DNA of 41,036 bases from Cyanobacteria bacterium P01_D01_bin.156 (GCA_039024555.1 JBCCQQ010000057.1:1-41036); one strand, 5' to 3'. Positions 1-41,036 are shown, numbered from the stretch's first letter. Numbers and translations are program-made. Notes: a model not told the origin generated them from the sequence alone.

Positions 1-960
1 CCAAAGTCGGTTTCTAACTCAAACACCTGTTTGGAGTCGAGGTCTAAGGCATCCCCTGATTCAAATTCCCAGTTGTCATTCAAGCGCCATAGGGCAACTT
101 GCTGAGAGGTCTCATTTTTCCATAGGAGTTGATTGGCCCCTTCAATGGTGTCAGCAGCGATGGCCTGCCAGCCTGGATATTGGTCTGCAACAACCGGATT
201 GCCCTGGTTCATGATGGGTTGAGGATCACCTCCTTCATCCACGAGCAATGTGTTGAAGACATCCACGAGTAAGTCAACGGTTCCCTCGGTTTCAATCTCA
301 CGGGGAGACCCAACCCCGAGTTGAGAATCATCGTTTAGATCCACGCCAAAGTCGGTTTCTAACTCAAACACCTGTTTGGAGTCGAGGTCTAAGGCATCCC
401 CTGATTCAAATTCCCAGTTGTCATTCAAGCGCCATATTGCAACTTGCTGGGAGGTCTCATTTTTCCATAACAGCTGGTTCACCCCTTCAATGGTATCGGC
501 AGCAATGGCCTGCCAGCCTCGATATTGGTCAGCAACAACTGGATTGCCCTGGTTCATGATGGGTTGAGGGTCATCCCCTGCCTCCACGAGCACTGTGTTG
601 AAGACATCCACGAGTAAGTCAACGGTTCCCTCGGTTTCAATCTCACGGGGACTCCCTTCACCCAGCTCAGAATCATCGTTTAGATCCACGCCAAATTTGG
701 TTTCTAGCTCAAATGCTTGGACCGATTCGATATCTAAGGCTTCTCCTGACTCAAACTCCCAGTTATCCTCCAATCGCCATACGGCAACTTGATTTGTGGC
801 CTTGTGTTTCCACAGTATTTGATTCACACCTTCAATGGTATCGACGGCCATAATTTCCCAACCTGGGAATTGGTCAACGACAATTGGGGTGCCTTGAGAC
901 TGGACTAGCTGTTCATTATCTCCAACAGTTACGAGTAATTGTTGCTGTTCATTGATTGTC
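1..960 (-). repeat. Three tandem 345-bp (115-aa) Trp-rich repeats within the giant ORF
   Basis: Units begin at 1, 346 and 691 (CCAAAGTCGGTTTCTAACTC / CCAAATTTGGTTTCTAGCTC). The first two are near-identical and the third is more diverged. They encode GWQAIAADTIEG.NQLLWKN...VA.WRLDDNWEFESG...ETDFGVDLNDD, resembling the cyanobacterial Trp-rich C-terminal domain. Confidence 0.88.
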
Positions 961-3900
961 AGGTCTACTTGATCAGTATTGCTGAGGGCAACGTAGATAC
1001 CCAGTGCGATCGCATCTTCACTGTAGGCCGTTGGATCGCCCGTTTTGGCAAGATTGATTCCCAGTTCACCGTTAGCAACAATGGCACTGTCATCAATCAG
1101 GTGAACATCCAGGTGGCCGGGCTTACCAATATAATCCGCTACAGGCTTGAACCGTAGAAGAGCAGATACCGTGAGGGTAAAGGCATTTGTCTGAGAGAGG
1201 GAACGAATGGGAACGTTTTGCCAGCTTGTCCCAGCATCTAAAGAATACTGCCAATTACCTTCAGTAATGGGGTTGGCTGCATTGGCAACAATGGCAATGC
1301 CAGCCATGCTTCCGGAATCAATGCTGTCATCAAACTGGTTACCAAATAGGGTACTGACCGTCTCACCCGTTGCATCCAGCGTATTACGGAGAATTTTGGG
1401 TAGATAACTGTCGTTGATTACCGTCGGTGCATCATTGACTGGGTCAATCACAATGGCCCGAGCTGTAGATGATTCCAAGGGGTTACCTACCCCAGTATTG
1501 CCATTGTCCTTAACAGTAATGTTGAGAGTGTCGTTACCAGAGAAGTGGTCATCTCCCAAATAGCCCAGCCCCTTAGAAGCCTGCAGTGTTGCTTGTATTT
1601 TGGCAACGGTTCCGGTCAGAGTCGCTTCTGTAAAATCTTCGTTGTATGCAATATCTTGATTTGTTAAACCATCATCGATATTAGGATTGATGGTTAATGT
1701 GCCTTGGGAAACACTAAGGGTAATCTCCAGCTCACCTTCTGGGTGATAGGGGGCGTCTACATCGTTAATAACAATATCGTCGATGTATAGTGTCTTATCT
1801 TCATCGGCAGATAATGTGGATGATAGGCTGTCAAATACAATTGTCGGAGAGTCATTCACTGGATCAATCACAATTGATCGCGTACTTTCAGCTGTTTTTT
1901 CACCCCCTTGACCCGCGTTGCCATTGTCGTTGACCGTAGCTGTCAGGGTGACTTCTCCGTTAAAGTGGGTGTCGTCCTGATACTGTACAGCGGTGGCTGC
2001 TGCCAGGGTGGTGTTTAGCTCGGCCAGCTTGCCCGATAGGGTGACCGTATTACTGTCGTTGTTACTGACTTGTGTTGCATTCAGACCATCCAGGACAGCG
2101 GTATTAACAATCAAACGACCGTGATCAACACTTAGGGTAACGGTCAAGTCTCCATCGGGATCAACTTCGTTTGCATCCACATCGGCAATGGTAATGCCCG
2201 AAACATAGATAGGGTTCGTCTCATCTTCGACAACACTGTTCACTACAAGACTGTCGACCAGAAGATTCCCCATGGAGGGCAGGGTGGGGGCATCATTAAC
2301 CGCATGAATGGCCTGTTCTAGGGTCAAACTGCTAGCACTGATGGGGCTCACTTCACCAGACCGATTGGGGGTGGGTGTAGCGGTTGCGATCGCGCTAATA
2401 GCACTGTCGTTATTCTCTAGCTGATTACCGATACTGGTATCCACCACACTGCCATCTACCAAATAGGCCACCAGTGGATGGGCGGCTCCTAGATCTACCC
2501 CCGTTCTCGTGTCGTTGTAGTGCTCTTGGGTTTGACGGAAGCGTAGCTGATAGGACTTTGGTAAGTACAAGCCAGACCCACTTGACCAGCCAGACACCCC
2601 TTGCCAGGTAACGCCATCGGCACTGTATTCCCAAGTACCGACGGTGCTGGCAGGCACATCTTTGACTACCACACCCCAGAAAATAGCATCGTTAAAGATG
2701 CCATGGATCTCCTGGTTATAGCCAAACTGGTCCCCATCTGAGCCATCGGCATCACCGAGGAGACTGTCGGCAAATCGCGGCCCAAATAGATCAGCGACAG
2801 ACTTGGTGGGTAGGGGTGAGGTTAAATCCTCATTTTGTCCTGCCTCACTGAGCTGAATGGCGCTGCTATTGTTAATGCCTGGTTGGACATCATTCACCGC
2901 TTCCACCTCACCATTGAGGGTGACCGTGGTGGATGTGTAGCGGGTTGTTCCCCCTACACCCGTTGCGCTTAGATCAATGCGCTGTCCCAGACCTACCGCT
3001 TGACCAGCACCGTTGTCTACCAGGTAGGCCGTTAGCGGTGGGAGTTCGCCATTGTAATGGTCACTGGGGTTAAACCGAATCTGAGTGGTTTTAGGCACCA
3101 AGTAGGCGTTGTTTTCACTCAAGTCACTGGGTAGGGCAACCCATTGACCGTAGCGGATATCGTAAACTTCCCAATGGCCCTTTTCGTAGGCAATGGCCAG
3201 GTCAGACTGACGATTGTCGTTGATGGTGGCAAAGTCTTGAACAATGGCAATCCCAATAAAGGTATTTTGGTTAAGATTGCCGCCATCAATGCTGTCGCGG
3301 AACGAACTACCAAAGACCGTTTCAACAGTGGGAGCGTTGTCTGTTGTAAAGGGAGTATCTTCAATAAAGTTGGGGAAGATCGGCGCACTGTCGCTGACTA
3401 CGGCAGGGGCATCATTGAGGGGAGTAATGGTCAGGGTTTTACCAATGGTGTCCTGGCTAAAAGGGCCACCGGAGGTAGTAAAGCGCGCATCCTGCACCTG
3501 ACCTACTGCAAAGTTGGGGTGGGAGCTATCAATTAAGCGACCGGTGATGGCCCCTGGCTTACCATTAAAGTCCGGTGTGGGAACAAAGCGAATTTTGGTG
3601 GCAGCGCTGAGTAGTAGGGCCTCGGTCTCGGTGAGTACCGTCGCAACGTCACTCCAGCTCTGGCCATTCCAGTATTGCCACTGGCCCTCGGCTGCCGTAG
3701 CCGCATTGTTAATAATGGCCACCCCTTTGAGACTGTCACTGTCCACATCGGTAAAGTGACTGCCAAACAGATCGGCCACCGTCAGCTCTTGGGGCGTGCT
3801 ACTGTCTTCTTGAATCGGGGAGAAACTCCCTTCCACTCGGTTAAAGGTGAGGCTCCAGCCGTCCAACAGTTTGCCAAATTTCTCTGCGTCTACACCGCTG

Positions 3901-6900
3901 TCGGTGTCGTCTTCAATGTAGAGCTTCCAGTCACCGTTGAGGGTTTCTCCAGCTTCACCCATAAATTGGGTAAAGGAGGTTGCTGCCGTGTCAAAGCCGC
4001 TAGGGTCAAGGTCAGCCCCCCCGGCTGTATTGTTGGTGGGCTGATAGATGGTGTTATTAACTAGATTAGCGGAATTTCCAGCTAGGGCAGGGACACCACC
4101 GTCGTTAAAGGTAATGGTGAAATCGTTGAGAGCAACACCATTACCGGCATCCGACAGGAGCACAATTTTTTGCCCCTGGGGACCTTCTAGCCAGATATCT
4201 AGGTTGTTATCGGCGGTAACGTTTAAACCCTCTAGGGTCAGGGAAATATCTTCAATCTCACCGAGTAAGCCATCCACCGTGATCACCGAAGGGAATACAT
4301 CTCCCTTACCTGAGACTGGGGATGGGTCGGCTGTGGTGGCAGATTTGCGATCGCTAATTCGAATCGCTTCGGACTGCACAAAGGTCACCTCAAGATCGCT
4401 GACTGGAGCGTCATTGACACCGTAGACCTGGGTTTGGAAATGCAGCGGTTCAGTATAACTGTTGGGGAAATCGATGGCAATATTGTTGGTATCACCAGAA
4501 GTAAAACCATCACCCACCCGACTATCAATCAGGTTAACCGCTAGGGCTGTTGCCGGTCCCTCGTAATCCTCGGTGGGTAAGAAACGCAACAATGTACTGG
4601 TGCGCAGCATCAGCTGCTCATCATTGGCATCGGGGTTAATCTCCGATAGATCGGTCCAACTGTCACCATCGTTAGTGGAGTATTGCCAAACACCCTCACT
4701 AGGGCTGAACTTATAGTCGCCGATGGCAATGCCATAGAAATTATAGATGCTGCCGCTCTCAAAATATTGGCTAAAGAGACTGGCAACCGTTGCCCCCTGG
4801 GGTTCGGGAATCGCATCTTCCCAGGCAAAAGCGAGGTTTTCAATATCCGCGATGGTCTGGGTCAGGCTAGGTGGGTTGCTCATACTAGATTCTGGCAAAG
4901 TAATGGTTGTTGTGAAATTCAGTAAAGTGTCGCTGTAGGGAGAGATACCACCAGCGGTTTGGATCTCTTCAAAGTCAATACGGTCACCCGTTTTTAGGGT
5001 GGAGTCAGCCCCTTGGCCATTTTGGTCAATGAGGCGTACGGTTAAGTCGGGGGTTGGAGCGCCATCTGCGCTGGTCTCAGGAATAAACCGGAGACGAGTA
5101 TCCGCTTCTAAAACCAGAGCATTATCAGCCGTAATGGGCTGATCTAACGTGAACCAGAGGGCTTTTTCCGAGTCATAGTATGCCCAGTAGCCTAAATTGA
5201 TTTGAGGAATGTGGCCAACAATGGCAACACCATAGAAACTATCCCCTGCATCATCTGAGAAGGTGGGACCAAAAATGCTGCCAACGGTGGCTCCCTCGTA
5301 GGGATTAAAGCTAGTAAACAATCGTGAGCTATCCACAACAGGAGACTTATTCGCCACTTGGGAAAGGGTTTGCTGAGACTGTTGTGTGACCTCTTCAGCG
5401 GAGAGGGTGCCCTGCTGGAACTGATCTAAGGCAGCAGGTACATCGGTTTTGAGCGCTGTTTTGAGAGGCGTTAAATTTTCAAAGGCTTGCTGAACCTCTT
5501 CCACTGAACCACCGGTACCCACCGTGGTAGCCGCCACCCGTTCATAGGTGTCTGACAGCACAGTGATCACCGTAGATTGCTCAGCCTGGGCCTCTGTTAG
5601 CTCATTCCCCGATAATTCAGGCAGAATTTCTTCTTCATAGAAGTCTGCAACCACATCCTCAGTAAAGTTAGACAGACGTTCTTCAAAGTCTTCACTGTCA
5701 TCAATAGCCGTTTCACTCAACTGTTGGGCAACAAAGTCAACCACCTCAATGACCAAATCGGCCGTCATCCCAGTTTCACTGTATCCGCCCGCCACCCGGC
5801 TAATGTTATAAATTAGTGAATCAACAACAATATGGCTTTGGTAAACCTGCAGTCCCAGCGCTGCTTCTTCAGCGGTGCCATTGCGAATAGCATTAATGGG
5901 ATGGAACGTATCTAGGTCAAGTTCATCCGGCAGATTGAAGAATGTTTTAACCGTATCTGCTGCTGCCGTTAAATCTCCACCGTTACTGACAGCTATCTGG
6001 GTGGCCAGGGTGGTTAGGGGAGAGACAATATCGCTATTGGGGGCTGCCACCATCGGATTAATAATGGGTAAGCCACTTTCCTTGTCGCGACCGCCAATAA
6101 CGACAATCTGGCCATCCATCAACGTCAGCTGGCCATCGCCATCAATGTCAAATTCGCTGGGGTCAATGCCAAAGCTATAGCTGCCATCTCCTAGGGTGAC
6201 TCCCCATGGCTCACCCTCATCAAACTTCATATTGAAGTTGGCATCAAAGAAGACCGTTGCCCCTACAATCTCTGACTGTACGGCTGCACCACTCTGTTTG
6301 GCTCCTCCAATCTGAAACTTGAATAAGTCAAACTCCCATTTTTGCTCATATAAAGTGACGTTAAATAAGCCAAGATCCAGTTCGACCAGCGCCTTTAGAA
6401 ACGCATAGATACGACCGTAGAGTTCGAATAGGGAGAGGGGATCGCTGATGCCAGCGATAATCTCTGAGCCCCGCACCTTGCCATCACTGGTACCAATGTT
6501 GTCCTGATATTCTCCCTTGTCTTCCAGGTCAAAGTTAACGTTGGCTCCCACGCCCACACCAAAGTAGCCGGTCAGTCCTTCTCCCACTTCTACACCGGCT
6601 TCTACTTCGGCTGTCGCATATAGTTCAGGCTTATCGTCTATGCCAGAGTCCGTGCTAGATAAGTAACTATCGATTGTCCAGTCGGTCAAGAAGAACCCAT
6701 CAAATACCTGATAGCTTTCTGCCAGGTCAAAGTCTGCCTCTGCCCATTGGCGGAAACCGTAGGTGTCATACCCAAACCCGAGGTTGGCCCCTACTTCAAA
6801 GCGACCTTCCAACACCCCTTTAACGGGATAAGCCGGAAACGGCGTAAATTCCACACGGGGATTTAGCTCTAGCTTGAGGTCGGGGACCTCATACAATACC

Positions 6901-9900
6901 AGGTTGACATCTTTGCCAAAGAGAAGATTAACCAGACTGACAGGATCGTCTAAAATCGGAAACTTGAGTCCTTCAATACCCTGGATCTTGTCAATTAGGG
7001 TGTTAAAAGAGGATGCATTCTCATTTCCTGACTCAGCCGCCTGCTCACCAATGCCATCGGTACCCGGTAGGTCTGGTTTGGTTTCCTGATGTTGAATGGC
7101 TGATGTTTCAGTAGCCGGTTTTGGCAAATCCGTATCTTTTTCAGTGGTGGTTTCACCGTTACCGGCCTCACCGGCCTCTTCATCTCCACCGGGGGTTAAA
7201 GAAAGGTGATATTCGTCCAGCAATGGAACGACTAAGTTATCTCCTTTTTCCAGCTGAGCGGATAATTTCTCAATGGTTTCAATAAAGTCTATGACTTTAA
7301 CAACGGTTTCAAAAAACTCAGCATACTTGGCTTCCCCCCGTTGTCGAGAGAGGTCCGATAGTACCAGAGCTAGCTCCAGGGTGGAGACTTCGCCATTGGC
7401 ATCTTTATCAAACTGGGATTCTAACCCAAGATACTCCAGGAATTCCGTGTCCTGGTTGAGCATTTCAACAAAGGGCTTAATCGGCTCAAACACACTGTCA
7501 ACAGCTTCGATGACAGGGGCTGCAAATTTGGTAATAAAGCTGCCCAGGTCTAGCCCCAGGTCCTTAAGACCAACCGTTAAGGACAGATCGGCAGCTTCAG
7601 CCTTGGTCTTCTCGGCCTGGGCGGCAACCCCCAAATCCAGACTTAGGGATGGGAATGAGGTGTTACCGGCTACGCTGGTTACCAAGTTAAAGGCGGCACC
7701 GACAGAACCGTTGAGGGTGTAGTCAAACAGCTCCTTGGCTTTACTTCCGAGTTCAGAAATACCCACTTCCGCCTCTCGGACAGGGATGCCGGTTTCTGTT
7801 AGCGCATAGGTGTCTTGAGCGGCTTCTGAACTGGGTTCACTGGTGCCAGCCGCCACGGTTTCAACAACAAATTTTTCGGCATTTTTAATTTCTAGACGAC
7901 TAAGGGAGCCTTGGGTCTCGGCCCCTGAAAGGGTAATGTTGTCGCCCTGAATTACAAACAGATCGGCTAGCTCATTTTTGTCGTCGTTCTCTGCAGCGTC
8001 TGGATTAGTGATGGATACTTCCAGGGCCGCTGCCCCTTCTGCTTCTGGCTCAGGACCATTCACAACCAGATAGTCGACGACCTGGTGAATGGCTTTGTCT
8101 TCATTGAATGGCTGGATATAGTAAAAGGTGCCATTGGGTAACCCATCAGAGACCTGGGCCTTGGTGACGCGAAAAACAACATCGCTCCCCGTCTCTATGT
8201 TGCCAGACTCTAATCCGGTGGTGAAGTTGATGACATAGCCACTCACATCGCGCATCAGGGCAGAGTTGTTATTGCCGCCAACATTGAGCTGACGATGGAG
8301 GGGCAAGCGCGGATCTTCCGGCTGGGGGTCCTCTGGGTCAACAGTGACGGCACCCAGGGTAAAATTAATGGGCTCTAACTTTAGCCCCTCAAAGAAGTCG
8401 TCGTCCTCTTCCGCACTGGCGGAGAACGATTCCCGGTTTGGATCGACCAACTTAAACAGTTCAACGGTGAAGAGATTAATGTCTTCAGAATTATTGTCAA
8501 TGTCCTCCAGCGTGATGGACACCATGCCATCCTGGGGACCCTGATCGTCTAAAAAGTCTTCTAGGGCCTGACTGCCATCGTCCTTATCCCCTGTATACAG
8601 GGTGGGAATGGTTTGGGCTTCGGTTTCAGTTTCAATGGCAAAGGCATATTTGCGCTCAATTTCCACTTCGACGGTCTTTTTGCCCACCAGGCTAAAGTTC
8701 ACCCCCAGGGCGGCTTCACTGTGGGTGTCTCCCTTTGATAGAAGACTCTCAGACTCAGCGTCTTTTTCAAGGTTGCCTAGGATATCTTTTTCACCGTCGT
8801 ATTCCTGGAAAAAGGCATGGGGGTCCTGGCTAAATAAGCGAGCATCTACCTTTAGTCCCTGAAGATCGTTCTCGCCGGTCCAATCTACCCGGAAGCGGCG
8901 GGTAGAGCCATTAAAGTCTACAGAGAGTTCATCAATGCTGTCGTAGTCTAAACCCTCCAGAATAATGGGATGCTTCCAGTTTTCTTCTGTCTTTTCATAG
9001 GTGACAAAGGTGTTACCTGAGGTGAGGTCCAAATCAATTTCATCACCGCCAATATCATAGGCACGCACAGTAACCGTTTGTTCGTCTTCACCCGTATTCG
9101 CCTCCTCGTCTAGCCAAATGGTTACCTGGGGTTTGTGGCCATTGATAAAGTCATCAAGGGGAATTTGCTCTAGTTCCGCTTTGAGAAACGCAATGTTGCC
9201 CGTGGCCTTAAAGTTGTTGAGATCAAGGTAGACATTGGCGTCGGCCCCAGTATTGGTATTACCGTCTTCATCCTCGGAAATATCCAGGGTAAATGTGCGC
9301 TCGTTGAGGTTAAGGGCAATGCCCACCCGCAAGTCAAAGTGGAAAATAGAGGCCAGGGAGCCCTCGGTTTCCAAACCCAGCGCGGGTAATCCTAAATCTG
9401 AATCTAGGGAAATTTCAAAGAGATCATAGTCTTGACCAAAGGCCAGACTCATGGCAATGGTCTGTTCATCGGCATCGTATTCGATGGAGACTTCCACACC
9501 GGTACCATCTAGCTGTTCATTGAGGGCATCGCTCAGGGCAGTGGCCAAAGAAGGACCGGTGATATAGCGCTGTTCTTCAAGGTTGCGAGAGAAGGCGCGA
9601 ATAAAGTCGGTTAAGAACGGTGGCAGCTTGCCTGACAGACTGCCCACTAGGGGGATCTCATAGTTATTGATAATCTCTTCTAGCTTAGAGAATCCATTGG
9701 CCAGGGAACCGGTAACGGTTTCATTATCCAACCGTCGATCCTTAACGGTTAGTACTAAAGGAGACTGGGCGTTGGTAAAGCGTTTAGAGTAAAACCCATC
9801 ATTGCCTTCATTCTCGTACACCTTCATTTCTAGGGGGAGAATGCGGTCAATATCGTACTCTTTGTCATCGAGGGCCGTCAGGTTCACTCGCTGGAACCGG

Positions 9901-12900
9901 GTCCAGTTGTTGCTGTCAAAGTAAACGGAATTTTGTTTCCACAGGTCGTCACTGGCGTAGGGGTCACCGCTGTAGTCGCTGGGCAACAGGGTTGACGCAG
10001 GCACACCGTCCTCTGCCACCAGTTTAATGTCGGTGTCGGCGGTATCGCTGGCAAAGGAGGAAAAGACCGCAAAACGGTTCCAGCGGTCAACGGCCACATC
10101 GGTGTTGCCCTCAATGGCGACTTTACCGATGTCATCCCCTACCTGGACTGCGATCGCAGTCGCATTCCCTAAACTTGATACAATCCCCCAACCCGCAGGC
10201 TGATCGGACCGCAGGGTGGTTTCAAACAGGGTCAAATAGCCATCATCATTGACATCAAAGTCCGCCAAACTCACATTGAAGTTGGCTTCATCCAGCCCCA
10301 CGTTTAGCTGGCTAAGATCGTCCCCAAAGTCGTAGCGGCTGTCGCTGAGGGTGACTCCCTTATGCTCCCCCGCATCCCATTCTCCATTGCCATTGAGATC
10401 AAAAAAGACTTCACTCTTAAGTCGAATTGGCTCAGCCCAGGTTTCCTTCGTAACCTCGATTTCCAGCTGGTCCGTTAGCTCGTCACCGGCCCCATTATCC
10501 ACCTCTGGATCGCGCTGATAGAACTGGATCTTGCGACCATACTGGTCATAGACAGAAATGTTAACGGTCTGGGTGCCATCCTCCTCAAAGCTGGGTTCTT
10601 CCGCCAGATGAACCTGTAGTTCCTGGGCGGAATTTTGGTCCCACCGAGGATCAAACCGCAGAGAGATCCAGTTATCGTCACCTACATTGGTGCCTGTCTG
10701 CACCTGGCCAGGATCGGAGAGGGGCCGTACTAGAAAGACTGCTGAGGAGAACTCTTCCGTATTATCAATGTCGGGATGTTCAGCAATGGTGAGATATCCC
10801 TTATCGGCGGGGCTGCTGCTATCCAGTACCTGTTGCCCCGGTAAAATAAACCGGAACCCAACTTCTTCATTGTCGTAAATTCGTACGGAGGCCTGGGTAT
10901 CAATGGGGGCCAGCTGATAGCCAGGGTTCGTGCCATTGGGGTCACTGAGTAGCTCCAGCTCCACCGCCTCAAAGCGTTTAGTATTCTCCTTGGCTTCTTC
11001 AACGGTGGCTTTACCAGTGGCATCCAACAGCCGGGTTTCCCCCACCCCACCGGAGGTAAGATTGACTTTTTGGGTGCGGTTGGGGTCACTGTACAGTTCC
11101 ACCGTGTTGTCATTAATTACCCGCACATAGTAGAAACTCTCATCGGACAGCCCCTCTGGAATATCCCCATCGTCGCTCTCGGTGACAAAGACAACCTTAG
11201 ATCCTTCAATTAAACGATGATTCTCAATGGAAATGCGATCGCTCCCCGTTTCCACATCGTTGGGTTTAAAGGTGACATCAAAACCCTCAGCAATGTAGTC
11301 ATCAATGGGGAAAATCACCACGTTACCCAAATCCTGATCCGGGGCAATGGTGATATAGTTCTCTCCCTCGGGGGTGAGATTAACGTACTCTTGGTAGTCA
11401 TCTGCCGAAGCAGGGGCACTGGCCCAGCCCCTGACCCGATAGTGAATCTTTAAACCTTCGGGATTGCGCACCTGGTCTGTGTTGAGACGAATGCCAAAGA
11501 AGCCAATCTGCCCCGGCTCCGAGGCATCTAAAACCGTGTAGGCACTGACCGAGGGGAGGTCGTTATCCCGGATGGTAACCGTGACCGGTTCCACGGCCAT
11601 CCCCGCATAGTTGGGGTCGTCGGAGCGTACCGTGGCATGGACATAGCTTTGCAGATCGCCGGTGACCAAATTGTCGTCCTGGGCGCGCACCTTAACCGTT
11701 TGGGGAGCGTTCCAGTTATATTGAGTAAACTCTAAATCAATGGTGTCACCGTAGTATTTGGTATCTAGGGCTAGCGCCGTGGTGTTATCGCCATTGATAT
11801 CCCCTGGCTCCAGGGTAATGAGCACAGTCCCCTCTGGTTTGCTGTTGAGGCTAACTTGGAACTGGCCACCGTCCACCCCTTCACGAATATCGTCCAGCTG
11901 GTTGATGATAATGTCAGCACGATCGGTATCCGTAATTGGCACTTCCGCCACCAGTGTGGGCAGGCTGCTATAGACAAAATCACTGCTGTCAATGGCAATG
12001 GCTAGTCGGGGGTGAGCCGACTGCTGGTTATCGACTAAGTTGTCGGCAGCCACGGGCCGGAGGAGAATCTGCTGGTTCCAGCCATCGGGTAACAGATTGA
12101 GCTTAAGCTGTTCCTGGGGGGTGACGCTTACCCGTTCCTGGAGTAGCTGATGGGCATTGAGTCCCAGACCCAATCGATAGGTGGGGTTGTTGCTGTCCAC
12201 CCGAATCCCAACCTGTTGCAGAAGCGACTGAACGGTTGCCGACTGTTGAATCTCACTGAGGGATTTGTTTGCGATCGCACTCTGCAGCGCCAAAGCCGAG
12301 TCCCCCTGCAGCTGCACCTGATAGGCCCCTTGACCATCGCGGTTGACCGACTGAATAAGAGGAGACGTAAATCGCAGACTGTAGTCATCGGACGTATCCG
12401 CAAGGCGAGAGTCTATGGTCAAACTACCATCGCCATTAATACTGAGGGTTAGGGGATGGATACGCTCAAACTGCAGCCGCTCGCTGTCGCTGTTGCGGAG
12501 GATGAGTCGGACATTCTCCTGGGGTTGTGAATCCAAGCTAAGGACGTAGAATCCACTGCTCTGTTCCCCTTCAATTAAAGAACGGGGTGCATCGTCAGGT
12601 GGAGTTTGATGACTGGCAACAATACTGGCTGTTTGACCATTGTCTGCCACATAGGCCAGGGTTACCCCAGGGCGATCGTCATCTTGAATCAGCACATCCA
12701 GGGTCCGGTCCATGCCGGCCTCGGTGGTGAGATCATCCGTAGATAACAGCTGTAGCCGGACCCGTTCATCCAGCTCAACCTGGTTATCTTGTAGGCTAAC
12801 GATGTCTAAGACTGCCTGGGCACCGGCTTGGGGGTCGCTGTAGTCCAACTCAATCTCATTGGAGCGCTCAGTCACATAGCCAAAGGTGTAATGGCCGTTT

Positions 12901-15900
12901 TCAAGGCTGAGAAAAACGCTGTCAACACCGCTGTCATTCAGGAAGGTGAGACTTTCTAAATCGCCAATTTGTCCAGCCCGACTGGTGAGGGGATCAATAA
13001 AGGTGCGATCGCGATAGATGATGTCTTGGCTACCGTCCGCTTCCGGCATCAGAAAACGCCAGTAGCTGTCGTCTCCACCGTCCCGCTCGTAGACATAGAG
13101 TTCCGGCACTCCATCGACAATCACATCGCCAAACTTTAGGGCTAGGGGCTGATCCTCCGGGAGAACCACATCACGGAAGGGATTTGTCTCATCCGTCATC
13201 CGCACCAGGCCATCCATTAGGTTGAAGGCACTGTTACCCAAATAGGTTTGCAGCTGGTTGTTACCATCCAGCACCACCGCATCCAAATTGCCATCCTGGT
13301 TAATATCGGCAAAGTCAAACCCCACCAAATCCCCCTGTTGACCAGACCCTAGGGGAGAACCGGTTTGATCCACCAGGGGAATCGCCGCAACAGACTCAGC
13401 AAAAGCAACCCCATCGGCGGGCTGATTTAGCTGTACCTGTAACCCCCCATCCTGGCTCCACACCAGATCCAGATCATCGTCCCCATCAACATCCACCAGG
13501 CGCGCTTCAGAGCCACTGAATCCCTGACCCACAATATCTCGGTCCACCAGCGGTTGGTGAGCATCCTGGAGGGTAAACTCCACCTGATTACCCGTGGAGG
13601 TATTCTCATAGAATTGAGTTCCGGCCTTTTCTGTCACCACTAACAAATCGGCTGTGTCATCACCGGTGAGGTCCCCCGCCACCACCGTAGGCCGATCGCC
13701 TAGGTAGCGATTGCCAGCGAGGGGCAGTGCTTCGCTGTGGCCGCGTTCCACGGCCACCCCTTCTAACCGGCGATAGTCCAGCCCTTGGATCGCACCATCT
13801 TCAGCAAAATTAGCCCGGCGGCCAAAGCGTTCTAGGTCCGTGGGAGAGATCTCATCAATTAGGTGCTGGCTGCGCAACAGCTCTAACTCATAGGCATCCC
13901 CCACATTGCTAATAAAGTTTTGGACCTGATCCGTTTGGCTCTCAATTTGTACCGTAATCTGTTGAATATCTGCCCGCAGGGACTGGGTGCTGTTGAAATT
14001 AAAAGGAACATCCAGGGTGGCCTGCCAGTTGTTGGCATCAAAGGTAACCGTGACCAATGAGACTTCTGGATCTGGGTTGCCCGTATAGGTGTAGCGTCGA
14101 AAGGTGAGCTCTAGGGGAGCCGTCAGCGGTTCATCGATCAGCTCCGGATTCAGCGCCACTTTGACCTGATTATTGGCTTCATCCAAAGTGAACACCACCG
14201 GCGCTAGATTTAGAGATGCCTGGGCAAACCGGCGAATTTCTGACTGGCTGAGTTCTCGGTTCCACAGGCGCGTGCCATAGACCACCCCTCGAAAATTGTC
14301 GACCTGGCTGGTATCATCCGCACCAAACACAGAGGTAACCGCAACCGGAGCAATGGGCGTTGCCCCTAAACTGCCTGAGCCAATCAGTTGACCATCGGCG
14401 TAGAACTTGGTAGAGAGACCATCGGTAACAACATTGATCACATAGTCTTCATTCGCCAATAGGGGGGTATCGCTTTGTATGGTTACCGTTGCCCCTTGAG
14501 CGTTGGTAAACTGTGCCTCTAACCGACCATCGGTGCCAATAAAGACATCTCCATGGCCGTTCGCGTCCACCAGCTGAATCCGCTGTCCCTGGTCGCGGGT
14601 GCCATCCCAACGGAATGCCAGCTGCAGCGTAAAGGTTTCTCCCATGTCCACCGGCTGCTCAAATGTCAGCCGATCGTCTCCCCCATTCAGATACAGGGCG
14701 CGGGTGAGACCCGGTTCCACCACCTTGTAGCGACCCTTGAGGGAACCAGTTTGGCCACTGGGGTCAGCGGCAATGGTTACCTGGGCTGTTTCCCCTTCGG
14801 TAATGGTGAGCTGTCGAGTTTGGGCATTTGTTTCGAACCGGTAGTTGGGGTTGGCAGGATTCTCAGGCTGATATGCCTGCACCAACTCATCATTGGTGAT
14901 TTCCACCGGTGCAGTGGGTACAGCCACATTCAGATAGAGAAGGCTAGCTCGATCCCCACCGAACTCATAGGCTTTGTCGGTGGTCTCTGTCGGATCTACA
15001 GAAATAGCCGCAAGAATTTGTCCCAGCTGATTCGGATCGTTAAAGTTGTCGTTGACGCCGCGAATGCCTACCAATTGGGGCTGGTCCCAATTCTCAGCCG
15101 TGAATGTGAGCTGGTCCGTGGAGAGCAGCACTTCATCAGTGCCCACAATGCTTTGCGTTGCCGTCAGATCCACCACCACATCTTGATCGGTTTCTAGGGG
15201 GGCGGATGTGAGACGCACGTAGACATATTCATTCCAGCTGGATTGCCGCACCCGCACTGGGTAAGCTGTGCCGCTACTGGTGAGTAGATGCCCTTGTTCA
15301 AAGGTAGTTTGGAGATTTTCTGCGTCTGGATTGAGCCGGAGGTTGGCGGCGTCGGTTAGTTCTTGATTTTCAATTAAATCAAACGAAAATGACTGGGGCA
15401 CACCATCCACGGTGAGAATGCCGCTAAGGATTTTGTTATTGTAGTCACCCGTAACCGTGGTAACGGCAAAGCGTTGGGTATCGGTAAGACTAAGGCTGGT
15501 TTCCGACAGGGTGAGCCCTGCGGTATCAGTAATCTCAATCTCAGCCGTTTGATAATCTTGACCATCCCACAGCAGATCATCCAGATTAAACCGTAGGGTC
15601 ATGGCTCCATCGTCCAGTTCCCGCACAATGATCCGATCGGCCTGCTCTAGTCGATTGACTTCCTCGGCGCGGTCGAGCTCAGCATTGTAGGTAAAGCTGC
15701 TTTGTAGACTGAGGATTTCTACACCGGGACGATCGGTATCCACAATGGAGATGGTTCCTTCATCACCGGCCACCTGGTAGCGGCTATCATCAGCGTTATC
15801 CACCCCCGTTAGCTGCAGCTGAATACGCTGGGTTCCCTCTGCCCGCTGATCATCTAGGGCATTGACATACACAATGCCTTTGCGGGCACCTGCGGGAATG

Positions 15901-18900
15901 TAAATCGAACTGTTGAGACCCTCACCAAAAGTGACATCTTGGGTTTGGGTGAGTTCTCCGTCAATGGTTGTCGTGACTTGAAAGTCCACATTTTGCCAGC
16001 TATCCCCACTCTGGGCCGTAGGTCGCAGACTCCCCGCTTCCGTTAGTGTGAGATTTGTCAGGTCAAAATCAACCGTAATCCCCCCTCGGGGAGCGGGTTT
16101 ATCCAACAACAGTTCAAAGGCCGCCAGCTGGTCACTCCCCTCTAAAATCTGTTGCTGATCGCTGGGAACTGTGACTGAAATCTGAGGAAAGTCAAAATTG
16201 CGATTAACCAGACCAAAGGCCGTGGCTTCTTCAGCTACAATCTCCTGGAAAGCCGGATCTGCCAGGGGCACCCCTGCTTTCCATAGCAGCGCATCGGTTT
16301 GATTAAAAGCAATGGTCGCCGCCCCCACCGAGACTACCGGTGCTTGGTTGTTGAGGGTGGTGCCTGAACCTTCATCAATGTTGTACTGCGCCTGGAGAGT
16401 TCCCACATACACATCCCCATCCTGGATCAGCTGATCCCAAAAACGAAGATTGCTCACCAGACCCTGGAGACCGTTGTTCTCTGCACCAACGGACTGCAGC
16501 ACTAGACTAGTATTGTTACCAATGGTCTGGCTACCCGCCCGGTTACCATCTACAAAAATCTCCAGCTGGTCATTGACCGACAGCAGCGTTACGCGATGCC
16601 AACTGTCGGTTGTCAGCGTATTACGACTGTTGTCAACAAAGTTAAAGGCGCTAGTGCCCTGGAGTTTTCCACTGGCTAGGCTGAGCGTACCCTGGTTGCT
16701 TTGCAAAAGAGTGCCATCGGCATCCGGCTTGACCCAAAATTCAATGGCGTAGTCACCGTTAAGGGTAACGTTGGGGAGCTGAATATAGTTGCCATCCCCC
16801 AGATGTAGGGCCACGGGTTCAGGCACCTGCAGCGTCGACTGTTCGGTAACGAGGGTAAAGGTCGGATCCGTCAGGGCATTGTAAAACGGATCCGCTGAAC
16901 TAACATCCACCGTGACCGTGCTGCCTGCAGTGCCGTTGAGGGTAACTTCGTAGGTTTTATTCCAGGTGTTGCGATCGCTCGTAAATAAATACTGCTGACC
17001 GGCAATGGTTACCGTAACCGTTTCCGTCGGGCGGCTGGTCAACCCGACAAAGACCTTGGTACTGCCCTCCTGCAACAGCATCTCATCGGTCACCTGGAAG
17101 CCATACTCATCCACTAGACGAATACCGGCCTCAAATAGCCCAGAATCCGTAATCTGAACCGTAGCCCGGTCTCCATTTTGGGTGACCGGCATCAGCACAT
17201 AGCCCTTGTTGATACCGTCCTGAATATCGTTTTCAGCATTGTTGGCCGCCTGGTAGTCTTGACCGTTAGCCGCCTCAATGCCAGCGTACAAAAAGCCTTC
17301 CTGATAGGCATAGGCACTGGTGCCCGCACCACCATCCGGCTTATCCACCCGATCCATGGAGACAATCCGCACCTCTACGGACTCCAGCCCCTCTTGAATC
17401 TCATCAACAATGGGAAGAATATTGATAATGGCACTGCTCTCACCGGGCTGTACCACCACAAAATTTTCGGTCACATAGTCTAGGCCATCGCCATCTGCTT
17501 CAGTGGAGCGCCCAGTCTCCAGGTTAATGCGCTTAAACCGCAGCTTATCACTTAAAAATTCAGTCTCCTCTGGACCAAAATTACCTGTGACATGAATTTC
17601 ATACTTAATGGCCAGACCGTTCCCTCGCGAGTATTCATCTCGTTTGGTCCCAGGTTCATCTTCACTGCCTTCAATGACGTAATCTTTTGTGGGATCTAGC
17701 CAATCCTTTAGCTGGACCTTGACCTGGCCAATTTTATTATTGTCTTTGAGGTCATCCTTTGAGCCATACAGCTGTTCCGTGGCATGCTGCAGAACTTCTA
17801 AATCGTACCGAATTGGGAGAATAATGCCATTGCGATTATGGAGCTCTCGCTCGGTGGGGTTCCCCGGATAAACCGTGTAGTTATTCCAAAATTCAATCTT
17901 TTCAACATTGGTGGCAACAACCTGGTTGCTGGCATTATTGCGGTCCGTAACCGTAAACCGCATGGAACCATTGGCCAGGGTTTCAGTGGCAATGTCAAAA
18001 TCTGAATATTCACCGACAATGCGTAAGGTATCCAGCCCTTCACCACCATCTACGGTGGCCTGTCCGGTAGCCGAGCGCCAGCCGCTGTTGTCAGCCACCT
18101 TAATTTCTTCTAAATTGCGGGTATTAGGATTTAGGGTAGGCGCATCATTGTTATTGGGATCAGGGTGGGGGCCAACATCGCCGTTGGCAACATTGCCATA
18201 AACGAGAATATCGTCACCGCTTCCGCCATCTAGAAAGTCGTTACCATCGCCACTTTCTAAATAGTCATTGCCGGTCCCGCCATAGAGCTGGTCGTCGCCT
18301 CCTTCGCCCCGCAGCGTATCATTGCCTGCTTCACCGTAGAAGATATCGTTGCCACCCGCACTGCTGCCACCGCTGGTGTCATCAGTAACAATGTCATTGC
18401 CAGAGCCTGCATAAACCGTATCGTTGCCCCCTCGGGCACGGATCTCGTCATTACCTGTACCGGTGCGAATGGTGTCTTGGCCACTGCCACCGATTACCTT
18501 ATTGTCGCCGTTGTAGGCGTCAATTTCGTTAGTACCCCCATCAACGGTAATAACGTCTCGCCCTTGGCTACCGTGGATCGTGTCATTACCAGAGCCGCTG
18601 GTGATTGTGTGGGAACTAGTACTAGAATCAGCAGAGGCGCTGATGCCAGCATAGATGGTATTGTTGCCTTCACCGCCGTGGAGAGTATCACCATCACTAC
18701 CGCCTTTTAGCAGGTCACTACCGCTATTACCTTCCAGTAAATCGCTACCATCACCGCCTTCAAGAGTGTCATCATTATCTCCCCCTTTGAGAGTATCGTT
18801 ACCATCGTCCCCCTTGAGAGTATCGTTACCACTGCCACCCTCCAGAGTATCGTTACTATCACCTCCTTCTAAAAGATCATTACCGGATTCACCATAAAGA

Positions 18901-19853
18901 GTGTCACTACCGGATTCACCATAAAGAGTGTCATTACCGCTACCGCCATAGACAATATCATTGCCACCGTTGGCATACACTGTGTCATTACCGCCAAAGA
19001 CATGAATGCCATGGTAGGAACCATAGCTGCCGCCGTTCCAGTAGGGATCGGTTCTAGCCCCTTCACTGGAACCATACCAGGTATCATTGTCGTTTCCTAC
19101 ATTCCAGTAGACATGGATGGTACCACCACCAATATCATCTCCTTGTCCCCCAAAGTTACCGGGACCGATAAAGGTATGGCCGTCAAATCGAATAACAAAA
19201 GACGAGGAGACATTTTGAAATTCATCTAGATCATCACCGCCAAAACGGTCGTCATAGGAGCCTGGTCGACTAATATCCCAATCATCTTCATCGTCTTGAA
19301 AAGGCCCCCTATCATTATCGATAACTCGAATGGTGCCAGGGTTTGCCTCGTTAATTGTTGCCAGTGAAAATGCTTTATCTGCAGCACTAGTCAGAATTTC
19401 TGTAGAGGTGCTGATATTGCCAGCGGTCACCTCTAATTGCCAATCGGCAGCAGCGGTGGTACCAGTCAAGTTGCTTGATGCAGCAACATCTGCTCCGGTC
19501 AGGTTAGACAGCTCTTCAACAAAGGCCAGCCCATTTTCACCAGCAGCCACATCACAGCCATAAATTAAAAAATCAGCCCCGGGTGCTAGGGCTGACTGCC
19601 AGCTTTCTATTAGCTCTGAATTCTCTTCCAATGTTTCTGGTGTTAGCACCGTTGAGCCCAGCATCAAGGCTGCTTCTGAGCCATGGGAGAAGAGATGAAC
19701 CGCATCTAGGTTTTGATGCTGTTGCAAAACCTCCGTCATGTACTTTACGCCATCTTCCCCAAAAGGAATCGTATAAACCTGGCCATCAAAATTCTGTAGA
19801 GCTAGGTCATTTTGAGCAAGGGATGCATCAATGAAAGCAATGGACTGACTCAT
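3..19853 (-). CDS. Giant multidomain surface/secreted protein (DUF4347 + RTX + Calx-beta + LamG-like + FG-GAP-like + P-domain + Trp-rich repeats), >=6617 aa, 3' end outside window
   Basis: ATG at 19853 gives MSQSIAFIDASLAQNDL...VHLFSHGSEAALMLG...FLIYGCDVAAGENG...LTGADVAASSNLTG...DWQLE (DUF4347 signature). The same frame gives sensible protein at spot checks: ~10400 VFFDLNGNG, ~6250 VFFDANFN, ~3-60 GDALDLDSKQVFELETDF. The ORF track reports no ORF from this start, which is consistent with no in-frame stop inside the window. Confidence 0.92.
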   Translation of the reverse strand, partial: MSQSIAFIDASLAQNDLALQNFDGQVYTIPFGEDGVKYMTEVLQQHQNLDAVHLFSHGSEAALMLGSTVLTPETLEENSELIESWQSALAPGADFLIYGCDVAAGENGLAFVEELSNLTGADVAASSNLTGTTAAADWQLEVTAGNISTSTEILTSAADKAFSLATINEANPGTIRVIDNDRGPFQDDEDDWDISRPGSYDDRFGGDDLDEFQNVSSSFVIRFDGHTFIGPGNFGGQGDDIGGGTIHVYWNVGNDNDTWYGSSEGARTDPYWNGGSYGSYHGIHVFGGNDTVYANGGNDIVYGGSGNDTLYGESGSDTLYGESGNDLLEGGDSNDTLEGGSGNDTLKGDDGNDTLKGGDNDDTLEGGDGSDLLEGNSGSDLLKGGSDGDTLHGGEGNNTIYAGISASADSSTSSHTITSGSGNDTIHGSQGRDVITVDGGTNEIDAYNGDNKVIGGSGQDTIRTGTGNDEIRARGGNDTVYAGSGNDIVTDDTSGGSSAGGNDIFYGEAGNDTLRGEGGDDQLYGGTGNDYLESGDGNDFLDGGSGDDILVYGNVANGDVGPHPDPNNNDAPTLNPNTRNLEEIKVADNSGWRSATGQATVDGGEGLDTLRIVGEYSDFDIATETLANGSMRFTVTDRNNASNQVVATNVEKIEFWNNYTVYPGNPTERELHNRNGIILPIRYDLEVLQHATEQLYGSKDDLKDNNKIGQVKVQLKDWLDPTKDYVIEGSEDEPGTKRDEYSRGNGLAIKYEIHVTGNFGPEETEFLSDKLRFKRINLETGRSTEADGDGLDYVTENFVVVQPGESSAIINILPIVDEIQEGLESVEVRIVSMDRVDKPDGGAGTSAYAYQEGFLYAGIEAANGQDYQAANNAENDIQDGINKGYVLMPVTQNGDRATVQITDSGLFEAGIRLVDEYGFQVTDEMLLQEGSTKVFVGLTSRPTETVTVTIAGQQYLFTSDRNTWNKTYEVTLNGTAGSTVTVDVSSADPFYNALTDPTFTLVTEQSTLQVPEPVALHLGDGNYIQLPNVTLNGDYAIEFWVKPDADGTLLQSNQGTLSLASGKLQGTSAFNFVDNSRNTLTTDSWHRVTLLSVNDQLEIFVDGNRAGSQTIGNNTSLVLQSVGAENNGLQGLVSNLRFWDQLIQDGDVYVGTLQAQYNIDEGSGTTLNNQAPVVSVGAATIAFNQTDALLWKAGVPLADPAFQEIVAEEATAFGLVNRNFDFPQISVTVPSDQQQILEGSDQLAAFELLLDKPAPRGGITVDFDLTNLTLTEAGSLRPTAQSGDSWQNVDFQVTTTIDGELTQTQDVTFGEGLNSSIYIPAGARKGIVYVNALDDQRAEGTQRIQLQLTGVDNADDSRYQVAGDEGTISIVDTDRPGVEILSLQSSFTYNAELDRAEEVNRLEQADRIIVRELDDGAMTLRFNLDDLLWDGQDYQTAEIEITDTAGLTLSETSLSLTDTQRFAVTTVTGDYNNKILSGILTVDGVPQSFSFDLIENQELTDAANLRLNPDAENLQTTFEQGHLLTSSGTAYPVRVRQSSWNEYVYVRLTSAPLETDQDVVVDLTATQSIVGTDEVLLSTDQLTFTAENWDQPQLVGIRGVNDNFNDPNQLGQILAAISVDPTETTDKAYEFGGDRASLLYLNVAVPTAPVEITNDELVQAYQPENPANPNYRFETNAQTRQLTITEGETAQVTIAADPSGQTGSLKGRYKVVEPGLTRALYLNGGDDRLTFEQPVDMGETFTLQLAFRWDGTRDQGQRIQLVDANGHGDVFIGTDGRLEAQFTNAQGATVTIQSDTPLLANEDYVINVVTDGLSTKFYADGQLIGSGSLGATPIAPVAVTSVFGADDTSQVDNFRGVVYGTRLWNRELSQSEIRRFAQASLNLAPVVFTLDEANNQVKVALNPELIDEPLTAPLELTFRRYTYTGNPDPEVSLVTVTFDANNWQATLDVPFNFNSTQSLRADIQQITVQIESQTDQVQNFISNVGDAYELELLRSQHLIDEISPTDLERFGRRANFAEDGAIQGLDYRRLEGVAVERGHSEALPLAGNRYLGDRPTVVAGDLTGDDTADLLVVTEKAGTQFYENTSTGNQVEFTLQDAHQPLVDRDIVGQGFSGSEARLVDVDGDDDLDLVWSQDGGLQVQLNQPADGVAFAESVAAIPLVDQTGSPLGSGQQGDLVGFDFADINQDGNLDAVVLDGNNQLQTYLGNSAFNLMDGLVRMTDETNPFRDVVLPEDQPLALKFGDVIVDGVPELYVYERDGGDDSYWRFLMPEADGSQDIIYRDRTFIDPLTSRAGQIGDLESLTFLNDSGVDSVFLSLENGHYTFGYVTERSNEIELDYSDPQAGAQAVLDIVSLQDNQVELDERVRLQLLSTDDLTTEAGMDRTLDVLIQDDDRPGVTLAYVADNGQTASIVASHQTPPDDAPRSLIEGEQSSGFYVLSLDSQPQENVRLILRNSDSERLQFERIHPLTLSINGDGSLTIDSRLADTSDDYSLRFTSPLIQSVNRDGQGAYQVQLQGDSALALQSAIANKSLSEIQQSATVQSLLQQVGIRVDSNNPTYRLGLGLNAHQLLQERVSVTPQEQLKLNLLPDGWNQQILLRPVAADNLVDNQQSAHPRLAIAIDSSDFVYSSLPTLVAEVPITDTDRADIIINQLDDIREGVDGGQFQVSLNSKPEGTVLITLEPGDINGDNTTALALDTKYYGDTIDLEFTQYNWNAPQTVKVRAQDDNLVTGDLQSYVHATVRSDDPNYAGMAVEPVTVTIRDNDLPSVSAYTVLDASEPGQIGFFGIRLNTDQVRNPEGLKIHYRVRGWASAPASADDYQEYVNLTPEGENYITIAPDQDLGNVVIFPIDDYIAEGFDVTFKPNDVETGSDRISIENHRLIEGSKVVFVTESDDGDIPEGLSDESFYYVRVINDNTVELYSDPNRTQKVNLTSGGVGETRLLDATGKATVEEAKENTKRFEAVELELLSDPNGTNPGYQLAPIDTQASVRIYDNEEVGFRFILPGQQVLDSSSPADKGYLTIAEHPDIDNTEEFSSAVFLVRPLSDPGQVQTGTNVGDDNWISLRFDPRWDQNSAQELQVHLAEEPSFEEDGTQTVNISVYDQYGRKIQFYQRDPEVDNGAGDELTDQLEIEVTKETWAEPIRLKSEVFFDLNGNGEWDAGEHKGVTLSDSRYDFGDDLSQLNVGLDEANFNVSLADFDVNDDGYLTLFETTLRSDQPAGWGIVSSLGNATAIAVQVGDDIGKVAIEGNTDVAVDRWNRFAVFSSFASDTADTDIKLVAEDGVPASTLLPSDYSGDPYASDDLWKQNSVYFDSNNWTRFQRVNLTALDDKEYDIDRILPLEMKVYENEGNDGFYSKRFTNAQSPLVLTVKDRRLDNETVTGSLANGFSKLEEIINNYEIPLVGSLSGKLPPFLTDFIRAFSRNLEEQRYITGPSLATALSDALNEQLDGTGVEVSIEYDADEQTIAMSLAFGQDYDLFEISLDSDLGLPALGLETEGSLASIFHFDLRVGIALNLNERTFTLDISEDEDGNTNTGADANVYLDLNNFKATGNIAFLKAELEQIPLDDFINGHKPQVTIWLDEEANTGEDEQTVTVRAYDIGGDEIDLDLTSGNTFVTYEKTEENWKHPIILEGLDYDSIDELSVDFNGSTRRFRVDWTGENDLQGLKVDARLFSQDPHAFFQEYDGEKDILGNLEKDAESESLLSKGDTHSEAALGVNFSLVGKKTVEVEIERKYAFAIETETEAQTIPTLYTGDKDDGSQALEDFLDDQGPQDGMVSITLEDIDNNSEDINLFTVELFKLVDPNRESFSASAEEDDDFFEGLKLEPINFTLGAVTVDPEDPQPEDPRLPLHRQLNVGGNNNSALMRDVSGYVINFTTGLESGNIETGSDVVFRVTKAQVSDGLPNGTFYYIQPFNEDKAIHQVVDYLVVNGPEPEAEGAAALEVSITNPDAAENDDKNELADLFVIQGDNITLSGAETQGSLSRLEIKNAEKFVVETVAAGTSEPSSEAAQDTYALTETGIPVREAEVGISELGSKAKELFDYTLNGSVGAAFNLVTSVAGNTSFPSLSLDLGVAAQAEKTKAEAADLSLTVGLKDLGLDLGSFITKFAAPVIEAVDSVFEPIKPFVEMLNQDTEFLEYLGLESQFDKDANGEVSTLELALVLSDLSRQRGEAKYAEFFETVVKVIDFIETIEKLSAQLEKGDNLVVPLLDEYHLSLTPGGDEEAGEAGNGETTTEKDTDLPKPATETSAIQHQETKPDLPGTDGIGEQAAESGNENASSFNTLIDKIQGIEGLKFPILDDPVSLVNLLFGKDVNLVLYEVPDLKLELNPRVEFTPFPAYPVKGVLEGRFEVGANLGFGYDTYGFRQWAEADFDLAESYQVFDGFFLTDWTIDSYLSSTDSGIDDKPELYATAEVEAGVEVGEGLTGYFGVGVGANVNFDLEDKGEYQDNIGTSDGKVRGSEIIAGISDPLSLFELYGRIYAFLKALVELDLGLFNVTLYEQKWEFDLFKFQIGGAKQSGAAVQSEIVGATVFFDANFNMKFDEGEPWGVTLGDGSYSFGIDPSEFDIDGDGQLTLMDGQIVVIGGRDKESGLPIINPMVAAPNSDIVSPLTTLATQIAVSNGGDLTAAADTVKTFFNLPDELDLDTFHPINAIRNGTAEEAALGLQVYQSHIVVDSLIYNISRVAGGYSETGMTADLVIEVVDFVAQQLSETAIDDSEDFEERLSNFTEDVVADFYEEEILPELSGNELTEAQAEQSTVITVLSDTYERVAATTVGTGGSVEEVQQAFENLTPLKTALKTDVPAALDQFQQGTLSAEEVTQQSQQTLSQVANKSPVVDSSRLFTSFNPYEGATVGSIFGPTFSDDAGDSFYGVAIVGHIPQINLGYWAYYDSEKALWFTLDQPITADNALVLEADTRLRFIPETSADGAPTPDLTVRLIDQNGQGADSTLKTGDRIDFEEIQTAGGISPYSDTLLNFTTTITLPESSMSNPPSLTQTIADIENLAFAWEDAIPEPQGATVASLFSQYFESGSIYNFYGIAIGDYKFSPSEGVWQYSTNDGDSWTDLSEINPDANDEQLMLRTSTLLRFLPTEDYEGPATALAVNLIDSRVGDGFTSGDTNNIAIDFPNSYTEPLHFQTQVYGVNDAPVSDLEVTFVQSEAIRISDRKSATTADPSPVSGKGDVFPSVITVDGLLGEIEDISLTLEGLNVTADNNLDIWLEGPQGQKIVLLSDAGNGVALNDFTITFNDGGVPALAGNSANLVNNTIYQPTNNTAGGADLDPSGFDTAATSFTQFMGEAGETLNGDWKLYIEDDTDSGVDAEKFGKLLDGWSLTFNRVEGSFSPIQEDSSTPQELTVADLFGSHFTDVDSDSLKGVAIINNAATAAEGQWQYWNGQSWSDVATVLTETEALLLSAATKIRFVPTPDFNGKPGAITGRLIDSSHPNFAVGQVQDARFTTSGGPFSQDTIGKTLTITPLNDAPAVVSDSAPIFPNFIEDTPFTTDNAPTVETVFGSSFRDSIDGGNLNQNTFIGIAIVQDFATINDNRQSDLAIAYEKGHWEVYDIRYGQWVALPSDLSENNAYLVPKTTQIRFNPSDHYNGELPPLTAYLVDNGAGQAVGLGQRIDLSATGVGGTTRYTSTTVTLNGEVEAVNDVQPGINNSSAIQLSEAGQNEDLTSPLPTKSVADLFGPRFADSLLGDADGSDGDQFGYNQEIHGIFNDAIFWGVVVKDVPASTVGTWEYSADGVTWQGVSGWSSGSGLYLPKSYQLRFRQTQEHYNDTRTGVDLGAAHPLVAYLVDGSVVDTSIGNQLENNDSAISAIATATPTPNRSGEVSPISASSLTLEQAIHAVNDAPTLPSMGNLLVDSLVVNSVVEDETNPIYVSGITIADVDANEVDPDGDLTVTLSVDHGRLIVNTAVLDGLNATQVSNNDSNTVTLSGKLAELNTTLAAATAVQYQDDTHFNGEVTLTATVNDNGNAGQGGEKTAESTRSIVIDPVNDSPTIVFDSLSSTLSADEDKTLYIDDIVINDVDAPYHPEGELEITLSVSQGTLTINPNIDDGLTNQDIAYNEDFTEATLTGTVAKIQATLQASKGLGYLGDDHFSGNDTLNITVKDNGNTGVGNPLESSTARAIVIDPVNDAPTVINDSYLPKILRNTLDATGETVSTLFGNQFDDSIDSGSMAGIAIVANAANPITEGNWQYSLDAGTSWQNVPIRSLSQTNAFTLTVSALLRFKPVADYIGKPGHLDVHLIDDSAIVANGELGINLAKTGDPTAYSEDAIALGIYVALSNTDQVDLTINEQQQLLVTVGDNEQLVQSQGTPIVVDQFPGWEIMAVDTIEGVNQILWKHKATNQVAVWRLEDNWEFESGEALDIESVQAFELETKFGVDLNDDSELGEGSPREIETEGTVDLLVDVFNTVLVEAGDDPQPIMNQGNPVVADQYRGWQAIAADTIEGVNQLLWKNETSQQVAIWRLNDNWEFESGDALDLDSKQVFELETDFGVDLNDDSQLGVGSPREIETEGTVDLLVDVFNTLLVDEGGDPQPIMNQGNPVVADQYPGWQAIAADTIEGANQLLWKNETSQQVALWRLNDNWEFESGDALDLDSKQVFELETDF
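3850..4380 (-). other. Proprotein-convertase P-domain-like module in the giant ORF
   Basis: Translation: FPSVITVDGLLGEIEDISLTLEGL...LDIWLEGPQGQKIVLLSDAG...TITFNDG...LNGDWKLYIEDD...LDGWSLTF. Confidence 0.7.
13050..13700 (-). repeat. FG-GAP/VCBS-like Ca-binding repeats in the giant ORF
   Basis: Motifs GDLTGDDTADLLV, VDVDGDDDLDLVW and ADINQDGNLDAVV. Confidence 0.7.
14255..14710 (-). other. LamG/concanavalin-A-like domain in the giant ORF
   Basis: Translation: ALYLNGGDDRL...FTLQLAFRWDG...KFYADGQLIG...NFRGVVYGTRLWNRELSQSEI. Confidence 0.7.
16420..16820 (-). other. Second LamG/concanavalin-A-like domain in the giant ORF
   Basis: Translation: ALHLGDGNYIQLPNVTLNGDYAIEFWVKP...WHRVTLL...EIFVDG...QGLVSNLRFWD. 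Confidence 0.7.
18200..18995 (-). repeat. RTX/hemolysin-type Ca-binding nonapeptide repeats (GGxGxDxLx)
   Basis: 27-bp periodic DNA (e.g. CCGGATTCACCATAAAGAGTGTCA twice near 18884-18934) encoding GGSGNDTLY GESGSDTLY GESGNDLLE GGDSNDTLE GGSGNDTLK... Confidence 0.92.
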
Positions 19854-19968
19854 AGGGAAGGGAGACGTTAAATGGAATGCAGAATAAAAATGTGTGGCCC
19901 CACACAGCTCTGTGAGCGCATTTTTAATGCGCCCCTGGTGATAAGGTGTGGAAGATTAAAGTAACGGT

Positions 19969-20676
19969 CTAGGCAACAGTGCTAAGTGCAGGCTGAGCCT
20001 CGATTTTTGTCGCGCTACTTAAACCAGGCCGAACAAACTTGTTGTTGACGATGTTGATGTAGTGTTCAACATCGGTTGAGAGGTTTGAAAAATGTGACGA
20101 TAAGCTTTGTCCGCGTTCTGCTGGTGTCTCACCCTTGGCCGCGTAACCGTAGCGACCATTAAAGAGCACAATAGCAATGGTTTTGTCCTCTTTTGTTTTC
20201 ATCATTGCTTCTGTGACGGCCAGCTGTAGTGGTGCCTGCTCACTGGGGTAAACAAGATTGAGCGCCGCCCTGGCACAGTCGTCTTGCCAAGCCCCCGATG
20301 ATAGCCATGTATCGCAAATATATCGACCAGGGGGGTGTTCGGTGGGTAAATAGCCCCTGGCGGTAAAGGTAACCCCTTTGTATTGCAAATTTGGAAACGC
20401 ACGGAGGTATTCCTGGGCAACCGATGATAGTTGTAACAGGGTGTCTCGACCCAGGGCTGCGGCAAACACAATTTGTCTACCCTCTGCAATGAGATTAATA
20501 CCGTTGTTGAAGGTAATCTGTACGGCCTGAGGCGTATGGACTGGCTTTTGAGCAATCTCCCAGTCCTGGGGAATGACACCGCTGTAGCGCAAGATGGCTG
20601 GATTAACCATCGCTGGATTGAGATCCGCCGCTGTAATTGCGATCGCACAATCCTGCGCCATAAAGCTAGGAAACAT
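19969..20676 (-). CDS. Conserved cyanobacterial hypothetical protein (235 aa), directly upstream of the giant gene
   Basis: ORF with motif LNPAMVNPAILRYSGVIPQDWE...QITFNNG, which I recall from cyanobacterial hypothetical proteins. It is co-oriented with the giant ORF and 115 bp upstream of it. Confidence 0.8.
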   Translation of the reverse strand: MFPSFMAQDCAIAITAADLNPAMVNPAILRYSGVIPQDWEIAQKPVHTPQAVQITFNNGINLIAEGRQIVFAAALGRDTLLQLSSVAQEYLRAFPNLQYKGVTFTARGYLPTEHPPGRYICDTWLSSGAWQDDCARAALNLVYPSEQAPLQLAVTEAMMKTKEDKTIAIVLFNGRYGYAAKGETPAERGQSLSSHFSNLSTDVEHYINIVNNKFVRPGLSSATKIEAQPALSTVA

Positions 20677-20813
20677 ATCTAATCCTGCTGTTTAATACTG
20701 CTGCAGGTATAGTTCCCTGGCCCTTAGGAACCTATCTGAGTAATGTCACGCTGATTTATTCAAGCTAAATCACTCTTTTTTTACATCTTTTACGTAAGCA
20801 ATAAGCGCCGATG

Positions 20814-20832
20814 TTAGCTGATAATCAGCTAA
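20814..20832. promoter_or_regulatory. Perfect 9-1-9 palindrome, candidate transcription-factor site
   Basis: TTAGCTGAT-A-ATCAGCTAA, ~140 bp upstream of the 235-aa gene. Confidence 0.4.
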
Positions 20833-21138
20833 GAATGCTTCTTAATTGCCTAAAATCAGTAATTCACTTTTGTAGCCTCCTACTTGCATAGCCTTAGACA
20901 GCTATCTAACCTTACCGAGAGAGTTTTACGTATCAGTGAAGGAGCAATCACAGTGTCCCTACAGGCTTTTTAGGCTTAACCCGTGAAGTCGAGTCTTAAC
21001 AGCTCCTTAGGCTATCAAGTTCAAGCAGAACTTTGTTACAGTGAACGCTCTAGAGTGCGCACCGATACCCTGTGCCAGCCGATAGGCTCTGTGACTCCCT
21101 TAGGTGGGCTAGTCTTCAAAAAGATGGTCTGGCCATGT

Positions 21139-22167
21139 TTAAACCATCTTCCAGGCAAGCTCTTCCCCTGCTCGTAATGGCACCAAGCCAGCATCAGGAA
21201 ATGGTACCTCATTGGGAATACGCCAGGTTGTTTTAGCTAGCGTAATCTGGTCTGTGTTACGGGGCAGCTGGTAAAAGTCTGGCCCATGAAAGCTAGCAAA
21301 CGCTTCTAGCTTATCCAGAGCGTCTACACTTGCAAATACTTCTGCATACAGTTCCATCGCATGCAGTGCCGAATAACATCCCGCACAACCGCAGGAAGTT
21401 TCTTTTTTATTGCGACCATGGGGGGCACTGTCCGTCCCTAAAAAGAATTTCGGATTGCCAGATGTGACAGCGTCTAAAATGACTTTTCGATGGGTCTCTC
21501 GCTTTAGGATGGGCAAACAATAATAGTGGGGGCGAATGCCGCCTTTAAAGATAATGTTGCGGCTAAACAACAGATGCTGGGGTGTAACTGTGGCGGCGGT
21601 ATTGTCGTTATCTAAAACAAACTGTACGGCATCGGCAGTGGTAATGTGCTCCAACACAATACGCAGATTGGGAAATCGCTGTCTGAGCGGAATCAAGTGT
21701 TGCTCAATAAACACTTTTTCACGGTCGAATATATCCACATGGCTGTCGGTGACTTCCCCATGGAGTAGCAGGAGCATACCCACCTGTTCCATAGTGTCAA
21801 ATACGCGATCGCACTTTCGAATATCCGTTACCCCAAATTCTGAATTTGTTGTTGCCCCCGCCGGGTAATATTTCACCGCCTTAACAAAACCCGACTCCTG
21901 GGCTGCCTTAATATCGTCAGGCTTCGTCTTATCCGTTAGATACAGAGTCATTAACGGTTCAAACTGTTGCCCCTCTGGAACTGCCGCAAGGATGCGATCG
22001 CGATAGGCTGCCGCATCCGCCAACGTCCGCACCGGGGGCTTGAGATTAGGCATGACAATGGCACGGGCAAACTGACGTGCCGTATGGGGTAACACCGCTT
22101 TTAGAGCATCACCATCACGCAGGTGCAAATGCCAGTCATCGGGGCGGGTAATCGTAAGCTTTTCCAT
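21139..22167 (-). CDS. pyrC: Dihydroorotase (homodimeric, E. coli type)
   Basis: Motifs [39 protein letters not shown] and [10 protein letters not shown]. Confidence 0.97.
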
Positions 22168-22251
22168 AATTCTGGATGGAGACGAGGTTCAAGCTGGTAG
22201 TAGTGGAGCTGATAGCAACCGTTAGAGCCCATCCATCATACCCCCGAGCTA

Positions 22252-23052
22252 ATGAACTCCCCGCTATACTTTTCAGGATTTACTACTTTATCCCCCGAGA
22301 TTGAGCTCCAGTTAATCCCTGATGCTAAGCCCCAGTATCTAAACCTTGGTGGTGATGCAGTCGTGATCTGTGTCCATGGGTTTACGGGCACCCCCTATGA
22401 AGTGGCTCCGGCAGCCCGTGCGATCGCAAATACAGGGTTATCTGCCGTTGCTCCCCTATTGCCAGGGCACGGCTATAAACAACGCTCCGACCAGGAACGA
22501 GCATTTGCCAGCATCACTAAAAAGAGAATGCTCGCCGCCGCACGACAAGAAATTGCCCAGGCCAGAAAGCAATACGCTCATGTAGGAATGTTTGGCTTTT
22601 CCATGGGAGGTGCAATCTCCTTAACCATGGCAGCTGAGGGCTTACTCGATGCCTGTGCCGTAGCTGCACCGGCCCTGCGTTTACCGCTCAAAGCAGAACG
22701 CTTAATTCCCCTAGTAGGCTGGGCGAGCTTTACCCTAGAAGCCCCCCATCAGGAGCCCTTTTATGTACCTGGTTATGAGTTTCAACATTCCTGGGCACTG
22801 AGAGCCCTGTGGCAGGTAAGTCGTCATGCCCGGTCTCAGTTGTCAAAGGTGCAATGTCCGGTTCTGGGAATTCACTCCCACAATGACTCAACCGTGCCGC
22901 CAATTGTATTGGGCTTAATGGAAAAACACATCCCCCAGCCGATCGAAACAGCCTGGTTTAACGATTCTGACCATTTAATGCTGCTAGATGTCAGTGGTCC
23001 AGATGTCGCCTTAACAATTGCCAACTTCTTTCAGCGTCAGTTTCTAAAATAA
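22252..23052 (+). CDS. Alpha/beta-hydrolase (carboxylesterase/lipase)
   Basis: Motifs HGFTG, LPGHG, nucleophile elbow GFSMGG, Asp in HNDSTVP and His in SDH. Confidence 0.9.
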   Translation: MNSPLYFSGFTTLSPEIELQLIPDAKPQYLNLGGDAVVICVHGFTGTPYEVAPAARAIANTGLSAVAPLLPGHGYKQRSDQERAFASITKKRMLAAARQEIAQARKQYAHVGMFGFSMGGAISLTMAAEGLLDACAVAAPALRLPLKAERLIPLVGWASFTLEAPHQEPFYVPGYEFQHSWALRALWQVSRHARSQLSKVQCPVLGIHSHNDSTVPPIVLGLMEKHIPQPIETAWFNDSDHLMLLDVSGPDVALTIANFFQRQFLK

Positions 23053-23198
23053 TGATTTTTCAGCCATCCACTTGGCAACATCTGTAGAGGGGCCAGGTAC
23101 TGTGTTCCCGCCACATCAAAGATATCTTGAGTAGATGACTGGGCACGTTAGAGGGCAATTCGATCTTTGCTCACTAAGCCCGCTGAGGCTACTGCTAC

Positions 23199-24119
23199 AT
23201 GCTACCCAAGAGCCATAACGCCAGTAAAATTTGCTATACAACCTTAGCGGTTGGATACGAATACAATTTACACGCTCAGCAACTGGTCAAGGATGTATTA
23301 CGCCTATCTCCCAATATACCTATTGTTGTCCTTACTGATCGACCTAATTCTTTCTGTAAAAACCAGAATGTCATTCCTATCAAACATACTATTAAATCGG
23401 TAGGGATATTTCACGACAAACTGCACTGTGTAGAAAAGAGTTTAGAAAGATTTGAAACCTGTATTTTTCTCGATGCCGATTGCAGACTTATTGAGGACAT
23501 ATCGCAATCTAGAGATTGGAAGCCAGGTTTAACAACTAAGAGCTGTTGGAATCTAAAAGAGCATGTCGTTCGCAAAAAGCAATGCAAATTAGCAGAGCTA
23601 GCAGATCTATTGATTTGTGATGTAGCTAAAGAATTTGAACTATCTCTTGATCACTGTAAGTTCATAAACGAAGCTGTCTTTATCGTACGCTCAGACAATC
23701 ACAAGGAATTAGAATTTTTGAAGATTTGGAAAACGTTACGAGACCGTTTTGAATTTAGTGGAGTCTTCTCTGGAGAAGGTGCTGCCATGGGTTTGGCGGC
23801 TGTTAAAGCAGGTCTCAACGTATACAAATATGATGCAGACTATGGTAAAGAAAACGTCAAAGATATTTATAAGGATAAGTTGTTCCATAAGTTCTTGTTT
23901 CACCAAGAACGTGAAGGGTTAACGGATGATTTATGTCAAAAAATCCTTGAATTTGATCGACAAAGGAGAAAAATTCAATCTTTACCATTTGAGCAGAAAG
24001 TCATTAGGAAGACAGTATCGGTGGTATCGCCTACAATGAAAATCCTCAGGCTTGCAAAACTCAAGATCAAAGGCTTTATAAACCCTGTCAATATACCTTC
24101 CCATAAACTGTTTGGTTAA
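23199..24119 (+). CDS. Hypothetical protein, probable GT-A fold glycosyltransferase
   Basis: 306-aa AT-rich ORF with IVVLTD, a conserved K (HDKL) and DxD motif IFLDADC. Confidence 0.6.
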   Translation: MLPKSHNASKICYTTLAVGYEYNLHAQQLVKDVLRLSPNIPIVVLTDRPNSFCKNQNVIPIKHTIKSVGIFHDKLHCVEKSLERFETCIFLDADCRLIEDISQSRDWKPGLTTKSCWNLKEHVVRKKQCKLAELADLLICDVAKEFELSLDHCKFINEAVFIVRSDNHKELEFLKIWKTLRDRFEFSGVFSGEGAAMGLAAVKAGLNVYKYDADYGKENVKDIYKDKLFHKFLFHQEREGLTDDLCQKILEFDRQRRKIQSLPFEQKVIRKTVSVVSPTMKILRLAKLKIKGFINPVNIPSHKLFG

Positions 24120-24204
24120 TTTCTGCTCTAATTGAAGCGGTCTGGCTAGACCTTTGATATTCTGTTTGACGTCGTCTGAATTTAGTTAACAGAGCAAAGC
24201 TATT

Positions 24205-24675
24205 ATGTCAGCACCAACCCGGATGCTTCTTTCCCACAATTGCACCCTAACTGCCGATCAGGTAGCGACCTTCAGCCGTGCTGACTTTGCCCAGGTATTT
24301 ATTGACGGGCTAAAAAGTCATGGAGACATTCAGTGCAGCCTGATTGAAAATCCCCACTGGGTTGTAGAAGTCTTGTTTGATGGGGAGCAAAAGTCTCCGA
24401 CGGAGATAGCTGCCCTATGTGCTCAAAGTTTGGCTGACCAACGGTTAGCAGACCCCGATAAGGCCATCGACAGCCATACAGTCATGTTATTGGGGGGACT
24501 CAAAACGACCCCAGCCATGGGCTCTTCCCCCACCTCCCTAAAGCCGGGAGAATGGGGGGTGGATGTGGTAGAAACCGTATCTCCTGATCAGTTTTTAGCC
24601 GGTTTAAACTGGGATACCGTTATTGCTAGTAAGCCCCCTGAGGAGATTTTTAAGGTTCTCCATATAGTGGAATAG
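24205..24675 (+). CDS. DUF2656-like conserved cyanobacterial protein
   Basis: Motifs RMLLSHN, HWVVE, LGGLKTTP and GEWGVDVVET. Family assigned from memory. Confidence 0.7.
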   Translation: MSAPTRMLLSHNCTLTADQVATFSRADFAQVFIDGLKSHGDIQCSLIENPHWVVEVLFDGEQKSPTEIAALCAQSLADQRLADPDKAIDSHTVMLLGGLKTTPAMGSSPTSLKPGEWGVDVVETVSPDQFLAGLNWDTVIASKPPEEIFKVLHIVE

Positions 24676-24686
24676 ACCGAGTAGCT

Positions 24687-24760
24687 GGAATTCGGAGTTT
24701 AGAATTCGGAATTCGAAAGACCTTTTAATTCCCACATCCGACTTCCGAATTCAAACTTCA
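24687..24760. repeat. Heptamer short tandem repeats in inverted arrangement (STRR-like) between convergent genes
   Basis: GGAATTC GGAGTTT AGAATTC GGAATTC faces TCCGACT TCCGAAT TCAAACT. It could fold as a hairpin. Confidence 0.6.
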
Positions 24761-24805
24761 CCCTAACCGAGATTTCCCACCTTAAGGTGTTACCTTAACC
24801 AGGGC

Positions 24806-25372
24806 CTAAACCTGCCGAATCACTCGACAAGGGTTGCCTACGGCTACACAGTTGGCTGGAACAGATTTGGTAACAACGCTACCGGCACCAATGGTGGTAT
24901 TGTCACCCACGGTTACACCAGGACAAATAATCACCCCGCCACCAATCCAGACATTATTGCCAATGGTGATGGGGGCTGCCATTTCCACCCCGGTGAGTCG
25001 AGTCGCTGGATCGGTGGGATGGTAAGCGGTGTAGATTTGCACATTGGGGGCAATTAATACATCATCACCCATGGTGACCCAGTTGCAATCGAGAATGGTG
25101 CAGTTGAAATTGATGTACAGATTTTTACCAGCTTGAATATGACAGCCATAATCGCAGTAAAACGGTGGCACAATTTCAAAGCCAGAACCCAGTCTGTGAA
25201 ACAGATTTTGAAGGATCTCTTGTCGCTGTTGGCGATGGTTGGGAGCTGTGGCATTTAGGGTATGTAGATGCTGCTGGGTAGCCTGTCGCATGGCAACGAG
25301 CTCCGGGTCCGTGGACAAGTAGGGCTCATTTGCCAGCATCTTCTGCCGTTCTGTTTTATTCGTCTTCGTCAT
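24806..25372 (-). CDS. maa: Sugar (maltose/galactoside) O-acetyltransferase
   Basis: Motifs PPFYCDYG, NFNCTILD, IYTAYHP, hexapeptide repeats and VAVGNPCRVI. Confidence 0.9.
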   Translation of the reverse strand: MTKTNKTERQKMLANEPYLSTDPELVAMRQATQQHLHTLNATAPNHRQQRQEILQNLFHRLGSGFEIVPPFYCDYGCHIQAGKNLYINFNCTILDCNWVTMGDDVLIAPNVQIYTAYHPTDPATRLTGVEMAAPITIGNNVWIGGGVIICPGVTVGDNTTIGAGSVVTKSVPANCVAVGNPCRVIRQV

Positions 25373-25712
25373 CTCCCCCCAGTTCGATGGCTAACTCGCT
25401 GGAAAACTTTGCAAAGGCCAGTAGTGCCTCCAACTCATTGTCGTGGGGACCATCCTGGCATTCACCCCATGCCCATTCCCAAAACCAGCTACCGGGATTT
25501 TCGCTGTCTTCAAATATCTCTAGCCCAGGAATAGAGTCAGCTGCTTTAGCTGGAATAGTTTCATAGGCAGCCCCCTGGAGAATGCTGCCTACCGCTTCAT
25601 CCACATCGATGGCATCCTCATCTGGGTCTTGATTAGCCTGCATCATGGAGATGGATTGGAGCAGACCATTAATATCAATGGGGCTTTTATCTGGGTTGGA
25701 ATTAGAGGTCAT
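25356..25712 (-). CDS. Small acidic hypothetical protein
   Basis: 118-aa ORF overlapping the maa start by 17 nt. It contains the motif GSWFWEWAWGECQDGP. Confidence 0.7.
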   Translation of the reverse strand: MTSNSNPDKSPIDINGLLQSISMMQANQDPDEDAIDVDEAVGSILQGAAYETIPAKAADSIPGLEIFEDSENPGSWFWEWAWGECQDGPHDNELEALLAFAKFSSELAIELGGDDEDE

Positions 25713-25808
25713 TCTAAAAAATTGGGCCGTTGCTGATTTAGGGGATAAACTGCTCTAGAGCAGCAATGATAATAACAGAGTGGTTAGGCCCTAGCCGCAA
25801 TGCTAGTT

Positions 25809-26231
25809 TTATCTTTTAATTTGCCATTCTCCTTGGGGTAGCCAAACAGCTCCGTCGGGGGCGTCAGCCATCACATAGATCCAGGCTTCTTTTAGCGGCT
25901 GACCAGCCAAATCAAAAACCGTTGTCCGTTGCCGGGTATATTCTTCCTCGTAGTCTGTAGCCGACGGTGTTTGCCCAGGGGGACTGTAGCCTTCTAAATA
26001 ATCGAGGCCGGGAAGTGCGATCGCGGCCAAGGTAAACAAATAGCCCTTAACCCAGTCATCCCCCGGGGTCATGACCGGATAGCCCAGGGTTGGTAAATCG
26101 TAGAGTCGCCCTCGCACCAGGACCGGTTGCGAGGCGTTTAAGTACGGAGCGCAATAGTGCTGATGATAGGTGCCTCCAGGTTTGAGGGTGCCATAGACAA
26201 ATACATCGATGGTCCTATCCCCAGTCTCCAT
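25809..26231 (-). CDS. Gamma-glutamylcyclotransferase (AIG2-like) family protein
   Basis: Motifs VFVYGTLKPG, GYP, LDYLEGY, YTR and AWIY. The ATG at 26231 is the preferred start; the ORF extends to 26276. Confidence 0.88.
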   Translation of the reverse strand: METGDRTIDVFVYGTLKPGGTYHQHYCAPYLNASQPVLVRGRLYDLPTLGYPVMTPGDDWVKGYLFTLAAIALPGLDYLEGYSPPGQTPSATDYEEEYTRQRTTVFDLAGQPLKEAWIYVMADAPDGAVWLPQGEWQIKR

Positions 26232-26393
26232 AGTGGTTTTACCTGACGTCATGCTGGGCAATGGCAAACTGAACACCTACACCGGTGGCAACAATTCCCA
26301 TCAAGGCCAGCACATAGCTGTAGCCGTAGAGTCACGCTCACAATACACCACTGCCTTACATCAATATTTTCTCAAAAAGGCGACACTAGTTGA

Positions 26394-26468
26394 AGCCCTT
26401 CCCTAACCCTTTCAATCTGGGGGAAACTAGTCTCAAAGCCCACAAATTTTAGGGGTTTGAGGGGCTGA
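26394..26468. repeat. Degenerate cyanobacterial C-run/G-run palindromic intergenic repeat
   Basis: AGCCCTTCCCTAACCC...CTGGGGG...CTCAAAGCCCACAAATTTTAGGGGTTTGAGGGGCT. A related sequence occurs at ~28493-28521. Confidence 0.5.
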
Positions 26469-26497
26469 ATAACTAGTAGCCCTGTTCTCCACTCCCC

Positions 26498-26533
26498 AAC
26501 CTGAATTTTTTTTCAGGTTAGATTCAGGCTAGC
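26498..26533 (+). promoter_or_regulatory. Candidate response-regulator binding site upstream of the NDH-2 gene
   Basis: Direct repeat TTCAGG(T/C)TAG at 26512 and 26523 (11-bp period), plus inverted repeat AACCTGAA-N6-TTCAGGTT (26498-26519). Confidence 0.5.
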
Positions 26534-26572
26534 AGTCAGAGAAATTGAGATATTAAAACTAAGCACCCACCG

Positions 26573-27883
26573 ATGGTACCCCCCATGCACTTTTCCACCA
26601 AGCCTCCAAGGGTTGTGGTTGTTGGCGCTGGCTTTGGCGGCATGCAAACGGCCCAATCGTTGGCCCAGAGCGGCGCTGAGGTCTTACTGATTGATCGCAA
26701 CAACTACAATACATTTGTGCCTCTGCTCTACCAGGTAGCGGCAGCTCAAATTGAGCCAGAAAGCATTGCTTACCCTCTGCGTACAGTGGTACGTCGCGCG
26801 CCCAGAACCCAGTTTTTGATAGCGGATGTACAGCGAATTGATTTTGACCACCAGCTTATCGACACTGAGGACGCGGTCATTCCCTATGACTATTTAGTGC
26901 TCTCCACCGGCAGTCAGACCCAGTACCTGGGAGTACCCGGTGCGGCAGACCATGCCTTTCCCCTGCGTACCCTGGATCAGGCAGTGGCCCTACGCAACCA
27001 TATCCTGAATCAGTTTGAGCAGGCGGCTCGCACCCATGACCCGATGCGGCTGCAGCAGCTACTTACCTTTGTCATCGTAGGTGGTGGCCCGACTGGTGTG
27101 GAAATGGCGGGTACCCTAGTGGAACTCAAGCGGTCTCTTCGTCGAGATTATCCCGGCCTTAACTGGCAGGCTATGCAAATCGTTTTAGTGCAGTCGGGGG
27201 ATAACCTGTTGGTTAATCTGCCAGAGAAGCTGGGGCGCTACACTACTCGAAAGCTCCAGCGGTTGGGGGTCAAACTTTATTTTGAAACTAGGGTTAGTCG
27301 GGTCACCGACCACACCGTAGAACTTTCCAACGGCGATGTTTTAACAACCGGCACAACCGTTTGGGCCGCTGGTCTAGAAGCTGCAATGCCCGACACCGTG
27401 GTGGAGCCACCCACAGCCCGCAAGCGCAAACTTAGGGTGCGCCCAACGCTGCAGCTGGTGGACCATGACAATGTGTATGCAATTGGTGATGTGGCCCATG
27501 TGGAGCACAAGCCGCTAACCGGAGTAGCCCCCGAAGCCCTACAGCAGGGAGTGGCAGTGGCCCGCAATATTCGCCGCCAGCTGATAGGCAAAACACCCCA
27601 GGCGTTTTCTTATCTGAATAAAGGACGGCTGGCGATTATCGGTGGCTATGCAGGCGTGGGTAAAATTGGCCCCGTTTTACTAACAGGATTTTTACCCTGG
27701 TTGATGTGGTTGAGCGTTCATTTGGTTTATTTACCTGGATTTCGCAATCGCCTAGTGGTGTTGATCAACTGGCTCCATGGCTACGGTCGTGGCGATCGCG
27801 CCATTCGTCTGATTTTCTCTCCTACATCCGCTATCCATTCTCCCCAAATCAGCCCCCCTATTGAGTCATCGGCTGTTAGGTAG
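26573..27883 (+). CDS. ndh: Type II NADH:quinone oxidoreductase (NDH-2 family FAD-dependent oxidoreductase)
   Basis: Motifs VVVVGAGFGG, FVPLLYQVA, IVGGGPTGVEMAG, WAAG, YAIGD, ALQQG and KGRLAIIG. Confidence 0.9.
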   Translation: MVPPMHFSTKPPRVVVVGAGFGGMQTAQSLAQSGAEVLLIDRNNYNTFVPLLYQVAAAQIEPESIAYPLRTVVRRAPRTQFLIADVQRIDFDHQLIDTEDAVIPYDYLVLSTGSQTQYLGVPGAADHAFPLRTLDQAVALRNHILNQFEQAARTHDPMRLQQLLTFVIVGGGPTGVEMAGTLVELKRSLRRDYPGLNWQAMQIVLVQSGDNLLVNLPEKLGRYTTRKLQRLGVKLYFETRVSRVTDHTVELSNGDVLTTGTTVWAAGLEAAMPDTVVEPPTARKRKLRVRPTLQLVDHDNVYAIGDVAHVEHKPLTGVAPEALQQGVAVARNIRRQLIGKTPQAFSYLNKGRLAIIGGYAGVGKIGPVLLTGFLPWLMWLSVHLVYLPGFRNRLVVLINWLHGYGRGDRAIRLIFSPTSAIHSPQISPPIESSAVR

Positions 27884-27984
27884 TTTTTCCCTAAGGTTGT
27901 GGCAATAGCCGGTTCCTGTTTGTCGTCTAGACCCATTTGTTTCTGATTTAGTTATTTATTCTCGTTTTAGGAGATTCTTTTCCC

Positions 27985-28389
27985 ATGGTTGCTCAAAAAT
28001 ATAGTGCTCTACTGGCTCGTACTGCGATCGCAGTGATCTTTCTCAACAGTGGTTTTGGCAAACTCTCTAACTTTAGCGGCACCCAGGAACAGATTGCCGG
28101 AGCGGGTCTACCCTTAGCGGCATTGGTGACCGTCTTTACCATAGCCTTTCAGCTGTTGGGAGGTACTTCCCTAGTATTGGGATACAAAGCCCGCATTGGT
28201 GCAGTCCTGCTGCTCGCATTTCTCATTCCAGCCACCCTGGTATTTCATAATCCCATTGCAGACCCTAGCCAAATGACCCAGTTTCTAAAAAACCTGGCTA
28301 TTATCGGTGGATTGCTAATGGTTACCGCCTACGGGTCTGGTCCCATCAGCCTAGATCACCGGGGCACATCTGCCCCCTCTTCTCTATAG
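27985..28389 (+). CDS. DoxX family membrane protein
   Basis: Four hydrophobic segments and motif FLKNLAIIGGLL...GSGPISLD. AGGAG RBS upstream. Confidence 0.9.
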   Translation: MVAQKYSALLARTAIAVIFLNSGFGKLSNFSGTQEQIAGAGLPLAALVTVFTIAFQLLGGTSLVLGYKARIGAVLLLAFLIPATLVFHNPIADPSQMTQFLKNLAIIGGLLMVTAYGSGPISLDHRGTSAPSSL

Positions 28390-28562
28390 TCTCAAGAATC
28401 GCTAGGATGAAGAAAATCCCAGAGAGGTGTTCTCTCAATGAGGCGACACTGGCAGAAGGTTCTGACTCTTCTCCAGATCTGAGGAGGTCAAAACTCAAGC
28501 CCCCCAGCTTTGGGGGCCTAGGAACCTGGATAAGCCATAGCCTCTTGCCGACAAATCCCCTC

Positions 28563-30008
28563 ATGCACTTTCGCACTCTCCGCACCCGTCTGTTAGCTTG
28601 GTATTTTTTGCTGGCAGTTTCCACCACTGGCATGGCTATTTGGGTGACCCGCCAGATCTACTGTAACCAGCTGTACCAGCGGGCAGAGGCCTCTTTGGGT
28701 GAGGAGGTTGCCCGGTTCCAGCGGACCGCTAATGCAGCACCGCTAGCGGCTACAGAAAATCTGTTTGACCAAGTTTTAGATAACTATGTCCCCACAGATA
28801 ACGAGCTGATTCTCACCTTTGTCGAGGGCCAGTTTTATCGGGCCAGTCAGCCCCTGCCCGCCTGGCTCCAGAACAATCCTCAGCTGATGACTCAATGGGC
28901 TACCCAGGAAACTCCCGACCAGCGATGGGTTCCTGGGGACGGCTACAGCATTTTCTATATGGCTTCACCGCTATCAGCGGAGAGGGCGCTGATGGTGGAA
29001 AACACCGTTGAGGGCGTATTTGTAGCTGTTCAAGACAATACCGTTGCCTACCAGTCCGGGACCGGAGCAATCCGGTTGGTGCTTAAGGTATCGGTGGCCA
29101 TCCTGGGCGGATTTTTTGTGGTGGCCTGGGTCACAGCTGGACGAATTTTGCACCCGCTACGGCTGATGAACCAGACCGCTCGCCAGATTACCGAGTCCGA
29201 CATGACCCAGCGGATTCCCATCCAGGGAACCGATGAGATTACGGCAGTTGCGGCCACCTTTAATGACATGTTGGACCGCCTGCAGGGGGCATTTGACTGT
29301 CAGCAAGAGTTTCTCAAAGATGTCAGCCACGAGCTGCGCACCCCCATTACCGTGATTCAGGGGCAGCTAGAGACCCTGGTCTATCGCCCCGAAAAACAAC
29401 CGGAAACCATTGCCATTATTACCAACGAGCTACAGCAGATGAACCGCCTGGTTAACGATCTGTTGTTATTGACCAAAGCTGAACGTCCAGACTTTTTAAT
29501 TCTCAAACCTGAGGACCTAGACTGGCTAACGGAAGAGCTGTACCTAAAGGCACGGTCCCTTACACCAGACCGCGACTGGCGACTAGAGACAAAGGGGCTG
29601 TATCCAGTGACCATGGACCGGCAACGGTTTTCCCAAGCGGTCATGAACCTGGTGCAAAATGCTGTGCGCCATACCCAACCGGGCGATGTGATTGCCCTGG
29701 GGTCAGCTGTTACAGGCGACACGCTGCAATTCTGGGTGCGAGACACCGGATCAGGCATTGCCCCAGACGATCAGGAAAGAATCTTTGAACGGTTTACCCG
29801 GGCTAGCCACAATCCACAGGCGGAAGGCGCTGGTCTAGGGCTGTCGATTGTCAGTGCGATCGCTCAGGCCCATGGTGGCCAGATCACCCTTTCCAGCCAG
29901 CTAGGCAAGGGCTCCACCTTCACCCTAATACTGCCGCTAGAACCTCCCATCCCGACCCAGCCCCATGAATCGCATTCTGATCGCCGAAGACAACCCGCAC
30001 ATTCTTGA
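28563..30008 (+). CDS. HAMP-domain sensor histidine kinase
   Basis: Two TM segments, HAMP domain, H-box VSHELRTPIT, N-box NLVQNAVRH and G boxes DTGSGI and GAGLGL. The ATG at 28563 is preferred because the 28407 extension runs through an intergenic-type repeat. Confidence 0.92.
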   Translation: MHFRTLRTRLLAWYFLLAVSTTGMAIWVTRQIYCNQLYQRAEASLGEEVARFQRTANAAPLAATENLFDQVLDNYVPTDNELILTFVEGQFYRASQPLPAWLQNNPQLMTQWATQETPDQRWVPGDGYSIFYMASPLSAERALMVENTVEGVFVAVQDNTVAYQSGTGAIRLVLKVSVAILGGFFVVAWVTAGRILHPLRLMNQTARQITESDMTQRIPIQGTDEITAVAATFNDMLDRLQGAFDCQQEFLKDVSHELRTPITVIQGQLETLVYRPEKQPETIAIITNELQQMNRLVNDLLLLTKAERPDFLILKPEDLDWLTEELYLKARSLTPDRDWRLETKGLYPVTMDRQRFSQAVMNLVQNAVRHTQPGDVIALGSAVTGDTLQFWVRDTGSGIAPDDQERIFERFTRASHNPQAEGAGLGLSIVSAIAQAHGGQITLSSQLGKGSTFTLILPLEPPIPTQPHESHSDRRRQPAHS

Positions 30009-30648
30009 TTTTCTCAAAGCCGGACTCAAAGCCCACGGGTTTACCATCATGGTAGTTGACGATGGTTCCCAGGTAGCCAGTCTGGCCTGCAGCCGTGACT
30101 TTGAGCTGCTGATTCTAGACCTGGGGCTACCGGGTAAAGATGGCCTGGAGGTTTTAAGGGAAATCCGCGGTCAGGGAGAGCCCCTACCGATTATTGTTTT
30201 AACCGCTCGTGATGGGGTGGATGATACGGTCACAGCCCTAGAGGGCGGGGCCAATGACTACATTACTAAACCATTTCGGTTTGAAGAACTGTTGGCCCGT
30301 ATTCGAGTACAGCTACGCGATCGCAACAGCCCACAGCAGGCTCCGTCAGAAACCCTGCTGCGGTCAGGAGATTTGTCATTAGATCTATTAACACGACAGG
30401 CTAGGGTGGGCGATCGCACTGTTGATCTATCGGCTCGTGAGTTCGTACTCGCCGAGGTACTCCTTAGACACCCCATGCAGGTGATGAGCAAAGAACAGCT
30501 ATTAAACCGGGTTTGGGGCTATGACTACGACCCAGGCTCCAACATTATCGAAGTGTATATCCGCCACCTGCGTAAGAAGCTGGGCAGCGATTATATCGAA
30601 ACTGTCAGAGGCATGGGCTATCGCCTCCGCAGTGGACACACTGGTTAA
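29965..30648 (+). CDS. OmpR/PhoB-family response regulator
   Basis: Motifs ILIAED, LDLGLP, LTARD, KPF and winged-helix end VYIRHLRKKL...TVRGMGY. It overlaps the kinase 3' end. Confidence 0.95.
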   Translation: MNRILIAEDNPHILDFLKAGLKAHGFTIMVVDDGSQVASLACSRDFELLILDLGLPGKDGLEVLREIRGQGEPLPIIVLTARDGVDDTVTALEGGANDYITKPFRFEELLARIRVQLRDRNSPQQAPSETLLRSGDLSLDLLTRQARVGDRTVDLSAREFVLAEVLLRHPMQVMSKEQLLNRVWGYDYDPGSNIIEVYIRHLRKKLGSDYIETVRGMGYRLRSGHTG

Positions 30649-30759
30649 GTCACATCAAAAAAATCATCCAGGTGGCTGCAACTAAAGCAACTCATTAAAT
30701 ACAGCAGCTAGGCTGCAAAGCCAGCCCATTATTGCCCATGGGCTCCCTAATCCCATGTG

Positions 30760-31011
30760 TATACTGCATGGAAACAATGATCTATTGATATAGTTTTTCA
30801 TTTGTGAAAGCTATACAAGAGTCATCCTGCAAGCTATCTTTGCCTGAAAGCACGTTTTGCATGGCCAAAAAAGGCTTCCTGCAGTGAATCTAGCGGGGTC
30901 AGTAGTTTCTTAAGAAAACTAAATTATTGAAACCTATTCCCATTTGTTAGAAGGTGCTCTATACTAGCCCCTAAGCTTATTGACTATTAATCCCAATAAG
31001 CTTAGGGGCTA
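30760..31011 (+). promoter_or_regulatory. Probable iron (Fur)-regulated promoter region: three Fur-box-like 19-mers and two TATACT -10 candidates
   Basis: ATTGA-N9-YCAWT at 30784-30802, 30926-30944 and 30979-30997. TATACT at 30760 and 30960. An 18-bp perfect inverted repeat at 30965-30982/30994-31011 is centred on the third box. Confidence 0.6.
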
Positions 31012-31140
31012 AAAAGTTCTGTAAATAGCGTGCAGAGCTCTTTTGTAATCCTTTTTAGAATTTATCTCTAGTAAATGTGTGTTTTGGGGATTTCCCAGAA
31101 ACACAGCTGAGGAGATTGTTTTTCTCATTGTTTAACTCCT

Positions 31141-31899
31141 ATGTCTCATCTCCCCCATGCTCTTTGGTTAACCGTGAGCCCGCAGCTAAAGAGATTTGAT
31201 CAGCGTCTACTGTGTTGCCTATCTAAGCGGGTTTCAGTGATGCGCTGGGAATATATCCAAACTGAGGATGAACCCTGCAGTTTGGATGTGGCGATTAATT
31301 TGTTATATGACTATCTACAGGGGCATTTTGCCCATACCCATAAGAGCGTTCATTTAATTGGCCACGGCCTCAGCGGTATTGTTGGTTGGCTCTACGCTCA
31401 ACAGTATCCAGAGCATGTGAAATCGCTAACGCTATTATCGGTGGGGGCAAATCCGGCGGTGAACTGGCATGCCCATTACTATGCTTTACGCCAGCTGTTG
31501 CCCTGCAGTCGTGAGGTGGTTTTAGCACAGATGGTACGGATTTTATTTGGCCCCCGTAGCCATGGTATAACCCGCTCCCTCGTGCACATGTTGGCCCAAG
31601 ATTTAGATACGGGATTGGCCCTGCATTCTTTATTGGATAGGCAATCAGTTAAGCCTGCCCGGGTAAAAGTGCCGTTGCTGGTGTGTCAGGGTGGCCATGA
31701 TGCCGTGGTGGATGGAGCCACTCAATGGCAGCCTTGGCTTAAATCCAGCGATCGCATTTGGACCTGTCCTGAGGGACACCATTTCTTTCATTTTGACCAG
31801 CCACGCCAGGTGGAAACAGCGGTGTTAAATCACTGGCGACAGGTGGATCAGCTCATGCCTGTGTCCATGACCCCAACGTTGCTCAATTTATCTTCCTAA
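31141..31899 (+). CDS. Alpha/beta-hydrolase fold protein, IsiC-like
   Basis: Motifs WEYIQTEDEPCSLD, VHLIGHGLSG, GANPAVNWHAHYY and GHHFFHF. Resemblance to iron-stress IsiC is from memory. Confidence 0.75.
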   Translation: MSHLPHALWLTVSPQLKRFDQRLLCCLSKRVSVMRWEYIQTEDEPCSLDVAINLLYDYLQGHFAHTHKSVHLIGHGLSGIVGWLYAQQYPEHVKSLTLLSVGANPAVNWHAHYYALRQLLPCSREVVLAQMVRILFGPRSHGITRSLVHMLAQDLDTGLALHSLLDRQSVKPARVKVPLLVCQGGHDAVVDGATQWQPWLKSSDRIWTCPEGHHFFHFDQPRQVETAVLNHWRQVDQLMPVSMTPTLLNLSS

Positions 31900-31954
31900 T
31901 GGTTGCTTTAGCAGGTATCTAAACACGCTTCTTGTTCAACTATCTATCCTCGCT

Positions 31955-32521
31955 ATGTCTCTCGATTCGACCTATCAATTTAAGCGTCGCGATCGCATTC
32001 GTGCCGATGCCTATACCCTATGGCAGGTGCGCTCCGGTTTGGTGCGTACTGTCACCTGGAGCGAAGAGGGGGATGTTGTTCCCTTAGGGTTATGGAGCCC
32101 CGGCAGCGTTATTGGAGTACCCATCAGTCAGGTAGAGCCTTGCGAACTGCAGTGTTTAAGCGCAGTAGAGCTGGTCCGCTTGCCCGGAGACTATGTGTTA
32201 ACCGTAGAGACATTGCTGAAACATACTGTCCAGGTCAATCGTATGTTGGAAATTATGCACTGTCGCCAGGTGCAGGATAGATTGCTTAAGTTTATCTGTT
32301 GGCTGGCGGATAATTTTGGTCAGGCTACCAGCTGTGGCCAGATAATTTCCATTCGGCTGACCCACCAAGAGATTTCCGAAACCATTGGCACCTCACGTGT
32401 TACCGTCACTCGCTTTATCAAACAGCTAGAAGCAGAAGGGCTGCTGCGCTGGTCAGGGAGAGAAAAATTTGTCAGCAGTCGAGCCCTAAAGGCTCACCAA
32501 AGAGAATTGATGATCGCCTAA
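31955..32521 (+). CDS. Crp/Fnr-family transcriptional regulator (IdiB-like context)
   Basis: Truncated cNMP-binding-like N-terminus and HTH RLTHQEISETIGTSRVTVTRFI. Confidence 0.9.
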   Translation: MSLDSTYQFKRRDRIRADAYTLWQVRSGLVRTVTWSEEGDVVPLGLWSPGSVIGVPISQVEPCELQCLSAVELVRLPGDYVLTVETLLKHTVQVNRMLEIMHCRQVQDRLLKFICWLADNFGQATSCGQIISIRLTHQEISETIGTSRVTVTRFIKQLEAEGLLRWSGREKFVSSRALKAHQRELMIA

Positions 32522-32557
32522 GCGATAGTCATACCAGAGGTCCGTAACGCGTTAGTG

Positions 32558-32592
32558 GCCTGTACTGATTTTTATCAGTACAGGCTTTTTTT
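32558..32592 (+). terminator. Rho-independent terminator
   Basis: 12-bp stem GCCTGTACTGAT-tttt-ATCAGTACAGGC followed by T7, 36 bp after the crp stop. Confidence 0.88.
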
Positions 32593-32792
32593 CATGGTCT
32601 TGTAATCAATTATTGGGTTATGTCAATTCTCTATGCACTAACTGCAGATAAAGCCTCCAGTACAGAAGCTTGCCCAGTAATGGACACGCTCGTAGCGTTA
32701 GTTAAGTCAACTAATTGACCTCGAATTATCGCTTAGAGTTCATCCAAGGTCTTCGGTCGTGTCCAACACAGCCGTTTTATGTGCTATTCATT

Positions 32793-34703
32793 CTAATAGC
32801 ACACTCCTCCTGAGCAGTTACCACCACGGTAAGTAGTCGTGGCAGTAGTATCAATACTCAAGTAATCTTCATCTGTCTGGACAAGCTGGTCTGCATCTGC
32901 AAAGTAGATAGGGACTTCGTCGTCGGCCCATTCCCCATTTCCCAACTCAGCATAAGCGAGATAAGCAACCTGGTCAGCAGGTAGCTGTACTTCTACAGTA
33001 ATTGTCTCTTCTACTATAATTATCTCTTCCTCATTTTCACTGCTACTTATGCGATACACTTCAAAGGTATAAGTATCGTCAGCTCCATCATCGTCAGTAA
33101 AGTAAAGTCGTTTTTTCTCAGAATCTAACCTGACAACAACACCTTTCTCGTCAGAAAGGGTAAAACCACTGATATCAATTTCATAGCCGGTTGTATCATC
33201 ATCTATCGTAATAAACATACCAGGGACTGCCGTAGCAGTGTCCGCATCAAATGTAAATTCTGGTCCATTCTTGTGAGGCTCTACATATGCAAATAACTCG
33301 CTATTAGCTCTAAGATCAATCCCTTCTAGGCCAAGCGTATAGCCAGAGCCACTGATCATTAAATCAGTTCCCAGAAAGTCTTCTTCCAATAGGTCCTCAC
33401 TCTGCTGAGCGTCGTCGTTTGTACCCTTTAGATCGATTTCGTAAGGTGCATCTGCAGGTAATAGATAGGTTGCAGGCACATCGAAACCTAAGCCTCCTTT
33501 AAAGGGAATATCTGTCACTCGCTCATTCTCACCATTGGCATTTCTTAAATTTTCAACAGTCAAATCACCAGGACCAAAGAAACCAATCTCTACATTACTA
33601 GTGCCACCTTTGCAAAAGGTACAGTCATGATAGGAATTAAATTTAGTGGGATCTGTATCTCTGGTATTGAGAAGAGAAATATCAAGTTTTTTAGAAGTTG
33701 CATCTCCTGAATATACAACTTCTGTTGTGGGCGGAGCATAGCGCCAGCTATCTCCTTGAAATTCGATATATGTATCATCAGCTGTTACTTTACCACCTTC
33801 CCGACTAGAGCCATAAACGTAGTTACTATCGTAAACAAAAACGCGTTTTGTATTATCTCCTAAATCCCAAACTTTATAGGGAAGTAGTGTATGTCCCTCA
33901 AACAATCGACCATTTTTATCCTTTTGATAAACACCTATGGTATAAAGTGGATCGACACCTGCATCAAAGATCTTATCTTCCCAGTTACTGCGAGCATTTT
34001 GTAGAGAACTTTCAATCTCTTGCAGCATCTCAGATGGAGTCTTGTTATTTCGATTTTCTTGCGCGTTTTTATAAACTCTATCAATTGACTGCATCGCAAA
34101 TAAAATCGTAGCGTAAGTGTGAAGCTCCCTATCGGTAATAGGCACATCGCTTGCCCGACTTGTTCCTTGTGCCCCATCCTCTAAAACACCACTCATGCTA
34201 ATCACTACAGGATTGGGTCTGTCCCAATTTTTAGTATGATTATGTCTACCGAGCCAGAAATATAAACTGGAAAGTGCCATACCTTCACAAACACCGTGGG
34301 CCATGGACTTAATTTGCTGCTCTAACCATCGACGGGCTGGAGATGTCAGAATACAATTTGACGACCCATTGTCTCCAACCCGTAGATTAGAAATACCCGT
34401 TCCATCAAGGCAGACATTTTCTTCTCCAAACATAAATGCCATTGCCAGGCCGTTAATATATGTTGCATCTCTCAGCCCTTGGGGGGTTGAATAAGTGTCC
34501 AAAATTTTCTTAGTGAGTTGAGAATTTGTGAAGTTAAACCCATCTCGTTCAGGGCCAAAATCATCAAGAATAGCTGTTACTAGGGGCGTTTCTCTAGATT
34601 GGGCGGAGGTTGGCTTAACCTCTCGAAGAAGAAGACCAAATGGAATAGACAGTATAAGGGCAATGAACAAAGTCCGGCAAAATTTGGTAGTCATCAATTT
34701 CAC
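32793..34703 (-). CDS. Probable exported protein with papain-like Cys-His-Asp signature and acidic beta-rich C-terminus
   Basis: N-terminal basic+hydrophobic segment KFCRTLFIALILSIPFGLLL...PTSAQ. Motifs GVCEGMALSSL, EGHTLLPY and VFVYDSNY. GGAG upstream of the GTG start. CDS is secure; the function is inference. Confidence 0.75.
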   Translation of the reverse strand: MKLMTTKFCRTLFIALILSIPFGLLLREVKPTSAQSRETPLVTAILDDFGPERDGFNFTNSQLTKKILDTYSTPQGLRDATYINGLAMAFMFGEENVCLDGTGISNLRVGDNGSSNCILTSPARRWLEQQIKSMAHGVCEGMALSSLYFWLGRHNHTKNWDRPNPVVISMSGVLEDGAQGTSRASDVPITDRELHTYATILFAMQSIDRVYKNAQENRNNKTPSEMLQEIESSLQNARSNWEDKIFDAGVDPLYTIGVYQKDKNGRLFEGHTLLPYKVWDLGDNTKRVFVYDSNYVYGSSREGGKVTADDTYIEFQGDSWRYAPPTTEVVYSGDATSKKLDISLLNTRDTDPTKFNSYHDCTFCKGGTSNVEIGFFGPGDLTVENLRNANGENERVTDIPFKGGLGFDVPATYLLPADAPYEIDLKGTNDDAQQSEDLLEEDFLGTDLMISGSGYTLGLEGIDLRANSELFAYVEPHKNGPEFTFDADTATAVPGMFITIDDDTTGYEIDISGFTLSDEKGVVVRLDSEKKRLYFTDDDGADDTYTFEVYRISSSENEEEIIIVEETITVEVQLPADQVAYLAYAELGNGEWADDEVPIYFADADQLVQTDEDYLSIDTTATTTYRGGNCSGGVCY

Positions 34704-34761
34704 TTCTTTTTCTCCATAATGAACTAACGTAGATTAATAGTCGTAAGTACTTTCTAATTGC

Positions 34762-37700
34762 CTAAATACCTCGACAAATCTGACGATCTTCTTCTTCAAC
34801 AGCCACACTATACTTGAGATAATTTTCAACCCATTTGCATGAAGCAAAAAGTAATCCATTTAGATCTGAATTTAAGAGCATTGTAGATGTCTGCAACTGC
34901 TCTAAATTAAGAGCCCACAATCGGACTGAACTATCCCAACTTGCAGTTGTCAATGTCTGACCGTCAGGACTAAACTGTACTGAACTCACAACATCCTTAT
35001 GTCCCTCAAATATTGCTAATATTTGCCCCTCTAAATTCCAGATTCTTGTGACCTGACCAAATCCTCCGGTAGCAATCATCTTTCCATCAGGGCTAAAACT
35101 TGCGCCCATCACTGTATTTTCATGTTCAAGCACCGTAAGCTCTTCTCCATTTAGATTCCAAAGCCTGGCTGTAGAATCATCTGCAGCCGATACAATAGCT
35201 TGGCCATCAGGGCTAAAATTTACGCCTAGAATCACCTCCGAATGTCCTTCTAAAGTTCGGATCTCTTGTCCTTGAAGGTCTAAAAGTCTAATGACCTTAT
35301 CTACACCAGCAGAGAGTAATGTTTGACCGTCTGGACTAAAGCTAACACTCAGGACTTTATTACTACCCGTAGCTAGAGTTTGCAGCTTCTCCCCGCTTGT
35401 ACGCCAAATTGTAATAGGGTTCTCAAAACCAGCAGTAGCAATTAACTGGTTATCAGGACTAAAACTTACACTCTTAGCCCAATATTCATGGTCAAGAACA
35501 GCTAACTCTTGACCATCTATACTCCATAGGCGAACTGTCTTATCTGCACTAGCAGTCGCAAGCATCTTACCATCAGAGCTAAATTGAATATGAGAGATCC
35601 TGTCAGTATGACCTGTAAGTGTTTGCAATTCTCCTCCGTCAGTATTCCAAAGCTTGACGAGATTATCACTGCCACCCGTAGCTACGATCTCACCGTCAGG
35701 GCTATAACTAATGGTATTAACTTTGTCACTATGGCCTTGTAGCACCTTAAAGTTAGGGGGAGTAACCTGCCAAATTCTAGCTGTTTCATCAGCACTAGCG
35801 GTTACAACCTTACTTCCACTGGGACTAAAGTTAGCGGTTAAAACTATATTTTCGTGTCCTGCAAGGGTCTGGAATTCTTCACCTTCTAAAGTCCATAGCT
35901 TAATCGTGTTATCGCCACTAGCCGTGATAACCGTTTGGCCATCGGGACTGAAGTTAACGCTATAAACTCGGTCATCGTGACTTTCTAGAATTTGCATCTC
36001 CTGTCCTTGCAGGGACCAAAATCTTACTGTGTTATCATCACCCGCAGTTGCAACAGCTTGACCATTAGGGCTAAAGCTAACATAACGAACCCATTCATTA
36101 TGGCCCTGCAAAACTTTCAGGTTTTGTCCTGTTATCGACCACAGTTTAGCAGTTCCATCTCGACTTGCTGTCGCAATAGTCTTTCCATCAGGGCTAAAGC
36201 TGATGTGACTCACTCGTTCATCATGGGCATTTATAGTTTGTTGTTCTTGTCCATCAAGGGTCCACAGTTTAACTGTTCCATCATCTCCTGCGGTTGCAAT
36301 GCTCTTACCATTAGGGCTAAAGCTGACACTATATACTGCCCCATCGTGGTTAGAAAATGTCTGTAACTCTTCTCCATTTAAGTCTAACAGTTTAGCAGTT
36401 CCATCTTCACTTGCTGTGGCAATCATAGTGCTATCAGGACTAAAACTTACTGCATAAACCTCAGCATTATGCACCTGTAAGGTCTGAAGTTCTTCCCCTT
36501 CAAGATTCCAAAGCTTTACAGTCTTATCTGAGCTTGCTGTGACAATCATGGTGCCATCTGGGCTAAATTGAGCACTCCACAAGTCACCTTGGTGTCCTGC
36601 TAGTTGATTTTGTTCACTGATGGAGGAAAGCGCACCTTGTAAGCTTTGAATAACGTTTTGCTTGGTCTCAGGTTGAACTCCGGATAGTTGCTTATGTAAT
36701 TGTTGCCCAGCTCGAATACCTTCAACTAAAGCGTCCAGTTTTTGATCAGACGCATTTAAGGACTGAGAATACCGACTTAGCGCATTAATTTGACCTTCCT
36801 GAACCGTTTCAGCTCGTTTCCACTGAAAGAAAGCTAAAACAAAAGCAATACTGACCACCCCTAACAACGAACGAATCAGCAGCGAGATTTGTTTCTCTCG
36901 TTTAATGCCGACCTCAATAGACTGTCGACTCGCCTGAAAATACTCTTGTTGTAGCTCCGTTGCAGACGGTTGTTTCTTTCCCTGCTCTGCCTCTGTCAAC
37001 CATGTTTCTGCCAGGGCGAACTCATTGCCCCGCAACAACAAATCATTACTCCGCTGTTTCTCTAGCCATTCCAACGCTCGTTGGGACCATCGCGTATGAC
37101 TGCGCACATGCTCCCGATCCGTATCCAAGGTGCGGATCAGCTCACTAAAGTTGGCATAGAAGTCCCCATCGTGTTTTTTAAAGTCGATCCACTGTACCTT
37201 TGCCAACTCTGGATGAAGCGATGCAGAACTCACCAGCTGATCGACAACAGTAACAAACCGTTTTTTCAACTTCGCCGCATGCTCCACTTCGCCAGCACAA
37301 TAGGGCGAATTGACAGAGCTTGGCGAAATCACAAACAGAAAATTATCTGACGCTTCAATGCCTCGATAAATTTCTTGCTGAAAATCTGTACCTGAGGCAA
37401 TACTTTCCTGATCAAACCAGGTGGTCTTGCCCTGAGCCTGTAGAGCATCGTTTAATTTACGAACAAAATCTGAGTCTGCCCGAGAATAGGACACAAATAC
37501 ATCTAAGGCAACATCTGTCGGTTGCTCCAAGCTAGCTTGAATAAATTCCTGATGAAGTGTTGTTGCAGGTTGTTGCGCCCTTGCCTGGGCCAACTTTAAC
37601 CAGGCTTCTGCCTGACGTAAATTATGGCCTCGCAGTAGGATGCTCGGATTCCGCTCCTGACGCTCCCATTTAAATGCCTGGGCCAAAATCATCTTGTGTT

Positions 37701-40110
37701 GCTCATAATAGGAGCTATCCTGCCGCAAAATTTTGATTAGGTCACTTTCATCTTTCCGATAATCAACTTCGAGGACATTATCGGCTAGATCAATATATTG
37801 AATCAATCGTAGCTCTGGTGGAATCTGTTCTGGTGTGACCTCCGTTAGTCTCAGTGGGATAATTCGCTTATTTAAAGACAGCGCATATTCGATTTCCTGT
37901 TGGCAATAGGAAGATTGAAGAGAATCCTCAGAAATCAAATAAACAACATTGTCTGCAGTTTCAATTCCTCGATTAATGGCCTCCTGAAAGTCAACTCCTG
38001 TCTCAATATCCTGTTGGCTACTCCACACGGTAAACCCTTCACGCATCAGGCTTCTTCGCACCTTTACCTCAGTCTCTCGATCTTCCTCCGCATAGGATAG
38101 AAAGACCTTTGTCATCAGGTTGTTGGCATTTTTAATACTTTCGGTAATCAGCTCACAGTGCAAATCACTAGGAATACAAGGAGGTTGTTCATCCATAAAC
38201 CGATTTTTCAACCAGGCTTCTGCTTGTGTACGCTCCTCACCCACCAACAAATATCGAGATTGTTTTTGATTACGTTCCCAGGCCAAAGCCTTCGTTAGAA
38301 ATTCCGTATGCTGTTTCACATAGTCTTCATGCTGATGCAGCAACCCCACCAATCCATCCAGAGACTGGTCAAAATTATCCTCGGCTCGGCAGTAGACCCA
38401 GTTGATTTTGCTTATCTCCGGGACCATATTTTTGAAACTGTTATGTTCCCCTCGTTCCTGGGCTGCTTCCCAATCTGTGTCTTGGCTTCGCGAAGGATTC
38501 CGTTGTTGCCAGGTTTCCCGATTAATTTCTTCAACATGCAAAATCGGGATAATTCGCTTATTCAGTTTCAGCGCTAACTCAATTTCTTTGCGGCAATAGG
38601 GCGAGTTCACCGAATGGGGAGCAATAATAAAAATGAAATTATGGGCTTTTTCGATCCCCGCATCAATCTGTTCCTGAAAATCTACCCCTAGGGGAATATC
38701 ATTTTGATCAAACCATATATTAAAACCATGGTCCGCCAGCTGATCGTGAAGCTGGGTCGCAAATGCTTTACTGTCAGCTCGTCCATAGGAAATGAACGCA
38801 TCAAAGAACTGGTTCATTTCTCGACTACTCTGGATATAAATCTGTTGTAGATCCGTAGCCGGAGAGTCTGTCTCAGTCTGACTAAAGTTTAACCATTGTT
38901 CTGCTAAGGTAAATTCCTGGCCTTGCAACAACGATGATTTAGGCCGTTTCTGTCGATCCCACTGCAGGGCACGCACCAATAGCTGTTTATGCTCTTCGTA
39001 ATAGCCTGCGTTTTCCTTTAAGGCTCTGAGCAACTTAGCTAGGGCCACATGTTGGTCAAGTGTCGTCTGCCCTTGTGTATAGTCAATACACTGCAGCGAT
39101 TTCTGATTCTTAGGAAGAGCCTCTTGATCAATTGGCTCCAACAGAAGTGGAACCACTCGTTTTTTGAACTGTAAAGCATACTGAACTTCTTCCTGACAAC
39201 TTGATGAATCCAGGGAGTGTGGTGACAGAAGATAAATGACATTACTAGCTTTCTCAATGCCGCTCCGAATTTCCATCGACAGATCACTGCCTGTTTGAAT
39301 ATCCGTTGCCTTATCCCATACAGTTAAGCCTTCTCGCTGCAACGACTGACGCAAATGGTTGATGACTAATGTGTCTTCCTCTGCATAGACAACGAAAACT
39401 TGTGTCATAAATCCATTAGCGGCCTTTAGACTTTCAGTAATCAACTCACATTGTAAGTCCGTAGGCACACAGGGAGGTTGTTCATTGTGGAAAGATGTCT
39501 GTAACCAGATTCGAGCCTGTTGAACGGTTTCTGTAGCCAATAAATAATGGGACTGCCGCTGATGCTGCTCCCAATCTGCAGCCTTGCTTAACAGCAGCGT
39601 ATGCTGGCGGACATAGTCTTTTTGGCGGTTGATAATTTTGAGCAAGGACTGTAAGCCCTGTTCGAAATTATCAACCTCGTCTCGCATGTAGACCCAGTTG
39701 ATTTTGCGAATCTCTGGATGCATATTTTGCAAATGGTCATGCAATCCCTGTGACTGGAAAGCCTCCCATTCCGCGTCCGTACCGGAGGAATTCTGTTGCT
39801 GCCAGGTTGCACGGTTAATTTTTTCAACATGAAGCAGAGGGATAATACGCTTTCCCTGTTTGAGTGCCTGCTCAATTTCTAAAGCGCAATACTGCGAATT
39901 AACTGAGTCAGGGGAAATAATGAATAAAAAGTTATCGGCATTATCGATGCCGTCATCAATTTGCTTCTGATAGTTAACCTCAACTGGAACATCTTCAGAA
40001 TCAAACCAGACGGTTAGCCCCTGTTCAACAAGATGATCATGCAATTCCTTGGCAAAGTATTTACTATCTGCACGACCGTAGGAAATGAAAACATCTTGAA
40101 ACGGATTCAT
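34762..40110 (-). CDS. Five-TIR-domain / single TM helix / 14x WD40 protein (1782 aa)
   Basis: TIR starts DVFISYGRAD, QVFVVYAEED, DAFISYGRAD, KVFLSYAEED and DVFVSYSRAD. Hydrophobic segment LLIRSLLGVVSIAFVLAFFQW. Fourteen (F/Y)SP(D/N)G-type ...S.D...LW repeats. Confidence 0.95.
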   Translation of the reverse strand: MNPFQDVFISYGRADSKYFAKELHDHLVEQGLTVWFDSEDVPVEVNYQKQIDDGIDNADNFLFIISPDSVNSQYCALEIEQALKQGKRIIPLLHVEKINRATWQQQNSSGTDAEWEAFQSQGLHDHLQNMHPEIRKINWVYMRDEVDNFEQGLQSLLKIINRQKDYVRQHTLLLSKAADWEQHQRQSHYLLATETVQQARIWLQTSFHNEQPPCVPTDLQCELITESLKAANGFMTQVFVVYAEEDTLVINHLRQSLQREGLTVWDKATDIQTGSDLSMEIRSGIEKASNVIYLLSPHSLDSSSCQEEVQYALQFKKRVVPLLLEPIDQEALPKNQKSLQCIDYTQGQTTLDQHVALAKLLRALKENAGYYEEHKQLLVRALQWDRQKRPKSSLLQGQEFTLAEQWLNFSQTETDSPATDLQQIYIQSSREMNQFFDAFISYGRADSKAFATQLHDQLADHGFNIWFDQNDIPLGVDFQEQIDAGIEKAHNFIFIIAPHSVNSPYCRKEIELALKLNKRIIPILHVEEINRETWQQRNPSRSQDTDWEAAQERGEHNSFKNMVPEISKINWVYCRAEDNFDQSLDGLVGLLHQHEDYVKQHTEFLTKALAWERNQKQSRYLLVGEERTQAEAWLKNRFMDEQPPCIPSDLHCELITESIKNANNLMTKVFLSYAEEDRETEVKVRRSLMREGFTVWSSQQDIETGVDFQEAINRGIETADNVVYLISEDSLQSSYCQQEIEYALSLNKRIIPLRLTEVTPEQIPPELRLIQYIDLADNVLEVDYRKDESDLIKILRQDSSYYEQHKMILAQAFKWERQERNPSILLRGHNLRQAEAWLKLAQARAQQPATTLHQEFIQASLEQPTDVALDVFVSYSRADSDFVRKLNDALQAQGKTTWFDQESIASGTDFQQEIYRGIEASDNFLFVISPSSVNSPYCAGEVEHAAKLKKRFVTVVDQLVSSASLHPELAKVQWIDFKKHDGDFYANFSELIRTLDTDREHVRSHTRWSQRALEWLEKQRSNDLLLRGNEFALAETWLTEAEQGKKQPSATELQQEYFQASRQSIEVGIKREKQISLLIRSLLGVVSIAFVLAFFQWKRAETVQEGQINALSRYSQSLNASDQKLDALVEGIRAGQQLHKQLSGVQPETKQNVIQSLQGALSSISEQNQLAGHQGDLWSAQFSPDGTMIVTASSDKTVKLWNLEGEELQTLQVHNAEVYAVSFSPDSTMIATASEDGTAKLLDLNGEELQTFSNHDGAVYSVSFSPNGKSIATAGDDGTVKLWTLDGQEQQTINAHDERVSHISFSPDGKTIATASRDGTAKLWSITGQNLKVLQGHNEWVRYVSFSPNGQAVATAGDDNTVRFWSLQGQEMQILESHDDRVYSVNFSPDGQTVITASGDNTIKLWTLEGEEFQTLAGHENIVLTANFSPSGSKVVTASADETARIWQVTPPNFKVLQGHSDKVNTISYSPDGEIVATGGSDNLVKLWNTDGGELQTLTGHTDRISHIQFSSDGKMLATASADKTVRLWSIDGQELAVLDHEYWAKSVSFSPDNQLIATAGFENPITIWRTSGEKLQTLATGSNKVLSVSFSPDGQTLLSAGVDKVIRLLDLQGQEIRTLEGHSEVILGVNFSPDGQAIVSAADDSTARLWNLNGEELTVLEHENTVMGASFSPDGKMIATGGFGQVTRIWNLEGQILAIFEGHKDVVSSVQFSPDGQTLTTASWDSSVRLWALNLEQLQTSTMLLNSDLNGLLFASCKWVENYLKYSVAVEEEDRQICRGI
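34910..36610 (-). repeat. 14 WD40 repeats (~123-bp period)
   Basis: Recurrent GGGCTAAA/GGACTAAA DNA motif and GH...FSPDG...TAS.D.T.KLW protein repeats. Confidence 0.92.
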
Positions 40111-40624
40111 TGCTGAAGTTCTCTACTAGTTAATATCAATTTCACATGCACTAGACCAGGTTCACGTAACAACTTATATGAACCTAACTATTGATTTTTA
40201 TAAATCTTGCAAAGAAAAATCACACCTAACCTACTTTGAACAAACAAATCATATGAGATAGAAAACTTCTTATAGATATACTTCTAGATAGCTGTTGAGC
40301 AATCGCCTCTATTAGATAGAGGCCAACATATCAATCGTTTTGAATATTACTGAATTGTTCTTGTATGAAACACTACTTGTTTACAGAACTTATCTACTAA
40401 GGAGTCGTTTATTCTCAAGGGTTCTCAAAATTAGCCGTTACTCAACTGGGCACTGATTACGAAGTCTGAATGCTCTAAAAGATTGTATTAAAAGCCTTAC
40501 TACTTGAATTTGAATACATCGAGCCTCATAAATTTGGAATGATGGAATTAGGCTTTGGAGGATCTAGATTTAGCACCCTAGTGCCATCTGGTACCTGGTT
40601 CGGACCCTTTAACGCAGCCTCTAA

Positions 40625-40911
40625 GTAGGTGCACTCCGGTTTGGTTCGCACTGTCACCTGGAGTGAAGAGGGGGATGTTGTTCCCCTAGGTTTATGGAGT
40701 CCCGGCAGCGTTATTGGCGTACCCATTAGCCAGGTAGAACCTTGCGAACTGCAGTGTTCAAGCGCAGTGGAATTGGTCCGCTTGCCCGGAGACTATGTAT
40801 TAACCGTAGAGACTTTGCTTAAACACACTGTCCAGGTCAATCGTATGTTGGAAATTATGCACTGTCGCCAGGTGCAGGATAGATTGCTGAAGTTTATCTG
40901 TTGGCTTGCGG
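40625..40911 (+). pseudogene. Internal fragment of the Crp/Fnr regulator gene (diverged copy of 32023-32309)
   Basis: Ungapped 287-bp alignment with 22 differences counted by hand. The copy lacks the first ~23 codons and the whole HTH, and has CAG->TAG at its left edge. Confidence 0.9.
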
Positions 40912-40931
40912 CTGAAAGGGAGACACAACAG

Positions 40932-41036
40932 CTAAAGCGTATCTAGGACAGCTTCTATAGCTCTTAGCCCTCGTAAATGATACTCAATTTTGTTTCGGTC
41001 GAGTCTCATCAACGCCTGAACGTGTTTGTGGCAACG
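40932..41036 (-). CDS. Possible 3' end of a gene entering from the right edge
   Basis: Open frame RCHKHVQALMRLDRNKIEYHLRGLRAIEAVLDTL* with stop at 40932-40934. It is too short to assign. Confidence 0.3.
   Translation of the reverse strand, partial: RCHKHVQALMRLDRNKIEYHLRGLRAIEAVLDTL

What the first reader, a model, noticed from the sequence alone, without database searches (positions are those of the whole stretch)
32793..40110. Candidate two-gene Toll-receptor-like system: penta-TIR-TM-WD40 receptor plus exported papain-like protein
Seen: two co-oriented genes 58 bp apart. The first has five N-terminal TIR domains, one ~20-aa hydrophobic helix and 14 WD40 repeats, with no recognisable P-loop (NACHT/NB-ARC) NTPase. 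The second has a signal-like N-terminus and a C...H...D signature. Established: bacterial TIR domains are oligomerisation-activated NADases or signal producers in immunity (Thoeris, TIR-STING, SPARTA), and WD40 propellers act as ligand sensors. Inference: the WD40 propellers and the partner protein would both lie outside the cytoplasmic membrane with the TIR array inside. That would be a trans-envelope receptor whose ligand could be made, processed or guarded by the partner, loosely analogous to Toll/Spaetzle. I know of no characterised system with this pairing.
Basis: partly seen in the sequence, partly recalled or inferred. Interest (0 to 1): 0.85.

Follow-up and report, generated by a model that had tools for sequence, protein, structure and literature searches.

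The report
TIR receptor paired with exported protease
A cyanobacterial membrane receptor with NAD-cleaving-type TIR domains inside the cell recurs, across distant lineages, next to an uncharacterised exported cysteine-protease-like protein, suggesting an untested two-part sensor for events in the cell envelope.

Summary
Gene A (34762-40110, minus) has five TIR domains, each with the catalytic Glu, one hydrophobic helix, 14 WD40 repeats and no NTPase. Gene B (32793-34703) is an exported-type protein with a predicted papain fold and a Cys-His-Asp triad. Neither is rare alone: A has many paralogues in this genome, and most B homologues stand alone. The pairing is real, though. A TIR-helix-WD40 gene lies directly upstream of B in 6 of 63 other loci, in three families, with 1, 3 or 5 TIRs. 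There are also two indirect pairs and one fusion. Seven linked receptors form one propeller clade among 87. All 9 linked B keep the catalytic Cys, while unlinked B inside the same clade lost it, apparently twice. Here the two genes alone form an 8.6-kb insert between ~570-bp repeats. Topology evidence favours TIR inside and propellers outside. Against: two linked receptors lost the membrane helix yet remain under purifying selection, and no binding, expression or phenotype was shown. Best reading: a trans-envelope TIR sensor that reads the activity or state of a partner protease, closer to plant Rcr3/Cf-2 than to Toll/Spaetzle. No description was found in PADLOC, NCBIfam or seven literature searches.

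The parts
34762..40110 (-). Gene A, 1782 aa: (TIR+helical unit)x5, membrane helix, helical stalk, 14 WD40 repeats, C-terminal Cys pair
39823..40092 (-). TIR1 (catalytic-position Glu present)
39064..39399 (-). TIR2 (Glu present)
38518..38796 (-). TIR3 (Glu present; duplicate of TIR1)
37777..38106 (-). TIR4 (Glu present; duplicate of TIR2)
37135..37500 (-). TIR5 (Glu present)
36826..36882 (-). Predicted single membrane helix, aa 1077-1095, basic residues on its N side
   Evidence: topology inferred
36610..36816 (-). Juxtamembrane stalk, aa 1099-1167, conserved in the partner-linked receptor clade
   Evidence: 52% identity within the clade, 28% to other receptors
34891..36609 (-). 14 WD40 repeats (two 7-bladed propellers inferred); blades 8-14 carry the clade signal
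32793..34703 (-). Gene B, 636 aa exported-type protein of an unnamed family
34599..34703 (-). Signal-peptide-like N-terminus of B
   Evidence: hydropathy; alignment; SignalP not available
33639..34586 (-). Papain-fold domain of B with Cys136 (34287-34289), His268 (33891-33893), Asp289 (33828-33830)
32796..33614 (-). C-terminal all-beta domain of B, no named family
   Evidence: (Z at most 5.9)
32025..32592 (+). Left direct repeat: 3' part of a Crp-family gene (31955-32521) plus its terminator-like hairpin
40627..40911 (+). Right direct repeat (93% identical); continues on own contig C90:19239-18950 (95%) beyond an interrupting element
40912..41036 (.). End of a multicopy element (100% matches on 8 other contigs; insertion sequence inferred) that splits the right repeat and ends the contig

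Best explanation
A and B are a co-inherited two-gene sensor unit. A is a single-pass inner-membrane receptor with TIR domains in the cytoplasm and a stalk plus two WD40 propellers in the periplasm (topology inferred from several indirect tests). B is an exported papain-fold Cys-His-Asp hydrolase (fold predicted, triad conserved, activity untested). Inferred steps: B acts on, or is trapped by, a foreign or damaged envelope protein. The second propeller and stalk of A read B's product or B's inhibited or acylated state. Receptors then cluster, the TIR array cleaves NAD+, and the cell arrests, dies or emits an ADP-ribose-type signal. The likeliest role is defence against something arriving through the envelope. 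Shown here: architecture, recurrent linkage, co-inheritance, joint insertion, and retention of the nucleophile in linked B. Not shown: binding, catalysis, trigger, output. I put about 0.75 on a functionally coupled pair and about 0.45 on this activity-reading mechanism.
For: Linkage: 6 of 63 other B loci have a TIR-helix-WD40 gene (one cut to its WD40 part by a contig end) directly upstream and co-oriented (1 of 21, 1 of 20, 4 of 22). Adjacent locus tags Fur0046_00170/00160 give one more pair, an 18,168-nt contig length shared by P0169 and P0002 suggests another, and P0036 is a receptor-B fusion. Linked B are mostly only 26-46% identical. Seven linked receptors plus one of unknown context form a clade among 87 (support 1.0); it holds on propellers alone (1.0) and on blades 8-14 (0.985), not on blades 1-7. 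Cys136 is kept in 9 of 9 linked B and lost in 9 of 29 unlinked B, all 9 inside the linked clade and in two separate branches; 26 of 29 top order-level loci lack it. Only A and B lie between the ~570-bp repeats, and 6 of 6 congeners examined lack the insert. Topology: a paralogue places CHASE2 after the same helix; only 2 Cys follow the helix; 63 of 68 relatives with a hydrophobic helix have 3 or fewer Cys in the ectodomain against 3 of 13 without one. All five TIRs keep the Glu.
Against: Most B loci are unlinked (57 of 63, at least three of them at contig edges), and 19 unlinked B keep the Cys, so B has a receptor-independent life. At least nine TIR-helix-WD40 paralogues in this genome have no B. 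In L070 and L118 the receptor helix is degenerate (KD 0.38 and 0.52) with 12-13 Cys in the propellers, while B still looks exported and all parts are under purifying selection (dN/dS 0.06-0.11). The two one-TIR linked receptors fall in a different propeller clade. Congruent trees (Mantel rho 0.51, p 0.02, 9 pairs) are also expected from mere co-transfer of neighbours. The P0036 fusion lacks the catalytic Cys and may be an accidental deletion or a mis-assembly (1 contig). The insert is not beside named defence genes.
Confidence: 0.45

Rival explanations
1. B is the receptor's processing enzyme or brake. It cleaves or modifies A's conserved juxtamembrane stalk (maturation, shedding or turnover), so that loss or inhibition of B, or the cleavage itself, switches the TIRs on.
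For: The stalk is the most clade-specific part of linked receptors (52% vs 28%). The nucleophile is kept in all linked B and lost where the link is lost inside the clade.
Against: A similar stalk occurs in one-TIR paralogues in this genome and in congeners where B was not found (78-88 bits; B in 0 of 21 congeners). The propeller clade signal does not need the stalk.
Confidence: 0.2
2. The genes are co-transcribed and co-transferred envelope-related cargo with parallel roles and no direct coupling. A senses its own ligand like its many paralogues; B is a cell-surface peptidase.
For: Most members of both families stand alone. The pair persists after the receptor helix degenerated. B relatives carry wall or surface domains such as PG_binding_1, SH3_3, LRR, NHL and DUF11.
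Against: Fixed order and orientation across partners about 30% identical and two receptor clades, an insert holding these two genes alone, and loss of catalysis tracking loss of linkage are hard to explain without selection on the pair.
Confidence: 0.2
3. The pair is coupled but serves ordinary envelope or developmental signalling (sheath, motility, cell-cell contact), with the TIRs as scaffolds or low-level signal makers rather than a suicide effector.
For: The same TIR array is fused to CHASE2 in a paralogue. The genome has 45 TIR_2 matches. Neighbours in L001 and L070 are CHASE2 signalling and adhesin-type genes.
Against: Patchy distribution and recent insertion (0 of 21 congeners; GC3 0.40 and 0.32 against 0.53-0.60 in flanking genes) and intact catalytic Glu are typical of conflict systems (established knowledge, recalled).
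Confidence: 0.15

Closest known systems
Cyanobacterial nSTAND1/STAND-helix-WD40 proteins (Apaf-1-like bacterial STANDs)
   Same: The membrane helix, stalk and 14-repeat propeller region are homologous (BLAST E down to 3e-12 for the helix-stalk segment; many nSTAND1-named hits). Bacterial Apaf-1-like WD40 sensors, closest in cyanobacteria, are reported in PMC12803255 (passages read).
   Different: A has no NTPase switch; TIR-helical units are stacked directly before the helix. A dedicated exported protease partner appears in none of the passages read.
Thoeris and other bacterial TIR NADase systems (TIR-STING, TIR-SAVED, Cat1)
   Same: TIR domains with the catalytic Glu; domain-level hits to ThsB models and to ThcB4 below its cut-off (157.7 vs 220 bits). 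TIR stacking drives NAD+ cleavage in Cat1 (PMC13434031, passage).
   Different: No ThsA-type effector, cyclase or nucleotide sensor in the insert; the receptor is membrane-anchored with a predicted periplasmic sensor.
Tomato Rcr3/Cf-2 guarded-decoy pair (works like; not homologous as a system)
   Same: A secreted protease whose complex with a pathogen inhibitor is recognised by a surface receptor, triggering cell death; the receptor co-opted an older protease (PMC7468133, abstract read). Here too B is more widespread than the pairing.
   Different: Cf-2 is a leucine-rich-repeat receptor without TIR (recalled). No inhibitor or trigger is known here, and no interaction was shown.
Toll/TLR receptors
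   Same: Single-span receptor with a repeat ectodomain and cytoplasmic TIR (PMC7075850, passage).
   Different: Opposite orientation (TIR N-terminal), WD40 instead of LRR, enzymatic-type TIRs in an array. The partner is protease-like, whereas Spaetzle is a cleaved ligand (recalled).
Papain-clan peptidases of the streptopain/interpain, staphopain and C39-like type
   Same: Fold of B residues 37-352: Z 9.3 (rmsd 4.1, 181 aligned), 9.0 and 8.5; nearly all rows of Z 5 or more are papain-like.
   Different: 7-15% identity in the top rows; no sequence match to PDB, Pfam, NCBIfam or PADLOC; no propeptide apparent; an added all-beta domain; substrate unknown.

Membership tests
STAND/NLR (nSTAND1, NACHT, NB-ARC) | P-loop STAND NTPase domain | tested here: not met
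   No such family among the Pfam hits shown; the TIR units account for the N-terminal 1070 aa; no Walker A outside TIR5
STAND/NLR (nSTAND1, NACHT, NB-ARC) | C-terminal repeat sensor and N-terminal effector | tested here: met
   14 WD40 repeats and 5 TIRs; helix-stalk homologous to nSTAND1 proteins
Thoeris | TIR protein with catalytic Glu | tested here: met
Thoeris | Adjacent ThsA-type signal-receiving effector | tested here: not met
   The only other gene in the insert is B, with no PADLOC or NCBIfam hit
Bacterial TIR NADase | NAD+ cleavage on oligomerisation | not testable with these tools
   Needs an enzyme assay
Single-pass TIR receptor (Toll-like layout) | Membrane helix separating cytoplasmic TIR from an external sensor | tested here: met
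   Indirect only: hydropathy, basic N-flank, CHASE2 paralogue, Cys depletion; not met in linked relatives L070 and L118
Toll/TLR family | N-terminal LRR ectodomain, C-terminal TIR | tested here: not met
   Reverse order, WD40 repeats
Papain-like (clan CA-type) cysteine peptidase | Papain fold | tested here: met
   Predicted model, best Z 9.3, consistent hit list; Foldseek found nothing at E 0.001 or below
Papain-like (clan CA-type) cysteine peptidase | Cys-His-Asp/Asn triad in fold-appropriate positions | tested here: met
   Cys136 starts helix 136-151, His268 lies in strand 264-279, Asp289 follows strand 282-288; conservation 95-100%; 3D distances not measured
Papain-like (clan CA-type) cysteine peptidase | Peptide, amide or transglutaminase activity | not testable with these tools
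   Needs an assay
Guarded-decoy pair (Rcr3/Cf-2-like) | Receptor responds to the protease-inhibitor complex | not testable with these tools
   No trigger known; no complex model obtained
Named PADLOC system | All components match one system's models | tested here: not met
   A hits only TIR- and WD40-level models; 0 of 30 B members hit any model

The most novel reading that the evidence does not exclude
Filamentous-type cyanobacteria have a surface immune receptor with a protease co-receptor. An ancient exported papain-fold enzyme was recruited as bait by TIR-propeller receptors, apparently in two receptor clades. Attack on or through the periplasm (a phage tail protein, predator enzyme or protease inhibitor) is then detected via the enzyme and converted across the membrane into TIR-mediated NAD+ cleavage. 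This would be a bacterial counterpart of the plant Rcr3/Cf-2 guarded decoy wired to a Toll-like output.
Probability: 0.25. Interest if true: 0.9.

Novelty: new variant of a known kind. Interest (0 to 1): 0.7.

Why it matters
Characterised bacterial TIR systems are triggered in the cytoplasm (recalled; none of the passages read describes an exception). A membrane TIR receptor with a periplasmic propeller and a dedicated exported protease would extend TIR immunity to sensing outside the inner membrane and parallel protease-guarding in plants. It also gives a first handle on two large orphan families: cyanobacterial TIR-helix-WD40 receptors, and a papain-fold family with 1,354 representatives at 50% identity. 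The natural 8.6-kb two-gene insert is a ready test unit with clear point mutants.

Tried and rejected
No complex model of A with B was obtained, so binding is untested. Single-sequence folding of A 659-1200 failed (pLDDT 41) and was not used. Foldseek on B gave nothing at E 0.001 or below. The profile search of PDB sequences found 0. B's beta domain has no confident named match. A search for longer fused forms found none among 7,988 candidates, which is weak evidence. B was not found in plasmids, viral contigs, 89 genomes of family f8 or 21 congeners. The neighbourhood of the PCC 7376 homologue (P0003) could not be reached. Earlier-findings look-ups were empty. Literature searches for the pair or for periplasm-sensing bacterial TIR receptors found no description. 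Supplements were not read, and gene-neighbourhood tables in PMC7159879 or PMC8195603 could list it; most subscription papers are not searched. Rejected: chance adjacency (fixed order over divergent partners); five TIRs as a defining trait; a hidden NTPase; B as a ligand precursor (conserved triad and enzyme fold); an integrase-bearing island (no further ORF of note in the insert). One stalk-model test was circular for its top three hits, which were training rows. Held-out linked receptors scored 137, 95 and 91 bits, against 73 for the unlinked own paralogue and 143, 88 and 87 for three proteins of unknown context, so the separation is modest.

Full report
OBSERVATION. The window is a whole contig (G000:C57) of a 6.6-Mb genome whose relatives are cyanobacteria. 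Gene A (34762-40110, minus, 1782 aa) and gene B (32793-34703, minus, 636 aa) are 58 bp apart. A has five TIR_2 domains, each followed by a helical segment and each with Glu at the C-x-x-E catalytic position (the position is recalled from TIR NADases). One hydrophobic helix lies at aa 1077-1095 (KD 2.43, next best 0.99), then a stalk, 14 WD40 repeats and a terminal Cys pair. No NTPase was found. The five-TIR form comes from duplication of a 431-aa unit. B has a signal-like N-terminus and no Pfam, PADLOC or NCBIfam family.

GENE B. A profile finds 1,354 representatives; the Atlas places similar clusters mostly in Actinomycetota and Chloroflexota. In 154 members the invariant core is N57, C136, H268 and D289, plus Cys pairs 95/114 and 358/361 that are probably disulfides (inference). 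The AlphaFold model (30-row alignment, pLDDT 84.9) aligns over residues 37-352 to papain-clan enzymes: streptopain Z 9.3, a Bacteroides secretion effector domain 9.2, interpain 9.0, staphopain 8.5. These Z values are moderate and Foldseek was blank, but the list is almost uniformly papain-like and the triad sits where that fold needs it. The C-terminal beta domain has no confident relative. Longer homologues add surface domains (LRR, NHL, DUF11, CARDB) or PG_binding_1 plus SH3_3 (L104), so the family works outside the cytoplasm. Substrate and activity are unknown.

GENE A AND TOPOLOGY. A belongs to a large family. This genome has 45 TIR_2 matches and at least nine other TIR-helix-WD40 genes, none with B, which is single-copy. 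The helix-stalk-propeller region is homologous to nSTAND1-WD40 proteins, so A is best seen as that architecture without the NTPase. DeepTMHMM and SignalP were not available. Indirect tests favour N-in/C-out: basic residues precede the helix; a five-TIR paralogue on C7 has CHASE2, an extracytoplasmic sensor (recalled), after the same helix; only two Cys follow the helix. Among 87 related proteins, 63 of 68 with a hydrophobic helix have 3 or fewer Cys in the ectodomain, against 3 of 13 without such a helix; 6 intermediate ones were not counted.

LINKAGE. Of 63 other B loci whose neighbours I examined, 6 have the receptor directly upstream and co-oriented: L001 (1 of 21; output for L012-L013 was partly cut), L070 (1 of 20), and L090, L103, L110 and L118 (4 of 22; L090's receptor is cut by the contig end). 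L014, L102 and L117 lie at contig edges. The genome-derived linked cases fall in families f1, f47 and f15 and carry 1, 3 or 5 TIRs. Two more pairs are indirect: adjacent locus tags in Cyanobacteria bacterium J069, and P0169/P0002, which share an 18,168-nt contig length. P0036 fuses a three-TIR receptor to the last two-thirds of B, without the catalytic Cys; it is a single record. All linked B lie in one mainly cyanobacterial branch and are mostly 26-46% identical. Homologues in Methanothrix, Chloroflexota and other cyanobacterial families are unlinked. B was found in 48 of 173 genomes of the order, 31 of 401 of a class sample and 16 of 401 of a phylum sample, mostly unlinked where examined.

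CO-INHERITANCE. In a tree of 87 ectodomains (138 proteins filtered to 12-15 repeats; P0036 dropped out), seven linked receptors and P0203 (context unknown) form one clade, support 1.0, although some share only 37-42% identity. The clade holds without the stalk (1.0) and on blades 8-14 (0.985) but not on blades 1-7. The stalk is 52% identical within the clade and 28% to others. The two one-TIR linked receptors form a separate pair (0.999), implying a second recruitment or domain shuffling. Receptor and B distances correlate over nine pairs (rho 0.51, p 0.019; papain domain 0.58), but neighbours transferred together would do the same. More telling is the nucleophile. It is kept in 9 of 9 linked B. 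Among 29 unlinked B it is lost in 9, kept in 19 and unaligned in 1. The 9 losses sit inside the linked branch, in two places: a large family-f1 clade and L104. In the order-level set 26 of 29 loci lack the Cys; of the three that keep it, two are linked and one is at a contig edge. This is about two events, not many, and L105 is an unlinked exception near the base with a truncated upstream region.

THE INSERT. A 285-bp copy of the neighbouring Crp-family gene lies at 40627-40911 (93% identical to 32025-32309). A multicopy element then interrupts it, and it resumes on contig C90, matching 32301-32592 at 95%. Six of six congeners examined have the Crp gene without A or B, followed within a few genes by orthologues of the genes found on C90. 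So A and B, with no other ORF of note, form an 8.6-kb insert between ~570-bp repeats, with GC3 0.40 and 0.32 against 0.53-0.60 in flanking genes (genome mean 0.46). A single-crossover integration is inferred; no integrase is present.

AGAINST. In L070 and L118 the receptor helix is shortened and polar (KD 0.38, 0.52) and the propellers carry 12-13 Cys, as cytoplasmic domains do. Their B partners keep a signal-like N-terminus and five Cys, and TIR, WD40 and B parts all show dN/dS 0.06-0.11. Either that lineage keeps the pair without co-localisation, or coupling is looser than proposed. Stalk-like paralogues exist without B. No binding model, expression or phenotype is available.

MECHANISM. I commit to a trans-envelope sensor in which the receptor reads the activity or trapped state of its partner enzyme, and clustering activates the TIR array (0.45). 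Rivals are B as maturase or brake (0.2), uncoupled cargo (0.2) and non-defence signalling (0.15). That TIR stacking activates NAD+ cleavage is established (PMC13434031, passage on Cat1); every step through B is inference.

COMPARISON AND NOVELTY. It is not a STAND, not Thoeris and not a Toll family member by the tests listed. It would work like tomato Rcr3/Cf-2 (PMC7468133, abstract). Passages read in PMC7159879, PMC8195603, PMC10907252, PMC7075850, PMC12803255 and PMC13434031 describe TIR, STAND-WD40 and membrane-associated defence systems but not this pair; one passage of PMC13699834 was uninformative. Seven keyword searches found no description; supplements were not read. Verdict: a real, recurrent, undescribed pairing built from one familiar architecture and one orphan family; a new variant of TIR-based conflict systems, interest 0.7.

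Noticed in passing
window 3-19853 (-): Giant ORF of more than 6,617 aa running off the contig, with glycine-aspartate repeats near the N-terminus; looks by eye like a secreted adhesin or surface protein (no family scan run).
   Followed up: no
L044-L069, L071-L089: A catalytically dead clade of gene B (Cys replaced by Ser or Gly, some His by Tyr) is retained standalone, often with conserved neighbours, in many genomes of family f1; it must have a non-enzymatic role.
   Followed up: partly
L070:10230-14429, L118:547-4782: Linked three-TIR receptors whose membrane helix has degenerated and whose propellers gained 10-11 extra Cys, yet remain under purifying selection.
   Followed up: partly
G000:C7:14137-18618 (L122): Five-TIR paralogue with CHASE2 and further membrane helices in place of the propellers; its fifth TIR lacks the Glu.
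   Followed up: partly
G000:C11:64938-77639: Four tandem one-TIR-helix-WD40 paralogues, about 3 kb each.
   Followed up: no
G000:C86:7859-12083 and C78:23209-24678: Multi-TIR paralogues that are split or truncated by a stop.
   Followed up: no
L104:8448-10889: Unlinked B homologue with N-terminal PG_binding_1 and SH3_3 domains and a dead active site.
   Followed up: partly
window 23199-24119 (+): 306-aa ORF of low GC (37.6%) with no Pfam, PADLOC or NCBIfam hit.
   Followed up: no
window 19969-20676 (-): 235-aa ORF without a Pfam hit directly upstream of the giant ORF.
   Followed up: no
L135-L140, L141: The Crp gene used as insertion site lies in a conserved block whose neighbours look by eye like Fur, Dps and IsiA, i.e. 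an iron-stress region (names recalled, not from a scan).
   Followed up: partly
L002:4050-10624; L018:9986-13827: A Methanothrix B homologue heads a run of small exported-type proteins; a Flexilinea locus has two tandem B homologues.
   Followed up: no
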